Shown here: positions 1 through 49,275 of the stretch, one piece after another | Layout of the letters: every line of letters begins with the position of its first letter | How positions within the stretch are numbered: the stretch's first letter is position 1 | From: an uncultured Planctomycetales bacterium | GTDB lineage: Bacteria; Omnitrophota; Gorgyraeia; Zapsychrales; JANLHA01 | Assembly (NCBI GenBank): GCA_964635405.1 | Contig: CAZWOH010000001.1 | Location: 8,589 to 57,863, forward strand | Direction: 5' to 3' | Length of the DNA stretch: 49,275 nucleotides | The notes under the pieces: model-generated | Database searches by the model: none | What the model saw: the letters and a program-made list of their open reading frames with translations, nothing else | What the model was told of the DNA's origin: nothing | Made by a program: the position numbers and the translations under genes

Positions 1-72
1 TGAATCGGGCGGTCTCGAAAACCGTTGTGGGCCCAAAGCTCATCCAGGGTTCGAATCCCTGTCTCTCCGCCA
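1..72 (+). tRNA. 3' portion of tRNA-Ser(CGA), truncated by the window start
   Basis: Anticodon stem gcggt/accgt (9-13/21-25) around loop ctCGAaa with U33 and A37. Long variable arm (26-44). T-arm caggg-ttcgaat-ccctg (45-61). Acceptor 3' strand tctctcc, discriminator g, encoded CCA at 70-72. Confidence 0.8.
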
Positions 73-1695
73 TTGTTGACGCTCAGGCGAACCCTGTTCT
101 ACACCGTTATCGGTGTGGGGCAGGGTTTCCTGTTTTTTGGGGTCAATTTGGCAGGAAACCTCGTCAAACGGCTCGCCAACGTACATCCGCATGATAATGT
201 GGTCATCATGGACGTCCATGGCCTTAATAAGGGCTTTCAGCAGGGTTATTTGGGCTTCTGCCGGGGCTTCGTCCAGATGAGCCATGGCAAACCGCAGGTT
301 TGAGTATAAGTATTCGCTGGAGTGGATCGACATGTCAGCGGCCCTGCGGCGTGCGACCGCTTTTGAGAGCTGATCTTCAGCCACCGTGATTTCCTTTTCG
401 TAAGCGGTCATTTTTTCAGAGTAGGTGACGCCTCTCGGGATCACTTTCTCAATGGCTAAGTTTAAGAGCTTGGCCGCCGCTTGTTTCGCCTTTTCGAGTT
501 TCTTTTGGAGGGTCTTGATTTCTTTATCGTAGATTTCCAGTTTGGTTGCATTATCCTTGATGGCTTTTCCCATCGCCTTCACGATTATTTCTTGGTCTGT
601 TGACGCTCGCCTAAAGAAGGCAATCACCGCTTCATCAAACGCCGTAGCGGATATCCGCTTGGTGTCACACCCGAGTTTTTGTCTTGCCCGGCTACACTCG
701 TAATAATAAAAAATGTTACCGTTATGGCTGTGAGCTATGGTGCAGACAAAACTACTCCCGCATTTCCCACACTTCAGTAATCCTTTCAAACGCTGGTTAT
801 AATCTTTCACTATTTTCTTGAATCTGTGCCCGGGCAAATTTGCCGTGATCACCCGGTTCGCCTTGTCCCAGAGTTCTTCATCAACTATCGCTTCGTGTGT
901 GCCTTTGTGCAGTTCTTTGCAGTAGGAAATCATGCCTTTGTAGAACGGATTCTTGAGAATTTTGGCGACCGTTTGTTTGCGCCAGACCATTTTCTTGGCT
1001 GTCGGCACTTCGCTTTGGATGAGACGGTGCCCAATTTCGCTTAGGGTCTTGTTATCAGCGGCCAGCTCAAAGATTCGGCGTATGTGCGGGGCTATGGTTT
1101 CATCGATCACGTTTTTATGAGGTTGTCTGCCGTTTGGAAGGGGCTCGCCGTCTTTGATTTGTTTGTAGCCAAACGGTGGTTTGCCCGCTACCCATTTGCC
1201 TTGTCTTGCCCGGGCGATCGCTGAGGCTTTGACACGTTCACCGGTCATTTCACGCTCGAAAGCGGAGAGCAGTCCGATGATGCCGATAACAACCCGGCCA
1301 ATGGCGGTTGAGCTGTCCAGATTTTCACGAACGGATAGGAAGTCGACCTCTTTGGCTTTGAAGATGTCAATCATGCCGTAAAGATCACGGGGGTTTCGGG
1401 TCAGACGGTCGAGCCGGAAAAAGATGATCCCATCGAATGATCGTGTTTTTTGGATATCTTTCAGGATCGCTTGAATGCCCGGACGGTTGAGATCCTTACC
1501 GGAGTATCCGTCGTCGTTGATGATGCCGTTCTCTCCGAAATTAGCCAGCTCGTAGCCAAAAGCCTCGAGCATGTTTTTGCAGTGGTGCGCTTGGGCGTCC
1601 AGTGTCGTGTAGTCGCCTTGCGCCTGATCGTCGGTTGAGCATCTGGTGTAAATTACGAATCGTTTTCGTTTTCTTTCTAGTGCTGGCGCTATCAT
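40..1695 (-). CDS. Large serine recombinase (phage integrase)
   Basis: 551 aa. N-terminal resolvase catalytic domain (VIYTRCSTDDQ). Recombinase domain. Zn-ribbon (CGKCGSSF...YYYECS...GCD). Long coiled coil. ggag SD before the ATG at 1695. The last 11 codons are antisense to the tRNA 3' end. Confidence 0.95.
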   Translation of the reverse strand: MIAPALERKRKRFVIYTRCSTDDQAQGDYTTLDAQAHHCKNMLEAFGYELANFGENGIINDDGYSGKDLNRPGIQAILKDIQKTRSFDGIIFFRLDRLTRNPRDLYGMIDIFKAKEVDFLSVRENLDSSTAIGRVVIGIIGLLSAFEREMTGERVKASAIARARQGKWVAGKPPFGYKQIKDGEPLPNGRQPHKNVIDETIAPHIRRIFELAADNKTLSEIGHRLIQSEVPTAKKMVWRKQTVAKILKNPFYKGMISYCKELHKGTHEAIVDEELWDKANRVITANLPGHRFKKIVKDYNQRLKGLLKCGKCGSSFVCTIAHSHNGNIFYYYECSRARQKLGCDTKRISATAFDEAVIAFFRRASTDQEIIVKAMGKAIKDNATKLEIYDKEIKTLQKKLEKAKQAAAKLLNLAIEKVIPRGVTYSEKMTAYEKEITVAEDQLSKAVARRRAADMSIHSSEYLYSNLRFAMAHLDEAPAEAQITLLKALIKAMDVHDDHIIMRMYVGEPFDEVSCQIDPKKQETLPHTDNGVEQGSPERQQWRRDRDSNPG

Positions 1696-1786
1696 TTTTC
1701 TCCTTTCCTTTACAACAACCCCTATAACAACCCCTCGGACAAGTCAAGCTATATCAAGCCCGCAAGAGTAAATACGGTCTTACTTA

Positions 1787-1817
1787 TACATTCCGGATTT
1801 TTGGGTATTTTGTCGGA
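1787..1817 (-). promoter_or_regulatory. Copy 3 of motif TCCGACA-N13-TCCGGAATGTA, pointing toward the integrase gene
   Basis: The plus strand reads tacattccgga-N13-tgtcgga, the exact reverse complement architecture of the two plus-strand copies. It lies about 90 nt upstream of the integrase ATG. Confidence 0.5.
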
Positions 1818-1822
1818 TTTTT

Positions 1823-1853
1823 TCCGACACTTTTTGAAGTTTTCCGGAATGTA
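1823..1853 (+). promoter_or_regulatory. Copy 1 of motif TCCGACA-N13-TCCGGAATGTA
   Basis: tccgaca (1823-1829), a 13-nt spacer, then tccggaatgta (1843-1853). It sits 20 nt upstream of the ATG at 1873 and back-to-back with copy 3. Confidence 0.5.
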
Positions 1854-1872
1854 CGCCCTGAGGTGATACCAA

Positions 1873-2097
1873 ATGGGCAAACCAATAGTCAGTCAATTTC
1901 AAAAACGTTTCGGCGATCGAATCACGGTTGTTTACCCGGACAAGCCCCGCAGTGTGGTTGAGGATCAAACACAGGGGGAAGTGCTGGCGAAGGCCGTCAC
2001 TCAGGTTATAGCCGGGATTTTAAAGCGTGCCCCCACGCAGGAGGAGTTGCTCGGATTGGTTGATATATCCGGGACGCACTCTCGTCGGAAATCCTAA
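1873..2097 (+). CDS. Hypothetical early phage protein (74 aa)
   Basis: ORF with SD gaggtga 6 nt upstream. It is preceded by the conserved motif and followed by a hairpin terminator. Confidence 0.5.
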   Translation: MGKPIVSQFQKRFGDRITVVYPDKPRSVVEDQTQGEVLAKAVTQVIAGILKRAPTQEELLGLVDISGTHSRRKS

Positions 2098-2120
2098 ATC
2101 ACGGAGCCCTCCGTGATTTT
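2097..2120 (+). terminator. Intrinsic terminator-like hairpin
   Basis: aaatcacggag-ccc-tccgtgatttt: perfect stem followed by a T run, directly after the stop of the 74-aa ORF. Confidence 0.5.
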
Positions 2121-2160
2121 GTTGAGGGGTTATTAAAGCTATCCTTTAGTTGGGCTCATT

Positions 2161-2196
2161 TGAGACACCGCAAAAAAAGAAAGCGGAGGTGTCTCA
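2161..2196 (+). promoter_or_regulatory. RNA hairpin overlapping the SD and start codon of the sigma factor gene
   Basis: tgagacacc (2161-2169) pairs perfectly with ggtgtctca (2188-2196). The 3' arm covers part of SD ggaggtg and the A of the ATG at 2196. Confidence 0.4.
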
Positions 2197-2777
2197 TGAT
2201 GAGTCCGAGGTACGAAGGTCTGTTTCAAGATTGGGAAATTGGGGTAGCGAAAAACGTAATTGAGAGGTTCAGGAAGCAGTGGAAATGTTTGGAGCTGGAA
2301 GGGTTTGATGATCTTCTTCAGGAGTGCCTTACCGATTGGCACTTCTCGAAAGATGACTTTAACCCTTCGGCTGGGGCAAATGTGCGGACGTTTATGTCCC
2401 GGGTTGTGGCGCATAAACTTCAGCACCTTATCGAAAAGCATACAGCGGGAAAACGTAAAGCAGGGATTAATAACGTCTCGCTAAACGAGCCGATTTCTGA
2501 TGAAGAAGGCTCGCCTACCTATTTAGATCAGCTTTCAGAAGACGAGAATCACGTCTCGGATCTGCATATCACCGCATTACTCAAGATCGACATCCATCGG
2601 GCTATTGAGAAGTTAACCCCACAGCAGAGGGAGTTGTGTCGCCTTTTGGGTGAGGAGGGGTTGAGCGTATCGGAAGCCAGTGAGTTGCTTAATACGCCCC
2701 GAAGCACTCTCTATGACGACATTAAGCGCATCAAAGCCATATTCCAGCAGGAAAACCTTCATGAGTATCTCGATTAA
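2196..2777 (+). CDS. Sigma-70 family (ECF-like) RNA polymerase sigma factor, phage-encoded
   Basis: Region 4 HTH LTPQQRELCRLLGEEGLSVSEASELLNTPRSTLYDDIKRIK. Region 2-like DLLQECLTDW...RTFMSRVVAHKL. The start is moved to the ATG at 2196, behind SD ggaggtg. Confidence 0.8.
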   Translation: MMSPRYEGLFQDWEIGVAKNVIERFRKQWKCLELEGFDDLLQECLTDWHFSKDDFNPSAGANVRTFMSRVVAHKLQHLIEKHTAGKRKAGINNVSLNEPISDEEGSPTYLDQLSEDENHVSDLHITALLKIDIHRAIEKLTPQQRELCRLLGEEGLSVSEASELLNTPRSTLYDDIKRIKAIFQQENLHEYLD

Positions 2778-2784
2778 AAAAAGT

Positions 2785-2815
2785 TCCGACACTTTTCGAG
2801 GTTTTCCGGAATGTA
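2785..2815 (+). promoter_or_regulatory. Copy 2 of motif TCCGACA-N13-TCCGGAATGTA
   Basis: tccgaca (2785-2791), a 13-nt spacer, then tccggaatgta (2805-2815). It sits 20 nt upstream of the ATG at 2835. Confidence 0.5.
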
Positions 2816-2834
2816 CGCCTTGGAGGAAAAAACG

Positions 2835-3125
2835 ATGCAGGTTTGTAGGTTCAAATTCAACAGAAGTTTAAGCCGTGAGCAGATCGAGGAAAAGATCGCC
2901 TTCGCTGTCGTGGCGGCTGAATGCACGTTTGGGCAGGCGAAGGTCAGGCTCAATGCGGCGTATCTTGCGGCGGACAACAAGGTCGTTATCGATGTTTCCA
3001 GCCCGGTGGGCGAGCACATAGCTGAGGTGTTCACCGGGCTTCTTATTAAGGATTACGGCGAGCAGTCATTCACCGTGGAAAGGGTGCGCAATGAAGGTAG
3101 TTCGGGGACTAAAGGAAATTTATAA
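2835..3125 (+). CDS. Hypothetical early phage protein (96 aa)
   Basis: The track ORF starts at 2811, but that ATG lies inside the conserved motif. The ATG at 2835 has SD ggagg 9 nt upstream. Confidence 0.6.
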   Translation: MQVCRFKFNRSLSREQIEEKIAFAVVAAECTFGQAKVRLNAAYLAADNKVVIDVSSPVGEHIAEVFTGLLIKDYGEQSFTVERVRNEGSSGTKGNL

Positions 3126-3191
3126 GCGCTTGAGTTGGTACAACCGGATGCGTTTACGGGAAGCCAACTGCAAGGAGTTAAGGAGAAAGTC

Positions 3192-4616
3192 GTGAGTCTT
3201 TACAGGCACCAAAAAGAGGCTGTTGAGTTCGCTATCCGCAATCATGGATGCGGTGCGTTCTTCCACGATCCCGGGTTAGGTAAGACTCGCACGGGCCTTG
3301 AGGTGTTCCGGTATTACAGAGGAAAACACCCCAGCCTCAGGTTATTGGTTGTTTGTCCGCTTTCCTTGGTCAATTCGGCGTGGGGCGAGGATATCAAGAA
3401 ATTTACCGACTTCACCTACGCTCCGTTCAAGGAGATCAAGGGCGAGGTGCCGGATATTGTGGTCATCAACTACGAGTGCCTTATCTCGAAAAAGAATTTA
3501 CCGCTTGTCGAGTCGCTTATTTGGAAGCATCGGTTCATGTGTATCCTCGATGAGAGTTCCCGCCTAAAAAATAATAAGAGCGTCACCACAAAGACGCTTC
3601 TTGAGTTAACCGGTTGTTTTCCTTATCGGCTGATCGCTTCCGGGACCCCGATGCCGAACAGCGAGTTTGAGCTTTGGGGACAGATGAATTTCGTTCAGCC
3701 GGAGTTGCTTCACAAATCGTTCTACGCATTCCGCAATACATATTTCCATTTGGAACGCAATGGCATCATGCGACAGGGAAGCCGGTATATGAGTAAAGAC
3801 GAGATTCGGGAGATCTTCAGTCAAGGCTGGAAGTACGCCATCACGAACGAGAACAGGGAACTGTTGATGAGCGAGATTAAGCCATTCACGCACTGGGTCA
3901 AGAAAGAGGAAGCGTTGGATCTTCCCGAGAAGATTGATGAGACCAGAGAGGTTACGCTCTCGACGCAGGAGCGCAAGGCTTATAAGGAGATGGAGGATTT
4001 GCTTATCACCGAGATTGAGGGTGTTGAGGTGACAGCGCAGATCGCTCTCACGAAACTCATGAAATTGCGGCAGGTGACAGCCGGGTTTTTATATTCAGCT
4101 ACCGGGGCGGCGCTTCAAATCGGGGCTTCCTCAAAAATTAAAGAGCTTGAGGAGGTACTCGAGGAGTTGGGTAATCAGCCGGTGATCATTTGGGTTCAGT
4201 TTCATCATGAGGTTCACGCCATCGAGAAACTTATCAGCGATAAGTACGGGGTGAATCAGGTCACGACGCTTTATTCCGACACGCCCGACAGGGACGAGTC
4301 GATCAACAAATTCAAAAACAACGAGGTGCGGTATCTCATAGCGCATCCCCGCTCAGCGGCGCACGGGCTTACGTTCGTGAACTGTTCAGCGATGGTGTTT
4401 TTCAGCCTCGATTATTCGTATGAGGCGCACGCTCAGGCGAGGGATCGCATTCACAGGATCGGGCAGAACAAGAGTTGTTTGTACGTTTACTTGGTGGCGA
4501 AGGATTCGATTGATGAGGAGCTTTTGAAAGTTTTGCAACGCAAACAGTCATTACAGGACGTGGTCTATGGAATTGTCAGAAAAAAGGCTAAAGGAAAAAG
4601 TCCTCGCAATGCTTAG
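3192..4616 (+). CDS. SNF2-family DNA helicase/translocase
   Basis: Motif I DPGLGKT, motif II ILDESSRLKN, motif VI QARDRIHRIGQ. The likely start is GTG at 3192 behind aggag. The track ORF opens at 3135. Confidence 0.9.
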   Translation: MSLYRHQKEAVEFAIRNHGCGAFFHDPGLGKTRTGLEVFRYYRGKHPSLRLLVVCPLSLVNSAWGEDIKKFTDFTYAPFKEIKGEVPDIVVINYECLISKKNLPLVESLIWKHRFMCILDESSRLKNNKSVTTKTLLELTGCFPYRLIASGTPMPNSEFELWGQMNFVQPELLHKSFYAFRNTYFHLERNGIMRQGSRYMSKDEIREIFSQGWKYAITNENRELLMSEIKPFTHWVKKEEALDLPEKIDETREVTLSTQERKAYKEMEDLLITEIEGVEVTAQIALTKLMKLRQVTAGFLYSATGAALQIGASSKIKELEEVLEELGNQPVIIWVQFHHEVHAIEKLISDKYGVNQVTTLYSDTPDRDESINKFKNNEVRYLIAHPRSAAHGLTFVNCSAMVFFSLDYSYEAHAQARDRIHRIGQNKSCLYVYLVAKDSIDEELLKVLQRKQSLQDVVYGIVRKKAKGKSPRNA

Positions 4617-4866
4617 GAGGGAGTTTGGCGATGCTTGGGTTTACAAAACATCGGACAGATGGAAGGCGGGAATCCCGGACGTGCTTATCTGCAGAAAAGG
4701 ACGCTTTTTTGCGGCCGAGCTTAAGGTCGGGAATAACAAGGCTACGAGAATACAGCTTTACGTTCTTGAACAGATTAAACGTGCCGGTGGGCGTGTTGCT
4801 GTGTGTCGTAGCGTGGATCAGGTCAGGAATCTACTTACTAACGAAGGAGGTGATTTAAATGGTTAA
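4567..4866 (+). CDS. VRR-NUC domain nuclease
   Basis: GIPDVLICRKGRFFAAELKVGNNKATRIQLYVLEQIKRAGG matches the VRR-NUC PD-(D/E)xK core. Pairing with an SNF2 helicase is typical in phages. Confidence 0.85.
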   Translation: MELSEKRLKEKVLAMLRREFGDAWVYKTSDRWKAGIPDVLICRKGRFFAAELKVGNNKATRIQLYVLEQIKRAGGRVAVCRSVDQVRNLLTNEGGDLNG

Positions 4867-5038
4867 GGTCGGAGAAAAACTTCTCATCGCCGTCAAGGTT
4901 ATCAGCATCACTGAGACTGAAAGCGGAATTTTTTACAAGGTCGCTCCGCTGGATAAGGAGCGGCATTACGACACGATGAATATTTACGACAAGGATATTC
5001 AGTCGTGCATGACGCAGGAAATAAAGGGAGGTAAATAA
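4859..5038 (+). CDS. Small hypothetical protein (59 aa, below the track cutoff)
   Basis: Hand-translated ORF MVKVGEKLLIAVKV...QEIKGGK. It fills an otherwise empty gap. Its stop overlaps the next ATG (TAATG), and SD aggagg lies upstream. Confidence 0.4.
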   Translation: MVKVGEKLLIAVKVISITETESGIFYKVAPLDKERHYDTMNIYDKDIQSCMTQEIKGGK

Positions 5039-5442
5039 TGCCGGAGAAAGACACGGAAAGAGAGTTGCTGTATCGGTTCAAATGCGCACGAGAACGCCGA
5101 GAAGAAATGAAGGCGGCGTTGGACGAGTCGCAGGAGGAATACGAGAAAGCGGAATCACGGCTCATTGAGTTTTTGGAAGCGAATGGGGCGGTGTCCACAG
5201 CGAAGTATGAGGGCATGGGATACGCTCAGATTCAGAAACCGAAACTTTATGCGAGCTGTCGGCAGGAGAACATGGACAGGCTTTTTGATTTCCTTAAAGA
5301 GCAGAAGCGTGAGGATCTTATCAAGACAACTGTCATGCCGCAGACCCTTTCGAGTTTCACGAAAGAGTGCATAGAGGGAGGGGTCGAGGTTCCGGAGTTC
5401 ATCAGTTATTACTTAAAACCAACAATCAGGCTTTACGCCTGA
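5038..5442 (+). CDS. Hypothetical replication-module protein with an N-terminal coiled coil
   Basis: 134-aa ORF, translationally coupled to the upstream ORF. SD gggagg. Confidence 0.7.
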   Translation: MPEKDTERELLYRFKCARERREEMKAALDESQEEYEKAESRLIEFLEANGAVSTAKYEGMGYAQIQKPKLYASCRQENMDRLFDFLKEQKREDLIKTTVMPQTLSSFTKECIEGGVEVPEFISYYLKPTIRLYA

Positions 5443-5461
5443 AAAACGAAGGAGGCATGAC

Positions 5462-6181
5462 ATGAGTCAGGAAATCGTAAAGACGCAAGAAGGTTCTCTA
5501 ATGCAGGCGGATAAAGAACAGAGAGGTTTTGAATCCGGAGTTGATCAGCAAGACTTGATCATCCCGAGAGCAAAGCTCATTCAGGCGTTATCGCCTGAGA
5601 TGCAGGACGGATTGCCCGGCATAAAGATCGGGGCAATCATAAACTCACTCACGAAGGAGTCGTTACCGGAGGAGTTTATCCCGATATTCTCCTTCAAGAA
5701 TTACATTCGTTTTAACCCGAGAAGCAAGGACGATCCGAATTTCGACTCGGACTTTGAGCCGGGAGCGATTATCTGGCGCTCAGCGGACCCGAGCGACCCG
5801 CAGGTTCAGGCGCAGACGAAGTTCGGGCCTAACGGCGAGAAACCGGTGGCAACTACGTTCCTTAACTTCTTCTCGTTCTTCCCGGGCGTTCCCATGCCGG
5901 TGATCGTCAGCTTCGCAAAGACGAGCTATCGCACGGGCAAACAGTTGTTGTCGCTTGGCAAGTTCCGGGGCGGGGATATGTTTTCCCGCAAGTACCGTTT
6001 AACTTCGCAGATGGAGTCAAACGATATCGGGACGTACGCTGTTTTAAGGGTTGCGCCTGTGGGTGACGCCGCACCGGAGGATTTCGCCGTGTGCGAGCGG
6101 TTGTGGAAAGACTTCGCCGCTAAAGCGAAGGATATTCAGGTTCACGTTGAGGATACCACGGAGGAAGAAAGACCATATTAA
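5462..6181 (+). CDS. Hypothetical replication-module protein (239 aa)
   Basis: Strong SD aaggagg. No motif that I recognise. Confidence 0.7.
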   Translation: MSQEIVKTQEGSLMQADKEQRGFESGVDQQDLIIPRAKLIQALSPEMQDGLPGIKIGAIINSLTKESLPEEFIPIFSFKNYIRFNPRSKDDPNFDSDFEPGAIIWRSADPSDPQVQAQTKFGPNGEKPVATTFLNFFSFFPGVPMPVIVSFAKTSYRTGKQLLSLGKFRGGDMFSRKYRLTSQMESNDIGTYAVLRVAPVGDAAPEDFAVCERLWKDFAAKAKDIQVHVEDTTEEERPY

Positions 6182-6237
6182 AGAGGATAAGGGGTGGGGA
6201 CATTTTGTCCTCACCCCTGTTTTTATAGGAGTGTTTT

Positions 6238-8439
6238 ATGACAATACCGGAGCAGTTACGTGATAACCGGTATGGTTTCCTCAAACTCCGTGGTCAAACG
6301 AAAATACCGCTTGAGACAGGATGGCAGAAGAAACCGTACCGTTTTACAGATATCGAGACGTGGTTTAATACCGGCAATAATTACGGCGTGATGGGCGGTG
6401 AGGGCGAGCTGATCGTTCTTGACGCTGATCAGAAATGCATTAGCGAGATCGCCGAGTCGGATTTACCCAAGACGTTCACGGTTAAGACGCCGAAGTGCGG
6501 GCATCATTATTATTTTTTATGTGCCGAGATCACACGCAAGATCGTCCTCAATAAGGACAAGGATCATTTCGGCGAGATTATATCGAATGGCGCTCAGGTT
6601 GTCGGGTGCGGATCGATTCATCCGGACACAAAAACGCCGTATGAGCTTCTTCGTGATTTGGGAATAACACGCATCAGCCGTGAGGAAATATTAGCCCCGC
6701 TCGCAGAGTTTTTGGTTGATGACAAGCAGTTGTATGACGGCATTAAGCCGGAAGATTTGGACATTATGTCCGTTCTGCAAAAGAACGGAATTGAGTTAAA
6801 GAAATTATCCGGCCAGTACGCCTGCGCTCATCCCATTCATGGATCAAAGACTGGGATGAATCTTGTTGTGCATCCGCAGAAGAACGTCTGGAAATGTTTC
6901 CGCTGTAATTCAGGCGGAGGAACGCTTCTTCTTATCGCTGTGCTTGAGGGGATTATCGACTGCCAAGAAGCAAAGCCCGGGGCGTTAAGAGGCGAGCTGT
7001 TTAAGCGTGCCGTTAAAGTAGCGGAGGAAAAATACGGTTTTAAGGTCAAGCGGCAGGATCATTCAAGCGTTCCGGCTGGCTTGTGGAACGATGAGTGGAA
7101 TTCCAAGCGGCTTGTTGAGCGGCATGCCGGGCTTATCAGGAATTGCGATAATCTTGGCGGCTGGCACGTTTGGGACGGCAGGGCGTGGAAGCTCGATGAG
7201 ATTCACGTTATCACGGCATTGGCTCGGGACACCGTTAGAGCTTTTCATGATTACTTTCAGCAGATGGATGAGGAGGAGCAGAAGTATTTTATCAAGCACA
7301 TGCGCATTTCAGGCAACGAGGCGAAACTCAGGGCTATGGCGAACGTGGCTCGAAGCTGGCCGGGGATGTCGGTGCGCTCAGATGATTTCGACGCTGATCC
7401 GTATTTATTAAATTGTCAGAACGGCGTGCTTGATTTGCGCACGGGCAAGATGTCGGCGCACAGCCCGGATTTTCTTCTCACGAAGATATGTAACACGCAT
7501 TTCGACTCTAAGGCGCAATGCCCGGAGTGGATGAAGTTTCTCGATACTATCTTTAAAAGCGATAAAGAGTTAATCGATTTTATTCAGAAGGCTGTTGGGT
7601 ACGGGCTTACTGGCGATGTGTCGCAACAGGTGTTTTTTATCCTTCATGGCGACGGTGCGAATGGTAAGTCAACTTTCGTTGAGACGTTCTATAAGATTCT
7701 CGGCAGTTACGCCGCAATAACGCCCACATCGACATTGATCGCTAAGCGGGGCAACGAGATCCCGAACGATGTGGCGAGGCTTAAGGGCGCAAGGTTCATC
7801 ATCTCATCGGAGCTTGAACGCTCAAAGACCCTTGATGAGGCGTTAGTCAAACGCTTCACGAGCGAGGAGCCTATATCAGCACGATTTTTAAGACAGGAGT
7901 TTTTCGAGTTTAAACCTACCGGCAAGATTTACCTTTCCACGAATTATAAACCCACGATCAAGGGGACGGATGACGGAATATGGCGCCGTATCCGGCTTAT
8001 TCCGTTTGAGCATAAATTTGAGGGTGCGAACAAGATTGAGAAGTTCGCAGAGAAGTTTTTGTATCCGGAACTGCCCGGAATATTGCGCTGGGCTGTTGAG
8101 GGTTTCTTAAAGATGCAGAAGGAAGGCATGAAGCCGCCGCAAATCGTGCAGTGCGCAACACAGGATTATAAATCAGATGAGGACGCTATTGGGGCGTTCT
8201 TGGATGAGCTTTGTGAGTTTGGGGAGATGGAAGTAGTCGGCGTTTCCGAGCTCTATGATTCGTTTAAGGAAAACTCGGATGCTTTCATGCGTAAGAAGGA
8301 CTTTAACGATTACATGGAGAAGCATGGGTATCAGAAGCAAAGAGGCACAGTGGGGCGGCTTAAAGGCAGGTATTACTGGCAGGGGCTCAAGCTCAGGGAG
8401 ATTCCCAAGGGGGAGGATTTCGATGATCGGCCATATTGA
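6238..8439 (+). CDS. Bifunctional primase-polymerase / D5-P4 type helicase
   Basis: N-terminal prim-pol-like region (LIVLDAD). Zn-binding CAHPIHG...WKCFRCNSGG. C-terminal P4/D5 NTPase with Walker A GDGANGKST and Walker B FIISSE. Confidence 0.9.
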   Translation: MTIPEQLRDNRYGFLKLRGQTKIPLETGWQKKPYRFTDIETWFNTGNNYGVMGGEGELIVLDADQKCISEIAESDLPKTFTVKTPKCGHHYYFLCAEITRKIVLNKDKDHFGEIISNGAQVVGCGSIHPDTKTPYELLRDLGITRISREEILAPLAEFLVDDKQLYDGIKPEDLDIMSVLQKNGIELKKLSGQYACAHPIHGSKTGMNLVVHPQKNVWKCFRCNSGGGTLLLIAVLEGIIDCQEAKPGALRGELFKRAVKVAEEKYGFKVKRQDHSSVPAGLWNDEWNSKRLVERHAGLIRNCDNLGGWHVWDGRAWKLDEIHVITALARDTVRAFHDYFQQMDEEEQKYFIKHMRISGNEAKLRAMANVARSWPGMSVRSDDFDADPYLLNCQNGVLDLRTGKMSAHSPDFLLTKICNTHFDSKAQCPEWMKFLDTIFKSDKELIDFIQKAVGYGLTGDVSQQVFFILHGDGANGKSTFVETFYKILGSYAAITPTSTLIAKRGNEIPNDVARLKGARFIISSELERSKTLDEALVKRFTSEEPISARFLRQEFFEFKPTGKIYLSTNYKPTIKGTDDGIWRRIRLIPFEHKFEGANKIEKFAEKFLYPELPGILRWAVEGFLKMQKEGMKPPQIVQCATQDYKSDEDAIGAFLDELCEFGEMEVVGVSELYDSFKENSDAFMRKKDFNDYMEKHGYQKQRGTVGRLKGRYYWQGLKLREIPKGEDFDDRPY

Positions 8440-8450
8440 GTTTATGCCTC

Positions 8451-8654
8451 AAAAACTCCACCGCTATAAGTCGTTAATTGACAATAAGTTGTGGCGAGTG
8501 GTGGAGAAAGTGGAGTTTTTTATCTATAACTCGTGTGTGAGAAAAATTTTGGTTTTTATATATATGTACAGGAGAAATGCAAAATCTCTCCACTTACTCC
8601 ACCGGGTTTACGTAAGTGGTTGATTTATAAGGGGAAAACTACGGTGGAGTTTTT
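8451..8654. repeat. Iteron-like GGTGGAG/CTCCACC cluster with an AT-rich core. Candidate phage origin or operator region.
   Basis: Six copies of the GTGGAG core, three per strand: ctccac at 8456-8461, 8588-8593 and 8598-8603; gtggag at 8501-8506, 8510-8515 and 8644-8649. Four of these carry the extended GGTGGAG/CTCCACC form. aaaaactccaccg (8451-8463) is the exact reverse complement of cggtggagttttt (8642-8654). An AT-rich tract tttttatatatatgtac sits between. Confidence 0.45.
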
Positions 8655-8657
8655 TGT

Positions 8658-8975
8658 ATGGATAAGCATGAGGAGTTCAAAAGGCTATACAAACGGTTCA
8701 TTGACGGCTCACGCTGGCTAAACAAGAAGATGATGGACGGCACAGCCACGCAAAAGGACAAGGACGAGTTTAATGAGCGGGTGGTAGCCCCCATGGACGC
8801 AATATGGGCGACGTTCACGGATGAGGAGAAGGACTATTGGGGCAAGGTTCAGTACGCAGTTGATCTGTTTGAGGGAACAATTGTCCTTGAAGATGAAGCC
8901 CGTAAAAGAAAACAGATTGAAGAACGAAGCAAGAGGAAGAAGAAGCGATGGAGAAATTATTCCCGATCATATTAA
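8658..8975 (+). CDS. Hypothetical phage protein (105 aa)
   Basis: ORF with a ggtggag SD-like sequence 8 nt upstream. Basic C-terminal tail. Confidence 0.65.
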   Translation: MDKHEEFKRLYKRFIDGSRWLNKKMMDGTATQKDKDEFNERVVAPMDAIWATFTDEEKDYWGKVQYAVDLFEGTIVLEDEARKRKQIEERSKRKKKRWRNYSRSY

Positions 8976-9082
8976 TCGTTTTAGATTTCGCCGCAGGTGT
9001 TGTGTACGCCTGTGGTGGGGACGTACGGCACGCAATTTACTGGACGGCCGCAGGAGTGCTGACGATATGCGTTACGTTTTAG
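8948..9082 (+). CDS. Possible small membrane protein (44 aa)
   Basis: Hand-translated MEKLFPIILIVLDFAAGVVYACGG...GVLTICVTF, two hydrophobic segments. It overlaps the end of the previous ORF. Confidence 0.3.
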   Translation: MEKLFPIILIVLDFAAGVVYACGGDVRHAIYWTAAGVLTICVTF

Positions 9083-9106
9083 GCAAGAATTTTTACGGGT
9101 CCTTCT

Positions 9107-9240
9107 GGGGGCGGTTTGGGCGAGGGTCGGGCGAGGCGCATTTTGTGAGTGATATAAAATTTTAAAATGCGTGTCAGTGTCAGTGAGGTCAAAACAAGGC
9201 GGTCAAAATGGTCACAAAAGGCTCAAAAAGGCGCATTTCA
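9107..9240 (+). promoter_or_regulatory. Regulatory region upstream of the packaging/late operon
   Basis: GGGCGAG x2. Inverted repeat cgcatttt/aaaatgcg (9137-9171) enclosing gatataaaat. Four A-tract repeats (GGTCAAAA at 9187 and 9201, GGTCACAAAA at 9210, GGCTCAAAAA at 9220), the last three spaced 9-10 bp apart (14 bp between the first two). A second ggcgcattt lies at about 9230. Confidence 0.4.
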
Positions 9241-9283
9241 TGGGGGAATACGCTTAGGAATGGGCAAATAAGGAGGAATTTCG

Positions 9284-10582
9284 ATGGCAAACATTAATGT
9301 CAATCCTGACATTTGCGATGTCAGTGTGTCAGAGCTTAAACCGGCTCCGTATAACCCAAGAGAGATTTCGGACGAGGCGTTAGCGGGGCTTCGGCAGTCG
9401 CTTGAGCGGTTCGGGATGGTGGATCTCTTGGTGGTGAACCGGCGCAACATGAGAATCATCTCAGGACATCAGCGATACAAGATTTTGCAGGAAGCGGGCG
9501 TTGAGAAAGTCACGGTCATCATGGTTGACGTGGATGAGATAGCCGAAATGGCTATGAACGTCACGCTCAACTCTCAAGAAATAACCGGGCAGTGGACAGC
9601 GGCGATCATTCCGCTTCTTGAGAAATTGCGTACGGAGAATGGGGACGCATATCTCGCTTTGCGTATGCAGGAGCTTAGGGATCAAGTGCGGGAGTTTGAG
9701 CAGGAGAATAAAGGCATTGGTAAAACGTTGCCTGATGATCTTCCCGAACCGCCGAAGGATCTTATCACCAAACCCGGGGACTTATGGATTCTCGGGGATC
9801 ACCGGTTGTTATGCGGTGACAGCACTAAAGAAGAAGATGTCGCCCGGTTAATGGACGGACAGCAGGCGGACTTGCTCGCAACCGACCCGCCGTACTGCGT
9901 TGATTACACCGGTAAGGATAGACCTAACGGTGGCAGGGATTGGTCGAACGTTTACCACGAAGTTGATATCCCGGACGCATCGGCATTCATGAAAAGTTTT
10001 TATTCTGTCGCACTCAAATTTATCAAACCGCACACAGCGTTGTATCTCTGGCACGCATCGAAGCGCAGAAGCGAGATTGAGGGTGTGTGCAAAGATCTCA
10101 ACATTCTCATTCATCAGCAAATCATTTGGGTTAAGCCGTGCGTGATTTTGACCTACTCATTTTATTCGTGGCGGCATGAGCCGTGTCTTTTGATGTGGGT
10201 CAAAGGGCAGAAGCCGCCGTATCGCCCGAAGGACAAATCTATCGGAAGTGTTTGGTCGATTGATTTCGTGCGCTCAGGTGACCCGACCACGCCGGAGTAC
10301 CACACCGATCTTTGGGAGCTTGATTGGGAGGGTAAGAAGCGGGGAAGCTCGATCGCTGAGCATCCCACGGTTAAACCAACGGAGGTGTTCGCCATACCAA
10401 TGCGTGTGCATACGCAGGTTGGGGATATTTGTTTTGAGCCGTTTTGCGGATCGGGTTCTCAGATCATAGCCGCCGAGAGGGTCAATCGCAGGTGCTTTGC
10501 CATGGAACTTGAACCGTTCTTTGTGGATGTGGCGGTTAAGCGCTGGGAAGAATTTACCGGCAAGAAAGCGGTGAGAGCGTAA
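9284..10582 (+). CDS. ParB-like nuclease domain / DNA methyltransferase fusion
   Basis: N-terminal ParBc (LKPAPYNPR...ISGHQRYKIL). Methyltransferase motif IV LLATDPPYCVDY. C-terminal FEPFCGSGSQ (motif I). Confidence 0.9.
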   Translation: MANINVNPDICDVSVSELKPAPYNPREISDEALAGLRQSLERFGMVDLLVVNRRNMRIISGHQRYKILQEAGVEKVTVIMVDVDEIAEMAMNVTLNSQEITGQWTAAIIPLLEKLRTENGDAYLALRMQELRDQVREFEQENKGIGKTLPDDLPEPPKDLITKPGDLWILGDHRLLCGDSTKEEDVARLMDGQQADLLATDPPYCVDYTGKDRPNGGRDWSNVYHEVDIPDASAFMKSFYSVALKFIKPHTALYLWHASKRRSEIEGVCKDLNILIHQQIIWVKPCVILTYSFYSWRHEPCLLMWVKGQKPPYRPKDKSIGSVWSIDFVRSGDPTTPEYHTDLWELDWEGKKRGSSIAEHPTVKPTEVFAIPMRVHTQVGDICFEPFCGSGSQIIAAERVNRRCFAMELEPFFVDVAVKRWEEFTGKKAVRA

Positions 10583-11253
10583 TGGAAGAAGTGAAGCCGA
10601 AACAGAACTTGGCGGATATCGCCCGGAAGAAACGCTACTTGCACTTGATTGAGAAACTGCATAGCGGCACGCCGTTAACGAAACCGGAGATTAAAGAGCT
10701 TGAGGAGTTTGAAAAAGAACCGGAGGCGCCGACTGTCGTTAAGAGCGCAGAGGAAGTGGCGCAGTTCATGGACGTGTCGGAGCGCACGGTTTATCGCTGG
10801 CGCAATGAAGGTATGCCGGTCACGAAAGATGGTTACTACGATCTTGAGCGGATCAGGGTTTGGTTTGAGGAAAGAGAAAAGACCGGTGATGGCGAGGGCA
10901 AGGCTTACTGGGAAGAAAAGATCAGGAAGTATAAAGCGACGCTTCTTGAGATTGAGTTGAAGAAGGCTCAGGGTGAGCTTGTCTCAAGCGAGGAGGTTGA
11001 GCGTGGGCGCATTTCAAGAATCATCGCTGTCAAGCGGTCATTCTTGGCTTTACCGACACGGCTTGCGCCAGTTCTTTCTATGCAAGAGCCGAGGGAAATT
11101 GAAGTCATTCTTTATGAGGCGATATCAGAAATTATTGATGAATTCGCAGGGGTTGTAAATGAGAACATTGAAACAGGACAGACAAATTTGGACGCAGGCG
11201 GAACTGCAGGCGTGGAAGCGTCCGGCGAAGATAACAGTCAGCCAGTGGGCTGA
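10582..11253 (+). CDS. Putative terminase small subunit
   Basis: HTH VSERTVYRWRNEGMPV. Positioned directly upstream of, and overlapping, TerL. Confidence 0.65.
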   Translation: MEEVKPKQNLADIARKKRYLHLIEKLHSGTPLTKPEIKELEEFEKEPEAPTVVKSAEEVAQFMDVSERTVYRWRNEGMPVTKDGYYDLERIRVWFEEREKTGDGEGKAYWEEKIRKYKATLLEIELKKAQGELVSSEEVERGRISRIIAVKRSFLALPTRLAPVLSMQEPREIEVILYEAISEIIDEFAGVVNENIETGQTNLDAGGTAGVEASGEDNSQPVG

Positions 11254-13030
11254 TCAATATCGTTATCTCAATCCGGTCACGTCAGCCGAACCGGGCAGGT
11301 GGAAGACTGTGCGCACACCTTATTTGCAGGGTGTGATGGACGCTTTCACGGATCCGTATGTCGAGGAGATCACGGTCATGGCGGCGTCTCAAGTCGGCAA
11401 GACCGAGGGCATGTTCAATATGCTGGGATACGTTATTGATCAGGACCCGGGCCCCACGCTGGTGGTGTTACCGAGAGAAAACGACGCAAAGAGCGTTTCA
11501 TATAACCGTGTACTTCCCATGATTCACGGCTCGCCGGTTCTTCGCAATCGTATGCCGGTTAACGCTGACGATATGACGAAACTCGAATATCGTTTTGACC
11601 GGATGATTCTATTCTTCGCAGGGTCGAACAGTCCGGCGGATTTGGCTTCAAGACCGATTCGCTATTTGTTTTTAGATGAGATTGATAAATACCCGAGGTT
11701 CTCAGGGCGTGAGGCTGATCCGATTAAGTTGGCGACAGAGCGACAGAAAACATTTTGGAATAAAAAGACGGTTAAGGTATCAACGCCGACAACTCGTGAT
11801 GGCTACATCTATCGTGAGTTTGAAAAATCCGACCAGCGCAGGTTTTTCGTGCCGTGTCCGCATTGCGGCGGGTATCAGATACTGGTGTTTGGTCAGATCA
11901 AATGGCCGGAGCATGAGAGGTCAGCTGAGAGAATCAGGAACGAGAGGCTTGCGTGGTATGAGTGCGAGCATTGCAAGAAGCGCATCGATGATTATCAAAA
12001 GCAACAGATATTGGCTCACGGAAAGTGGGTGCCGAGAGATTGCGAGATAAACGAGCAAGGAGAGATTTGGGGTGAGGGGATTAAAAGTAAACACAGGGGA
12101 TTTTGGATTAATTCACTTTACTCGCCGTGGCTTAATTGGAGCGATATCGCCGCAGAGTTTTTGAAGTCGAAAGATTTCATTGAGCTATTGATGAACTTTG
12201 TCAATTCGTGGCTTGCCGAGGTTTGGGAAGAAAAAATTGAGGAGACCACGGTTGATCGGGTCAAAGCGCACGCCTGCGAGTATACGGAAGGGATAGTTCC
12301 CGATGATGTGGTTGTCTTAACCGCTGGCGTTGACGTGCAGAAAGATCATTTTTATTACGTTATTCGTGGCTGGGGATATGAGGAACAGTCGTGGCTTGTG
12401 CGGTGCGGCTCTCTGGAATATTGGGATGATTTAGTTGAGGTGTTATTCAAGACGGAGTACAGAAAGTTTTCGGGTGGTGAGACACTTCCGGTTTACATTA
12501 CATGCGTTGATTCGGGGTTCAGGACTGACGAGGTGTATCACTTCTGCAGGCAGTGGCACGATCGGGCGAAGGCGATCAAGGGTCAGGAAGAATTAACGGA
12601 CGGTAGATTTTACCGGGCGTCAAAGATAGATATTAATTCACGCACGGGAAGCATTATCAAGAACGGGCTGGTGCTGTGGAATCTTAATGTCACGCAGTAT
12701 AAGGACAAGATCAGCCGCCTTGTTGCGAGCAAGGATCCGGAGAAATGGCATTTGTTTAAAGACCCGTCAGATGATTACCTTTCTCAGTTCACCGCTGAAC
12801 ATAAGGTTTTGGTAAGAAACAGAAACACAGGCAAGGCGAAGGAAGTCTGGCAGAAAAAACGCTCCTCGGTTGCGAATCACTATCTTGATGCGGAGGTTTA
12901 CGCCATTGCCGCCGCTGACATAATCCGTGCGCTTAATCTTCGCAGAGACGAGCGTACGGTTCATAAAGATATAAGGCAGGAACACAGCCGTTCCAGCTGG
13001 ATTCGCAAGCGGGAAGGGGCGTGGATTTAA
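11159..13030 (+). CDS. Terminase large subunit, lambda gpA family
   Basis: 623 aa. The N-terminal SQWADQYRYL...GRWKTVRTPYLQGVMDAF resembles the gpA N-terminus. A Walker-like region is present, plus Zn-ribbon CPHCGGY...CEHCKK. Confidence 0.9.
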   Translation: MRTLKQDRQIWTQAELQAWKRPAKITVSQWADQYRYLNPVTSAEPGRWKTVRTPYLQGVMDAFTDPYVEEITVMAASQVGKTEGMFNMLGYVIDQDPGPTLVVLPRENDAKSVSYNRVLPMIHGSPVLRNRMPVNADDMTKLEYRFDRMILFFAGSNSPADLASRPIRYLFLDEIDKYPRFSGREADPIKLATERQKTFWNKKTVKVSTPTTRDGYIYREFEKSDQRRFFVPCPHCGGYQILVFGQIKWPEHERSAERIRNERLAWYECEHCKKRIDDYQKQQILAHGKWVPRDCEINEQGEIWGEGIKSKHRGFWINSLYSPWLNWSDIAAEFLKSKDFIELLMNFVNSWLAEVWEEKIEETTVDRVKAHACEYTEGIVPDDVVVLTAGVDVQKDHFYYVIRGWGYEEQSWLVRCGSLEYWDDLVEVLFKTEYRKFSGGETLPVYITCVDSGFRTDEVYHFCRQWHDRAKAIKGQEELTDGRFYRASKIDINSRTGSIIKNGLVLWNLNVTQYKDKISRLVASKDPEKWHLFKDPSDDYLSQFTAEHKVLVRNRNTGKAKEVWQKKRSSVANHYLDAEVYAIAAADIIRALNLRRDERTVHKDIRQEHSRSSWIRKREGAWI

Positions 13031-13275
13031 TGGGCGGCAGATGGCTGAATAGACATGAAAACTGGCTTGATAAAAAACCCAACATCGAACGTCGCCCTGT
13101 TGGCAGACCGGTTAATGACAGCGAGGATTACGGCGTGAGGTATATTCCGTTAAAATGCCCGAAGTGTAAAAGCAAAGACGTGCGGTGTTATTCAAGCTCA
13201 CCGCCTATTCGATATCATGTTTGCCGGGATTGCGGCTACAATTTCAAATCCGTTGAGGCAAGTGATGAAAAATAA
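13030..13275 (+). CDS. Ogr/Delta-like zinc-finger protein (putative late transcription activator)
   Basis: CPKCKSKDVRCYSSSPPIRYHVCRDCGYNF parallels P2 Ogr CPLC...RYHQC...C..F, recalled from memory. The ATG overlaps the TerL stop (TAATG). Confidence 0.5.
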   Translation: MGGRWLNRHENWLDKKPNIERRPVGRPVNDSEDYGVRYIPLKCPKCKSKDVRCYSSSPPIRYHVCRDCGYNFKSVEASDEK

Positions 13276-13391
13276 TTATTACTATTTTGTAGTAACGACC
13301 CAATTGAAAAAGATATGAGATGAGATAAACTTAAATTAGAAAATTAAAAGCGGGACAGCTGATCACTGCCGCCGCACCCAATAAGCAATAA

Positions 13392-13430
13392 AAACCCGAT
13401 TCCTTAGCTAAGGGGGAGTCGGGTTTTTTT
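13392..13430 (+). terminator. Intrinsic terminator in an AT-rich gap
   Basis: aaaacccgattcc-ttagctaagg-gggagtcgggttttttt: GC-rich stem plus a T7 run. Confidence 0.6.
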
Positions 13431-13450
13431 ATTGGGCTGATGGAGAGGTT

Positions 13451-13666
13451 ATGAGCACACCAACAAAACAGGAAATGCTTGAGAACGTTGAGACGGCGAT
13501 TAACGCCCGAATGACTGGCGGGGCGGTGCAGTCGTATTCGATCGGCGGCCGCAATTTGCAGTACATAACATTGGCGGAACTTATAAAACTGCGGGACACG
13601 TTACGGCAGGAAATCGCCGCTGGCAGTTCTCGCACGTCATACGCAAAGTTTGAGAATCCGGTATGA
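13451..13666 (+). CDS. Head-tail joining protein, gpW-like
   Basis: 71 aa. Its size and its position immediately upstream of a lambda-type portal match gpW. SD ggagagg. Confidence 0.75.
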   Translation: MSTPTKQEMLENVETAINARMTGGAVQSYSIGGRNLQYITLAELIKLRDTLRQEIAAGSSRTSYAKFENPV

Positions 13667-15240
13667 GCATAAAAGAAAAATTAGCGAATGGGTTAGACGG
13701 TTTAGTTGGTTTTTTCTCACCGAAGGCTGGCTTAAAGAGGCGGATGTTTCGTGAGGCGATCAAGTTATCCGACAAGTTTGGGGCTTATCGTGGGGCGGAA
13801 AAAAACAGAATGCGTTCGTCTTGGATTCCGGGCGGGGGATCCGCTGATCAGGACATTATTCCTGATTTGCCGGACTTGAGAGAACGTAGCCGTGACTTAA
13901 ACCGTAATGACGCACACGCCTCAGGGATCACGAACACCATGACAACGAACGTCGTTGGCACTGGTATCCGGCCACAGAGCAGGGTTGATAAAGAGGCTCT
14001 CGGGATCGCTGAAAGCAAGGCGGATAAGTTTCAAAAGAAAGCCGAGCGCTCATGGAAGTTATGGCTTCCATACGCTGACGCTGGCAATCGCATGGACTTT
14101 TACGAAATCCAACAGCTGGTTGACAGGCAGATTTTAGAAAACGGCGAGGCGATTGTTATCCCGGTAATGTTTAAGGACAAAAATCGTCCTTACTCGCTTG
14201 CGTTGCAGGTTATTGAGTCAGACAGACTCGCCACGCCGCCTGATAAACGTGGGGACAAAACTGTTAGAGCCGGAGTCAGGATTGGCGAGAACGGAGAGCC
14301 GGTTTCTTACTTTATTCAAAAAAGCCACCCCGGTGATTACCGGTTCACGAAAGCGGACGAACGAGATTTTATTGAGATCCCCGCACGTAATGAGTTCGGC
14401 AGACCGAATGTTTTTCATTTATATCCGGTTCAGCGATCAGGACAGACTCGTGGGGTTCCGTTCTTTTCTCCAGTGCTCACGTATTTCAAAGACTTGGCGG
14501 AGTACGCCGAAGCTGAACTAGTCGCCGCACGAATTGCGGCGTGTTTCTCGATATTTATCACCTCGGAAGCATCGATGGATCTTAACACCGGCTATGACCG
14601 CAACTTTCAAGGGCAATTCTTAGAGTCATTAGAGCCGGGCATGATAAGGCATCTTCTTCCGGGTGAGTCTATAACGTCGTTTAATCCGCAACGGCCTTCG
14701 GCTACGTTCGAGCCGTTTGTGGAGAAAATGCTCAGGGCGATTTCAGCGGCGCTGGGGTTGCCGTATGAGTTAGTCGCCAAGGATTTCTCAAAGACGAACT
14801 ACTCAAGCGCACGTGCGGCGCTTCTTGAGGCACGCAGGTATTTCAAGGTGAGGCAGGAATGGCTCGCTCGCAAACTCTGCCAGCCGGTTTGGGAAATGGT
14901 TTTAGAGGAAGCGTATCTCAGGGGCGAGTTGGGGGCGATATCGTTTTACGAGAACAAGCAATATTGGGTCAACGCATCGTGGATCACGCCGGGCTGGGAA
15001 TGGGTTGATCCGTTGAAAGAAGCCCAAGCGGCGGAAGTGGGCATCCGTAACGGGATTATCACTTACTCGGATTTATATTCGGCGCAGGGGAAAGACTGGG
15101 AGGAATGTTTTGAGCAAAGAAAAAGAGAACAAGAAAAAATCAAAGAGCTCGGGCTTGAAATCAATAAAAAGCCGGATTCAGGTGATGGTAAGAGCGCAAA
15201 TGCAGACAGCGCAGACGCTGGTAGTGGAGGTGAGGAATAG
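13663..15240 (+). CDS. Portal protein, lambda gpB family
   Basis: 525 aa, ATGA-coupled to the gpW-like gene. Position and size fit. Acidic C-terminus. Confidence 0.9.
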   Translation: MSIKEKLANGLDGLVGFFSPKAGLKRRMFREAIKLSDKFGAYRGAEKNRMRSSWIPGGGSADQDIIPDLPDLRERSRDLNRNDAHASGITNTMTTNVVGTGIRPQSRVDKEALGIAESKADKFQKKAERSWKLWLPYADAGNRMDFYEIQQLVDRQILENGEAIVIPVMFKDKNRPYSLALQVIESDRLATPPDKRGDKTVRAGVRIGENGEPVSYFIQKSHPGDYRFTKADERDFIEIPARNEFGRPNVFHLYPVQRSGQTRGVPFFSPVLTYFKDLAEYAEAELVAARIAACFSIFITSEASMDLNTGYDRNFQGQFLESLEPGMIRHLLPGESITSFNPQRPSATFEPFVEKMLRAISAALGLPYELVAKDFSKTNYSSARAALLEARRYFKVRQEWLARKLCQPVWEMVLEEAYLRGELGAISFYENKQYWVNASWITPGWEWVDPLKEAQAAEVGIRNGIITYSDLYSAQGKDWEECFEQRKREQEKIKELGLEINKKPDSGDGKSANADSADAGSGGEE

Positions 15241-16311
15241 ATGAAAAAAGACTTATTCAGAGCAGACGTCGTACGTTCCGGCAACGTCAAGATCGATAGA
15301 GATTCAGCAGTCATCAATGGCTTCGCTGTAGTCACGAAAGGCGTTACGAAGGACAGCCGAGGCGAGTTTGATGATATCTCGCTTAATTCTGTTGTTGAGC
15401 TTGGGAACAAGGTGAAAACGGGAGTCAAATCACGGTTTGGTCATCCCAACATGAGTAGCACGGCACTCGGCACTTTTTTGGGCAGGGTGCGGAATTTCAG
15501 GCGTGATGGAGACATAGTCAGAGCGGACTTGCACATCGATAAGACGGCTTTTGAAACACCGGACGGAGATCTCGCCGGGTATGTGCTTAATCTCGCTGAA
15601 AGCGATCCGGAGATGTTTGGTGCGTCGATGGTGATTTATTGGGATGAGGAAAAACGAGAGGGCTTGGACGCTAATGGCAACGAACTACCGCCGTTCATTC
15701 GTGTCACCAATCTTTTCTCGGTTGATGTGGTGGACGATCCAGCGGCGAACAACGGTCTTTTTGGTATGCCGTTTTTCTCCGAAAGCGTGAGGCCGTCAGC
15801 GGAGATGACAGCCTTCTTGGACAAATTCCTTAACAATCCTGATGCGGTAGAGAAAACCATCGGGTTTTTGAATAGATATCGTTTGAATAAAGAAGTGCAA
15901 TCCAAACCTAAAGAGGAGGTGTTAACGATGCATGATTTAACGTTAGAGAAGTTGAAAGAGGAGAGAAAGGATATTTTTGATGCGGCTCATAAACAAGGCT
16001 TTGACGCTGGCGTTCAGGACGAACGTGGCAGGGCGGTTGCGATCTTGAAAAAAGCGGAATCGTTTCAGGGTATGAGCGCTCTCGCATTGGAGTCGGTTGA
16101 GCAGGGGCTCACGCTTGATCAATCTGTCGTGAAGTTCCAGCAGAAGCGGCTTGATGATATCGAGAAAGCGTCAGCGCCGGTTGTCGGGCCTGATGGAGAG
16201 GAAGTATCCAAAAAGAAGGTGACTCATTTGGAGCGTGCTCGGCAGTACCAGAAAGAACACGGGTGCGGCATGACGGACGCTCTTAAAGCGACAGCGGACA
16301 AAAGGCAATAA
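15241..16311 (+). CDS. Prohead protease / scaffold protein
   Basis: 356 aa directly after the portal. The C-terminal half is coiled-coil and charged, like the gpC/Nu3 arrangement. Confidence 0.7.
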   Translation: MKKDLFRADVVRSGNVKIDRDSAVINGFAVVTKGVTKDSRGEFDDISLNSVVELGNKVKTGVKSRFGHPNMSSTALGTFLGRVRNFRRDGDIVRADLHIDKTAFETPDGDLAGYVLNLAESDPEMFGASMVIYWDEEKREGLDANGNELPPFIRVTNLFSVDVVDDPAANNGLFGMPFFSESVRPSAEMTAFLDKFLNNPDAVEKTIGFLNRYRLNKEVQSKPKEEVLTMHDLTLEKLKEERKDIFDAAHKQGFDAGVQDERGRAVAILKKAESFQGMSALALESVEQGLTLDQSVVKFQQKRLDDIEKASAPVVGPDGEEVSKKKVTHLERARQYQKEHGCGMTDALKATADKRQ

Positions 16312-16332
16312 CTATAAAGGAGGAGGTAAACA

Positions 16333-16686
16333 ATGTCTCAATTTAATATCGGATCAAAAGCGTTTGTGGCGGGAGAGGATTTAGAAGCTTACCGCCGGGT
16401 GAAGTTAAGCGCAGGAAGCGGCTCGCAGGTTGAGTACGCAGACGCAGGTGAGGCTTGCATTGGGATCACGGCGGCAAAGGCGGCGCAGGGTGAGCATATC
16501 AGCGTTGATTTAAAAACCAGCGGCAGGACGTTCAAGATGGTGGCGGCCGGGGTTATCAGCGCAGGTGGTGATGTTTACGGAGCCAATGACGGCAAGATCA
16601 GCGCAGTCGTGAGCGGCTCTATTATCGGAAAAGCGCTGGAAGCCTCGACAAGCGATGAGGAAGTCATTGAAGGGCTATTTGCCTAA
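16333..16686 (+). CDS. Head decoration protein (gpD-position)
   Basis: 117 aa, Gly/Ala-rich, between the protease and the major capsid gene. SD aggagg. Confidence 0.6.
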   Translation: MSQFNIGSKAFVAGEDLEAYRRVKLSAGSGSQVEYADAGEACIGITAAKAAQGEHISVDLKTSGRTFKMVAAGVISAGGDVYGANDGKISAVVSGSIIGKALEASTSDEEVIEGLFA

Positions 16687-16705
16687 TCAAAAGGAGGAAT
16701 AAAAA

Positions 16706-17662
16706 ATGCCAGACTATCAGGGAACAAGAGCAGTACCGAGACTTGAGTTAGGGGAAGCGGCGTTGGAGTTTATCCAGTCGCAGAATGAATTTATTGGCAC
16801 GCAGGTTCTGCCAATTTTTCAGACCAAAAAGAAAGCGAGTATCTTTCCGGCGATCACAAGGGAAAGCATCACTCGTGAGGCGGACACCAAGCGTGCGCCT
16901 CGAGGCAACTACAACCGTGATTCGTTTCAGGCGAAAGACAGGCAGTACGCCTGCGAGGAGCATGGTTTGGAAGGGCCTCTTGACGATTCCGAACGGGAAA
17001 TGTACGCCACGGATTTTGACGCCGAGCTTACAACCGTTCAGATCGTGACACGCAGGGTTCTGCAGGCGCAGGAAAAACGCATTGCCTCAAAAGTTTTTGA
17101 CACCTCCGTTTTTACGGGGTCAAAACTTTTCACCGACTTTTCGGGCGAGCCTTGGGATAACGCCTCGAGCGATGTTATCGCTCAGGTGCGAGCCGCTCGT
17201 GAGCAGGTGAGGCAAAACTGCGGGATGGAACCCGGTTCGCTCATTATGAGCAAAGCGAACATCGACCGACTTCTGAACAATGACAAGATCAAGGGTGCGA
17301 TTCAGTATGTCGCAAGATTGACTGAGGCGGAACTCTTGAACGCCATGGCGGACATACTCGGCGTTAAGCGGATCATTGTCGGAAGGGCGATATACAACAC
17401 AGCGAAGGAAGGCAAGGCATTTCAGGGAGCGGATATCTGGAGTGACGACTTCGCTATGGTCGCTGTGATCGGTGAAGGGCAGAGATTGTCCGATCCGACC
17501 GTGGGAAGGACGTTTCTGTGGACTGCGGACAGCCCGGAAAACGCCACGGTTGAGCAGTATCGTGATGATGCGGCCAGAAGCGACATCTTCCGTGTGCGTC
17601 AGCATGTGGACGAGATGATCGTTGATCCGTACTTCGCCCATCTTTTAAAAGTAGACGCTTAA
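16706..17662 (+). CDS. Major capsid protein (gpE-like by size and position)
   Basis: 318 aa. SD aaggagg. Followed by a stem-loop. Confidence 0.85.
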   Translation: MPDYQGTRAVPRLELGEAALEFIQSQNEFIGTQVLPIFQTKKKASIFPAITRESITREADTKRAPRGNYNRDSFQAKDRQYACEEHGLEGPLDDSEREMYATDFDAELTTVQIVTRRVLQAQEKRIASKVFDTSVFTGSKLFTDFSGEPWDNASSDVIAQVRAAREQVRQNCGMEPGSLIMSKANIDRLLNNDKIKGAIQYVARLTEAELLNAMADILGVKRIIVGRAIYNTAKEGKAFQGADIWSDDFAMVAVIGEGQRLSDPTVGRTFLWTADSPENATVEQYRDDAARSDIFRVRQHVDEMIVDPYFAHLLKVDA

Positions 17663-17675
17663 AACACTGAGGCTC

Positions 17676-17701
17676 GCCCGGGGGCTTAAACGCTCCCGGG
17701 C
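17676..17701 (+). terminator. GC-rich stem-loop after the capsid gene (possible attenuator)
   Basis: gcccggggg-cttaaacg-ctcccgggc, a 9-bp stem including one G-U pair. There is no clear T run. Confidence 0.35.
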
Positions 17702-17722
17702 ACTCATTAAGGGTAGGTGTCT

Positions 17723-18067
17723 ATGAGTTTAAAAGAACAGATGCCGAAGGACGCTGTCGGTTGTTTTTTAAAAAGCGGTGAGTTCGCCGAGGATATCACC
17801 TACACGACAGGTGCGGGTGTTTCCAAGGTGATCAAAGCCGTTGTTGTGCGATATGAACTCGCCCCGGCGGAAGAAAACATAAACCGCTCGTTAAAGAAGC
17901 AGGCGGAAGTTTACATCGCAAACGATGAGACAAATGGCGTGACTTCGGTAAATAAGAAGGATGACCGCATAACACTTAAAGACACGGAAGGCTTCGATCG
18001 TGAAGCGAGGATTAATGATGTCATAAACCGTGACGAGGGTATGTGGTACCTCTTGGTGGGGTGGTAG
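17723..18067 (+). CDS. Head-tail connector/adaptor protein (putative)
   Basis: 114 aa, first gene after the capsid gene. An ATG at 17723 lies within a track ORF that opens at 17717. Confidence 0.65.
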   Translation: MSLKEQMPKDAVGCFLKSGEFAEDITYTTGAGVSKVIKAVVVRYELAPAEENINRSLKKQAEVYIANDETNGVTSVNKKDDRITLKDTEGFDREARINDVINRDEGMWYLLVGW

Positions 18068-18069
18068 GC

Positions 18070-18678
18070 ATGGTTCAGTTAACCACAGAGATTGATACAC
18101 GTGCGCTTGACCGGGCGATCAAAATCGCTCCCCGGGTTCTTAAATTTGAACTCGCTGATGGATTAGATCGTATCGGTAAAGGATTTTTGAAGCGGTTCAG
18201 ACAGCAACAGCTTCAGGGGCCTCCGGGCGTTAGAGGGGCTTCGGGGCATGGGCTTTTTGGCACATTCAAGAGGGTGTTTTTTGTGTCGCCAGAGATTGAG
18301 GGCATGGGGATCGAGATATTCTCAGAGTCAAAGATTGCCAAGCTTCATGAAACGGGCGGTACGGTAAAAGACCCGGGTGGCAAGCGCTTGGCTGTGCCTT
18401 TATCGGCACGCAGTGAGATGTTCACTCCGGCCGGTAAGTTACGAGTCAGATATAAACGCCCGAAAGAACTGAAAAACATCAGGGCTATGCGTTGGAAGGG
18501 TGAGACGTTTCTCGCACGGGTGACGAAACGAGCGCAGAAGATATTGCCGCTTTACGTCTTAAAACGGCAAGTGAGGATAAAGCCTCGGCTTGGTTTTTAC
18601 CGGACGTGGGACGGACTGGTTAATTACCGCATTGACATTTTGAATAAGTCGATCGCTAACGCATTGAGGAAGATTTAA
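18070..18678 (+). CDS. Head-tail joining / tail completion protein (putative)
   Basis: 202 aa. The ATG at 18070 sits 3 nt after the upstream stop. The track ORF opens at 18043. Confidence 0.65.
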   Translation: MVQLTTEIDTRALDRAIKIAPRVLKFELADGLDRIGKGFLKRFRQQQLQGPPGVRGASGHGLFGTFKRVFFVSPEIEGMGIEIFSESKIAKLHETGGTVKDPGGKRLAVPLSARSEMFTPAGKLRVRYKRPKELKNIRAMRWKGETFLARVTKRAQKILPLYVLKRQVRIKPRLGFYRTWDGLVNYRIDILNKSIANALRKI

Positions 18679-19145
18679 TGGAAACGGTAAGGGAACGAAT
18701 ACTCCAGAACATAAAGACCACTCTTGAGGCGGTGACGATCGCTAACGGCTACAACTTTGATTTCACGCCTCAGACAATTCAGCGTTGGTCAATGCACGGC
18801 AACCGCATGGTCGATATGCCGATGGCGGTTATCAGCCCGGGAGATGAGGACGAAACGAGTTCGCCGCATCCGTTTGAGGAATGCGTGTTGACGGTTTATT
18901 TAGACGTATTTTTTATCAATGACGAGAACGACGCCGTGCCTACCGACACGTATTTGAACAGATTGCAGGGAGATATAAAGAAAGCTGTTTTACAGGATTC
19001 GACCCGGGGAGGCGACGCTATTGATACCGATGTTTTGGGAACGACTCCGTTTGAGACGACAGAGGCGCAACCGTACGCCGGGATCATCATGGAGTTACGG
19101 GTTCGTTACCGTCATTTAAGGTCTGATCCAACGGCAAAGAATTAA
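18678..19145 (+). CDS. Tail completion/terminator protein (putative)
   Basis: 155 aa, start overlapping the upstream stop (TAATG). Confidence 0.65.
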   Translation: METVRERILQNIKTTLEAVTIANGYNFDFTPQTIQRWSMHGNRMVDMPMAVISPGDEDETSSPHPFEECVLTVYLDVFFINDENDAVPTDTYLNRLQGDIKKAVLQDSTRGGDAIDTDVLGTTPFETTEAQPYAGIIMELRVRYRHLRSDPTAKN

Positions 19146-19160
19146 TAAGGAGGAACGACA

Positions 19161-20312
19161 ATGTCAATGCTTATAAGAAAACGCCAGCTTGCGGCGAAGA
19201 TAGAAGCTGTCGAGGGTATTGCGGAAACCCTGTTGGCGGCTGACGCAGGCATTCTGGTCAACTTCTCGCCCAAAGCGAGTTACGATCCACAGATGTATCA
19301 GCGGGACCCTGTGCGGGCTTCTCTGACAAAGATGGGGAAGCTGGCGGGCAAACGTTCCGCTGGAATTGATTTTAGTATCGAGCTTAAAGGCTCGGGTTCA
19401 GTGACTGTCGAACCGGAATGGTTGCGGTTAATCAAGGCATGCGGATTTGCGTCGAACATTTTGAAAAAGATAGCGATTGGCGCAATTACCTCAGGGCCTT
19501 ATTTACACGGTGAGACCATAACCGGCGGGATGTCCGGTGCGACCGGCAGAGTGGTGATTAAAACCGTTGATGGAACGACCACGCTTTATTTTATCGCTTT
19601 AAGCGGCACATTTGAGAGCGGGGAAACTATAACGGGTGGAACGTCCGGGGCGACTTCAACAGCGACAGCGGATCCCGAGAGTGCAGGGTTTGAAATTAAG
19701 CCGATTAGCAGTTCGGTGGTTTCGTTAACCATGGGACTCTTTGAGGATGGCATCAGAAAGGTTCTCAAAGGATGCCGTGGGACAGTGAAGTTCAATTTCA
19801 AGATCGGTGAACCGGCGACTTTGGATTTTAGTTTTAAAGGCGTTGAATCTGGCGTCGCTGATGTGCCTATGCTCACGGGTGTCAGTTTCGACAGTACAGT
19901 GCCGCCAGTGCTTTTGAACGCCGTGATGTCCTGTGACGGGGTGTCGCTCAACATAGGTGAGATGGACATTGATGTCGCCAACACGCTTGCCTCAAAAGAC
20001 AAGATTGACGACGCAAAAGGGATTCTTTCCTTCATGATCACTGGCCGTGACATGCAGGGTTCGTTTAATCCCGAGATGGTTCCGGTCGCCACGCACGACT
20101 TCTTCTCGAAGTGGTTTGGCAATACGCCGATGGCGGTTGACTTGGCGTATGGTGAGACCGAAGGGAATAAGTTTCGGTTCTACGCACCCGGGATTATTTA
20201 TAACAAAGTTGATGACGGCGATCGTGACGGTATTCAACTGGCGCAGACGTCGTTTGATTTAACCGGCTCAATGGAGCCCGGAGACGACGAGCTGGCGATA
20301 TTACTTTTATAA
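19161..20312 (+). CDS. Major tail (tube) protein, putative
   Basis: 383 aa, immediately upstream of the G/GT chaperone pair. SD aaggagg. Contains an internal duplication GETITGGMSGATG / GETITGGTSGATS. Confidence 0.65.
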   Translation: MSMLIRKRQLAAKIEAVEGIAETLLAADAGILVNFSPKASYDPQMYQRDPVRASLTKMGKLAGKRSAGIDFSIELKGSGSVTVEPEWLRLIKACGFASNILKKIAIGAITSGPYLHGETITGGMSGATGRVVIKTVDGTTTLYFIALSGTFESGETITGGTSGATSTATADPESAGFEIKPISSSVVSLTMGLFEDGIRKVLKGCRGTVKFNFKIGEPATLDFSFKGVESGVADVPMLTGVSFDSTVPPVLLNAVMSCDGVSLNIGEMDIDVANTLASKDKIDDAKGILSFMITGRDMQGSFNPEMVPVATHDFFSKWFGNTPMAVDLAYGETEGNKFRFYAPGIIYNKVDDGDRDGIQLAQTSFDLTGSMEPGDDELAILLL

Positions 20313-20327
20313 AACAGGAGGTGTTTC

Positions 20328-20753
20328 ATGTTAACAGGCATTGATATTAACGCTACACGAGAGCATGTGTCCAAGCTGGATCCGGATAAAGAAAATCCCA
20401 CGGTGTTTCATATTGGGATATTGGATCCGGTATTAAGGGCTGAGGTTGACGATGAAAGCAGTACCTACGAGATGAGTTCAACGAATCCCAATGATAAAGC
20501 CAAGGTCAGGCTTAATTGGAATAAGCGGCAGATCACGGCTATTAAGTTCGGGCTCAAGGGTATGGATAACTTTCTTGACCCGCAGACTAAAAAGCCGATC
20601 GAGCTTAAATTCGACACGATTCATTACGCAGGCAAGATGAGGAACGCTGTCCCTGACAGGATTATCGCCATGTTGCCGAACGAGCTCAGGCAAGAGCTTG
20701 CGGAAGTGATTTTGAACGAGTCAAAACTTACGGAGGGCGAACAAAAAAACTGA
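20328..20753 (+). CDS. Tail assembly chaperone (gpG-like)
   Basis: 141 aa upstream of the tape measure gene. It ends ...EQKN at the slippery run. Confidence 0.75.
   Translation: MLTGIDINATREHVSKLDPDKENPTVFHIGILDPVLRAEVDDESSTYEMSSTNPNDKAKVRLNWNKRQITAIKFGLKGMDNFLDPQTKKPIELKFDTIHYAGKMRNAVPDRIIAMLPNELRQELAEVILNESKLTEGEQKN
20744..20750 (+). promoter_or_regulatory. -1 programmed ribosomal frameshift slippery heptamer A_AAA_AAC
   Basis: The zero-frame codons aaa aac tga end gpG. The -1 frame is open across the site and continues into the 20756-21079 ORF. Confidence 0.65.
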
Positions 20754-20755
20754 TC

Positions 20756-21079
20756 GTGGCGGTTCACTTGGGCGACCTCACCATGAACTGCCGCAATTGT
20801 TTATGCGGGAGAAAGATTCAATGCGAGTATGAAGTGCCCGGACAGGAAGTCTGGGAACTATACGGCGAGCAGTACAGAGGATGCCCTTTTAAAATCGTCA
20901 CGAGACAGTCGGCGAATTTTTTAAGGGCATTTCAGTTTTATAAGCAAGGGTATCTGCCGAATGAAGGCAGTTGGATCGAGCAGTCAGCGAAGATGCTGGA
21001 TGCTTTTGAGGTCATTGAGAAAGAGCTTCAAGCGATAGAGCTTGAGCGTGAGAAAAGAAGGAATCGGTTTAAGCGATGA
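20756..21079 (+). CDS. gpT-like extension, expressed as a G-T fusion by a -1 frameshift
   Basis: The ORF is in the -1 frame relative to gpG and has no convincing SD of its own. It is ATGA-coupled to the tape measure gene. Confidence 0.65.
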   Translation: MAVHLGDLTMNCRNCLCGRKIQCEYEVPGQEVWELYGEQYRGCPFKIVTRQSANFLRAFQFYKQGYLPNEGSWIEQSAKMLDAFEVIEKELQAIELEREKRRNRFKR

Positions 21080-22851
21080 CGAATAAAGAGCTGTCAATCA
21101 TATTGCGTTTGCGTGACGAGGCCACAAAACGTCTTGAGGGTGTGCGTGGCAGTCTGCAAAGGTTCGCTAATTCTTGGAAGCAGAATTGGCTGGCTATCAC
21201 TGCCGCTATTACGGCGAGCATCATGGCGCTTCGCAAGGCATGGGATCTTATGGAGATGGGGGCGAAAGCCCAGCAGATTGAGGAAAGTTTCAAGCGAATG
21301 GCTGAGAGTGTCGGCATTAACTCTCGGGAGATGAAAAAAGCGTTAATGGAAGCCTCGAATGAGACGGTTAACTTCTCAAACGTGGCGGATAAAGCCTCGG
21401 CTCTCATGGCGCAGGGGTTGAATATGGATCAGGTGACAGCGCTCATGCGTCAGGCTCGGGTTGAGGCGAGGATATTCGGCACGACAACGGAGGAAGCGTT
21501 TCAAAACATATCAAGCGCAGTCACTGGCGGGTTAGTCACGACATTGCGCCGGTCATACGGGCTTCAGTTGTCGCTTAAAGATGCGACTGAGGAATACGCC
21601 AAGGCTACGGGCAAGACCACGGAAGAAGTGCAAAAGTATCACATGGCGCAGGCGCTTGCCAATCATATTTTAGAGAGAAGCAAATCGCATCTTGAGGCGG
21701 TGAACCTTGAGTTGATGACGAGTTACGAAAAGGTTCAGATGCTTAAATCCAAGTGGAACGATTTCATGGAGTCAGCCGGGCAGATGTTGTGGCAGGTGCT
21801 TGGTTTTCTGCAGGGATTCGCCAATCAATTGGTGACAGGCGTATTCACGATTCTTGAGTATGGAGCCGGTGCGGTGAAGGCGTTTATTCAGGGGATTGTC
21901 AACGCTCTCAATGGTCTTTTAGCGTTTGGGACGGATTTCTTTCAAAAACTCATGGTGCCGCTGATTAAATTCTATGAGCTTTTAGGAAAACTTCCCGGCT
22001 CAGTCGGTGAGACGTACAGGCAGGCGGCGGCTGAGGTAGAACGGTTCTCGCAGTCATTAGAGGATAACACGATCCAGTTTAATGTCGAGGGACTTACGCA
22101 AGGACTCGAGGAGGCGAAGCAGGCGTTTAATCTTGCGGCTCAGGAAAGTGCAAAAGAGGCGATAGCGCAGTACGACCTTGTTTTCGCCAAGGTTAAGGAC
22201 ACCGGTGATAAGACAGCGGAGATTCTGAAGAACGTTGCGAAAGAGGTCGGCAAGGGAGCTGAGGAAGCGGGAAAACAATTTAACGCCATGGAGGAGTTCG
22301 CCAAGCAGTCCGCTCGGAACATGCAGAACGCTTTCTCGGACTTTTTCTTTAAAGCGTTTACCGGTGAGCTTCGCAGTGTCAAAGAAGTGTTCGCAGATTT
22401 CGGCAGAGCGGTTTTGCAGATGATCTCAAACATTTTGGCGAAGCTGTTGCTTATCAAGATGTTCACCGCCATGGCCGGGGCTGGCGGCACGATATTCGGC
22501 GTGCCTGTTGCGAGTTTGTTTCATCAGGGTGGCACGATTCAAAGACGCAACCGTGCGTTTATTCGTGCGCATTCCGGTCTCGCTCCCGATGAGGTGCCGA
22601 TTATTGCGCAGACTGGTGAAGGTGTGCTTTCCCGCAGGGGTATGCGAGCTATCGGCGGATCAGACAATTTAAGGTCGCTTAATAACGGCGAATCTATCCA
22701 AGGCGAGGGGATAACGATAAACGTCAATCAGGTTATACAGGCGTGGGACGCTCAGGACGTGTGGCGCAACCGCAAGATGTTATCCAACGCCATCGCTGAT
22801 GATATTTATAACAACGGCAAGATTCGTTCCGTGATCAGGAGTTACGCATGA
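21076..22851 (+). CDS. Tape measure protein
   Basis: 591 aa, helical and Ala/Gln/Glu-rich with hydrophobic segments. Canonical position. Confidence 0.9.
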   Translation: MTNKELSIILRLRDEATKRLEGVRGSLQRFANSWKQNWLAITAAITASIMALRKAWDLMEMGAKAQQIEESFKRMAESVGINSREMKKALMEASNETVNFSNVADKASALMAQGLNMDQVTALMRQARVEARIFGTTTEEAFQNISSAVTGGLVTTLRRSYGLQLSLKDATEEYAKATGKTTEEVQKYHMAQALANHILERSKSHLEAVNLELMTSYEKVQMLKSKWNDFMESAGQMLWQVLGFLQGFANQLVTGVFTILEYGAGAVKAFIQGIVNALNGLLAFGTDFFQKLMVPLIKFYELLGKLPGSVGETYRQAAAEVERFSQSLEDNTIQFNVEGLTQGLEEAKQAFNLAAQESAKEAIAQYDLVFAKVKDTGDKTAEILKNVAKEVGKGAEEAGKQFNAMEEFAKQSARNMQNAFSDFFFKAFTGELRSVKEVFADFGRAVLQMISNILAKLLLIKMFTAMAGAGGTIFGVPVASLFHQGGTIQRRNRAFIRAHSGLAPDEVPIIAQTGEGVLSRRGMRAIGGSDNLRSLNNGESIQGEGITINVNQVIQAWDAQDVWRNRKMLSNAIADDIYNNGKIRSVIRSYA

Positions 22852-23186
22852 GCGATTTCACGTATTTGCCAGATTTTGTTTTTGAGGAAACGCTGGAGTA
22901 TAAGACGCTCATTTCAGAGTTTGAGAGCGGGGCGGAACAACGCAGGCGCAAATGGGCGGCTCCGCTACGTAAGTGGCGATTGAGATTTAACAGCAGGGTT
23001 AAAACGGATATGCAGGCGGTGCGGGAATTTTTCAAAAGTAAATACGGGGCGTTCATGGCGTTCACATGGACAAACCCGAATGATTCGGTTGAGTATTCGG
23101 TGCGGTTTGTGGAGGACAGTTTTAAATTCACCATGAAGGCGCACGAGGTTTATGACTTTGAGTTTGATTTGCAAGAGGTGAAGTGA
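22848..23186 (+). CDS. Minor tail protein, gpM-like
   Basis: 112 aa, ATGA-coupled after the tape measure gene. Size and position match lambda gpM. Confidence 0.7.
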   Translation: MSDFTYLPDFVFEETLEYKTLISEFESGAEQRRRKWAAPLRKWRLRFNSRVKTDMQAVREFFKSKYGAFMAFTWTNPNDSVEYSVRFVEDSFKFTMKAHEVYDFEFDLQEVK

Positions 23187-23797
23187 TGCCCCGAGAAGTT
23201 GATCAGACATTTAAACAGGAAAAGGCGAAGCAGGAAAACGCCCCGATATTCCTTTACACGCTTGAGGCGTATGACGGTGTCAACGACTTGCGTTTAGCCA
23301 GCTTTGATCAGGATATCACTTATGACGGTGTTCTTTATTCTAAGTTTCCGATAACCCATGAGTTTATATCGGAAAACAATCAGGGGCAGATTGAGCAGGT
23401 AAAGGTCAGGCTTGGCAACGTCTCGAGGCTTATTGAGCTTTATCTTGAGCAGTACGATTTCAGAGGCAAGAAGGTCACGATCCGCATGGTTTGGGCGGAT
23501 CAGTTGTCAGATCCTGACGCTCACATGGATGACGTGTTTTATATCGATAATTATTCCGCTGATCAAAAGAATGTTGAGTTCACTTTGACCGGCAAGTTTG
23601 ACGTGCTGGGTGTGGACTTGCCAGCACGAAGGTACGCCCGCAATTATTGCGCTTGGAAATTCAAGTCAGTGGAGTGCGGGTATGTGGGAGGAGAGAGCGC
23701 ATGCAACAAAACGAAACAACGTTGCAAACAGCTGGAGAATTACCAGCGGTTCGGGGCGTTTCCGTCAGTGCCATCAAGACGAATTTACGTGATGTAG
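23183..23797 (+). CDS. Minor tail protein, gpL-like
   Basis: 204 aa with a C-terminal Cys cluster CAWKFKSVECGY...CNKTKQRC, as in the Fe-S-binding gpL family. Confidence 0.7.
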   Translation: MMPREVDQTFKQEKAKQENAPIFLYTLEAYDGVNDLRLASFDQDITYDGVLYSKFPITHEFISENNQGQIEQVKVRLGNVSRLIELYLEQYDFRGKKVTIRMVWADQLSDPDAHMDDVFYIDNYSADQKNVEFTLTGKFDVLGVDLPARRYARNYCAWKFKSVECGYVGGESACNKTKQRCKQLENYQRFGAFPSVPSRRIYVM

Positions 23798-23805
23798 AGA
23801 AACGC

Positions 23806-24198
23806 ATGGTTGAGAAATATCTCGGCGTTTCTTACCGTCACAGAGGACGCACGATGGACGGGCTTGATTGCTGGGGTTTTCTCAAGCTGGCGTACGCTGA
23901 TTTAGGCGTTTCTCTCTTTGATGTGGAGGATCTGGAATACAGCAAGATTTGGGGGCTTAAAGGCAAAGACTATTTCAGGGATAACTACGCCCACGATTGG
24001 GAGAAGGTAAGCGACCCGCAGATTTTAGACGGCATTTTGTTTGTTAATTCAAAAGGAATCGCTAATCATGCGGGAATAGTTTTAAGCAACAGGCGGTTTA
24101 TTCATTGTTGCCGTCAAGGCGTGATCGTGTCACGGCTCGATGATGTTTCATGGGTTAAAAAGATAGAAGGATTTTACAGGTTGAGAGCATGGTCATAA
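23806..24198 (+). CDS. NlpC/P60 peptidase tail protein, gpK-like
   Basis: Catalytic Cys context GLDCWGFLKLAY and downstream His (IANHAGIV). The start is uncertain; alternatives are 23701 or 23647. Confidence 0.8.
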   Translation: MVEKYLGVSYRHRGRTMDGLDCWGFLKLAYADLGVSLFDVEDLEYSKIWGLKGKDYFRDNYAHDWEKVSDPQILDGILFVNSKGIANHAGIVLSNRRFIHCCRQGVIVSRLDDVSWVKKIEGFYRLRAWS

Positions 24199-27100
24199 TT
24201 CGTAACATAGCCAATCCATTTAAGACCGAGGATGCGCAAGTCCGGGAGTTTAAGTATTCCCGGAGCAAATGCGTGCGGGATTATCTTGATGAGTCGGGTT
24301 TTGACTATCAGGGCAAGCGGGTGATCGTTACAGGCAAGCGCATTGAGGACTTGTCTGTGAGGATTGATAACGGTGACCAGATTGTCGTTGTGCCGGAGGT
24401 AAAAGCCCCGATTGTCGCTGTGGTGTCATGGATTATTTCCGCTGTCTGGGCGGCGGCCGTGGCGCATCCGTTTCTGTTTACGTTCTTCGTGCTTTCCATG
24501 GGCTATTCGATTTATCAATACATGAACCAGCCCAAGATGCCGGATTTCAATCTGGGAGCGGGAACGGGAATGGATGAGGGGTCGCCTACATATGGCTGGG
24601 ACGGCGTGCAGACTATTCAGGAGGTCGGCGTGCCGGTGGGGGTGGTTTACGGCAGGCACCGCATAGGCGGCAATATCGTTAATCAGTATTTATGGGAGGA
24701 CGGAGATAAACATTATCTCAATATCCTGCTCGCTCTTTGCGAAGGGGAGATCGAGTCGATTGAGGAAATAGAGTTAAACAATAATCCAATCGGTAACTTT
24801 GACGGTGTTTCAGTCGAGAAACGTTTCGGCGTGAATTATCAAAGCATGATCTCTAACTTTGAGGATCTGCACAATGTTTATCCGGTTAACGCCAATCTCA
24901 CGCAGAACAATCCCTATGTCTACACCACAATCGATTCGGATGTCGAGGCGTTTGAGATTCATTTGAGGCTTAGCAACGGGTTGTATCAGCAGAACTCAGG
25001 TTCTGGTGATATCCAAAGCTGGAGCGTGACTTACCGTGTTGAATACAAACTTCATTCAGAAAGTGTTTATATCGATTTGGGAGAGACGACGATATCAGGG
25101 CAGTCACGCACCAGCGTCCGGCGTGTCTTTAGAAAGACTGGGCTCACGCCCGGGCAATACGATATTCGTATTACCCGCACCAGTGAGGACAGCTCGCTTC
25201 AACCGTTAAAGCAAGGCGATCTTACGCTGTTTCAAATCGATGAGATTAAAACCGACGATTTGGTTTATCCAAATACCGCATTGCTCGGGCTTCATTTGTT
25301 GGCTACAGACCAATTAAGCGGATCAACGCCGAATATAACAGCGATCGTTGAGGGCAAAAAGGTTTCTATCCCGGACGTGCGAAACGCAGGCGTAGCGGTT
25401 GATTGGGAGGACTATTACTGGGACGGGAATGATTATCGGTTGCTTGCGGATGACACGCTTCTTTCGTGGGACGGTTCAACATACGTTCTGAGATATTCGG
25501 CGAATCCGGTGTGGTGTCTGCGGGATCTCGTGACAAATAAAAGATACGGTCTGGGTGAGTTTATTCTCACGGACAATTTGGATAACGCCTCACTTCTTGA
25601 GATGGCGCAGTATTGCGAGGAGAAAGTTCCAGACGGCCAAGGCGGGTTTGAGAAGCGGTTCAGGATGGATGTGGTTGTGGACAGTAATCATAAGGCGCTG
25701 GATATTTTGATTCAGTTATGCGCCACATTTAACGCCATGCCGGTGTATAGCGCAGGAGGACTCGCTTTTAAAATCGACAAGCCCACGATCCCAACGCAGT
25801 TATTTGGCATGGGGAATATTGTCAAAGATTCATTCGCTCAGAGCTGGAAAACGATGAAAGAAGTGCCGAACGTGATCGAGGTTCAGTTTACGGATAAAGA
25901 GAAAAACTATCAGCAGGAAACAATCGCATACATTGATGAGGAATCGTTAGCGTTGGGCGAGCCAATGCGCAAGAGCCAGATTCGTTTGTTTACCACGGGG
26001 GCGAGTTACGCCATTCGTGCGGCACGATACGCTTTGAAAGTCGCCCGGCATATTAACCGTTCAGTCGCTTTTAAGGCGGGCATTGACGCTGTCGCATGTC
26101 AGGCGGGTGATGTTATTTCGATCTCGCATGACGTTCCACAATGGGGATTTTCGGGCAGAGTTCAGGACGGCAGTTCATCGACGTTGATTAAGTTAGATCG
26201 GGCGATGGTTATTGAGGACGGCAAGTCTTACAAGATACAAATCAGGTTTAGTGATGACACGATTGAGGAACGGCTTATTACTTCGCCCACGGGGACGCAT
26301 AGCGAGATTGAGTGCGAGGCTTTCCCAGCGGACCCGCAGGCGTTTGATGTTTACGCTATTGGTGAAACGAACAAGGTGAAAAAAGATTTCCGGGTGGTGT
26401 CGGTTCAGCGTGAGGGCAAGCATGAGGTTCAAATATCTGCGCTTGAGTATAACGAGGCGGTCTATGACGATTCGGATATTATCCTGCCGCAGAATAATTA
26501 CTCATCGTTATCGAGCGAGATTCCGACAGTCAATAACCTCAGTTTGACGGAATCACTGGTAAAAAAGACGGACGGAACGATTGAGAACGCTATTGATGTC
26601 TGGTTTGATCGCCCGGCCTATATCGATCATTACGTTAAGTCATACGCTAAGGCGAAGATTTATATAAGCGATGATAACGGCCAGAGCTGGCGTGCGAGAG
26701 GCGAAACCACCGGCACGCAGTTTCGCATTATTGGCGACATTGTTGACGGGCATACGTATAAGGTCAAGGTGACTTCGCTGGATTCATTAAATGAGGAGAG
26801 TTCGCTCGCTACGGCCCCGGAGAGCGAGATCGCTGTTGTTGGTAAATCAGCGCCACCGTCCGATGTTCCATCGTTCTTAGTTAACCGTAACAGGGACATG
26901 TTGTATTTCGGCTGGACACCCATTCCTGATGTTGATGTTTGGGGTTATGAGATCAGGCGTGGGCTTGATTGGGAGAGCGCAGAATTTATCACGCTTCAGC
27001 AAGGGACGCATTATCTCACCAAGGATGTCAAGCGAGGCATCGGCCAGCGGTACTGGATTAAGGCGATCGACACGTCAGGCAATTATTCCGTGAACGCAAA

Positions 27101-27809
27101 AGAGGCTGTTGTCACTATCACCGAGATTCCGTTTAGGAACATTATCGCTGAATATCAGGAGCAACCTTTGTGGGAAGGGGCGAAGGTTAATATCGAGAAA
27201 GTAGACGAGTCAATCGTGATCACGGACGGCGTGATGTCAGGAACGTATACAACGCCGGTCAGGGATTTTGGATATGTGGCAAGTGTTTATATCGGAATAG
27301 ATGTGATCGTATCGACTTCATTGGGTAGGCGTTTTAACAGTGATGGAGTCACGAAGTTTAATGACAGTCCATCGTACCGTTTTACTGGCCAAGAAACTTT
27401 GCGGGCGGCGAGTTTCCGCATAAGGACTTCAGAAGACGGTATTACGTGGAAAGATTGGGAGGACTACCAGCCCGGCGATTATTTCTGTCGCTACTTTCAG
27501 ATCGAGTTGACGCTGTACAGGGAGAATATCGGCGACGCTATTACATGCTCAACGTTTCAGTATTTCGGGGATCTCCCGGACGTGGACGACTATGGCAATG
27601 ATTCGGTGGTTTCAGCGGTTGATGGCAAGCAGGTTTTCTTTGGGAAGACGTATCACGAGGAGCCGAGCGTCCATATTGAGATAAGAAGCGGGAACGGTAT
27701 TTATTCCCAATTCGTGGCGAAAGATATCACGAGTTTTACGGTGAAGCTATATGACGCCCAAGGCGTGGTGCAAACAGGAACGTTTGACTGGCACAGCCAT
27801 GGGATTTAG
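24189..27809 (+). CDS. Host-specificity / tail tip protein, gpJ-like with a gpI-like N-terminus
   Basis: 1206 aa. The N-terminal ~110 aa form a ubiquitin-like segment plus a hydrophobic stretch (APIVAVVSWIISAVWAAAVAHPFLFTFFVL). FN3-like region (APPSDVPSF...GWTPIPD). Confidence 0.85.
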   Translation: MVIIRNIANPFKTEDAQVREFKYSRSKCVRDYLDESGFDYQGKRVIVTGKRIEDLSVRIDNGDQIVVVPEVKAPIVAVVSWIISAVWAAAVAHPFLFTFFVLSMGYSIYQYMNQPKMPDFNLGAGTGMDEGSPTYGWDGVQTIQEVGVPVGVVYGRHRIGGNIVNQYLWEDGDKHYLNILLALCEGEIESIEEIELNNNPIGNFDGVSVEKRFGVNYQSMISNFEDLHNVYPVNANLTQNNPYVYTTIDSDVEAFEIHLRLSNGLYQQNSGSGDIQSWSVTYRVEYKLHSESVYIDLGETTISGQSRTSVRRVFRKTGLTPGQYDIRITRTSEDSSLQPLKQGDLTLFQIDEIKTDDLVYPNTALLGLHLLATDQLSGSTPNITAIVEGKKVSIPDVRNAGVAVDWEDYYWDGNDYRLLADDTLLSWDGSTYVLRYSANPVWCLRDLVTNKRYGLGEFILTDNLDNASLLEMAQYCEEKVPDGQGGFEKRFRMDVVVDSNHKALDILIQLCATFNAMPVYSAGGLAFKIDKPTIPTQLFGMGNIVKDSFAQSWKTMKEVPNVIEVQFTDKEKNYQQETIAYIDEESLALGEPMRKSQIRLFTTGASYAIRAARYALKVARHINRSVAFKAGIDAVACQAGDVISISHDVPQWGFSGRVQDGSSSTLIKLDRAMVIEDGKSYKIQIRFSDDTIEERLITSPTGTHSEIECEAFPADPQAFDVYAIGETNKVKKDFRVVSVQREGKHEVQISALEYNEAVYDDSDIILPQNNYSSLSSEIPTVNNLSLTESLVKKTDGTIENAIDVWFDRPAYIDHYVKSYAKAKIYISDDNGQSWRARGETTGTQFRIIGDIVDGHTYKVKVTSLDSLNEESSLATAPESEIAVVGKSAPPSDVPSFLVNRNRDMLYFGWTPIPDVDVWGYEIRRGLDWESAEFITLQQGTHYLTKDVKRGIGQRYWIKAIDTSGNYSVNAKEAVVTITEIPFRNIIAEYQEQPLWEGAKVNIEKVDESIVITDGVMSGTYTTPVRDFGYVASVYIGIDVIVSTSLGRRFNSDGVTKFNDSPSYRFTGQETLRAASFRIRTSEDGITWKDWEDYQPGDYFCRYFQIELTLYRENIGDAITCSTFQYFGDLPDVDDYGNDSVVSAVDGKQVFFGKTYHEEPSVHIEIRSGNGIYSQFVAKDITSFTVKLYDAQGVVQTGTFDWHSHGI

Positions 27810-27820
27810 GAGGTTTTTAA

Positions 27821-28054
27821 ATGGCAAAGAATCTTATTCCATGCAAGGTGGTTATCGAGTTTGAGAACGGCGAGTTCTTGAACGGGGTCATTTTGTATAA
27901 GGTCAACGATGGTGGCGTCATTGGGCGGTTGAAAAGTATTGGGATCAAGGACGCAAATTTTAATAAAACGACATTGAACGGTTTGTTGCAGAAATTCACC
28001 AAGCACGCAAACCAGTCGGAAGGAGTCGAAAATGGACAAGTTGATATGCAGTAA
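27821..28054 (+). CDS. Hypothetical tail-associated protein (77 aa)
   Basis: Strong SD aggagg 8 nt upstream. Confidence 0.6.
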   Translation: MAKNLIPCKVVIEFENGEFLNGVILYKVNDGGVIGRLKSIGIKDANFNKTTLNGLLQKFTKHANQSEGVENGQVDMQ

Positions 28055-28307
28055 ATGCAAGAAGGAGATTCCTGACGATATGGCGTATGTGTCGGTCAGG
28101 GGTGACATTATTCTGCGAATGCCTAAAAGAAAACCGATTGTGTTCACCTGCGCTGAGCAGGCTGAGAACTACGCCCGGCAGATGACGTTACATGACGTTT
28201 GCTGGATTCAGATGTTGCGTGAGCATGGGGTTGAGCTTTACGACATGAATGATGTCGCTGAGTCTTATAAGAAAAGGGAGGTGGGCGATGGCTTGGGACA
28301 AGACTAA
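28032..28307 (+). CDS. Hypothetical protein with an N-terminal CxxC (91 aa)
   Basis: SD aaggag. The sequence begins MDKLICSKCKKEIP. Confidence 0.55.
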   Translation: MDKLICSKCKKEIPDDMAYVSVRGDIILRMPKRKPIVFTCAEQAENYARQMTLHDVCWIQMLREHGVELYDMNDVAESYKKREVGDGLGQD

Positions 28308-28779
28308 ACCCGAGAACGATATGCTTTTGATTAACTTCCCGCCCGCTTGCCGTGCGAATTGGGATGCGTTGGAATTGTTGACGGACCCGGCGTTGCAGAT
28401 CACGAACGATAAGGTTGCCCCGGGTGCGGGAATTGAGGACACAAAACTCGCCCAGATAACCTCAGCCAATAAAGTTCATGGATCGGCGATTACGGGTTTG
28501 GGCAGTATTCCTTCTGCGGCGGGTGTTTTGCCGACAGAGAACTCGCCTAATAAGTTGAAGGCGGATGTCAGCGACACGACGCCGGAGTATTTGGACGGCC
28601 TTATTGATACGGCTATGTTTCAGGTGTCAGCGAGCGATCAATTGCAGTTGAAGGACAGCGGGGTATCGACAGCGAAACTTGAGAATGGATCGGCGTCACC
28701 CGGGAATAATAAGTATTACGGAACGAACGCATCAGGCACAAAAGGATTTTTTGATAAGACGGCGGTTTACGCCTCGTAA
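28288..28779 (+). CDS. Tail fibre protein (short), putative
   Basis: The N-terminus MAWDKTKPENDMLLINFPPACRANWDALE resembles the conserved N-terminal anchor of many phage fibres. SD gggaggtg. The track ORF opens at 28249. Confidence 0.6.
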   Translation: MAWDKTKPENDMLLINFPPACRANWDALELLTDPALQITNDKVAPGAGIEDTKLAQITSANKVHGSAITGLGSIPSAAGVLPTENSPNKLKADVSDTTPEYLDGLIDTAMFQVSASDQLQLKDSGVSTAKLENGSASPGNNKYYGTNASGTKGFFDKTAVYAS

Positions 28780-28787
28780 GGAGAAGC

Positions 28788-29513
28788 ATGGCTCATAAGA
28801 TGCCACCAAAACAATGCTCATCAAATACACCGGCATGGACGGATCCGGTTCTTACTGATTTGTCCACAAAGGTGCGCAAGGTTCATATCGATGAGCTCAG
28901 GGCGTTCTTGAACGCCGAGTTTGTGAGGCGTGGGCTTACGCAGGCGTCTTTTACGGACCCGACAATCACGGCTTTGGTCACGGAGATTAGAAAGGTTCAT
29001 GTGGACGAATTAAGATCAGAACTTGCGGCTTGTAAATCAGGCAGGGGCGAGTCTGGCTATTGTCCGCAAGATAGTTCCGGGTGTATGGATTTCACGGATC
29101 CTACGATTACGGCTCTTTCAACAGAGGTCAGAGGCATTCACTTTAGGCAGGCAATGCAGAAGGTTCAGGCTTTAATGACGGGTTGTATTTGTGAAACCGA
29201 GCAGTGCCAGTATTGCGCAGATTGCGGATATCACTATACGACGTGTTCGCACGCTGGCGTGGCATGTGATGACCATAAATATTCAGAGTGTCAGTATTCA
29301 ATAAATCATTATTGGAATTGCGCCAGTATCAACTTGCCGTCAGCGGCTGAGCATCCGTATAAATCGGCGAACCCGCCTGTGGCGTGGGACGGATATGTGC
29401 CGTGGGATTGGTGCGTGTATACGCCGCCGGGATCAAACTGGGGATCATGTGAGTATCAGGGCGGGCATAACCATACGGCGTGGAATTGTAAATGTAACCC
29501 TTATTCATGGTGA
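28788..29513 (+). CDS. Cys/Trp-rich protein with three N-terminal repeats. Candidate substrate of the adjacent radical SAM enzymes.
   Basis: 241 aa. SD aaggag. Repeats WTDPVLTDLSTKVRKVHIDELR, FTDPTITALVTEIRKVHVDELR and FTDPTITALSTEVRGIHFRQAM. 17 Cys in total, 13 of them in residues 133-241. Confidence 0.8.
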   Translation: MAHKMPPKQCSSNTPAWTDPVLTDLSTKVRKVHIDELRAFLNAEFVRRGLTQASFTDPTITALVTEIRKVHVDELRSELAACKSGRGESGYCPQDSSGCMDFTDPTITALSTEVRGIHFRQAMQKVQALMTGCICETEQCQYCADCGYHYTTCSHAGVACDDHKYSECQYSINHYWNCASINLPSAAEHPYKSANPPVAWDGYVPWDWCVYTPPGSNWGSCEYQGGHNHTAWNCKCNPYSW

Positions 29514-29518
29514 GGAAT

Positions 29519-29914
29519 ATGTTTCAGGATCAGGAAAAAGCGGATATAGCTTCATTCAAGGCGGCTCTACTGGAGAACGAGAACGCAGTAGATGAGCTTA
29601 TTCACTACAGCAAAAATAATCTGAATGATTTAACCGTTCAATGTTTCACGCATAAACGATTCATGAGCGTTCAGGACTTCATTGATGCCTTATGTCAGGC
29701 GTATCAGGATCTTGGTGTTGAGGGGTCGAATGGCAATATCTCTAATTTCGTTTTGTTCATCGCCGGGACGCACAGGGATAACCTTTACGCTTCGCATATC
29801 GTCGATTTAAGCGACGAGCATCGGCAAGTGTTTCGGGAAAGACTTGGACTGGATATTGAGGAAATCGAAACGGGATTAAGCAAATTGATTTGGAGGATAG
29901 ATGGCGGTATTTGA
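29519..29914 (+). CDS. Hypothetical protein (131 aa) between the Cys-rich protein and the rSAM genes
   Basis: The ATG at 29519 follows SD ggtgagg. The track ORF opens at 29507. It overlaps the start of rSAM-1. Confidence 0.6.
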   Translation: MFQDQEKADIASFKAALLENENAVDELIHYSKNNLNDLTVQCFTHKRFMSVQDFIDALCQAYQDLGVEGSNGNISNFVLFIAGTHRDNLYASHIVDLSDEHRQVFRERLGLDIEEIETGLSKLIWRIDGGI

Positions 29915-31118
29915 GCTTAAAAACAGCAAGGCGGTCGGTGACCTGCCATCGCAGTGCCGGGATGTTATCAAGCGGTACAAAGATGAGGGGATGTTTAATA
30001 TTGCCTCGATAACAAATGGCAAACAGGAATACACCACGGTGTATTTCCTTATGACGCAGGACTGCAATTTGCGGTGCGCCTACTGCTATCAGCCCAAAGA
30101 GTTCAGGCAGAAGGATACCGGCATTACACAGGACATTATTGACTCAACGATGGATTGGGTTTCTCGGACGTTTGATGAGCGCAAGATCAAGTTCAGCATC
30201 TTTGGCGGTGAGCCGTTTTTGAATTTCCCGATGCTCAAATATCTTTGCGATACCTATTGCATGTACCGGTATGTCGTGACAACAAACGGTTTGATTTTAC
30301 TTGAGGATCAGGACGTGCGTGATTGGGTGTTGAAGCATAAATATCATTTAAATTTGAGCGTGAGCGTCTCAGCACTGCGGAGTAAGTTCGGGAAATCATA
30401 TTTAAATAAGGTTAAGCCTTTGCTAGATCTTGTCATGTCGAACGGAGGGGATGTGCATTATGTGGTTGATGATCCCGAGAGAGAGTTTGTTTATGAAGAG
30501 ATTGTTTGGCTATATGAATACGGAGTGCCGATCGTACGGGTATCGTCAGCCCGGCATTGGGATATGGTCAAAAACAAGAATGAGGCTTTTAAAGATTTAT
30601 TTCGGCGTATCGCTGACTACGTTTATTTCACTGGCCAGCCAAAGTTTGGCAGGAGTCAGTGGGACATAGCGTTTAAGAATAACATTTACCGCAAGATGAA
30701 GGGCATTGCGCTCAAAGACGTGCCCCCGACTTTTTGCGGCTGTGGGTATCTGTATTTGGCGGTGAATAACAAGGGCGAGATTTATCCGTGCGACTTCTTC
30801 GCTAATTACCCGGAGTTCAAGATTGGGGACGTTTGGGACGGATTTAATGATACGGCGTTCTTCTTCAAGAAGATGGGAGATTGGATCGGCGAGCTTTACG
30901 AGCATTGCCGGGATTGTGAGGTTTGCTTTGACGGCGATATCAGGTGTTGTCCGAGAGCGATGTGCTTGGCGGAGAATTACACAGTAACCGGTAATCCGTT
31001 AAAACCAGCGCCGAATCACTGTTGGGCGAATCGTATTGAGACGGCGACGTATGAGTATATAGCGAAGAAGGCGATTGAGACCGGCATAGATGTTTTTTAT
31101 CACAAGGGGCGGGCATGA
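29901..31118 (+). CDS. Radical SAM / SPASM-domain enzyme 1 (anSME/peptide-maturase-like)
   Basis: CNLRCAYC (CX3CX2C), FGGEPFLNF, SPASM-type Cys pattern CGYLYLAVNNKGEIYPC ... HCRDCEVC...CCPRAMC...NHC. Confidence 0.9.
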   Translation: MAVFELKNSKAVGDLPSQCRDVIKRYKDEGMFNIASITNGKQEYTTVYFLMTQDCNLRCAYCYQPKEFRQKDTGITQDIIDSTMDWVSRTFDERKIKFSIFGGEPFLNFPMLKYLCDTYCMYRYVVTTNGLILLEDQDVRDWVLKHKYHLNLSVSVSALRSKFGKSYLNKVKPLLDLVMSNGGDVHYVVDDPEREFVYEEIVWLYEYGVPIVRVSSARHWDMVKNKNEAFKDLFRRIADYVYFTGQPKFGRSQWDIAFKNNIYRKMKGIALKDVPPTFCGCGYLYLAVNNKGEIYPCDFFANYPEFKIGDVWDGFNDTAFFFKKMGDWIGELYEHCRDCEVCFDGDIRCCPRAMCLAENYTVTGNPLKPAPNHCWANRIETATYEYIAKKAIETGIDVFYHKGRA

Positions 31119-32200
31119 GGATTCCGGTTTATAAATCAGTTTATCTATATCTGACGCACGCTTGCAACGCCAATTGCTCGTTTTGCTATCGCCGGGGGCT
31201 ATTTGAGCGCAACAAGATATCGACGCTGGGCCCTGTGAAGATGTCAAAGCAAACGGCGGATGACATTATCGATTTTTGCTTCGGAAGGCTCAAGTTGGCG
31301 CCCAAGTTCACGATTTACTTTTGGGGCGGTGAGCCAACGGTTAATTTTGAGGTTATTCAGCATGTGATGGAGAAATATCCGCAGATGCTCTTTCACATGA
31401 ACACCAACGGCGCTCTGGTCAATGAGCGAATGTATGGGTTTTTCTCACGGCACCGCAATATCGGGATCACATGGTCGTTTGGCAATTGCTATGAGAAATA
31501 CGGCGGGCCTCAGGGTAAGGCGCAGGCAGAGCCGTGGATGCTCAAATTGGTAAGGGAGAACCCGAACCACAACGTGAATTTCATGGTCGTGGAATATGAC
31601 CGGCTCAAAGAGGACTTTGATTTTATCGCCAAGAACATCACTCGTAATATAACGATTGACCTCGCCACACGCCACGATCACAAGAAAGAAGATTTGGAGA
31701 GGTTCGCAGAGCAATATTTCGAGTTGCTTGTTGAGCATGAGGGCGACTCAGAGATGTTTCAGACCTTGAACCCGGCGCTTCATAGCAACGCTTACGTGCG
31801 GGAGTTTGGGTTAAAGGCGCAGGTCAGGGATTTTCACTTCTGCAGGACGGGCTTGGATCGGCTTTTTATCGATACAGAGGGCGGTATTTGGCAATGCGAC
31901 AACATGTATATTTGCAGGCATAACCGGCTGGGTTCGGTGTATGACGGCATCGATTACTCAAAGCTGGATTATGTGTGGGAGATTGACGCAAATCGGGAGA
32001 GGTATCTCGGCAGGTTCTGCGAGGGTTGCGAGTTGTATAAGCGGTGTCCTCGCAATAAATGTTTGGGGCTGAATCTCGAGCACATGGGCGACATGTTTAA
32101 GCCGGAGCCGGGGTATTGCGCCATGAACAAGGTTATGGCGAAGGTCATTGATAAATATATCCAGTTGGAAAAAGAAAAGAAGGAGGCAGTTAATGTCTAA
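31115..32200 (+). CDS. Radical SAM / SPASM-domain enzyme 2
   Basis: CNANCSFC, WGGEPTVNF, FCRTGLDRLFIDTEGGIWQC ... FCEGCELYKRCPRNKC ... YC. ATGA-coupled to enzyme 1. Confidence 0.9.
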   Translation: MRIPVYKSVYLYLTHACNANCSFCYRRGLFERNKISTLGPVKMSKQTADDIIDFCFGRLKLAPKFTIYFWGGEPTVNFEVIQHVMEKYPQMLFHMNTNGALVNERMYGFFSRHRNIGITWSFGNCYEKYGGPQGKAQAEPWMLKLVRENPNHNVNFMVVEYDRLKEDFDFIAKNITRNITIDLATRHDHKKEDLERFAEQYFELLVEHEGDSEMFQTLNPALHSNAYVREFGLKAQVRDFHFCRTGLDRLFIDTEGGIWQCDNMYICRHNRLGSVYDGIDYSKLDYVWEIDANRERYLGRFCEGCELYKRCPRNKCLGLNLEHMGDMFKPEPGYCAMNKVMAKVIDKYIQLEKEKKEAVNV

Positions 32201-33353
32201 CGAGGAAGTGGTCGGCGGTAAAACCAAAGACGAAATTAAAAGCATTGATTTGTTTGTTACCGAGCAGTGCAACATGAACTGCGATTACTGTTTTCATCCT
32301 AAGAGCGAGGCGGTGCTTTCGGTGGATCAGGGAAAAAAGATTCTCGCTCGGATGAAGGAGTTGAGTCCTGCCGCTTTGCAGATCACGTTCTTTGGAGGTG
32401 AGCCGCTGTTGTATCCGCAGACAGTTTTGGATCTCGCTCAATACGCCCGGGAACTGTGGCCAGCGGATAAAGAAGGACGGCATATATCGACGTTCTCGAT
32501 CTCAACGAATGGCATGTTTTTCGATGAGGCAGTGTTTAAGAAGTTTGCTGAATTAGGCATGGCGGTTCAAGTCAGCTGTGACGGAGATGAGATCACGCAC
32601 ACCGAATATCGGCATGGCGACTATAAGCGGATTATCGAGAACATGAAGAAGATTTTGGCGATTAAGCCGGACATGAGCGTGCGCATGACGTTTACGCCCA
32701 AGACGGTGGGCAGGCTCGCCATAAACGTGCAGTATCTTCATGAGCTTGGTGTCACCAAAATCATGCACCACGCTGTTATGGAGGAGGATTGGACGGATGA
32801 GGCGGTTGAGCAATACCGTTACCAGCTTGGTCAGATTTATCATTACCGCAGGTATTGCAAACGTCAGGGTTTGCCGCTTGAGATAGCGTTTATCGATAAG
32901 CCGCTCAGGATCGTTAACGATGAGGCACCCCCGGAGAAAGAATATTGTCAGGCGGGCAAAAGTTATATCGCCATTTTGGATAATGGCGACGTTTATCCCT
33001 GTCATCGTGCGGCCAGCGCTCGGATATTCAAGCTCGGGAATATCTTTCAGGAGAGACCGTTCATTCGGGGCATCTTCCTGAATATTGATAAGGAATACAC
33101 TGGCTGTTGGAGAAACTGCCCTCACGCCCGCACGTGCCACAGTTGCGTGATCACGCACTATAAGGTCAATCAGGAACTCACGGTCCCGGTCACGAAGTAT
33201 TGCCGGATATGCGCAGTTGAGAGTGAGCAGGCTTCGGGGTTCTTGCCGGTCGAGTTGGCGGATCGACGTGAGCGCATGCTTTATAAGGTTGGTCAGGTCT
33301 TGGTGGATGTCGCCAAGCAGAACGAGGAAATATTGGAAGCGTTAAAAAAATAA
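32193..33353 (+). CDS. Radical SAM / SPASM-domain enzyme 3
   Basis: CNMNCDYC, FGGEPLLYP, YCQAGKSYIAILDNGDVYPC ... GCWRNCPHARTCHSC ... YCRIC. The ATG at 32193 follows SD aaggagg. The track ORF opens at 32148. Confidence 0.9.
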   Translation: MSNEEVVGGKTKDEIKSIDLFVTEQCNMNCDYCFHPKSEAVLSVDQGKKILARMKELSPAALQITFFGGEPLLYPQTVLDLAQYARELWPADKEGRHISTFSISTNGMFFDEAVFKKFAELGMAVQVSCDGDEITHTEYRHGDYKRIIENMKKILAIKPDMSVRMTFTPKTVGRLAINVQYLHELGVTKIMHHAVMEEDWTDEAVEQYRYQLGQIYHYRRYCKRQGLPLEIAFIDKPLRIVNDEAPPEKEYCQAGKSYIAILDNGDVYPCHRAASARIFKLGNIFQERPFIRGIFLNIDKEYTGCWRNCPHARTCHSCVITHYKVNQELTVPVTKYCRICAVESEQASGFLPVELADRRERMLYKVGQVLVDVAKQNEEILEALKK

Positions 33354-33365
33354 GGAGGTATGGCA

Positions 33366-33656
33366 ATGGGAAAAGTTATGAACCATGAGGAGATAGTCGT
33401 TGGGGTTGTTGTTAAGGCGTTAAGTCCCGCTGTTTACAATCCGGTAGGCGGGCAGTCAGCTTCGTTCGCCATGATCACCGCAGAGGGCGGGGATATGCGG
33501 TATTTCGTGAACGGACAGAACCCAAACGCATCATCCGGCGTGTTGTTGGAAGAAGGGGACATTGTCGAGCTTCCGTCCATTTATCACATTAAGGATTTTA
33601 AGGTGATAAAGGCGGGCGACGATGATGGCAAGCTCGTTGTGACTTATGAAATATAA
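33366..33656 (+). CDS. Small hypothetical beta-rich protein (96 aa)
   Basis: SD aaggagg. The ATG at 33366 has better spacing than the one at 33360. Confidence 0.6.
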   Translation: MGKVMNHEEIVVGVVVKALSPAVYNPVGGQSASFAMITAEGGDMRYFVNGQNPNASSGVLLEEGDIVELPSIYHIKDFKVIKAGDDDGKLVVTYEI

Positions 33657-33672
33657 AAAGGAGGATTTTGCG

Positions 33673-34224
33673 ATGGATCATATTAAACACCAGAAAAAGA
33701 ACAGGATAATAAATCGAGTCACGGAGATAGTGACCGAGGGCGGATTACCCAAGACCGGTCAGACGATGGTTTATCAAATGGGCGACGATGGTTATTACCA
33801 AATGGGGTATCCAATCGGCGGCGCTCAAAGATTTATCGATAACGGCGACGGCACCGTGGTTGATATGGCGACCGGGCTTATGTGGATTAAAGATCCGCAG
33901 GCGGCAGGCTTTGGAATGACTATGTATTGGTATGATGCCATCAACGCTTGCGAGAATTTATTTTACGCCGGGCATGATGATTGGCGTTTGCCGAATATTA
34001 ATGAGCTCATGTCAATCGTGGATCACTCGAGGTACAACCCGGCGTTTGACACGATGTTTTTCGTTCCGGCTCCGGATACTTGGACTCCTTATTGGTCATC
34101 AACGATTTGCGCTCCATGGCCGGACGGGGCATGGTGCTTATATCCTTACGATGGTTATAAAACTTCATGGGGTAGACCTTGGGATATGTGTTTCGTGCGT
34201 CCAGTTCGTGGTGGCAGATCATAA
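33673..34224 (+). CDS. DUF1566 (Lcl C-terminal-like) domain protein
   Basis: DNGDGTVVDMATGLMWIKDP and HDDWRLPNINELMSIVD are the signature segments of DUF1566. SD aaaggagg. The track ORF opens at 33646. Confidence 0.8.
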   Translation: MDHIKHQKKNRIINRVTEIVTEGGLPKTGQTMVYQMGDDGYYQMGYPIGGAQRFIDNGDGTVVDMATGLMWIKDPQAAGFGMTMYWYDAINACENLFYAGHDDWRLPNINELMSIVDHSRYNPAFDTMFFVPAPDTWTPYWSSTICAPWPDGAWCLYPYDGYKTSWGRPWDMCFVRPVRGGRS

Positions 34225-34239
34225 AAAGGAGGATTCAAA

Positions 34240-34419
34240 ATGGCAAAAGTTATAGTCGAATACAAGGATGGGAAAAAGGTTGTGACGTATCCTTCAGGCG
34301 AAAAGAGGGAACACACGAAGGAAAGTTTAACCACCGCAAAAGAGATGTTCTTGCGGCGCAGAGATAAACTCAACGAGCAGATCGCTCTCATTGATGATGA
34401 CATTAAGAAGATTGGGTAG
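34240..34419 (+). CDS. Small hypothetical protein (59 aa, below the track cutoff)
   Basis: Hand-translated MAKVIVEYKDGKKVVTYPSGEK...DDDIKKIG. SD aaaggagg 7 nt upstream. Confidence 0.5.
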   Translation: MAKVIVEYKDGKKVVTYPSGEKREHTKESLTTAKEMFLRRRDKLNEQIALIDDDIKKIG

Positions 34420-34423
34420 TCTT

Positions 34424-34690
34424 ATGCAGAATGGCGGGGAATGGTCAAAGTTTATAACGCCGGTGCTTGTAACGATCGCTATCTTCATGCTCGGCACGAT
34501 CATGTCGCAGGTGAGCCGCATTGATGAGAAGTTGTTTCATCATTTGGCGAACGACGAGATTCACATGCCAAGAAGCCTTTATGTGTCCAAGGCTGAGTTT
34601 GAGATGCAAGGGCGGTTTATCGAAAAGGAAAACGACCGGATCATCAAGGCGATCGATGAGCTCAGGCGTGATTTAAAGTCGAAGAAGTGA
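34424..34690 (+). CDS. Single-pass membrane protein (holin-like candidate)
   Basis: TM segment FITPVLVTIAIFMLGTIM followed by a charged coiled C-terminus. The start is uncertain; the track ORF opens at 34391. Confidence 0.5.
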   Translation: MQNGGEWSKFITPVLVTIAIFMLGTIMSQVSRIDEKLFHHLANDEIHMPRSLYVSKAEFEMQGRFIEKENDRIIKAIDELRRDLKSKK

Positions 34691-34697
34691 GGTGTGT

Positions 34698-35030
34698 ATG
34701 GCTGAAGATGAGAAATTCAATTTACTGAAATTCTTGGGGAGTTTCTTTCAGTTTTTGCCGTGGGTGAAAACTTTACGCTATGCGGCGGGGATAGCGTTGA
34801 TTGGTTTTATTGGGCTTACTATTTATCGAGCGTTCTTTATGCCGACGGAAACAACAAAGCAGGAAACGCATATCATCGCCCAGCAGGGCGCCCAAGTCAC
34901 GATTGACCAAAAGAGAGAGGAAAAGAAGCCCGGGATCGAGGTCAGTCCTTTCGTGGAAGGCTATGGATTCGCTGAATCAGATAACCGCAAGGGTGTGGGC
35001 GGTAAGGCTGGTGTTCGGGTAGAGTTTTAG
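34698..35030 (+). CDS. Single-pass membrane protein
   Basis: TM segment AAGIALIGFIGLTIYRAFFM. SD gaggtg before the ATG at 34698. Confidence 0.5.
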   Translation: MAEDEKFNLLKFLGSFFQFLPWVKTLRYAAGIALIGFIGLTIYRAFFMPTETTKQETHIIAQQGAQVTIDQKREEKKPGIEVSPFVEGYGFAESDNRKGVGGKAGVRVEF

Positions 35031-35093
35031 AAGAAACGCCTTGCCAACTATTAAACCGTATGGCCCTATACCCCTCGAAAGGAGGGGATTTTT

Positions 35094-35360
35094 ATGGTTC
35101 GGGAGAATATAACGGCCAAAAAAAGCCGGTATATCAGCGTCCGTAACGGTGGCGAGGAGATGTATGTCGAGAATATCCCAACGTCCGGGCGCATGCGTGA
35201 TCATCTTCCGGCCGCTAAGTTGCGGTTGCGGGAGATTCAGCGGGTCATGCCGCTGGGCAAGTGGTCGATCACGATCGAACAGCAGTGGAAGGAAGGCGGT
35301 GTGACGCACTTTCAGATGCTCGATGTCGTGACGGGCAAATTACAGGAATCGGTTCTATAA
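35094..35360 (+). CDS. Hypothetical protein (88 aa)
   Basis: SD aggagg. Confidence 0.55.
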   Translation: MVRENITAKKSRYISVRNGGEEMYVENIPTSGRMRDHLPAAKLRLREIQRVMPLGKWSITIEQQWKEGGVTHFQMLDVVTGKLQESVL

Positions 35361-35376
35361 AAAGGGAGGCATTTCA

Positions 35377-35622
35377 ATGGCGAAGAAAGCGAAGAAGCAA
35401 AAGGTCGTAAAGGTTCAGCCGGAAGTTAAACAGACCCGTAACGCCCTGATGTTGCAGGCGAAGGATCGGGGTGTCAAGAATTTCCGTGTGCTTAATAAGG
35501 AAGAACTCACGCAGGTGTTGGCGGACGGCGTAACGCAGGAACGGATCAATGAAGTTGTGTCTGGCGCAGTCGCACGTTGGAAGGCTGGCTGGGGTAAAAG
35601 GAAGGCGCAGAATGAAAGTTAA
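35377..35622 (+). CDS. Small basic protein with a Rho-N/SAP-like helix motif
   Basis: LMLQAKDRGVKNFRVLNKEELTQVL. SD gggagg. Confidence 0.55.
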   Translation: MAKKAKKQKVVKVQPEVKQTRNALMLQAKDRGVKNFRVLNKEELTQVLADGVTQERINEVVSGAVARWKAGWGKRKAQNES

Positions 35623-35923
35623 AGCTGAACTTGATTTGAAGATCGAGATGAGTGGCGTGTCTCATATCGGTACCGGGTGTCAGGGTTATTTACCTGAAGG
35701 CACCCGATATGAGGAGATTGTCCGGGCCTTTGGTCAGCCGCAACTTGGTCGATCGCTTGATGGTAAGACGAAGGCTGAGTGGGTTGGTCGGATCAATGGG
35801 TTAGTGTTCACGATTTACGATTACAAATCATCGCTCGAGCCGGAGAGGAACGCCGACTGGCATATCGGCGGGAAACAGAAGTTTGTGGCGGAGCTGGTGA
35901 ATATTTATTTTCAGAGTTGTTAA
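35612..35923 (+). CDS. Hypothetical protein (103 aa), the last phage-like gene
   Basis: The ATG at 35612 follows aaggaagg. The track ORF opens at 35549. Confidence 0.55.
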   Translation: MKVKAELDLKIEMSGVSHIGTGCQGYLPEGTRYEEIVRAFGQPQLGRSLDGKTKAEWVGRINGLVFTIYDYKSSLEPERNADWHIGGKQKFVAELVNIYFQSC

Positions 35924-35964
35924 AATTTATTGATTTTTGGTAAGGTTGTGATATAAATATAGTT

Positions 35965-36060
35965 AACAATTTGGAATGAGTCCCGAGTTCGAAGGAATAA
36001 ATCCCGGACTTTAAAAAAGCAAAACCTTCGCTGGTTACATTGACCGGCGAAGGTTTTTTT
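35965..36060 (+). ncRNA. Candidate short transcript, copy 1 (promoter + conserved core + intrinsic terminator)
   Basis: TTGATT (35930) N16 TATAAA (35952). The 51-nt core gtcccgagttcgaaggaataaatcccggactttaaaaaagcaaaaccttcg (35980-36030) is shared with copy 2. Terminator ccttcgctgg/ccggcgaagg plus T7. Confidence 0.3.
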
Positions 36061-36090
36061 ATTTGGGCAAATTGCTTTGAAGAAGTTCTT

Positions 36091-36120
36091 GCTATATTGC
36101 TATAAATATAGTAATATAGC
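36091..36120. promoter_or_regulatory. 30-bp near-perfect palindrome. Candidate operator of the RM controller.
   Basis: gctatattgctataaatatagtaatatagc: 26 of 30 positions are self-complementary. It lies 19 nt upstream of the RHH gene and overlaps -10-like tataaat/taatat. Confidence 0.5.
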
Positions 36121-36138
36121 GTAAAAGGAGTTATCCTT

Positions 36139-36327
36139 ATGAGTAAATCCGAGCGAGAAACGAATATGAAAAAAACAACTATCGAAATCTGTGAGGATCA
36201 ATATTTTTTTCTAAAAGAGAAGGCGCTTGAATTACAGAAGCAAAATAAAAACGCTTCTATCATATCTATAATTCGTGAGCTGATTGATCGAGATATGAAA
36301 GAATGGAATAGATCTAAGAAAAAATAA
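36139..36327 (+). CDS. Ribbon-helix-helix (CopG-like) regulator, putative RM controller
   Basis: KKTTIEICEDQYFFLKEKALELQKQ...IISIIRELIDRDM fits a beta-strand plus two-helix RHH layout. SD aaggag. Confidence 0.6.
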   Translation: MSKSERETNMKKTTIEICEDQYFFLKEKALELQKQNKNASIISIIRELIDRDMKEWNRSKKK

Positions 36328-36341
36328 TGATCGGAGAATAA

Positions 36342-37406
36342 ATGCGTTTTATTGGCTGTAAGAATAATATATTAGAGCAAATTTATGAATTTATTTTATC
36401 TAAAAAGATTTATGGTGGCACTTTTTTTGATATTTTTAGCGGGACAACGAGTGTAGCCTCTTTCTTTAAGCGCAAAGGATATCGGGTTATTTCTAATGAC
36501 AATTTATATTTCTCGTATGTTCTACAAAAGGCATATATTGAGACGAATGCTCAACCCGATTTTTCACGACTATTAAAAATGGTCAAATTGCCCCCTAATG
36601 GGGAAACAGCTCCTTTGAACAAGGTAATTAAGTACTTAAATTCCCTTAATGGCAATAAAGGGTTTGTATACAAAAACTATACTGACAAAGGAACGCAAGG
36701 CAGTGAACATATAAGAATGTATTTTCAATCCGATAACGGCGGTCGTATTGATGGCGTAAGGCAAAAGATTGAAGAGTGGAATGGTTCTGGTTTGTTGTTG
36801 GAGTCAGAGTATTTTCTTCTTCTTGCTTCATTAATTGAAGCCGTGCCTTCGATTTCAAATATTTCTGGAACATATGGGGCTTTTTTAAAGTTTTGGGAAC
36901 GGAGAACATTTAATCCATTGATGCTTAAAGTTCCGGAGATTATTATTAATTCGTACAAAGATAACAAGGCCTTTAATGAAGACGGTACTGATCTTTGCAA
37001 AAATATTGAATGCGATATTTTATATATTGATCCACCATATAACGCACGCCAATATGCACCCAATTATCATGTGTTAGAGACTGTTGCTCGGTACGACAAC
37101 CCTGTTGTATCCGGGAAAAGTGGTATGCGGAATTATGAAAAAATGAAGTCGCAGTTTTGTAAGCGACAAACAGCTATCGAAGCCCTTAAGAAAATTGTGA
37201 CAACGGGTAAATATAAGCATTTAATTTTAAGTTATAACAACGAAGGGCTGATGACGGATCGGGATATTCGACAAGCGCTTGCTTCTGCGGGAGCTACAGT
37301 TGAGAAGGAAGTAATAGAGTACAGGAGATATAAAAGTCACAGCCATGGCGATAATGGCAAAAAGAAGGTTAATGAATTGCTTTACTATATAAATAATGGA
37401 AGGTAA
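36342..37406 (+). CDS. N6-adenine DNA methyltransferase (D12/Dam-like class)
   Basis: N-terminal MRFIGCKNNIL and FFDIFSGTTSV (motif I). ILYIDPPYNARQYAPNYH (motif IV). Confidence 0.9.
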   Translation: MRFIGCKNNILEQIYEFILSKKIYGGTFFDIFSGTTSVASFFKRKGYRVISNDNLYFSYVLQKAYIETNAQPDFSRLLKMVKLPPNGETAPLNKVIKYLNSLNGNKGFVYKNYTDKGTQGSEHIRMYFQSDNGGRIDGVRQKIEEWNGSGLLLESEYFLLLASLIEAVPSISNISGTYGAFLKFWERRTFNPLMLKVPEIIINSYKDNKAFNEDGTDLCKNIECDILYIDPPYNARQYAPNYHVLETVARYDNPVVSGKSGMRNYEKMKSQFCKRQTAIEALKKIVTTGKYKHLILSYNNEGLMTDRDIRQALASAGATVEKEVIEYRRYKSHSHGDNGKKKVNELLYYINNGR

Positions 37407-37408
37407 AA

Positions 37409-38626
37409 ATGGCAAAAGACAAGCACGATCTTAATTTTCAAGGGGATATGTTTTCCACTAACACCTATTTCTTAGAAGAAGAAATCAAAAAATGTATTCT
37501 TAAAAACAAATTATCAGCGCACGAGAAGGAAATATTAGAAGAAATTAAAGAGATCAGTTTGGGATATGTAAAAAGCAAAGTCAAAATTGAAAAAAACAAA
37601 TCAAGGCTTGATGCCATTGATGCACAAAAAGAAAAAGTGCCGCTGAAAGGGCATATTGATAAAAAAGATATGGTCAAACTTCCTGATTGGATCAAGGAGA
37701 AGATTGACGATGCTTTTATTGTCGGGAAGTCTGGGAGGGTTGTAAGCGTTGGAGGCAAGAAATACCACTTGGACAACCCTTTAAATGATCTTGATGGTGG
37801 TGTTTGGACTTATTTTCTACGATCAGTGATAAACACACGGTATCCAGTATCTGGACCTGAAGGATTTGCGCATCATATCCGTAAAATACACCCCACGCCA
37901 AAGCCTCCGCAATTGATGCGTGATATTATCAAGTTTTTTACTAAAAAGAATGAATGGGTGCTTGATTATTTTATGGGTGTCGGCGGGACACTGCTTGGTG
38001 CATCTTTGTGTGATCGGAATGCAATAGGTATTGATTTAAATAAAAAATATATTGAGGCATATAAGAAGGCTTCAAAAGAACTTGGGTTGAAAGAGCAGGT
38101 TTGTTTGTGCGGTGATTCCTTGGAGATTTTAAGCTCATCTAAAATATCGGAAATTACAAGGAATGACAGAATATCGCTAATCTGTATCGATCCTCCTTAT
38201 GGGGATATGATGAGCAGAAAGAAGACAGGAGAGGCGGCGAAAAAAAAGCTTTCTACAGAATCAACGCCATTTACCGATCACAGCCAAGACCTTGGGAATG
38301 TTAGCAAGGAAACGTTTTTAACGTTACTGAGAAAATCTGTTGAGGGCGCCATTAATTATTTGAAAGATAAGCGCTACGTAATTGTTTTCACAAAAGACTT
38401 TCAGCCTTCTGGAAAGGATTTAAATTTATTGCATTACGATATTATCAAAGAACTCAGCGGGATTACAGGATTGAACTATGTAGGAATGAAAATATGGGCG
38501 GATGAAAGTATTAATTTATATCCTTATGGTTATCCGTATGCTTTTGTTCCAAACCAATTGCATCAATATATACTTGTTTTTAGAAAAGAAGCTCAAGTGG
38601 ATCGTAAGGCCGCTAAGGCATCTTGA
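37409..38626 (+). CDS. Second DNA methyltransferase (N6A/N4C type)
   Basis: VLDYFMGVGGTLLGA (motif I-like) followed by ISLICIDPPYGDMMS (motif IV). Confidence 0.8.
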   Translation: MAKDKHDLNFQGDMFSTNTYFLEEEIKKCILKNKLSAHEKEILEEIKEISLGYVKSKVKIEKNKSRLDAIDAQKEKVPLKGHIDKKDMVKLPDWIKEKIDDAFIVGKSGRVVSVGGKKYHLDNPLNDLDGGVWTYFLRSVINTRYPVSGPEGFAHHIRKIHPTPKPPQLMRDIIKFFTKKNEWVLDYFMGVGGTLLGASLCDRNAIGIDLNKKYIEAYKKASKELGLKEQVCLCGDSLEILSSSKISEITRNDRISLICIDPPYGDMMSRKKTGEAAKKKLSTESTPFTDHSQDLGNVSKETFLTLLRKSVEGAINYLKDKRYVIVFTKDFQPSGKDLNLLHYDIIKELSGITGLNYVGMKIWADESINLYPYGYPYAFVPNQLHQYILVFRKEAQVDRKAAKAS

Positions 38627-39954
38627 ATTGTCTGTGGGGTATTTTGAGAGGTAAAAATGTCGCCCCTATCAGAAAGGATAAGTGCCACTTGCTGAATGTT
38701 GGTGATATTATTATTCCCGCCAAATAGGACGACAAATCTCTTTACTTGATATTCAGGATATTGAGGATTTATCCATTCTTGTTCAAGAGGATCGTAATCA
38801 TTTAATTCATCGAGTCCGTTCTGGAGATTTGAGATCTTTTTACCCTCGATTAATAGAATTTCTTTGAGTGTATGGTTGCATACAATTAGGTCTGGAATTC
38901 GCAGAGGGCTATCATTGGCATCTTTTTTGGGTAGAGCAACAAAAGCACCGTCTGATTTCCTAAAATAGCCACGTTCGCAACCGGCATGATTTTCATAGAT
39001 GCATTCGGTTCCTTGCAACGATTCGCATATTAAATGGGTGAAGATAGTTGCAATTTTTTCCGAAGAGTTCTCATAATACCAGTACGTTTGCGCAGGGGTG
39101 TTATGAGGTATCGTTAGGCCGTCCATTCCTACGTTAAGTAAATTTAGAATGGCTACAAATTTGTTTGCTCGAACACCACGTTGATTTATATTGTGTTGTA
39201 TAACAGTTATATTATTTGTCCAGCCGAGCTTCCGTATGCTTTTCAGAATTAAAGATAGTGCGCCCATGTTTGGATCATGAATAATAGTGTGCGGCGCTTG
39301 CGGTTTGTCAAGCCTCCCAGATACTGTAATATGGGAAGTTGTTTTATTTATTAATATTGGGGTGTTCCCTCTCGGTGGGCGGCGCATGTTGTTCTTAAAC
39401 GAGATCAGCTCATCGATAGATGAGAAAGGTTTGAATATATTTGGATCAAGACGCCTACCTATAATTTCCACCCCTAATGTCAACAGCATTCGGGTGCCAA
39501 ATATATTGGTATCTGTAGAATGGTCGGCTGAGTGCGGAACCTGATAGTTGTATAGCATTATTTTCTTAACTTGAGGATAATAAAGATCAATGTAAACAAA
39601 TTTTGATCCCCGTTGATATACCCCGGTATTTCGTGATTCCTCATCAGTAGTTTTTGTTTCTTCTATTGCGTAAATCGGGGTTGAGGTCTCGTTAGGCTCG
39701 GAGTCTTGAGCAAATACTAGAAAGTCAACAAAACTTTGGTTGCCGCTTACTAGCTTTATGGTCAACTCTTGAATAAGGGGGGATGAAAACCCTGAGACCG
39801 CATAAGTAAAAGTAAATCTATTACTTACTATTGATGGCTTGATAATGAGGTTAGCAAATGATATCTGAGAGCGATTGTCTGAACAATATTTCTCAAGGAT
39901 CACTCGCAGGACGTTCTTTTTCGGGCGTTCTTCAGTTAGTATCCATAATTTCAT
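38593..39954 (-). CDS. Putative type II restriction endonuclease
   Basis: 453 aa, convergent with and 34-nt overlapping the methyltransferase gene. PD-(D/E)xK-like IPDLIVCNHTLKEILLIEGKK. There is no other recognisable domain. Confidence 0.6.
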   Translation of the reverse strand: MKLWILTEERPKKNVLRVILEKYCSDNRSQISFANLIIKPSIVSNRFTFTYAVSGFSSPLIQELTIKLVSGNQSFVDFLVFAQDSEPNETSTPIYAIEETKTTDEESRNTGVYQRGSKFVYIDLYYPQVKKIMLYNYQVPHSADHSTDTNIFGTRMLLTLGVEIIGRRLDPNIFKPFSSIDELISFKNNMRRPPRGNTPILINKTTSHITVSGRLDKPQAPHTIIHDPNMGALSLILKSIRKLGWTNNITVIQHNINQRGVRANKFVAILNLLNVGMDGLTIPHNTPAQTYWYYENSSEKIATIFTHLICESLQGTECIYENHAGCERGYFRKSDGAFVALPKKDANDSPLRIPDLIVCNHTLKEILLIEGKKISNLQNGLDELNDYDPLEQEWINPQYPEYQVKRFVVLFGGNNNITNIQQVALILSDRGDIFTSQNTPQTIQDALAALRST

Positions 39955-40097
39955 TTAAATACCTTTCATGTCGCCTGTTAAGGAGTTACGCAAGAGGGGG
40001 AATATGCATTGCAGGCATCTTTTTATTTTACCAAGAATATTATTGAAAGTCCATAATTTTGCTTGACTTCTGGCTATTTTCTTTATATAAGTATATG

Positions 40098-40206
40098 TGT
40101 AGAGTTAGTGTTATTCCGTCCCGAGTTGGAAGGGATAAATCCCGGACGTTAAAAAAGCAAAACCTTCGGCAGGTGCCATTATGTTCACCTACCGGAGGTT
40201 TTTTTG
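40098..40206 (+). ncRNA. Candidate short transcript, copy 2
   Basis: TTGACT (40063) N17 TATAAG (40086). Core 40118-40168 differs from copy 1 at 3 of 51 positions. The terminator stem is different but compensated: ccttcggcaggtg/cacctaccggagg plus T7. Confidence 0.3.
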
Positions 40207-40233
40207 TTTTTAGGCAAATACAGGAGGTGTGGT

Positions 40234-40464
40234 ATGGGGAAAAATCAGCATGTGGTAAAAACGGATGACGGGTGGGGTGTTCGTGGTGAAGGCAATTCTC
40301 GATTAACATCGGAACATCACACCAAAAGCGCCGCTGAAAACGCCGCAAGGCAGATTGCGAAAAATCAGCATTCAGAGTTAGTTATTCACGGCCGTGATGG
40401 GAAAATTCAGGATAAGGACAGCTTTGGCAATGACCCTTGTCCGCCAAAGGATCGCAAGCATTAA
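40234..40464 (+). CDS. DUF2188 family protein
   Basis: HVVKTDDGWGVRGEGNSR...ELVIHGRDGKIQDKDSFGNDPCPPKD matches the DUF2188 signature. SD aggaggtg. The track ORF opens at 40204. Confidence 0.85.
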   Translation: MGKNQHVVKTDDGWGVRGEGNSRLTSEHHTKSAAENAARQIAKNQHSELVIHGRDGKIQDKDSFGNDPCPPKDRKH

Positions 40465-40488
40465 TATCAATTTTACGAAGGGTACTGA

Positions 40489-41595
40489 ATGGCAAAACAC
40501 AGATCATTCAAGATTGAGAAATTTGTCACTGGGGTCAGTAGTGATCTTCTCAAGGCGTATTTTACCCGGAAAAACGTTCCGGTAGCCGATGGCTTTGTCT
40601 TTGACCGAAATAATATCCACGACTTCTTAGACGGCATTAGTGATGATGGGAAGCGGTCGTACATCGAGGAGGAGTTGCAGTGCATTAACGATGTCGCTGA
40701 TCGTGCTAGGGGATATCTTGAACAGGCAAAGCGGCAGTATAACATAGCGGTTCAGGATGATGAACCGTCCGAGACAACCGCTATGCGGGTTTTTCTCCAC
40801 AGTGAAGAAGCGTTCTCGCTCGCCTTTGATTTCTACTTATATGTTGTCTACTCCGAAAAATTAAGCCACCACAAATTTGATCATAACAACTGCAACTTCG
40901 CTGAGGAGCGTGTCGCTCAATTGAAGGCGGCCATCGAACAGCACTTCAAGGATACCGGTAAAAGCGAGCATTGTGATATCCGGTACAGAACCCACAACGG
41001 CAAGCATATTGTTTTGATAGCGCATGGCGATTACATGAAAACGCACCTTATATTTAAGGATGGGAAAGTCGATATTCAGTCGTTTCGCCCGGCCAGAGAG
41101 GATATGCTTGTTTTTGACACGAGGAATTGCGTATTAAGCGTGAACGCTGGCGGCTGGAGCGAGGCTGATAAAAAGCGGTATATCGAGATATTCGGAAACG
41201 CCATCCTCGGCATGGATCAGGTGCCTGAGGCGACGTTCAACAACACATTGGTTGTGCTTGATCCTATTAAGAACGGCACTTTCAGCTATGCCGGGAATGA
41301 TAATGTTGAGTCTGTCCTTCTGACAGAGGTGAAGGTTAAATGCCGGGGGACAAAGGTTATAAAGGTAACGATTAACTGTGGCGACGTCAGGCAGGCGTTT
41401 TCGGATTTAAATATATCCATGCAGGACGCTGAGTATGTGTCGGCTAAATTACGGTTTTACATTAAGCGTAGCGGTAAAAAGGCGAAGTCAATAACGGTCG
41501 AAATTAAGCCGCCGGAAAACACGAAATTACCCGAGAAAGCGGAAAAGGGGATTATTGAGGCGTATCTGCATGACAACGGAGTTCTGTTAACGTGA
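40489..41595 (+). CDS. Hypothetical protein A (368 aa), first gene of a coupled operon
   Basis: Long ORF with no motif that I recognise and no Walker A. Confidence 0.75.
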   Translation: MAKHRSFKIEKFVTGVSSDLLKAYFTRKNVPVADGFVFDRNNIHDFLDGISDDGKRSYIEEELQCINDVADRARGYLEQAKRQYNIAVQDDEPSETTAMRVFLHSEEAFSLAFDFYLYVVYSEKLSHHKFDHNNCNFAEERVAQLKAAIEQHFKDTGKSEHCDIRYRTHNGKHIVLIAHGDYMKTHLIFKDGKVDIQSFRPAREDMLVFDTRNCVLSVNAGGWSEADKKRYIEIFGNAILGMDQVPEATFNNTLVVLDPIKNGTFSYAGNDNVESVLLTEVKVKCRGTKVIKVTINCGDVRQAFSDLNISMQDAEYVSAKLRFYIKRSGKKAKSITVEIKPPENTKLPEKAEKGIIEAYLHDNGVLLT

Positions 41596-44243
41596 TGTTG
41601 AACTTCATTTTAAAAAGTATAGAGGTTTTTCCTACCGCATCGTTCACCGAGAGCGAGTTAGTGCGTATTTCAAAGACCGATTTTAATTCCCTGACAAAGC
41701 AGAAATATTTAGATCGCCTGAAGTATGACTACATGAAAGAGCCGTATTATTCTTCCGCTTTGGGGGATAATGGGAACGAACGGCAAATTAAGAAGGTTGG
41801 TGGCCGACTCTACGCATATTCAGTGGAATCAGCGGACAGTGCGCCTATCGAGGTGACAGAAGCGGATCTGAGGCGGTATCAGCTTTCATTCCCGGCTTTG
41901 TTCAATAAAATCCGCACGGTAAACAAGATCGAAGGCAAGTTTCAAGAAATCCCGGAAGGATATTTTTACGTAGGGTATAAGCTATATGACAGTTTTCGTG
42001 TCGGCTTTATCTTTATACCAAAGCTCGGGGACGGCAAGTTGGTCAAATTCGCCGGGTTAAAGGACATATGCAAAGATGACAAGGTTCTCGTTGTCCTCAC
42101 ACCATTCACGAAGATCGAGGACATCGTATTAAACTGGACGTTGAGTAAGTGCAAAATAGTCACGGCTCCGCTTGCGTCGTCGCTTGATTTCAAAACATTC
42201 AAGCTGTCCGTTGACGATCTCATTAGAGAATTCATGCCTGAGGGCGGGGCAACGGCGCTCACTAAAAAGCAGGCGAAGGATTATAAGGATTTTGATTATA
42301 AGTGTTACGATAAAATTCGTATTCCGGGAACCGCCCCTATGAAGCGGAGCAACGACCTTGAGGTAAACGGTCACAAAATCAAAATGCCGGACAATGCGTT
42401 CAAGCTATTTCTCGAGATGGTTGTTGAGCTCAAGAAGGGAAAGGGTGGTTGGTTGACCAAGGTTGTGGATGCTGGGAAGTATCAGATATTTGACCGGGTT
42501 CGATCGCCGCTTCAGGGTAGCTTGCTTGGTAAGGACGCAAAGAAATTTATTGAGAATAATGCCTCGAAGCAGTATCGAATATCGACACACCCGGATTTTA
42601 TTACTTATGAACGAAATAATCTATTAAAACATGCGGATTCGAGCGTTCAATCTCTTGCGAAAAAATTAGCTCGTAGAAAAGGGGTCAAAGGTATGGCACA
42701 GATTATTCTTATGCTTTTGCTATTGGCGTCGCCTGTATATGCAGACCAAGTTTCGTTTAAAGAAGTGAAGGCATATCTGGAGAATACTGTTCAATTGCAC
42801 GAGCCGGAGGATAAATCAATTAACAGTGAGGCGTACGACTATCCTGCTGTCAATATCGTTTCTTTGTGGCAGAAGTTGGGGATACAATTTGCGCCTTTAC
42901 AGGATAAGGATGACACGTATGTATTTGGGTGCAAACCCGGGCAATTGGAGTGCTTCTTGCCTTATCCAAAAGCGGATGTTATTGAGAACGGGAATGCCAA
43001 AATAATTCGCATATCGAAGTCTATCCCATGGGATTACCAATATCTGTTTTTTAAGAGAATAGGAGATGGGTATTTCTATTTCGATCATCTGGAATTTGAT
43101 ATGCAGAAATACGAGGAGCCCGAATTTACTTTCCTTGAGCCGGATCTTTTTGCAATAAAAGTTTTGAGCGGATCGGGAACGGACACAATTTCCTATACGA
43201 CAAAACTGTTTCAGATCTCAGATGGAGGTATTAAAGAATTATTATCTTTCGTGACAATGCATGAGCGACAAGGATGGGGCCTGTGTTTTGATGCGGCAAT
43301 AAATTCACGCTATAAATATTCAAAGGAAACGCTAGCGATTGATTTCGATGTCAAAGTTAAGATGAACGATAATAATTATGAGTCGAAGATTAAAGGCAAG
43401 TTATCGGAGCAACCAGTGATTCATGCCAAGAAAAAAGTAGTTATGATCCGCAAGCCTGAGGGGTTCGTTTTAGATAAAGACAGATCAACCACCACGGTTG
43501 AGGACATGGATAAATTGCATTGGGGCGGGTATGTTGATTATTATGATGCGTTTAAGGTTGATTTTGATGCACTCGAGCGAAGTAATCCTAAAACTAAGGA
43601 GTGGTTTGAGTTTTTCAAGAAGGAATTATCCGAATCTAAAGATAGCGAGGAGGTAGACGAAATGCCTAACAATAAAAAAGACGAATGGTTGAACTTAAAG
43701 GAGAGACTTGGTGTGACAGACGATGTCGTTGAGCGATACGGTGAGGCAGACATTGCGATGCCAGCCAGTGAGAAGGAATATGTCGATTTGGGCGGGAATG
43801 CAATTGCCATGATTAGGGCGGTTGCCGCAAATCGCAATGAACTTCCTTTGGCAAAGGCATATTTTCAGAATCCTGATGGGAAACAAGTAATGTTAAGCAA
43901 ACTGGTGATGAGTAGTGAAGATTCGACGTTTTCAGGAAATGAAATAACGGAAACTAAATTTGCTGATGGCAAAGAAAAGCGCTTTTCAAATCTTTCTTTC
44001 TGGCTGGTCCCCATCAATTTGATGTTGGATGATAAGGCCGTGCTTGGTGTTGATTTTAAGGAGAATCGGGAATCATTTATTATACTGCGTGGGCCTTGGA
44101 ATATTAATGCGCAGAATCGGGAATTTGTTAGAAAGTGCTCTGAGGGGAAGATTACGCTTCCTGAGCGATTGGATAGTAACATCGTAGGAGATTTCATTGT
44201 TCGGGAGTTTGTCAATCCAGCAATGGCTACAGAGGATAAATAA
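41592..44243 (+). CDS. Hypothetical protein B (883 aa) with an internal signal-peptide/anchor-like segment
   Basis: Start GTG 41592 or ATG 41595, overlapping the upstream stop. Residues about 355-390 read KKLARRKGVKGMAQIILMLLLLASPVYADQ. Confidence 0.75.
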   Translation: MMLNFILKSIEVFPTASFTESELVRISKTDFNSLTKQKYLDRLKYDYMKEPYYSSALGDNGNERQIKKVGGRLYAYSVESADSAPIEVTEADLRRYQLSFPALFNKIRTVNKIEGKFQEIPEGYFYVGYKLYDSFRVGFIFIPKLGDGKLVKFAGLKDICKDDKVLVVLTPFTKIEDIVLNWTLSKCKIVTAPLASSLDFKTFKLSVDDLIREFMPEGGATALTKKQAKDYKDFDYKCYDKIRIPGTAPMKRSNDLEVNGHKIKMPDNAFKLFLEMVVELKKGKGGWLTKVVDAGKYQIFDRVRSPLQGSLLGKDAKKFIENNASKQYRISTHPDFITYERNNLLKHADSSVQSLAKKLARRKGVKGMAQIILMLLLLASPVYADQVSFKEVKAYLENTVQLHEPEDKSINSEAYDYPAVNIVSLWQKLGIQFAPLQDKDDTYVFGCKPGQLECFLPYPKADVIENGNAKIIRISKSIPWDYQYLFFKRIGDGYFYFDHLEFDMQKYEEPEFTFLEPDLFAIKVLSGSGTDTISYTTKLFQISDGGIKELLSFVTMHERQGWGLCFDAAINSRYKYSKETLAIDFDVKVKMNDNNYESKIKGKLSEQPVIHAKKKVVMIRKPEGFVLDKDRSTTTVEDMDKLHWGGYVDYYDAFKVDFDALERSNPKTKEWFEFFKKELSESKDSEEVDEMPNNKKDEWLNLKERLGVTDDVVERYGEADIAMPASEKEYVDLGGNAIAMIRAVAANRNELPLAKAYFQNPDGKQVMLSKLVMSSEDSTFSGNEITETKFADGKEKRFSNLSFWLVPINLMLDDKAVLGVDFKENRESFIILRGPWNINAQNREFVRKCSEGKITLPERLDSNIVGDFIVREFVNPAMATEDK

Positions 44244-44246
44244 GCA

Positions 44247-44804
44247 ATGAATTTTCCGATTTTGACAAACAAAGAAGTAAAGACAAAGGATTTTGTTGAT
44301 TTCTGGAGTGGTTTCTACAACTATTCATTTGAATCATATTACGTTCCTATTGTCGAAAAAAAGCGGTTCTCAAAAGATGATCTGTCGAAGCTGTTTGAGT
44401 GGAAGAACGGCGGGAAGTTAGCGAAAAAGAAGCAGAAGGCGCTGGATAGCATCATCGCAAAAATCGGCAGAATTAATACCCTCAAGGCAAATTTTTGTAT
44501 TGATACATTTTTGAAAGAATTTAGTTTTGTCAAAGGCATGATATGGAAGATGTTCCTTTTACATGTTATTCAGCCGGATAACTATCCGATTTTTGATCAG
44601 CATGTTTACCGTGCGTATTTATTCATTGCTAAGGATCAACGAGCGGAAATCCCAGACAATAAGCACAAGCAAGATGTGTATTTCAAAGAATACGCCCCGT
44701 TTTTTAATGATTTGGCGGGCAAGGGTATCTCAAGGAAAAAGTTAGACGAAGCCCTCTGGGCATTTGGAAAATTTCTCAAGACGCCGTACGGGGGCAAAAT
44801 ATGA
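44247..44804 (+). CDS. Hypothetical protein C (185 aa), possibly OGG/HhH-like fold
   Basis: MFLLHVIQPDNYPIFDQHVYRAY and LDEALWAFGKF resemble the family annotated as 8-oxoguanine DNA glycosylase OGG fold protein. This is from memory and unverified. Confidence 0.6.
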   Translation: MNFPILTNKEVKTKDFVDFWSGFYNYSFESYYVPIVEKKRFSKDDLSKLFEWKNGGKLAKKKQKALDSIIAKIGRINTLKANFCIDTFLKEFSFVKGMIWKMFLLHVIQPDNYPIFDQHVYRAYLFIAKDQRAEIPDNKHKQDVYFKEYAPFFNDLAGKGISRKKLDEALWAFGKFLKTPYGGKI

Positions 44805-46066
44805 GAGACCCGCATCAGAACATATTTTTCTATTATCGTGGACCTTCTAAAAACAGGGAAGTGTCGTTATATGATTTTCAGGTTGAAGATAATACGACAA
44901 AGAGCTTAATCAATATCTTGGAGTTTTGTTGCCAAGCGGGGTATGAGGATTTATTCAATAGGTTTTTGGGGTTGATTAATGCGCCACGTCGACCAGTTGT
45001 TTATTTTAAGCTACAAAAAGGATTGAGCGATAGTCGCCCGGACGCTTTGATTGATCTTGCTGATTACAATATTCATATCGAATCAAAGGTCAGGGCGAGA
45101 TTGGATATTGGGCAGATCAAGCGTCATTTAAAAGATATCGGGAAGCAAGATGTATTGGTTGTTATAACGAATGACCGGCAGGATAAAAAGCATATAAGCG
45201 AGATTGGGGATCAGCGGCTCAGATATTTGGATTGGGCAGAAGTCCATAAACTTTGCTTAAAATCTATTGAGACAATCCGTGGCGATAGACGCATGGTTGC
45301 GATTCTGCATTTAATTGAGCAGTTTATTGATTACATGGAGGTTGTGGTTATGACCGAATTTAATGGATTCAAGAACTCGGATTTTGACTTTTGGGTAGAT
45401 CCGAACCCATATTACGTGCCAATTTTAAGAAAGAAGCTGGAGGCTTTGGCTACCATAATTAAGGAGAAACTTCCACGGGATATTGGGCAAGAATATTCCT
45501 TTATTAAGCCCGGCAATATAGCACGGAGCGGTAAGGACGAGCGGTTTGCGTGGGTAGCTATCAAGAGACCGAAGGATGGTAAAGATATTTTCAATCAGTG
45601 CAATTTTACGATAGAGGTATCAAAGAGTTGTCTTGATATCAACACCGTTGTGCGTAATGGCCGAACCCATCAAATTAGAACGCCTATCGGAGTTTTTTAC
45701 AATAAGATAACGAATAATCCTGAGAGATTCTTGCAGGTGATCAAGGGAATAAAACAAGAGGCGAGAATTGTGGTTTCGAGAAGGTTGCCACGGGCTGGAA
45801 AGCGCATTATGCCCGGGAACGAAAAATGGGTGAAATTTTTTGATATGAAGCTGAGTGACATCGCAAATAAGCAGGACGTGATTTACTTAGGAGACGTGTT
45901 AAAAAAGGCGGATAAGGATCCCGGAGCTCCCGGCATACATTTTAGATACTCGATTGACAGGGGATCGAAAGTGTTAACAGAGCCCATTAAATTGGAAGAT
46001 GAGATTATAGACACGATTACGGAATTTAAACCGATATTAGATTATTTAGAGGGAAAGAAGGATTAA
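44801..46066 (+). CDS. Hypothetical protein D (421 aa) with an N-terminal PD-(D/E)xK nuclease-like motif
   Basis: RPDALIDLADYNIHIESKV (D...ExK). ATGA-coupled to C. Confidence 0.65.
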   Translation: MRDPHQNIFFYYRGPSKNREVSLYDFQVEDNTTKSLINILEFCCQAGYEDLFNRFLGLINAPRRPVVYFKLQKGLSDSRPDALIDLADYNIHIESKVRARLDIGQIKRHLKDIGKQDVLVVITNDRQDKKHISEIGDQRLRYLDWAEVHKLCLKSIETIRGDRRMVAILHLIEQFIDYMEVVVMTEFNGFKNSDFDFWVDPNPYYVPILRKKLEALATIIKEKLPRDIGQEYSFIKPGNIARSGKDERFAWVAIKRPKDGKDIFNQCNFTIEVSKSCLDINTVVRNGRTHQIRTPIGVFYNKITNNPERFLQVIKGIKQEARIVVSRRLPRAGKRIMPGNEKWVKFFDMKLSDIANKQDVIYLGDVLKKADKDPGAPGIHFRYSIDRGSKVLTEPIKLEDEIIDTITEFKPILDYLEGKKD

Positions 46067-46068
46067 TT

Positions 46069-47295
46069 ATGAAGTTTAAAATTTTTGCATTCTTATTGTT
46101 GTCAGCTATCTTTTTGGCCGGATGCGGAAGTGATTATAAAGAAGATCTGAAGCAAGCGGACAAAATATATGAAGCTGGCGACAGAGAATCTGCAAAGAGG
46201 CTGTATATCAAGGCCGCTAATAGGGGCAGTGCAGATGCTCATTTTGCGATTGCCTATAAGTATAATGTGACCCCAGAGGAAAGCATTTATCACTTTTCGG
46301 AGGCCGCAAAAAAAGGTCACGAAGATGCTTTGGATTATGCGCTCGATGCTCTGTTATTTAGAGCAAACAGCTTAGAAAGAGCGAATCCTAAAAAAGCGCT
46401 TGAGGTATATAAACAAGCTAAGAAGGTGAACCCATCAATAAAATTGTATGATGAGGATGTGAAGCTCAAGACGATTCAAATGAGCGTTGAACCGGGCGAG
46501 TTTGATTGGAAGGCTTTTTGCAAAAAGTATGACGTTTTGCCCCATGACGATGATGCTATGTACCACGTTTGGAGGATTGCGGAAGATGCTTCAAAAGGGG
46601 GACGGTTTGGGAAGCCGGATCCAAAGCTAATCTTGCAATTGGTATCCCGTGGCGGATGGGCTCCCGCTGAATTAGAGTATGCTGTCGAAGCGACTTATAA
46701 AGATTGGAAAGCGGGCAAAGTTAAGGAATTCAACATCTGCGATTATATCACGAGTGGCGGTGGCATGGCGTTCTGCGCTTCTAGGGCGGATGATGATGAC
46801 GAAAAAGAACGGGATACAAAAATGAAATTGATTGGTCAAAAGATTGACAGTCAGTATAGAAAATTGCTTGAATCGGCTTATGCGTCAGCGGTTAAATTCA
46901 TTGACTCCAAGGCATCAAATGAGGAGGGGCATGGAGGATCCGGGCGGGGTGCTTGGGTTGTCGGGTCTCAAATGGATCAAAAGAACGAATATTTAGATTT
47001 GGTTGAGAAAGTTCGTACTGGATTTAAGCCATCTCCTAAAAATACTTTTGTAAAAGCAGATCAGAAACTCAATGAAACCTATAAGAAGGTTATGGGTGAT
47101 CTTAAAAAGCGGGCTGATGATTACAACGTGCCCCGGGTTGATGATGTGCGTGTTGTTCAGCGTCTTTGGATTCCATATAGAGACGCCTCGGCTAAGCTAT
47201 TTTCAGCTATTAATCCCTCTGTGAATGAGGACACATGGAAGTGTTGGTTGACCGAGGTTAGGGAAAAACAGCTTAAGGATATTTTTTCTCTGTAA
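46069..47295 (+). CDS. Lipoprotein with Sel1-like repeats and a C-terminal LprI/DUF1311-like domain
   Basis: Lipobox LLSAIFLAGC. Sel1-like AANRGSADAHFAIAYKY and AAKKGHEDALDYAL. C-terminal ADQKLNETYKKV...QRLWIPYRDA. Confidence 0.75.
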   Translation: MKFKIFAFLLLSAIFLAGCGSDYKEDLKQADKIYEAGDRESAKRLYIKAANRGSADAHFAIAYKYNVTPEESIYHFSEAAKKGHEDALDYALDALLFRANSLERANPKKALEVYKQAKKVNPSIKLYDEDVKLKTIQMSVEPGEFDWKAFCKKYDVLPHDDDAMYHVWRIAEDASKGGRFGKPDPKLILQLVSRGGWAPAELEYAVEATYKDWKAGKVKEFNICDYITSGGGMAFCASRADDDDEKERDTKMKLIGQKIDSQYRKLLESAYASAVKFIDSKASNEEGHGGSGRGAWVVGSQMDQKNEYLDLVEKVRTGFKPSPKNTFVKADQKLNETYKKVMGDLKKRADDYNVPRVDDVRVVQRLWIPYRDASAKLFSAINPSVNEDTWKCWLTEVREKQLKDIFSL

Positions 47296-47296
47296 A

Positions 47297-47479
47297 TTAT
47301 ATGCAGGAAACGGGCATTTTGCTGGATTTTTGCCGGTGTTGTGATAAAATACCTTTATTGTAAGGTTGGGAATTGTCGATTGGCTCCCCTAGAGATATCA
47401 GCGATCCCATACTACGTCTACGGTAGAGTTTTATAAGTAGAGGTATTTCAAGGGGTTGTAGGGTTCGCCTATCGTCCAC
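47297..47479 (-). other. Small minus-strand ORF inside repeat copy A (possibly a gene fragment)
   Basis: Encodes (V)DDRRTLQPLEIPLLIKLYRRRSMGSLISLGEPIDNSQPYNKGILS..., the conserved peptide shared with copy B. There is only a GTG start, and an in-frame stop lies at 47558-47560. Confidence 0.35.
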
Positions 47480-47488
47480 GACTACCCG
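47342..47488. repeat. 147-bp repeat, copy A
   Basis: Aligns without gaps to 49025-49171 with 123 of 147 identities (hand count). The 3' 62 bp are nearly identical. Confidence 0.85.
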
Positions 47489-47669
47489 CCAATTTTTTGG
47501 TGAACCCTTCGTCGAGGATTCAAGGCGTTTTAGGCTTGAGTAGACGGGGATTCGAACTCAAGTTCGACCGGAGGGTTTTATCCGGTGGATGGCGGCTATA
47601 CGGCACGATAATGTGGCTTGTAAAGGGATGGTTGGCCTCAGGAGAATAAAAGAACGAGGGAATTAATTC

Positions 47670-48569
47670 GTGTTTAAAAAATTTTGTTTAATGAACGTGG
47701 TCTTCTTGTTGGCTTCCCATGGGGCTTTTGCACAGGAGGAAACACTGCAGGCGAAAATTTCGCGCATTGTTGCGCCGATGAGAGCAGAGGTTGGTGTTTC
47801 CATTCTTGGCATAGAGGACAGGAAGGCTTTGGGTGTTAATGAGGAAAGCAAGTTTCCCATGCAAAGCGTTTTTAAATTCCCTCTCGCTTTGACTGTCTTG
47901 AGCGAAGTGGATAAAGGCCGCTTGGCATTGGATCAGGAAATAAATATACGCAGGAACGATCTTTTGCCGAATACCTGGAGCCCGATAAGGGATAAGTATC
48001 CCGATGGAGATATCAAGATGTCATTGGCCGAGATTTTAAAATATACCGTGGCCCAAAGCGATAATAACGGATGCGACATTTTGCTGAAGCTTATCGGAGG
48101 GCCTGCGGTGGTAAATGATTATATACATGGCCTCGGCATCAAGGATTTTTCCGTCCAATTTAACGAACAAGAGATGCATAAAAACTGGAACGTCCAGTTT
48201 TCTAATTGGGCTACTCCCGTAGCTATCATCGAGTTGCTTAAAATTTTTTATGAAGAGAAGATTTTATCCCGTAAAAGCTTTGATTTTCTTTGGGGTGTGA
48301 TGACGGAAACAAAGACAGGGCAGAACAGGATCAAGGGGCAGTTGCCGCAAGGAACTGCGGTTGCTCATAAAACGGGGACCTCTGATACGAATAAGGAAGG
48401 AATTACGGCAGCTGTCAATGATGTGGGGATTATCACTTTACCCGACGGTAAACATGTCGCCATTGCTGTATTTATTGCCAACTCGCGCGAGGATGTCGCA
48501 ACGAATGAAAAGATCATCTCCGACATCTCCAGGGCCGTCTGGGATAATTTTGATGGACGCGTGCGGTGA
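47670..48569 (+). CDS. bla: Class A beta-lactamase
   Basis: Signal peptide MFKKFCLMNVVFLLASHGAFA. S-x-x-K (SVFK). SDN (AQSDNNGCD). KTG (AHKTGTS). GTG start behind gaggg. Confidence 0.9.
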   Translation: MFKKFCLMNVVFLLASHGAFAQEETLQAKISRIVAPMRAEVGVSILGIEDRKALGVNEESKFPMQSVFKFPLALTVLSEVDKGRLALDQEINIRRNDLLPNTWSPIRDKYPDGDIKMSLAEILKYTVAQSDNNGCDILLKLIGGPAVVNDYIHGLGIKDFSVQFNEQEMHKNWNVQFSNWATPVAIIELLKIFYEEKILSRKSFDFLWGVMTETKTGQNRIKGQLPQGTAVAHKTGTSDTNKEGITAAVNDVGIITLPDGKHVAIAVFIANSREDVATNEKIISDISRAVWDNFDGRVR

Positions 48570-48644
48570 GGCGAGAAACGTCTGGATTGTGCCGGGCGCT
48601 GGCGGCAGATAAAGAGCGTGTTGGGTTAAAGTCTCGAGAGAATT

Positions 48645-49016
48645 ATGAGTCAAAGAATGCTTACTGAGAAACAAGCAAGAGAATTTGCAAGCCATTGGAT
48701 TGATGGATGGAATTCACACAATCTGGATGCGATTATGGCGCATTATGACGAGAAAGTTGTTTTGACTTCTCCAGTCGCGCAAAAGATTATGAATATCCCA
48801 TCCGGCACAATCGAGGGCAAAGCAGCATTGCAAGTTTACTTTGCCAAAGGACTGGACTTTTACCCTGATTTAAGATTTGAACTTATTGAGGTAATGTGGG
48901 GAATAAAAAGCGTGGTTGTGCATTACAAAAATCAGAAAGGTATAAAAGTTGGGGAATTAATGGAATTTGGTCTGACAGGTAAAGTTATTAGGGTTATTGT
49001 AAATTATAATAGTTAG
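48645..49016 (+). CDS. SnoaL/NTF2-like fold protein
   Basis: 123 aa. AREFASHWIDGWNSHNLDAIMAHYDEKVVLTSP is a typical SnoaL-like N-terminus. Confidence 0.75.
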   Translation: MSQRMLTEKQAREFASHWIDGWNSHNLDAIMAHYDEKVVLTSPVAQKIMNIPSGTIEGKAALQVYFAKGLDFYPDLRFELIEVMWGIKSVVVHYKNQKGIKVGELMEFGLTGKVIRVIVNYNS

Positions 49017-49267
49017 CGCCGTTTTGATAAAATACCTTTACGGTATGGCTGGGTAGTGTCGATGGGTAGGTCAAGAGATATTAGCGACCCCGTACTTCGT
49101 TTGCGATAAATTTTTATAAGTAGCGGTATTTCAAGGGGTTGTAGGGTTCGCCTATCGTCAACGACTACCCGTATTTCCTCGTCTAGCGCCGACCTTCGAA
49201 CCTTTGGTGAAGGTTGGCGCAAATTTAGAAAAGAAATAGGAGTACTTGTGAGGCTCCGCCCGAACAA
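49013..49267 (-). other. Small minus-strand ORF inside repeat copy B. It may continue beyond the window.
   Basis: 84 aa from the ATG at 49267. Its C-terminal 50 aa are homologous to the copy A ORF. Its stop overlaps the SnoaL-like stop. Confidence 0.4.
49025..49171. repeat. 147-bp repeat, copy B
   Basis: See copy A. It begins 9 nt after the SnoaL-like stop codon. Confidence 0.85.
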
Positions 49268-49275
49268 GTGCTCCG

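Follow-up and report, generated by a model that had tools for sequence, protein, structure and literature searches.

The 49,275-nt stretch of DNA analysed here (the window) carries a complete temperate siphovirus-type prophage, with genes for terminase, portal, major head protein, tape measure, minor tail proteins and a serine recombinase, and a cassette that follows the genes for a gpJ-like tail tip protein and a short fibre (Table 1). A preliminary description of the window had listed, on the plus strand at 28788–34224, a Cys-rich protein, a small protein without recognisable relatives, three paralogous radical SAM enzymes, a second such small protein and a DUF1566 protein; all of these were found where it placed them. 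The sizes it gave for the two small proteins, 131 and 96 aa, hold if translation starts at the second ATG, the first ATG giving 135 aa (orfB) and 98 aa (orfF). The Cys-rich/orfB and orfB/rSAM1 junctions overlap, rSAM1 and rSAM2 meet in an ATGA overlap, rSAM2 and rSAM3 overlap by 8 nt, and a TTG lies ahead of the rSAM3 ATG at 32148. Scanning found neither a promoter-like site nor a strong terminator-like hairpin on the plus strand within 28788–34224; weak plus-strand matches at 30204, 34783 and 35071 were at chance level, and the first strong plus-strand terminator-like hairpin is at 36021–36057. The short fibre-like protein had only a weak PHROG match, and its gene accompanies the cassette only within the close cluster.

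Table 1 Features of the tail-fibre region, in window coordinates
Feature	Coordinates	Strand	Basis or remark
gpJ-like tail tip protein, 1206 aa	24189..27809	+	FNIII-A_GpJ, E 4.7e-21; Phage-tail_3, E 2.6e-14
Short fibre-like protein, 176 aa	28249..28779	+	ORF; directly upstream of Cys-rich gene
Cys-rich fibre-type protein, 241 aa, proposed substrate	28788..29513	+	ORF, composition
Three-repeat domain of Cys-rich protein, residues 1–132	28788–29183	+	WTDxTITAxxTKIRKVHIDELR, three times
Cys-rich tip domain, residues 133–241	29184–29510	+	Invariant core and conserved ending
orfB, 135 aa from first ATG (131 from second)	29507..29914	+	Lineage-specific accessory
rSAM1, 405 aa, CX3CX2C C55/C59/C62	29901..31118	+	Radical_SAM 31.1 bits; TIGR04085 SPASM 32.3 bits
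rSAM2, 361 aa, CX3CX2C C17/C21/C24	31115..32200	+	Pfam Radical_SAM 27.4 bits
rSAM3, 386 aa from ATG, CX3CX2C C26/C30/C33	32193..33353	+	Radical_SAM 61.3 bits; SPASM 22.8 bits
orfF, 98 aa (96 from second ATG)	33360..33656	+	Variable accessory gene
Lcl_C (DUF1566) domain protein, 192 aa	33646..34224	+	PF07603 (formerly DUF1566), E 8.6e-28

The Cys-rich protein contains 8 Trp and 17 Cys, 13 of the latter in residues 133–241, where the tip domain has an invariant core, C-[IV]-C-[EN]-x-E-x-C-x-Y-C-x-D-C-G, and ends in W-x-C-x-C-N-P-x-x-W. A search yielded 57 homologues. Cys occupies 10 of the 21 invariant positions (C92, C133, C135, C140, C143, C146, C160, C178, C234 and C236); E138, Y142 and D145 are also invariant, placing a Glu and an Asp inside the cysteine cluster, as are, beside Y142, W206 and W218 of the tip domain, which is rich in Trp, Tyr and His. 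The spacing C140-x2-C143-x2-C146 (CX2CX2C) resembles a metal or Fe–S binding motif, which we counted against a crosslinked tip. The protein had no match in a Pfam scan or among PDB sequences. AF2 modelled its N-terminal domain with confidence and its C-terminal domain poorly, and a Foldseek search with the low-confidence tip domain found nothing, leaving the fibre tip assignment without independent fold-level support. One homologue (P0182) bears on this assignment: a Peptidase_S74 domain (E 9e-14) begins directly after ...CKCSPFSW, exactly where the window protein ends, and the three enzymes are encoded next. The Peptidase_S74 intramolecular chaperone is a hallmark of trimeric tail fibres and spikes; the 241-aa protein of the window itself has no S74 domain.

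Profile searches, which the preliminary description had called for, upheld the assignment of the enzymes to the radical SAM/SPASM family, with rSAM1 and rSAM3 above the Pfam Radical_SAM cut-off of 29.5 bits and rSAM2 just under it; the SPASM cut-off was passed by rSAM3 in Pfam and by rSAM1 in TIGR04085. Each enzyme carries CX3CX2C, GGEP and a C-terminal SPASM-type cysteine set, as had been read, together with the start/stop overlaps, from the sequence at the outset. The three form distinct orthologue groups, rSAM2 being the closer paralogue of rSAM1, and these motifs are kept in every orthologue, indicating that all three are maintained as active enzymes. PapB was the best-scoring named family (rSAM1 111 bits, rSAM2 96.6 bits over the full PapB length, rSAM3 169 bits; cut-off 340), and the nearest named relatives of all three, PapB, SCIFF/CteB, CXXX-repeat, CcpM and QhpD, are thioether-forming maturases of Cys-rich substrates, the chemistry of which has been reviewed (PMC8326336). 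Weaker matches include anSME, DynA, cyclophane maturases and rSAM_nif11. All named-family scores were far under their cut-offs (169 bits at most, against 340 or more), so chemistry is not transferable by homology. The rSAM3 group forms a clade of its own with about 75 clusters, set apart by a steep drop from the PapB and SCIFF maturases of about 450 aa. The best PDB match of rSAM3, CteB (5WGG, E 9.5e-19), aligns from CteB residue 91, indicating that rSAM3 lacks an RRE; none of the enzymes has an RRE or other recognisable docking domain that would account for substrate recognition, which we counted against crosslinking by the trio.

The survey of co-occurrence that had been proposed linked Cys-rich homologues to radical SAM genes throughout. 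A radical SAM gene directly follows the Cys-rich gene in all 85 related loci with at least 1.2 kb of downstream sequence, and rSAM1, rSAM2 and rSAM3 follow in the same order in 55 of the 57 loci with at least 4.2 kb, the remaining two having two enzymes. The set spans 20 clusters at 80% identity and reaches down to 30% identity, and recurrence in about 120 independent contigs places the arrangement far beyond chance. The rSAM1 orthologue group is present in every locus and the rSAM3 group in every locus with enough sequence. Most loci have rSAM2; it is missing in L125, and L004 and L046 each encode just one rSAM1/2-like enzyme, a dispensability in some lineages that we counted against crosslinking by the trio. 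The surroundings vary as well: the order is rSAM1–rSAM3–CysRich–rSAM2 after Baseplate_J in L123, three loci (L002, L124 and L125) are myovirus-type tail modules with Phage_base_V, PAAR and gp25, and in L122, on a 107-kb contig, the cassette follows a tape-measure-type protein. The genes of L001 are separated by 38 nt, leaving no room for a hidden small precursor, and no further gene besides those for the Cys-rich protein and the enzymes is common to these loci. Two proteins with the three repeats, one without a Cys-rich domain of any kind (P0055) and one with an unrelated short Cys-rich tail (P0052), have no radical SAM neighbours, tying the enzymes to the Cys-rich domain and not to the repeat domain. 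Counted on the other side was a more distant radical SAM trio (L126) with no Cys-rich partner within its 7-kb contig.

The conserved unit is therefore the Cys-rich protein and the enzymes, a core of four genes, and the seven-gene block originally described does not hold as a unit: orfB, orfF and the Lcl_C gene lie outside the core and are absent from divergent or close relatives. orfB occurs only in closer clusters (31–98% identity) and is missing from divergent loci such as L001, L002, L004, L122 and L127; its AF2 model was unusable (pLDDT 55), and the gene is placed like one for a fibre assembly factor. Profile searches gave no family match for orfB or orfF. Close relatives lacking orfF (L047, L049, L072–L074 and L105) have two small membrane-protein genes directly after rSAM3, and the presence/absence pattern of orfF is shared by the Lcl_C gene, the product of which is possibly a second adhesin. 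In a cluster with 61% identity in the Cys-rich protein, gpJ is only 30% identical, whereas identity is about 80% for orfF, Lcl_C and the genes downstream, indicating that tip, fibre and enzyme block are swapped as one module.

Hosts of the related loci belong to the Omnitrophota and include the complete genome of Ca. Velamenicoccus archaeovorus, which comes from a methanogenic culture (PMC12583861); the hosts are anaerobes, as the initial proposal had required. The orthologues in Ca. V. archaeovorus LiM (QAT17820–17824) were weakly transcribed and undetected in three metaproteomes, in both respects like the remaining prophage, so that the LiM cassette behaves like silent late genes rather than lysogen-expressed morons.

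The reading towards which we lean, as the best explanation of these data, is a phage fibre tip protein crosslinked by its own radical SAM trio. The Omnitrophota prophage, temperate and siphovirus-like, would build the 241-aa protein into its virion as a protein of the tail-fibre type; the N-terminal three-repeat domain would serve as a portable module, and the Cys-rich C-terminal 109 residues would form the distal tip. The RRE-less trio, presumably co-transcribed and translationally coupled with the substrate gene, would act on the tip domain in the anoxic cytoplasm of the host while late genes are expressed. Each enzyme would convert SAM to a 5'-deoxyadenosyl radical, which would abstract hydrogen from a side-chain or backbone carbon, and this carbon would then be joined to a partner residue. 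The most likely products would be thioethers of the ranthionine or sactionine type, non-reducible bridges from Cys to a carbon, with Glu138 and Asp145 (both invariant) and further residues of the CxCExExCxYCxDCG core as candidate acceptors; the three enzymes may each form different bridges. The outcome would be a rigid tip resistant to proteases and reductants, in which such bridges could replace disulfides, which would fail to last in a reducing, sulfidic habitat. The case for the Cys-rich protein as the enzymes' substrate is strong and that for its place in the virion fairly strong; thioethers as the bonds formed are a proposal of moderate strength, and stability as their benefit is speculative. 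The original suggestion that the enzymes modify the neighbouring Cys-rich virion protein thus draws support from linkage across about 20 lineages, several tail architectures and the S74 homologue. If correct, this would place enzyme-built crosslinks of such a kind in a virus particle, for which we found no earlier description; nor did the literature or GenBank phages contain one of such a cassette, in keeping with the preliminary description, which had not recognised it.

With substrate and virion role unchanged, the tip domain might instead undergo another radical modification, such as C–C or C–O crosslinking of conserved Trp/Tyr, conversion of Cys to formylglycine or epimerisation, the cysteines mainly binding Zn or Fe–S or forming disulfides. 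SPASM enzymes also carry out Lys–Trp, Glu–Tyr, ether and formylglycine chemistry (PMC8326336), and the invariant W206, W218 and Y142 in a tip rich in Trp, Tyr and His, the ferredoxin-like spacing of C140, C143 and C146, the L126 sister trio and the weaker anSME, DynA and cyclophane maturase matches all fit this chemistry. We nevertheless consider it unlikely, given that the best-scoring named families of all three enzymes form thioethers on Cys-rich substrates and that nearly half of the invariant positions are Cys; for formylglycine in particular, the anSME target motif C/S-x-P/A-x-R is missing, the conserved C92 lying in the context C-P-Q-D.

Two further readings depart more widely from a crosslinked fibre tip. 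A phage-borne RiPP-like cluster, with the repeat domain as leader, the Cys-rich part as core and a crosslinked product acting outside the virion as a toxin, signal or superinfection-exclusion factor freed at lysis or by the lysogen, would share its layout of precursor and radical SAM/SPASM maturases with canonical sactipeptide and ranthipeptide loci (PMC8326336). Leaders that are long and protein-like have precedents, the matches include rSAM_nif11, the C-terminal part is poorly ordered in AF2, and prophage-borne biosynthetic clusters are reported to exist (bioRxiv 10.1101/2020.10.01.322628). Yet leader peptidases, exporters, immunity genes and RREs are missing from every locus; the genes are always within, and translationally coupled to, tail or baseplate modules; a homologue bears the chaperone of trimeric fibres; the cassette is exchanged together with gpJ; L122 shows neither an integrase nor any other gene for lysogeny over the 20 kb examined; and the LiM lysogen expresses these genes no more than the remaining prophage, with their proteins undetected. 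We regard this cluster as improbable, so that, of the two outcomes first envisaged, a modified virion component is clearly favoured over a released RiPP. Least probable is a Cys-rich protein that is not the substrate at all and serves as a metal or Fe–S protein (for instance, donating electrons to the enzymes or acting as their scaffold) or as a fibre tip simply stabilised by Zn, while the enzymes act on a different tail protein, on DNA, on a nucleotide or on a molecule of the host. The CX2CX2C motif, the reductant that radical SAM enzymes require and the further radical SAM, glycosyltransferase and TPP-enzyme genes near related myovirus-like loci are consistent with it, as are the radical SAM enzymes for DNA or nucleotide modification that phages are known to encode (PMC8989533). 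However, the enzymes share no other partner gene across lineages, the Cys-rich protein is built like a fibre, is fused to S74 in a homologue and lacks the CP motif and size of a ferredoxin, and the nearest named relatives of the enzymes all act on peptides or proteins.

A crosslinked fibre tip would share features with several known systems. Like S74 fibres and spikes of the endosialidase and T5 pb1 type, the Cys-rich family has an S74 domain in P0182 and a gene located where the tail module encodes its fibre; unlike them, the window protein lacks S74, no similarity between its tip domain and known fibre tips was detected, and, to our knowledge, the S74 fibres described so far come without radical SAM enzymes. 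Virion proteins are also covalently strengthened or decorated in HK97 capsid isopeptide crosslinking, prohead proteolysis and the phage-encoded glycosylation of mycobacteriophage virions. Those reactions are autocatalytic, proteolytic or glycosyl-transferring, and we know of none that uses radical SAM chemistry or a multi-enzyme cassette for one fibre protein. The enzymes resemble anSME, which modifies a protein and not a leader-guided peptide, in being RRE-less radical SAM/SPASM proteins of similar size (about 370–400 aa), but they reach only 37–68 bits against its cut-off of 349, no sulfatase is nearby, and the sulfatase motif is, as noted, missing from the Cys-rich protein. As in PapB/freyrasin and CteB/CteA, a radical SAM core with a full SPASM domain is paired with a Cys-dense substrate (PapB scores of 97–169 bits); in contrast to ranthipeptide and SCIFF maturases, scores fall far short of the cut-offs of 340 and 425 bits, there is no counterpart of the N-terminal RRE of CteB, and three paralogous enzymes would serve one substrate, which is a protein of the fibre type instead of a peptide of 45 aa. 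The QhpD model (TIGR03906) matches all three enzymes at 53–68 bits against a cut-off of 453, indicating that they are not QhpD members, and the phage system differs further in having three enzymes instead of one, a larger substrate (241 aa, with a 109-aa core and 13 Cys) and a phage tail module with no dehydrogenase context. QhpD is itself a radical SAM/SPASM enzyme that links Cys to Asp and Cys to Glu through several intramolecular thioether bridges in QhpC, a Cys-containing polypeptide that stays a structural part of a larger assembly and is not freed as a peptide (PMC8326336). This reaction matures the gamma subunit of quinohemoprotein amine dehydrogenase; the phage Cys-rich protein, for its part, has an invariant Glu and Asp among its cysteines.

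All seven ORFs of the plus-strand block reported at 28788-34224 in the preliminary description are present as listed, beginning with the Cys-rich protein gene and including three paralogous radical SAM/SPASM enzymes (rSAM1, rSAM2 and rSAM3) and three accessory ORFs (orfB, orfF and the Lcl_C protein). Four junctions have overlapping start and stop codons: Cys-rich/orfB, orfB/rSAM1, rSAM1/rSAM2 (ATGA) and rSAM2/rSAM3 (8 nt). Scans of the plus strand within 28788-34224 found neither a promoter-like site nor a strong terminator-like hairpin. Weak plus-strand hits at 30204, 34783 and 35071 were not above chance level, and the first strong terminator-like hairpin on this strand lies at 36021-36057. 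The block sits within a complete temperate siphovirus-type prophage comprising a serine recombinase, SNF2 helicase, primase-polymerase, ParB-methylase, terminase, portal, major head protein, tape measure, minor tail proteins, NlpC/P60 protein and the tail tip protein gpJ. The ParB-methylase, encoded in the early region (9284-10582), is a fusion of a ParB_N domain and an N6_N4 DNA methylase. Two small ORFs 3′ of the cassette (34391-35030; 99 and 112 aa) have hydrophobic, membrane-protein-like stretches, lack a PHROG match, are kept in relatives at 63-97% identity and were judged holin- or spanin-like from their position; no endolysin was recognised except the NlpC/P60 tail protein at 23647-24198. 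Past the hairpin, in 36100-49275, G+C falls from about 49% to 34-44%; this region holds two DNA methyltransferases (36342-37406, D12 class; 37409-38626, N6_N4) and large ORFs without a Pfam match, such as 41592-44243 (883 aa), and may be a separate island or a prophage cargo region.

ORFs of the plus-strand block, in window coordinates
Feature	Coordinates	Strand	Product	Family match
Cys-rich protein	28788-29513	+	241 aa	
orfB	29507-29914	+	135 aa	
rSAM1	29901-31118	+	405 aa	
rSAM2	31115-32200	+	361 aa	
rSAM3	32193-33353	+	386 aa	
orfF	33360-33656	+	98 aa	
Lcl_C/DUF1566 protein	33646-34224	+	192 aa	PF07603, E 8.6e-28

Membership of the radical SAM superfamily (PF04055) was judged by a CX3CX2C motif for the SAM-cleaving [4Fe-4S] cluster, a GGEP-type SAM-binding motif and a score above the gathering cut-off of 29.5 bits. 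CX3CX2C and GGEP are present in all three enzymes, as first noticed by eye, and place them in the superfamily; rSAM1 and rSAM3 score 31.1 and 61.3 bits, and rSAM2, at 27.4 bits slightly under the cut-off, aligns over its full length to PapB-type models. The Pfam and NCBIfam searches proposed at that stage also identified the SPASM domain (PF13186/TIGR04085), defined by seven or eight C-terminal Cys residues in the arrangement CX9-15GX4C...CX2CX5CX3C...C for two auxiliary [4Fe-4S] clusters. rSAM3 reaches 22.8 bits with PF13186 (cut-off 21.5) and rSAM1 32.3 bits with TIGR04085 (cut-off 27), and rSAM2 is assigned from its Cys pattern only, CRTGLDRLFIDTEGGIWQC then CEGCELYKRCPRNKC...C. The SPASM cysteine set is complete in each enzyme, and the catalytic and auxiliary-cluster cysteines are kept in every orthologue of all three. 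The enzymes form three separate orthologue groups (BLAST scores of 170-830 bits within groups versus 40-140 bits between them), with rSAM1 and rSAM2 the closer pair. rSAM3 belongs to a discrete clade (about 75 clusters, 350-420 aa long, at 35% identity or more), beyond which there is an abrupt fall to PapB and SCIFF maturases of about 450 aa at 25-30% identity.

The top matches of all three enzymes are thioether-forming maturases for Cys-rich substrates (PapB, SCIFF/CteB, CXXX-repeat, CcpM and QhpD), with scores well under the curated cut-offs of each of these named families. For rSAM1, rSAM2 and rSAM3, respectively, we obtained 111, 96.6 and 169.4 bits with the PapB ranthipeptide maturase model (NF047865, equivalog cut-off 340 bits); 72.9, 36 and 106.8 bits with the SCIFF maturase/CteB model (TIGR03974, at least 425 bits together with an N-terminal RRE, a wHTH that binds the leader peptide); 53.1, 63.1 and 68.1 bits with QhpD (TIGR03906, at least 453 bits and an adjoining qhpA/qhpC dehydrogenase operon); 42, 36.6 and 68.1 bits with anSME (TIGR03942, at least 349 bits and the substrate motif C/S-x-P/A-x-R); and 37.5, 33.8 and 58.1 bits with prokaryotic viperin (NF038283, at least 180 bits, without SPASM), the viperin matches being confined to the N-terminal radical SAM core. 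Dehydrogenase genes were found near the cassette in none of the loci, and the anSME target motif was not found in the Cys-rich protein. Judged by these profiles, the three enzymes belong to no named family. The best solved-structure match was CteB (5WGG, E 9.5e-19), and only 7-45 residues precede the CX3CX2C region in the three enzymes. The alignment begins at CteB residue 91, indicating that the enzymes lack the N-terminal RRE, which in CteB binds leader peptides (PMC8326336).

The Cys-rich protein contains 17 Cys, the number originally counted, and 8 Trp, with 13 of the Cys within the last 109 residues (the tip domain, residues 133-241). Residues 1-132 consist of three copies of WTDxTITAxxTKIRKVHIDELR and were modelled confidently by AF2 as three helices; the tip domain was poorly modelled. 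Ten Cys are invariant (C92, C133, C135, C140, C143, C146, C160, C178, C234 and C236), and the invariant positions of the tip domain are mainly Cys, joined by E138, Y142 and D145 inside the core C-[IV]-C-[EN]-x-E-x-C-x-Y-C-x-D-C-G. This domain is rare (12 representative matches among 1.84 billion proteins) and matched neither a family in a Pfam scan nor any solved structure or predicted viral fold; Foldseek returned nothing at E <0.8 from the PDB and BFVD. Searches of Pfam, NCBIfam, PHROGs and PDB sequences gave no significant family for the Cys-rich protein, orfB or orfF, and the AF2 model of orfB has a pLDDT of 55.

The three-repeat domain (28788-29183) is a portable module without a match in the Pfam scan; for one homologue, P0007, a PF27469 hit is precomputed. 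Unrelated secreted proteins (P0050, P0052-P0057) have the domain at their N or C terminus, and its carriers include Patescibacteria proteins and a Rep3 plasmid-like element. Two carriers were looked up: P0055 has the repeat domain without any Cys-rich domain, P0052 has the repeats and an unrelated short Cys-rich tail, and neither has radical SAM neighbours, which ties the enzymes to the C-terminal domain and rules out the repeat domain as enzyme recruiter. A correspondence of one repeat per enzyme was likewise ruled out, since two-enzyme loci keep three repeats, and a pairing of rSAM2 with an extra tip segment was not upheld, as the 17 kb covered at one myovirus-type locus (L125) contain a full-length tip and, of the trio, rSAM1 and rSAM3 alone.

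We surveyed 117 related loci by ORF calling and BLAST, four reached through contig look-ups of homologues and 113 drawn from viral, genomic and metagenomic contigs; they form 20 clusters at 80% identity and extend down to 30% identity. Homologues of the Cys-rich protein in the protein collection numbered 57. This co-occurrence survey, which the preliminary description had called for, revealed a radical SAM gene directly 3′ of the Cys-rich gene in all 85 loci whose downstream sequence reaches 1.2 kb or more, and orthologues of rSAM1, rSAM2 and rSAM3 in the same order in 55 of the 57 that reach 4.2 kb or more; the two exceptions (L004 and L046) have an rSAM1/2-like enzyme and an rSAM3 orthologue. 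No gene other than the Cys-rich gene co-occurred with the enzymes across loci. The original view of a seven-gene block therefore needs trimming: the Cys-rich gene and the three enzymes are conserved together but orfB, orfF and the Lcl_C protein are not, and the conserved unit is four genes. orfB is restricted to closer clusters, and orfF and the Lcl_C protein are missing even in some 92%-identical relatives, where two small membrane-protein genes directly follow rSAM3.

Myovirus-type baseplate modules (with Phage_base_V, PAAR, gp25 and Baseplate_J) keep the linkage, and so does a locus with a permuted order (rSAM1-rSAM3-CysRich-rSAM2). On a 107-kb phage contig, the linked genes come after several tail genes and a tape-measure-type protein. 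Because the linkage persists across tail-module types and after permutation, it is more than the common descent of a single phage. Comparison of the window with the 61% cluster, in which gpJ is 30% identical, the Cys-rich protein 61%, the enzymes 64-72% and the genes 3′ of rSAM3 about 80-85%, shows that in this siphovirus lineage gpJ, the Cys-rich gene and the enzymes are swapped as a single module.

A more distant radical SAM trio (330, 383 and 358 aa, all with CX3CX2C) lies at 558-3771 of a 7-kb contig without a Cys-rich partner (L126; ENA ERZ27256810 k141_2701402). Its third enzyme is 35% identical to rSAM3, and the sequence downstream, to 6439, contains an ORF of 49 aa and genes for two Cys-poor proteins (433 and 298 aa) and for a 105-aa product whose repeats are of the fibre type; the trio may be a sister system with a different substrate. 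In myovirus-like relatives (L002/L003, 12383-16894; L124, 8992-15275; L125, 10187-17137) the cassette is followed by extra radical SAM genes (374-433 aa) and by genes for methyltransferases, GT2-like glycosyltransferases, TPP/transketolase-like proteins, sugar epimerases and aminotransferases. In these relatives, the region around the tail fibre looks like a hot spot for modification enzymes.

Assignment as a tail fibre or spike was judged by a C-terminal Peptidase_S74 domain (PF13884) after the tip and by a gene position in a tail or baseplate module. In phage tail fibres and spikes, Peptidase_S74 serves as a chaperone for trimerisation and cleaves itself. In one homologue, P0182, this domain (residues 246-297; 52 bits, cut-off 22; E 9e-14) comes directly after ...CKCSPFSW, where the window protein ends, and the gene is still trailed by rSAM1, rSAM2 and rSAM3. 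The window protein has no S74 domain, stopping where S74 would begin. The Cys-rich gene lies in a tail or baseplate module in all loci. Given this constant position and the S74 domain of P0182, the best-supported assignment of the Cys-rich protein is as a probable fibre-type virion component, with the Cys-rich domain as its putative distal end.

Genomic relatives were found in Candidatus Omnitrophota chromosomes, plus a few bins labelled otherwise. The phylum Omnitrophota comprises ultra-small predators and parasites, all uncultivated. A relative at 91% identity occurs in the complete genome of Ca. Velamenicoccus archaeovorus LiM, in a closely related prophage (locus L050, NZ_CP019384.1 1851632-1872366). 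LiM comes from a methanogenic enrichment (PMC12583861) and is thus suited to oxygen-sensitive enzymes, in keeping with the anaerobic host that the enzymes had been predicted to need. Its orthologues of the Cys-rich protein, rSAM1 and rSAM2 are QAT17824, QAT17822 and QAT17821; by gene order, QAT17823 should be orfB and QAT17820 rSAM3. Transcription is low, with QAT17819-17826 at 3-18 TPM, and QAT17819-17828 were undetected in three metaproteomes, as were almost all neighbouring prophage genes (PMC12583861 tables). The absence of QAT17824 from LiM cell metaproteomes is expected if the prophage is silent, and the expression data fit silent late genes, not a lysogen-expressed product. Within QAT17804-17837, nearly all of whose proteins were undetected, QAT17811 was weakly detected and QAT17813 was abundant (320-509 ppm riBAQ; PMC12583861 Tables S1/S2); the gene for the latter may lie at the edge of the prophage and be expressed in the lysogen. 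Bin labels of Planctomycetales, Saccharibacteria (a 1.8-kb contig) or Dehalococcoidales (L051, L054, L055 and P0005) probably reflect mis-binning or mislabelling, and a broader host range stays conceivable.

These sequences are best read as encoding enzymes that would act, without an RRE, on the Cys-rich tip domain of a tail-fibre protein and mature it, most likely by installing thioether crosslinks. We give an even chance to the fuller proposal that the RRE-less trio stitches together the distal, Cys-rich domain of a fibre trimer by means of several thioether or other radical crosslinks that are not reducible, producing a receptor-binding tip that would be a 'RiPP on a protein' in phages of anaerobic bacteria. 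The thioether chemistry is putative: the enzymes stand outside named families, the CX2CX2C spacing of the candidate substrate is also compatible with metal binding, and the distant trio (L126) has no Cys-rich partner on its short contig. A different radical chemistry on the same substrate remains a rival. Action on an unrelated substrate remains another, weakened because no further gene co-occurs with the enzymes.

Release of a RiPP-like product remains a third rival. A canonical RiPP cluster combines a short leader-plus-core precursor, a fused or separate RRE, and a leader peptidase and/or an exporter or immunity gene. Here the candidate precursor is a 241-aa two-domain protein, and neither the window nor any related locus yielded an RRE, PqqD, peptidase or ABC transporter, orfB having matched no family. 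Besides the missing peptidase, exporter and RRE, the location of the genes in tail modules, the S74 fusion in P0182, the exchange of the cassette along with gpJ and the LiM expression data, which match silent late genes, all weaken this rival.

Among 50,697 GenBank phages, a nucleotide search with the block gave no match and tblastn with the Cys-rich protein no homologue; the relatives retrieved with rSAM3 were all below 30% identity, and most came from jumbo phages and unannotated gut phage contigs. The arrangement had initially been put forward as undescribed, and our literature searches bear this out, returning no description of radical SAM/SPASM enzymes linked to a tail fibre, no description of the system under phage thioether, phage RiPP, ranthipeptide in prophage or Omnitrophota prophages, and nothing for the LiM locus tags. 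If fibre-tip maturation is correct, the making of a virion structural protein by radical SAM chemistry would be a first. Radical SAM/SPASM crosslinking would then extend to virus particles, beyond small peptides and a single dehydrogenase subunit, and phage biology would gain a class of virion maturation that is new, oxygen-sensitive and installed by enzymes. The crosslinks would be a natural stand-in for disulfide knots in permanently reducing habitats and would suggest a route to knotting extracellular proteins where disulfides are unstable; enzymologists would gain three maturases that have co-evolved and lack an RRE, along with a defined substrate of 109 residues, and the crosslinked scaffold might be of use in engineering stable binders. 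The system would also offer a first functional handle on Omnitrophota phages. A precursor protein served by SPASM maturases is a known logic; what is new is the setting, in which several enzymes form a cassette devoted to one fibre protein of a phage, together with the enzyme and substrate families. As with QhpD and QhpC, SPASM maturases would act on a protein, here a virion protein; the proposed action is similar to that of ranthipeptide maturases, from which the system differs in its virion-protein target and in enzymes that lack an RRE.

Follow-up and report, generated by a model that had tools for sequence, protein, structure and literature searches.

Among the rSAM maturases that are closest to the enzymes described here, PapB joins Cys to a downstream Asp/Glu (PMC12373016), and QhpD forms three Cys-Asp/Glu thioethers within a protein subunit, QhpC, the gamma subunit of quinohemoprotein amine dehydrogenase (PMC7876137). 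QhpC is matured by a single enzyme, loses its 28-residue leader to a dedicated protease, and leaves the cytoplasm through an ABC transporter (PMC7876137). In the SCIFF and CXXX-repeat systems, the precursors are peptides of about 45 aa. CteB, the maturase of the SCIFF type, has an N-terminal RRE, and precursors of the Nif11 type have a long conserved fold-derived N-terminal region that is followed by hypervariable cores. A similar arrangement of a long conserved N-terminal region and hypervariable cores is described for proteusins (NHLP) (PMC10858898).

Here, we analyse a window (i.e., a stretch of DNA of 49,275 nucleotides from contig CAZWOH010000001.1), in which a phage tail module contains a gene for a two-part protein, called CRP, together with three rSAM genes. 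CRP has 241 residues and is composed of an N-terminal domain with three repeats and a C-terminal tail that is rich in Cys. In the literature searched, we found no account of a system of rSAM enzymes and a Cys-rich protein in a phage tail module; the one phage paper mentioning both thioether and rSAM (PMC12801897) does so for an unrelated "antibiotic synthesis" annotation.

The CRP cassette and its position

CRP showed no match in Pfam, PHROG, NCBIfam, and PDB sequences, and none in a tblastn search of 50,697 GenBank phage records. Also, no match was obtained when the AF2 models of the full-length protein and of the domain alone were compared with PDB and BFVD by Foldseek. The homologues of CRP number 57, of which 46 align with 99% or more of its length at 45-95% identity; one homologue is from a Dehalococcoidales MAG. 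A back-translated WTDPTITA pattern hit 2 viral loci only, and on viral contigs, the A8 and A11 scans yielded none. Among the homologues, P0018 and P0048 have an additional N-terminal extension of 85-170 aa; these extensions match no upstream tail gene and hence give no argument for a fusion.

Downstream of every full-length homologue of CRP with enough DNA on that side, the orthologues of enzymes 1, 2, and 3 stand in the order seen in the window (Table 1); this order holds down to 37% identity, whether the context is that of a siphovirus (gpJ) or of a myovirus (gp25/Baseplate_J/PAAR). In the window, the gpJ-like gene places the cassette in the distal-tail module; indeed, across unrelated tail types, the cassette is positioned right after the fibre or baseplate genes. 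The DNA of the window is homologous to that of L105/L103 (about 70% identity) up to 28731-28754 and again from 33339-33348, and L105 has, at the exchanged segment, a 191-aa protein with a (CT)n tail, one SPASM rSAM enzyme, and one B12-rSAM enzyme. Exactly this 4.6-kb cassette is, in a related phage, replaced by another one of the same kind.

The 135-aa ORF between CRP and enzyme 1 is present in siphovirus-type loci and missing from L001, L002-5, and L077. It has no significant family match and none of the PqqD type, and a role as a stand-alone recognition protein was rejected, since there is no supporting match and several lineages with all three enzymes lack the ORF.

Table 1. Positions of the CRP cassette, its parts, and its neighbours in the window
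Feature	Position	Strand	Evidence
gpJ-like central tail fibre / tip attachment protein	24189..27809	+	phrog_31 3.4e-157; PF24801, PF13550
176-aa upstream ORF, left cassette border, kept in relatives with a different cassette	28249..28779	+	
CRP gene (triple-repeat domain and Cys-rich tail, 241 aa)	28788..29513	+	ORF
N-terminal triple-repeat domain, aa 1-132	28788..29183	+	AF2, family profile
Repeat 1, aa 17-38, WTDPVLTDLSTKVRKVHIDELR	28836..28901	+	
Repeat 2, aa 55-76, FTDPTITALVTEIRKVHVDELR, period of 38 aa from repeat 1	28950..29015	+	
Repeat 3, aa 102-123, FTDPTITALSTEVRGIHFRQAM, 47 aa after repeat 2, degenerate end	29091..29156	+	
Cys/aromatic-rich C-terminal tail, aa 133-241, proposed substrate region	29184..29510	+	
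135-aa ORF, overlaps both neighbours, lineage-specific accessory gene	29507..29914	+	
rSAM/SPASM enzyme 1, 405 aa, CNLRCAYC at aa 55	29901..31118	+	PF04055 31.1 bits
rSAM enzyme 2, 361 aa, CNANCSFC at aa 17	31115..32200	+	PF04055 27.4 bits; phrog_1802 2.4e-24
rSAM/SPASM enzyme 3, 401 aa from TTG, CNMNCDYC	32148..33353	+	PF04055 61.3, SPASM 22.9 bits
98-aa ORF (33360-33656) and Lcl_C-domain protein (33646-34224), right cassette border	33360..34224	+	PF07603 8.6e-28

Triple-repeat domain and number of enzymes

The initial annotation, whose span of 28836-29510 runs from the first base of codon W17 to the last sense base, had recognised three leader-like repeats in CRP, and three 22-residue copies of (W/F)TDPxxTxxxTxxRxxHxxELR are indeed present from residues 17, 55, and 102. 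Pairwise, the copies are identical at 14/22, 13/22, and 10/22 residues, and in 200 shuffles of CRP as a control, the best ungapped pair of 22-mers never exceeded 8/22. The identity between the copies in DNA is only 35-41 of 66 positions, and the repeats are hence old and kept at the protein level. The degenerate end that had been noticed in the third copy was also confirmed: HFRQAM stands there in place of HIxELR, which is specific to the CRP lineage, and the consensus of the wider family retains HIxELR in all three copies. While the period of 38 aa between repeats 1 and 2 is that of most of the wider family, repeat 3 follows at 47 aa because of a 9-residue insertion with YC92PQD between copies 2 and 3. 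The repeat region, furthermore, contains four Cys beyond the 13 of the tail, which the initial annotation does not mention; of these, C92 in the insertion (YCPQD) never varies, and the conservation of C10 is 92%. When CRP was aligned with 122 members of the triple-repeat family, H33, R38, and R76 were invariant, and T18/D19, T56/D57, H71, T103/D104, H118, and R123 were at least 90% conserved.

By AF2 with a 123-sequence alignment, the domain is predicted to be compact with three helices of 16-17 residues (31-47, 69-84, and 116-131; pLDDT 84, pTM 0.77), each of which is preceded by an extended segment of the WTDPTITA type, and the full-length AF2 model gives the same helices. On this model, each of the three repeats is one structural unit of a single domain that is helical, compact, and pseudo-threefold. 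Triple SLH domains and PAAR caps also have three tandem repeats in one chain that make one internally threefold domain; such modules sit at protein termini, where SLH docks on cell-surface polymers and PAAR on trimeric spikes. This is an analogy only, with no match in sequence or by Foldseek: the unit of CRP has 38 aa with a single helix, the triple-repeat protein matches neither PF00395 nor any other Pfam model, and Foldseek against PDB gave nothing at E <= 0.001, with SLH being absent among the weak matches listed.

A profile built on the domain region (aa 1-132) plus some flanking positions retrieved 7,712 cluster representatives at E<=1e-3, and CRP qualifies as a member of this family of three tandem units of about 38 aa with [WF]TD, T, and HxxELR. 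In most of the representatives, the domain is located at the extreme C-terminus; the proteins are large (up to 2,029 aa) and apparently secreted, signal peptides are visible in several members, and the partner domains include fn3, Flg_new_2, Big_9, Calx-beta, and subtilase. No model for the triple-repeat WTDP...HxxELR family was found in the copies of Pfam, NCBIfam, and PHROG that were searched. Also, the homologue P0007 bears a precomputed tag, PF27469.1. With an HMM of the single repeat, exactly three copies were detected in 170 of the 176 proteins sampled, the dominant period being 38 aa. P0176 and P0177 were examined as possible one-repeat forms with the same tail but left out: the contigs of these short forms measure 1.3-1.6 kb, so that truncated gene calls are probable, and their longer relatives in L077/L078 have three repeats, all degenerate, behind an N-terminus of the usual kind. 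The domain is thus widespread and always has three units whatever its neighbours.

Given the tail-fibre gene in the neighbourhood and the threefold periodicity of the repeats, one might suppose that the repeats of three chains come together as a fibre shaft or neck, with the Cys-rich part as a knob held by metal or disulfides and with the rSAM enzymes acting on another target; the many His and Cys, which possibly bind metal, would also fit, as would the HxH that follows every helix in proteins of the L105/L107 type. The AF2 monomer is, however, already a confident and compact intramolecular three-helix domain, which does not support the canonical trimeric fibre shaft that the initial annotation had allowed for, and a great variety of non-fibre proteins carry a single such domain at the C-terminus. 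Moreover, in the loci sampled, the rSAM genes go with signal-peptide-less forms with the Cys tail and are absent from seven cellular loci without the tail. CRP itself has no signal peptide, and disulfides would hence be unlikely in it, the cytoplasm being reducing. We therefore consider intermolecular trimerisation quite improbable.

The initial annotation had further matched the three repeats with the three rSAM paralogues and considered this match compatible with a leader-like recognition role of each repeat. Indeed, three repeats go with three rSAM genes in every complete locus of the CRP family, L055 and L057 also have three rSAM-domain genes if B12-rSAM is counted, and the enzymes have no RRE of their own. 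One repeat per enzyme nonetheless fails as a rule, and does so by the refutation criteria of the initial annotation itself, because the repeats number three in 170/176 proteins while the adjacent rSAM genes number from 0 to 3: namely, one (L109), one SPASM and one B12 enzyme (L105 type and L107), two (L098/99), two and one B12 enzyme (L055), and three (CRP family and L057). The same repeats are also found without rSAM neighbours in the seven tail-less cellular loci (L006, L048-52, and L054), where no rSAM gene was detected within 5-8 kb, and no rSAM is found among the called genes of P0121/L053; the cellular loci sampled, 8-9, are few against a family of about 7,700 representatives. L098 has lost one of the enzymes, and its Cys-rich tail has become shorter, but all three repeats are kept; conversely, L077/78 keep three enzymes despite the decay of HxxELR in repeats 1 and 3. 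The repeats are, furthermore, predicted to be packed in one domain and not to be free linear motifs. A separate leader-like role of each repeat is thus extremely improbable, and the match of "three repeats, three enzymes" is a coincidence, which makes it unsuitable as an annotation rule. The domain is independent of rSAM genes, and the number of enzymes varies with the tail while that of the repeats is fixed.

The Cys-rich tail and its candidate maturases

Residues 133-241 (109 aa) contain 13 Cys, as had been counted, together with 11 Tyr, 7 Trp, and 7 His. Across 49 homologues, nine of these Cys never vary, C153 is 94% conserved, and so are E138, Y142, D145, G147, W206, and W218. Acidic residues were said to sit next to many of these Cys, which holds as a weak trend: D/E flanks 5/13 Cys, where shuffling gives a mean of 2.3 (P ~0.05), and D/E at +1 to +4 is not enriched. 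The tail has the sequence prerequisites for thioethers, namely Cys plus conserved E136/E138/D145. The AF2 model of the tail is poor, with a low confidence of 29-74 per 10-residue block, and hence gives no assignable acceptor residues.

On the same N-terminal domain, we noticed several unrelated tails: CICNCNYCACDCNC..., CLCDCDGHC..., CWTCDxCD... of 76-106 aa, and (CT)n, as well as the repetitive tails (CxxCDxD)n of 371 aa with 88 Cys and (CExxCQxx)n of 361 aa with 75 Cys. In every case, an rSAM gene lies next to the gene for the tailed protein or no farther than about 1.5 kb from it. A motif, C-[ILV]-C-x-x-[DEN], starts the tail about 10 residues past helix 3 and is common to the otherwise unrelated tails; from the ELR of helix 3 to the first tail Cys, there are 10-11 residues in most of the tail families read and 14 in three. 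In the loci sampled, the Cys-tailed forms without a signal peptide co-occur strictly with rSAM genes. P0063, a secreted bacterial form, has a Cys-rich tail with no rSAM nearby, and rSAM enzymes are hence not a requirement of a Cys-rich tail on the domain as such. A search with a profile of the tail alone listed only three proteins, which is fewer than the known family and hence says little on the presence of the tail on other N-terminal domains.

The CX3CX2C motif is intact in all three enzymes, which also bear Cys clusters at the C-terminus and are mutually only 21-26% identical. For enzyme 3, the ATG at 32193 is a likelier start than the TTG. Given the PF04055 cut-off of 29.5 bits, enzymes 1 and 3 score above and enzyme 2 just below it. 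In terms of SPASM (PF13186, cut-off 21.5), enzyme 3 is above the cut-off and enzyme 1 below it with 14.9 bits; on TIGR04085, enzyme 1 scores 32.3 bits, which is above the cut-off of 27 for that model. Enzyme 2 has no SPASM match and has seven Cys within its last 120 residues. The top NCBIfam matches are maturases of the PapB, SCIFF, nif11, CXXX-repeat (TIGR04115), and QhpD types. The PapB ranthipeptide maturase (NF047865) is the best one with 111, 96.6, and 169.3 bits for enzymes 1, 2, and 3, respectively, and also for the enzymes of related cassettes; these scores are all far below the equivalog cut-off of 340 bits, and the three enzymes are not members of the PapB family. The closest solved structure by sequence is CteB (5wgg; 8e-19 for enzyme 3). 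The alignments begin, however, at position 2-4 of the PapB profile or only at residue 91 of CteB, and 16-54 residues precede the first cluster Cys in the three enzymes, so that there is no room for an RRE.

The resemblance to PapB/freyrasin-type ranthipeptide systems extends to the proposed substrate, which is Cys-rich with downstream Asp/Glu; indeed, the CxxCDxD units of L109 hold Cys-X3-Asp, which agrees with PapB preferring its acidic acceptor on the C-terminal side of Cys (PMC12373016). CRP differs in being a 241-aa protein with a folded 130-aa N-terminal domain instead of a short leader peptide, in having three diverged enzymes for one substrate, and in being encoded in a phage tail module and not in a bacterial biosynthetic cluster. 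QhpC, with its several intramolecular thioethers in a Cys-rich chain that stays in the assembly (PMC7876137), resembles what we propose for CRP, but the two substrates have no sequence similarity, and the genes for the Qhp protease and transporter are absent at the CRP locus. With the CXXX-repeat systems, the likeness lies in the matched profile and in the (CxxxC)n tail of L147.

A proposed handle for a putatively cross-linked tail

A constant N-terminal domain at a near-fixed spacing from a hypervariable Cys tail, together with RRE-less maturases, follows the logic of long-leader RiPP precursors; the leader-like idea of the initial annotation, which failed for the single repeat, thus survives in weaker form for the domain as a whole. 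We consider it probable that the domain in these phages is a constant N-terminal handle and that the variable Cys-rich tail is cross-linked by the adjacent PapB-like rSAM/SPASM enzymes. CRP would be made in the cytoplasm, and the folded handle would set a fixed distance for the tail and might double as the docking surface of the enzymes, while the three diverged enzymes would each install different subsets of intramolecular cross-links in the tail. We infer that the cross-links would most likely be thioethers from Cys to Asp/Glu or to other side chains, as are formed by PapB, QhpD, and CteB, and that the product would be a redox-insensitive, knotted mini-domain. Because the enzymes score so far below the PapB cut-off, the chemistry could instead be C-C or C-O cross-linking to Trp/Tyr/His. 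A B12-dependent rSAM enzyme sometimes accompanies the PapB-like enzymes in related cassettes, and CRP and its enzymes are swapped between phages as one cassette.

Phages also carry non-structural cargo genes in the slot between the tail-fibre and lysis genes. The cassette might be such cargo, with the handle as a long, folded, and cleavable leader of the proteusin (NHLP) or Nif11 type and with the cross-linked tail being cut off and freed at lysis as a bacteriocin, a signal, or an anti-defence peptide. A conserved N-terminal domain with a hypervariable Cys-rich core and rSAM enzymes is the architecture expected in that case; enzyme 1 and its relatives match the nif11-like peptide maturase profile, the tails resemble known cores (L109 has CxxxD repeats and L147 has CXXX repeats), and the cassette is a discrete swappable unit. 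Long structured leaders are also known (PMC10858898). In terms of the criteria for a canonical RiPP precursor, however, there is neither an RRE-sized N-terminal region in the enzymes nor a leader protease or exporter in the cassettes examined; protease, transporter, and immunity genes are all absent among their called genes, and no cleavage motif of the GG/GA type is conserved at the junction of handle and tail. The leader fold of proteusin and Nif11 precursors is, furthermore, different from and unrelated to the handle of CRP, which is also a stand-alone terminal domain in thousands of large extracellular proteins. The consistent location of the cassette after fibre or baseplate genes of unrelated tail types and the N-terminal extensions of P0018 and P0048 also argue against a released peptide, which we thus regard as rather unlikely.

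As for the handle with its tail retained, CRP is probably a component of the tail tip, and the finished protein would most likely reside in the distal tail. It is possible, though more tentative, that in many uncultured tailed phages the tip of a tail appendage is an rSAM-cross-linked mini-protein, where the handle displays a hypervariable thioether-knotted module that one to three dedicated RRE-less maturases make in a reducing cytoplasm and that is swapped as a cassette.

If the tail is indeed matured by the adjacent enzymes, RiPP-type rSAM maturation is not confined to bacteria and their small secreted peptides, since phages apply it to a tail-module protein. If CRP is located at the tip, furthermore, a structural protein of the virion would be matured by enzymes in the RiPP manner and would be a determinant of host range or stability, with thioethers replacing disulfides in anoxic, reducing habitats. 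The three-repeat domain itself represents a large unannotated family with a confident predicted fold that has no match in the PDB and BFVD libraries searched. Its Cys-tailed members would constitute a natural library of extremely diverse Cys-rich cores on a common handle, in which up to 88 Cys are found in 371 residues and each core comes with its own compact maturases that lack an RRE; such pairs are of interest to enzymologists and for the production of thioether-stapled mini-proteins. The clean natural swap of the cassette between the window and L105 permits a host-range experiment, and the reading as a whole offers a testable idea of how phages of anaerobes may stabilise or diversify their tail-tip structures.

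A triple-repeat domain and its Cys-rich tail

The initial annotation had described three repeats in a Cys-rich protein, and its coordinates proved exact: base 28836 corresponds to the codon for W17 of an ORF (28788-29513) encoding 241 residues. The 22-residue repeats are real, with 14, 13, and 10 identities between copies and no pair of 22-mers above 8 in 200 shuffles; the end of the third copy is indeed degenerate, a trait peculiar to the lineage of the window protein. In the AF2 model based on 49 homologues, three helices (31-47, 69-84, and 116-131) are each preceded by an extended segment, and the same helices were obtained when the N-terminal 132 residues were rerun with a 123-sequence alignment (pLDDT 84 and pTM 0.77 for the domain-only model). 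In 170 of 176 proteins, a single-repeat HMM found exactly three copies, usually spaced by 38 residues. The number three therefore belongs to the fold itself, and the repeats constitute, in these predicted models, one domain (hereafter, the handle). Foldseek of the models against PDB and BFVD gave no match at E ≤ 0.001.

With the domain profile, 308 proteins were retrieved in a word-indexed search and 7,712 cluster representatives in an exhaustive one (2,874 at E ≤ 1e-30), the count of 7,712 being approximate because the profile takes in some flanking positions. Among the matches, the domain is mostly at the extreme C-terminus of proteins of up to ~2,000 residues, together with fn3, InlB-B-repeat, Big, Calx-beta, and subtilase domains, and several of the sequences have a recognizable signal peptide. 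The family may have a very recent Pfam entry; one homologue (P0007) bears the precomputed tag PF27469.1, which is absent from the Pfam version searched. Also, L105-type and L107 proteins and P0081 have an HxH motif after each of the three helices (GHYH, SHYH, GHTH), suggesting a metal site formed by the three repeats in the L105-type subfamily.

The tail (residues 133-241) contains 13 Cys, as had been noticed, along with 11 Tyr, 7 Trp, and 7 His; 9 of the 13 Cys are invariant among the 49 homologues. Acidic residues next to Cys, described as frequent, are barely above chance (5 of 13 against 2.3 expected, P ~0.05); E138 and D145 are nonetheless invariant in the homologue alignment, and E136 is nearly so. 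Two further Cys, C10 (92% conserved) and C92 (invariant), are inside the repeat domain (window 28788-29183), the latter in the YCPQD stretch inserted between the second and third repeats, a linker in which related families with short tails carry an equivalent C-x-T-D-T; these may form a further cross-link or disulfide.

Radical-SAM genes and the number of repeats

The initial annotation had further matched the three repeats to the three radical-SAM (rSAM) paralogues, as compatible with each repeat being leader-like. Wherever a full-length homologue of the window protein has enough sequence after it, orthologues of enzymes 1, 2, and 3 do follow in the same order, and this order is kept down to 37% identity in siphovirus and myovirus-baseplate contexts. 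When rSAM genes were counted by local HMM/phmmer matches with Pfam spot checks, however, the handle had three units with all complements of enzymes: namely, one SPASM rSAM (L109, followed by an IS605 transposase), one SPASM and one B12-binding rSAM (L105 type and L107), two SPASM rSAMs (L098/99, followed by a DNA methylase), two SPASM and one B12-binding rSAM (L055/56), and three SPASM rSAMs (window family and L057). Units 2 and 3 in the L105 type are degenerate yet readable. In the window's own family, L098 lacks one enzyme and ~25 tail residues with all repeats retained, and L077/78 retain three enzymes despite decay of HxxELR in repeats 1 and 3. The number of enzymes therefore tracks the tail, not the repeats, and the numerical match in the window is a coincidence. 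The same repeats, furthermore, occur without adjacent rSAM genes: none was detected within 5-8 kb at seven cellular loci that lack the tail (from Patescibacteria and others; few contexts sampled), or among the called genes at the P0121/L053 locus. A leader-like role may hold for the whole domain, so that the initial idea would be partly right, but not for one repeat per enzyme.

The domain profile also recovers other small proteins, which lack a signal peptide. Their handle begins between residues 3 and 25 and leads into Cys-rich tails that are mutually dissimilar except for the first C-[ILV]-C motif. Scanning with the enzyme-3 profile added the (CT)n type (L103-L113, L125, and L107), L109 (8554-9999; a 481-residue protein whose 371-residue tail, built of CxxCDxD units, contains 88 Cys, with a single rSAM adjoining), and L147 (2680-4170; a 496-residue protein with 75 Cys in a (CExxCQxx)n tail, then an (HSD)n run). 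An rSAM gene adjoins, or is within ~1.5 kb of, every Cys-tailed handle protein found without a signal peptide, and fibre or baseplate genes precede these proteins at the loci with called or matched upstream genes.

An exchangeable cassette in a siphovirus-like phage

The window represents a temperate, siphovirus-like phage or prophage. G+C drops from ~0.49 to 0.36-0.45 across 36000-49275, a region that could be either a restriction/defence island or host sequence flanking the prophage.

Features of the window, in nucleotide coordinates
Feature	Coordinates	Strand	Remark
Serine recombinase	40-1695	-
ParB-like N-terminal domain fused to DNA methyltransferase	9284-10582		phrog_498
Large terminase	11159-13030
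Portal gene			within window
Major head protein	16706-17662
Putative tape measure, 591-aa ORF	21076-22851		by position and length
gpJ-like protein	24189-27809
241-aa protein	28788-29513	+
135-aa ORF			overlaps 241-aa gene
Enzyme 1, rSAM	29901-31118		overlaps enzyme 2
Enzyme 2, rSAM	31115-32200		overlaps both rSAM neighbours
Enzyme 3, rSAM	32148-33353		overlaps enzyme 2
98-aa ORF, then Lcl_C-domain protein			downstream of the rSAM genes
Dam-type methylase	36342-37406
N6/N4 methylase	37409-38626
Large ORF	38593-39954	-	no Pfam match
Large ORF	40489-41595		no Pfam match
Large ORF	41592-44243		no Pfam match
Large ORF	44801-46066		no Pfam match
ORF with LprI-like segment	46069-47295

Two relatives of the window phage, L105 and L103, share ~70% DNA identity with it through gpJ and a 176-aa ORF up to window 28731-28754; the identity is back at 33339-33348 and takes in the 98-aa ORF and the Lcl_C gene as well. 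The intervening 4.6 kb (28755-33338) coincides exactly with the gene for the 241-aa protein, the 135-aa ORF, and the genes of enzymes 1-3, and the same slot in L105 (7359-10584) instead encodes a 191-residue handle protein with a (CT)n tail alongside two rSAM enzymes, one SPASM and one B12-binding. With the flanks conserved and the interior replaced, the protein and its enzymes therefore form a unit that is complete in itself and can be exchanged within the distal-tail region.

Enzymes 1-3 are ancient paralogues (pairwise identity of 21-26%), all with an intact CX3CX2C and C-terminal Cys clusters. Enzyme 3 begins in the ORF list at TTG 32148, 53 nt within enzyme 2; the in-frame ATG 32193 is the likelier start, giving the 8-nt overlap that is typical of this operon. 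At L004/L005 (12383-16894), three PapB-like enzymes are followed by a glycosyltransferase-like gene, a viperin/MoaA-like rSAM (374 aa), and another rSAM (433 aa); L002 has several glycosyltransferase genes at the equivalent position.

Relation to known systems and a proposed mechanism

The best profile matches of the enzymes are the PapB ranthipeptide, SCIFF, nif11, CXXX-repeat, and QhpD maturases, with scores far below all equivalog cut-offs. Alignments with CteB, the nearest solved structure by sequence, start from the very beginning of the phage proteins and from CteB residue 91, leaving no space for an N-terminal recognition (RRE) domain. By analogy, the window system would work like the thioether maturation by PapB, QhpD, and SCIFF, and would resemble precursor families with long leaders. 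It is a member of none of these: its enzymes are below every curated cut-off, RREs are absent, the cassettes examined contain no protease or exporter gene, and the proposed substrate is a two-domain protein. No model in the Pfam, NCBIfam, and PHROGs versions searched matches the 241-aa protein, nor does any of the 50,697 GenBank phage records searched, and the full-text literature searched has no description of an rSAM/Cys-rich protein system in a phage tail module.

The PapB linkage runs from Cys to an acidic residue located downstream of it (PMC12373016), and QhpD forms three Cys-Asp/Glu thioethers inside a protein subunit (PMC7876137); by analogy with these, the tail would be cross-linked by the enzymes, probably through thioethers. 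Three diverged enzymes would be needed because the 109-residue tail is long and non-repetitive. The first tail Cys is 10-11 residues past helix 3 in most tail families and 14 in three others, and this near-constant spacing, together with the absent RREs, suggests that the role of the folded handle is to present the tail, with a further possible role as a common docking surface for the enzymes. From the gene position, the behavior of the cassette, the lack of a protease or exporter gene, and the tendency of the domain to be extracellular, we infer that the product would be a tail-tip component.

A protein of an Elusimicrobiota MAG, P0063 (L153 8001-8964), has a signal peptide, the handle, and a 60-residue tail with 13 Cys, and no rSAM gene is nearby; a 107-aa Peptidase_S74 (fibre chaperone-type) ORF follows it. 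This secreted, Cys-rich protein without an rSAM suggests, speculatively, that disulfides can serve exported versions of the domain, whereas the phage forms, which are assembled in the cytoplasm, might use enzyme-made links.

Follow-up and report, generated by a model that had tools for sequence, protein, structure and literature searches.

The window analysed here, a stretch of 49,275 nucleotides from an uncultured Planctomycetales bacterium, contains five adjacent open reading frames, and the question raised by this locus is whether they are the parts of one machine or a string of separate units. An earlier note had read them as a single translationally coupled operon, a candidate system for defence or envelope sensing. 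Genes A (40489-41595, 368 aa), B (41592-44243, 883 aa), C (44247-44804, 185 aa), D (44801-46066, 421 aa) and E (46069-47295, 408 aa) all lie on the plus strand, and the co-directional, tightly packed arrangement described in that note was confirmed, as were its overlapping or 2-3 nt junctions: A and B meet at GTGATG, overlapping by 4 nt if B begins at the GTG and by 1 nt if it begins at the ATG; B and C are 3 nt apart; C and D share an ATGA overlap; and D and E are separated by 2 nt. No strong plus-strand terminator was found within the block. The GC content of the individual genes (38.5-46%, versus 49.2% for the prophage body) bears out the claim that the block is more AT-rich than the prophage, and a Walker A motif was, as claimed, absent from A-E. 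When A-E were searched against PADLOC-DB v2, no family was matched at E<=0.1, in agreement with the earlier note, in which no known multi-gene defence system was recognized; only neighbouring genes were matched (the restriction-modification (RM) genes and DUF2188/PDC-S16). Scans with Pfam, NCBIfam, PHROGs and PADLOC returned nothing useful for A-D, and the block had no megablast match among plasmids or phages. The block was compared with approximately 100 related loci (designated by L numbers), which were retrieved via the block genes themselves, so that co-occurrence frequencies within the set are biased, and many of which are on short contigs.

The block resides inside a prophage of approximately 47 kb with a serine integrase, in its variable cargo region. 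Within the prophage, the genes for the serine recombinase, the primase, the terminase, the portal and the capsid are located at 40-17662. The cargo region begins after the last conserved late gene (35549-35923, plus strand, 124 aa) and is closed by a conserved non-coding right-end element of the prophage lineage, RE (copy 1, 47338-47488, plus strand). The late genes and the 124-aa gene are common to the window, L015, L055-57 and L106; homologues of the 124-aa product are 69-83% identical in these loci and in 36 viral contigs, and it matched no Pfam family. The earlier note had placed the block next to RM and DUF2188 genes at the prophage edge; both neighbours are indeed found upstream, but the block lies within the prophage and not beside its edge.

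Two copies of a 51-nt direct repeat bracket a type II RM cassette (36139-39954, GC 37%), which was recognized by both Pfam and PADLOC, occupies no single strand, and consists of a 62-aa ORF, a D12-class m6A methyltransferase (36342-37406), an N6_N4 methyltransferase (37409-38626) and, on the minus strand, a type II restriction endonuclease (38593-39954). The first repeat copy (35980-36057, plus strand) overlaps a strong intrinsic terminator with a 17-bp stem, and this 51-mer is also found downstream of the 124-aa gene in L076, L077 and L083. The second copy (40118-40168, plus strand), 94% identical, precedes a diverged hairpin and U-tract that lie shortly before the DUF2188 gene, and it is conserved in this position in L015, L057 and L106; in L106, a different RM system takes the place of the window's cassette. 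The DUF2188 gene itself (40234-40464, plus strand, 76 aa from its ATG; PF09954, E 4e-24; PADLOC candidate PDC-S16, E 3e-36) ends 24 nt before A and forms part of one string of genes with it; it adjoins A and the first part of B, B1, in L015, L055 and L106.

At the other border, RE follows the cargo in L015, L016, L055 and L106, and the genes beyond it differ in each; the minus-strand ORF called over copy 1 (47297-47479) is probably spurious. In the window a second copy of RE (49021-49171, plus strand, 83% identical to the first) is present, and between the two copies lie a class A beta-lactamase (47670-48569, plus strand) and a SnoaL-like protein (48645-49016, plus strand). RE matched no tRNA, tmRNA or Rfam RNA, and its consensus fold is weak and without covariation support.

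Gene B, which had been taken as one gene, proved to be composite, its ORF comprising three units that each occur as a separate protein elsewhere. B1 (41592-42692, plus strand) is normally a protein of 362 aa, but here it has no stop codon and reads into B2B3 (42693-44243, plus strand, approximately 516 aa), in which B2 spans about residues 368-688 and B3 about residues 689-883 of the B ORF. B2B3 retains a Shine-Dalgarno sequence (AAGGGG), an ATG at 42693 and a signal peptide (MAQIILMLLLLASPVYA, followed by DQ) of its own, and a stand-alone secreted form with a signal peptide is represented by P0099 (515 aa, 76% identical). All 24 other members of the 90% cluster of B are either 360-364 aa in length or fragments truncated by contig ends, and L106 and L015 have a stop codon at the point where the reading frame of the window stays open. 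At the nucleotide level, homology with L106 breaks off at 42659 and begins again at 44238. On these sequence comparisons, the 883-aa B is a strain-specific chimera: a cassette swap joined the reading frame of B1 to that of B2B3, and in bringing in B2B3 it took away the last six or so codons of B1 together with its stop.

A and B1 are strictly linked, and this two-gene module occurs in temperate phages and prophages belonging to several phyla. B1 lies directly after A in nine of nine independent loci (the window, L015, L055-L058, L060, L061 and L106), across which identity falls from 98% to 36% for A and from 92% to 25-28% for B1, and in phages of other phyla (L055-L061) the two occur without C, D or E. 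The A family comprises 91 homologue clusters, all of approximately 368 aa. A itself had no Pfam, PADLOC or PDB sequence match, and none of 58 A-family members matched the RdgC family (PF04381) at E<=1. In the AF2 model of A (pLDDT 83), about 125 aa at the N-terminus form an additional helical region. Foldseek matched the model to RdgC (2owl; prob 1.0, E 3.8e-5, TM 0.23-0.28), CENP-N/Chl4 and phage 'RdgC' proteins, these matches combining high probability with low global TM-scores of about 0.2-0.3.

RexA of phage lambda shares the RdgC fold class, with RdgC, CENP-N and Chl4 as its reported structural relatives (PMC11077077). Because the model of A matches these same relatives, a non-specific DNA-binding scaffold would be expected, and A is predicted from its model to be a DNA-binding protein of the RdgC/RexA/CENP-N class; like RexA and RdgC, it is prophage-encoded and within the range of about 300-370 aa. 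A differs from RexA in that the two share no sequence similarity and RexA itself was absent from the top 50 Foldseek matches, and in its partner, which is the soluble B1 rather than the four-transmembrane RexB channel. B1 has no hydrophobic segment, the only one in the B ORF being the signal peptide of B2B3. Its N-terminal domain (about residues 1-215) belongs to an unannotated family without invariant catalytic-type residues, and its C-terminal part (about residues 235-335) is an OmpR/PhoB-type winged helix, which aligned over the full domain of approximately 95 residues with the DNA-binding domain of ArlR, a weak profile match (E 0.006-0.02) that Pfam Trans_reg_C did not detect. Unlike OmpR/PhoB regulators, B1 has no receiver domain, with no Response_reg match, and carries the novel N-terminal domain. 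The statement that A and the halves of B match nothing known must therefore be amended for A, with its RdgC-class fold, and for the winged helix of B1; B2 and B3 had no match in PDB or Pfam.

These features suggest that A and B1 would act as a DNA-binding pair without recognizable catalytic residues, most likely as a Rex-like sensor or regulator that recognizes incoming or replicating phage DNA, the outcome being either exclusion or control of the lysis-lysogeny switch. An alternative is that the pair serves phage regulation or DNA metabolism and not immunity, being carried close to int/attP as an accessory function of lysogeny; it might modulate RecA and recombination as RdgC does, bias the switch as RexA does, or serve as a transcription factor pair for the cargo. 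The fold class of A, the OmpR-type DNA-binding domain of B1 and the lack of invariant catalytic-type residues in the B1 N-terminal domain are all compatible with such a role, as is the serine integrase adjoining A-B1 in L060 and L061, and RexA has been reported to modulate the lambda switch independently of RexB (PMC11077077). Against this, A was found in only four viral contigs, and just one of 15 related contigs of at least 35 kb has it; most related phages are without the pair, which argues against a core lysogeny function and led us to reject A+B1 as a core phage gene pair. Furthermore, the pair is always found among RM systems, DUF2188/PDC-S16, DruA and DUF4268, and the B1 winged-helix domain is fused elsewhere to WD40, QueC-like and possibly SduA-like N-terminal domains, fusions typical of conflict systems. 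We regard the regulatory alternative as a real possibility, held with less than even confidence.

The exported products of the block were considered separately. In E, the earlier note had recognized Sel1 and LprI-like parts; a C-terminal LprI/DUF1311 domain (PF07007) scored above the Pfam cut-off (25.6 bits versus 22), while the Sel1 score of the Sel1/TPR-like N-terminal part remained below it. E shares with LprI/DUF1311 lipoproteins both this domain and a lipobox (LAGC). It is an optional lipoprotein cassette, missing from L106, L015 and L016 and present after D in L109. B2 and B3 matched nothing in PDB or Pfam, and a metagenome scan for B3 recovered four loci with little context. Proteins with signal peptides occupy the slot after B1 in three lineages (the window, L106 and L016). 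B2B3 and E may be envelope-exposed accessory 'moron' proteins, functioning for example in surface exclusion or lysozyme inhibition.

It could be argued that these exported proteins are the point of the block, providing surface exclusion, lysozyme inhibition or sensing, and that the cytoplasmic genes are unrelated passengers. The signal peptide of B2B3, the lipobox and LprI domain of E, the recurrence of signal-peptide proteins in the post-B1 slot and the second occurrence of B2B3-C-D-E in L109 speak for this proposal. Yet B2B3 and E show the lowest conservation within the block, B2B3 is here fused to a cytoplasmic DNA-binding protein, apparently by a recombination accident, and no sensor, kinase or transducer domain was found. 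We consider the proposal unlikely, and the envelope sensor suggested previously, for which the export of B2B3 and E is the sole basis, was not upheld.

C and D constitute a second recurrent pair, overlapping and located in defence islands, in which each partner is also found alone. The 4-nt C-D overlap is the same in L010, L016, L098, L106 and L109, and additional C/D pairs were found on shared contigs. In the approximately 40 D loci, D is the only conserved gene. C stands alone in L099, and in L100 it lies within an hsdM-C-hsdS-hsdR operon. The possibility that all partners of D are cryptic C homologues was rejected, in that hhalign gave no significant match between the C profile and the different small genes that precede D in L018 and L024.

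C has 122 homologues, and the invariant residues of the family are W52, K53, N54, K62, W100, H106, P110, P114, D117, H119, D167, A169, L170 and G174. The family carries an HhH-GPD/AGOG-like motif (PIFDQHVYRA ... DEALWAFGKF), in which D117 is invariant within PIFDQHVxRA and D167 within DEALWAFGKF, with W171 in the window protein and the family consensus; the P-I-F-D-x-H-V-x-R portion resembles the catalytic helix of HhH-GPD proteins at the level of sequence. Weak matches to AGOG (E 0.0056) and HhH-GPD (E 0.11) were each obtained for one of 28 members. C had no PDB sequence match, its profile gave no significant hhalign result against E. coli Nth and MutY (for which approximate reference sequences were used), and tblastn against plasmids and phages returned two unannotated plasmid matches of uninformative context. 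C is accordingly put forward as a candidate HhH-type DNA glycosylase, a lead at the level of motifs. Dag glycosylases are HhH-superfamily, sequence-unrecognizable defence genes with a catalytic aspartic acid and a tryptophan four residues later (10.1101/2025.10.29.685425). C resembles the Dag families, and likewise Brig1 and Brig3, in being small and undetectable by sequence-family searches and in its AT-rich mobile defence contexts; by the published residue description, the spacing of D167 and W171 is that of D184 and W188 in Dag1. In contrast, C has no lysine in a position obviously matching K118 of Dag1, and it is frequently accompanied by a nuclease of its own, D; the Dag proteins, by comparison, were cloned and tested one gene at a time.

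The PD-(D/E)xK motif reported earlier for D was substantiated. D81, E94 and K96, as well as Q105, are invariant in 26 sequences; PDDEXK_4 weakly matched 10 of the 26 family members; and a model of D (pLDDT 86) was matched in Foldseek to 2a8e, MspJI, Bax1, R.BspD6I, AF1548 and Can2. The match to 2a8e, B. subtilis YktB/DUF1054, involves the C-terminal domain (TMt 0.71). D had no match in IMG/VR and no significant PDB sequence-profile match. As modelled, D is a PD-(D/E)xK nuclease with the nuclease domain at the N-terminus and a YktB/DUF1054-like domain at the C-terminus. It resembles the type IV enzyme MspJI in its PD-(D/E)xK core, which matches the MspJI nuclease domain, and in behaving as a solo gene in defence islands, but its domain order is reversed and a YktB/DUF1054-like domain takes the place of an SRA-like reader; nor, in comparison with type IV restriction nucleases, does it have a PADLOC match. 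C and D could be pictured as a restriction-like module, in which the Dag-like candidate glycosylase C would flip or excise a foreign, probably modified, base and D would cut the DNA through its PD-(D/E)xK site, with the YktB/DUF1054-like domain providing DNA or lesion binding.

That the pair serves base-excision repair or housekeeping, and not defence, appears quite improbable. The HhH-type motif of C resembles that of repair glycosylases such as EndoIII and MutY, the lone C homologue in L099 lies between housekeeping genes, and the C-terminus of D resembles a chromosomal protein of B. subtilis, YktB. Opposing this are the patchy spread of the pair over bacteria and archaea, its low GC, its presence in prophage cargo and beside RM/Vsr, Hachiman, AbiV, HNH and type I RM genes, and the embedding of a C homologue in a type I RM operon.

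With the individual pairs defined, the arrangement of the block as a whole could be assessed. Co-occurrence of A-B-C-D(-E) as a conserved cassette, for which the earlier note had asked to look, was seen solely in contigs of the identical strain. Relatives instead displayed A-B1 alone, D alone, C alone, C-D, B2B3-C-D-E, or A-B1-other-C-D, and every junction except A-B1 was found broken in other genomes. The close relatives L106 and L016 keep DUF2188-A-B1-[slot]-C-D together, and L109 keeps B2B3-C-D-E; in L106, a sister prophage at the same chromosomal site, other genes replace B2B3, and L015 is without C. That the block is one integrated defence system, in which DUF2188, A and B sense infection, C and D degrade DNA, and E and B2B3 provide a link to the envelope, all being needed, has in its favour the tight coupling, shared direction and lack of internal terminators, the partial conservation in L106, L016 and L109 and the defence-island context, but it is very improbable, given that only the A-B1 junction is unbroken elsewhere, that most D loci are without A, B or C, that A-B1 exists without C, D and E in L055-L061, that the sister prophage dispenses with E and B2B3 and L015 with C, and that the B fusion is unique to this strain.

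The interpretation that we favour, with reasonable though not full confidence, is that a temperate phage encoding a large serine recombinase, integrated into an Omnitrophota-like genome, carries the block as its accessory cargo end, which is made up of independently exchangeable cassettes and is not a five-component machine. DUF2188, A and B1 form the proximal part of the cargo string; the slot after B1 is variable and is here filled by the secreted B2B3; C and D are the second recurrent pair, and E an optional addition. The cassettes of the string are probably co-transcribed, and since the genes are coupled in translation and no terminator separates them, functional cooperation between cassettes is possible.

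What stood of the original proposal was the defence-island type of context, RM and PADLOC-recognized genes being found at the same position in related phages. A PADLOC scan of 46 genes, comprising the cargo past the 124-aa gene in related viral contigs and eight neighbours of A or D elsewhere, identified eight RM methyltransferases, with HKD+Snf2 and others also present, and homologues of A/B1, C and D elsewhere adjoin RM, Hachiman, AbiV, DruA, HNH and Vsr genes. Prophage-encoded defence hotspots, such as those of P2 and P4, carry variable defence cassettes at a fixed site. The cargo region is similar to these in that variable RM and defence cassettes lie between conserved phage genes and the att end, with conserved flanks; it differs in its phage lineage, which has a serine integrase and is associated with Omnitrophota and other candidate phyla, and in that the cassette borders are marked by conserved intergenic sequences present in duplicate, the 51-nt terminator repeat and RE.

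Within this cargo, it is possible, and we propose it tentatively, that A+B1 and C+D are two undescribed phage-borne immunity modules, the first acting by membrane-free Rex-like exclusion and the second by 'base-excision restriction'. In the former, an RdgC/RexA-fold DNA clamp would operate together with a winged-helix protein that has its DNA-binding domain in common with WD40-, QueC- and Shedu-like proteins; in the latter, a Dag-like glycosylase would mark foreign modified DNA for destruction by the dedicated PD-(D/E)xK-DUF1054 nuclease. Both modules would then be distributed over candidate phyla and DPANN archaea.

Together these data offer a caution for operon-based inference: genes that are tightly coupled and co-directional within a defence island do not necessarily make up one system, and the real units here are two gene pairs plus interchangeable cassettes. 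The locus points to a new defence hotspot in temperate phages from little-studied phyla (Omnitrophota, Elusimicrobiota and Margulisiibacteriota), and provides a snapshot of cassette exchange, with intergenic sequences duplicated at the borders and one swap that yielded a chimeric ORF. It also supplies two clean candidate modules in A+B1 and C+D, with functions inferred from sequence and models. If these assignments are true, A+B1 would provide the RexA/RdgC fold class with a new partner, and C+D would connect a dedicated nuclease with the newly described glycosylase-based immunity and offer an initial approach to the function of the YktB/DUF1054 fold.

Five co-directional ORFs had been noted at 40489-47295, and all were found on the plus strand: A (40489-41595, 368 aa), B (41592-44243, 883 aa), C (44247-44804, 185 aa), D (44801-46066, 421 aa) and E (46069-47295, 408 aa). 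The tight junctions described for them are likewise present (GTGATG at A/B, a 3-nt spacer at B/C, an ATGA overlap at C/D and a 2-nt spacer at D/E), a Shine-Dalgarno-like purine run precedes every start, and no convincing plus-strand terminator was found inside the block; the string is probably co-transcribed. Upstream lie the RM cassette and DUF2188 gene to which the earlier note had pointed, comprising two DNA methyltransferases, a type II REase and the DUF2188 gene itself, which matches the PADLOC candidate PDC-S16 and ends 24 nt before A, and is therefore part of the same gene string. The block is, as claimed, more AT-rich than the prophage: GC content is 46% in A, 44%, 40% and 42.5% in three sections of B (B1, B2 and B3), 38.5% in C, 41% in D and 43% in E, against 49% in the prophage body; the RM cassette has 37%. 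A motif scan of the five proteins found no Walker A, as reported, and hydrophobic stretches are confined to an internal segment of B (aa 364-389) and E's lipoprotein signal. In the region before the DUF2188 start (40064-40233), a sigma-70-like promoter (TTGACT-17 nt-TATAAG) stands ahead of a hairpin and U-tract at about 40160-40210, which could be a leader or attenuator governing the cargo string.

The window is a prophage, in which a large serine recombinase gene (40-1695, minus strand) is followed by genes for an SNF2 helicase, a primase/D5 protein, a ParB-methylase, a gpA-type terminase, a lambda-type portal and capsid E. The last gene common to related prophages is a plus-strand 124-aa ORF (35549-35923; 69-83% identity in comparison loci L015, L055-57 and the sister prophage L106). 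On the far side of E, the plus strand carries a roughly 150-nt conserved non-coding sequence, the right-end element RE (47338-47488), which also lies 3' of the cargo in L015, L016, L055 and L106, where the genes beyond it differ; RE gave no Rfam match and no convincing RNA structure. Bounded by the late gene and RE, the whole A-E block is phage cargo that occupies the interval from the late genes to the att-proximal end; it lies inside the prophage and is not host DNA next to it, so the earlier placement beside the prophage edge was wrong.

This cargo position is hypervariable in 36 related IMG/VR contigs. A PADLOC scan of 46 genes, comprising the cargo-position genes and eight neighbours of A and D from other loci, returned RM methyltransferases for 8 of the 46, with HKD+Snf2 and type III RM components among the other matches; the proposed defence-island context is therefore real. 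None of A-E was assigned to a described system, in agreement with the claim that they are unlike known multi-gene defence systems. A 51-nt direct repeat (35980-36030 and 40118-40168; 94% identical) flanks the entire RM cassette, its first copy overlapping a strong terminator behind the 124-aa late gene, and the same 51-mer is kept in related phages L015, L057, L075-77, L083 and L106; from these sequences, it looks as if the RM cassette was gained via recombination at a conserved intergenic sequence. RE occurs twice (47338-47488 and 49021-49171; 83% identical), on either side of genes for a class A beta-lactamase and a SnoaL-like protein, and L106 has the same arrangement. The beta-lactamase may belong to the phage cargo or may be what is left of a tandem integration; the minus-strand ORF calls at 47297-47479 and 49013-49267 probably reflect RE and no real genes.

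The reading of A-B-C-D(-E) as one conserved five-gene system does not hold up. A and B1 occur without C, D or E in L055-L061, C is found alone in L099, a D profile retrieved about 40 genome loci in which D is the sole conserved gene, and E is absent from L106, L015 and L016. Rather, the block is a co-directional cargo string of independent cassettes, in which, by gene order across loci, A+B1 forms a stable unit and C+D a less strict one, the remaining parts being exchangeable. We regard this mosaic architecture as very probable.

B itself, previously taken as one protein of two halves, breaks into three units. In an exhaustive HMMER search its regions 1-362 (B1), ~370-686 (B2) and ~690-880 (B3) matched separate proteins, and within its 90% cluster the 883-aa form occurs only in this strain, the other 24 members being 360-364 aa or contig-truncated fragments. 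The sister prophage (L106-108) occupies the same chromosomal site (identities of 98% for A, 92% for B1, 79% for C, 92% for D and 95% for bla), and there B1 has its own stop codon and is followed by two different signal-peptide genes (196 and 247 aa). Nucleotide homology between the window and L106 ends at 42659 (approximately B1 codon 356) and returns at 44238; a stop codon stands in L106 and L015 at the point from which the window continues into MAQIILMLLLLASPVYA and then DQ. A stand-alone B2B3 protein, P0099 (515 aa, 76% identical), starts with a classical signal peptide, and B2B3 in the window retains a Shine-Dalgarno sequence (AAGGGG) and an ATG at 42693. The broken homology, the lost stop codon, the free-standing homologue and the retained start signals therefore argue, at the sequence level, that the 883-aa ORF is a by-product of a cassette swap and not a designed two-half protein.

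The slot between B1 and C holds differing signal-peptide proteins in three related lineages: B2B3 in the window (42693-44243), the 196-aa and 247-aa (PD40-like) proteins in L106 (8108-9450) and a 255-aa protein in L016 (387-1154). L015 instead carries a PD-(D/E)xK-looking 279-aa protein and a metallo-beta-lactamase (MBL)-fold protein. In L109 (1-994) a B2 homologue matches in two reading frames and is apparently frameshifted, either by sequencing error or in a decaying gene. E is, as described, an LprI/DUF1311 lipoprotein (lipobox LAGC) with TPR/Sel1-like repeats; it lies 3' of D in L109, a locus that repeats the order B2B3-C-D-E with 77-91% identity. B2 and B3 are uncharacterised exported families, and B2B3 and E would be envelope-exposed accessory ("moron") proteins.

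An overlapping B1 homologue lies directly 3' of A in every independent locus examined (nine loci: the window, L015, L055, L056, L057, L058, L060, L061 and L106), an adjacency that persists at 36% A identity and 25-28% B1 identity. A has 91 homologue clusters, all of about 368 aa and all lacking annotation. It was detected in only four viral contigs by motif scan, and in only one of 15 related contigs that carry the 124-aa gene and are 35 kb or longer; A+B1 is accessory, not core. The earlier statement that A and B match nothing stands for B2 and B3 and fails for A and B1. The AF2 model of A (pLDDT 83) matched E. coli RdgC (probability 1.0, E 3.8e-5), CENP-N and Chl4 in a PDB structure search, as well as BFVD phage proteins annotated RdgC; global TM-scores were low (0.2-0.3), as hinges in a multi-domain protein would lead one to expect, and the model supports an RdgC/CENP-N-type assignment at fold-class level only. 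RexA, the lambda exclusion protein, is a non-specific DNA binder of precisely this fold class (PMC11077077); its likeness to A, like that of RdgC, is in fold only, and A has no RexB partner. The C-terminal region of B1 (~aa 235-335) aligns with the ArlR OmpR-family DNA-binding domain (E 0.006), OmpR-type winged helices being its closest known likeness. This domain (B ~220-360; window 42250-42670) is C-terminal in many proteins of 220-650 aa (P0128-P0248), joined to N-terminal domains such as a WD40 propeller (P0158), a QueC-like domain (P0175) or one with a weak SduA_C match (P0190), and the B1 N-terminal domain is also found with other C-terminal regions. In the family alignment none of the acidic, His or Lys residues of that N-terminal domain is invariant, which argues against an enzyme. 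A and B1 would be two DNA-binding proteins with no obvious effector chemistry. We favour a Rex-like sensor or regulator acting on incoming or replicating phage DNA, or the prophage's own switch; that they form a regulatory module is a strong competing account, though less likely than not.

C precedes D with an identical 4-nt overlap in L010, L016, L098, L106 and L109, and several further homologues of C and D lie together on a contig. Homologues of C number at least 122, and C has no Pfam or PDB match; the invariant positions of its family are W52-K53-N54, K62, W100, H106, P110, P114, D117, H119, D167, A169, L170 and G174. Its sequence FPIFDQHVYRA and, 50 residues on, DEALWAFGKF resemble the HhH-GPD catalytic-Asp helix and following helix, as in EndoIII and MutY. 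Single family members gave weak matches to AGOG (E 0.0056) and HhH-GPD (E 0.11), and hhalign of the C profile against E. coli Nth and MutY was not significant. The recently described defence-associated (Dag) glycosylases are HhH-superfamily members that escape sequence searches, occur in AT-rich mobile contexts, and pair an Asp with a Trp that stacks four positions further along (10.1101/2025.10.29.685425). C has the invariant D167 with W171 four residues on, in the window protein and family consensus, a likeness to Dag/Brig glycosylases at motif level only; C is, by inference, a candidate DNA glycosylase. In L100 (6260-12850) a C homologue (42% identical) lies within a type I RM operon, hsdM-C-hsdS-hsdR, with a 4-nt overlap with hsdS.

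Homologues of D fall into 98 clusters, from Omnitrophota, Planctomycetes, Woese- and Nanoarchaeota. The PD-(D/E)xK-like motif that had been recognised in it is borne out by invariant D81, E94, K96 and Q105 (RPDA...IESKV...Q) in the family alignment and by its AF2 model (pLDDT 86), whose N-terminal domain matches the nuclease domains of MspJI, Bax1, R.BspD6I, AF1548 and Can2 and whose C-terminal half matches B. subtilis YktB/DUF1054 (2a8e, E 2.6e-5, TM 0.71 on target); PDDEXK_4 was weakly matched by 10 of 26 family members and DUF1054 by one. At the level of motif and predicted fold, D is therefore a PD-(D/E)xK nuclease with a second domain, like MspJI-type nucleases and PDDEXK_4 in the nuclease domain only. 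Within residues 1-29 (44801-44887), the motif MRDPHQNIFYYYRGPS...QVEDNTTK ranks with the best-conserved stretches of the D family, yet has pLDDT <50; it could serve as an interaction peptide or become ordered only on DNA. Among other genes, D neighbours a C5-methylase, an unknown gene and Vsr in L010, Hachiman HamA/HamB in L011, and type I RM and DUF2779 in L013. An MBL-fold protein of ~430 aa lies within a few genes of D in five loci (L011 12218-13510; L015 8684-9976; L017 18-416; L022 5902-7197; L050 11245-12588), directly adjoining it in L015 and L050, and may be an alternative partner. In archaeal loci L013 (11330-12793), L024, L025 and L026, a ~480-aa DUF2779 (PD-(D/E)xK-type) protein that clusters weakly with D by BLAST adjoins it.

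C and D would form a restriction-like module, in which C recognises a foreign base, likely a modified one, and flips it out or excises it, and D then cuts the DNA; D would evidently be able to work alone or with other partners too. The overall picture of a cassette mosaic with these mechanisms seems to us reasonably probable, and each mechanism taken singly is tentative, ranging from somewhat doubtful to an even chance. Taken as a whole, the locus most closely resembles prophage defence hotspots, whose logic is already familiar; A+B1 and C+D are uncharacterised gene pairs worth testing.
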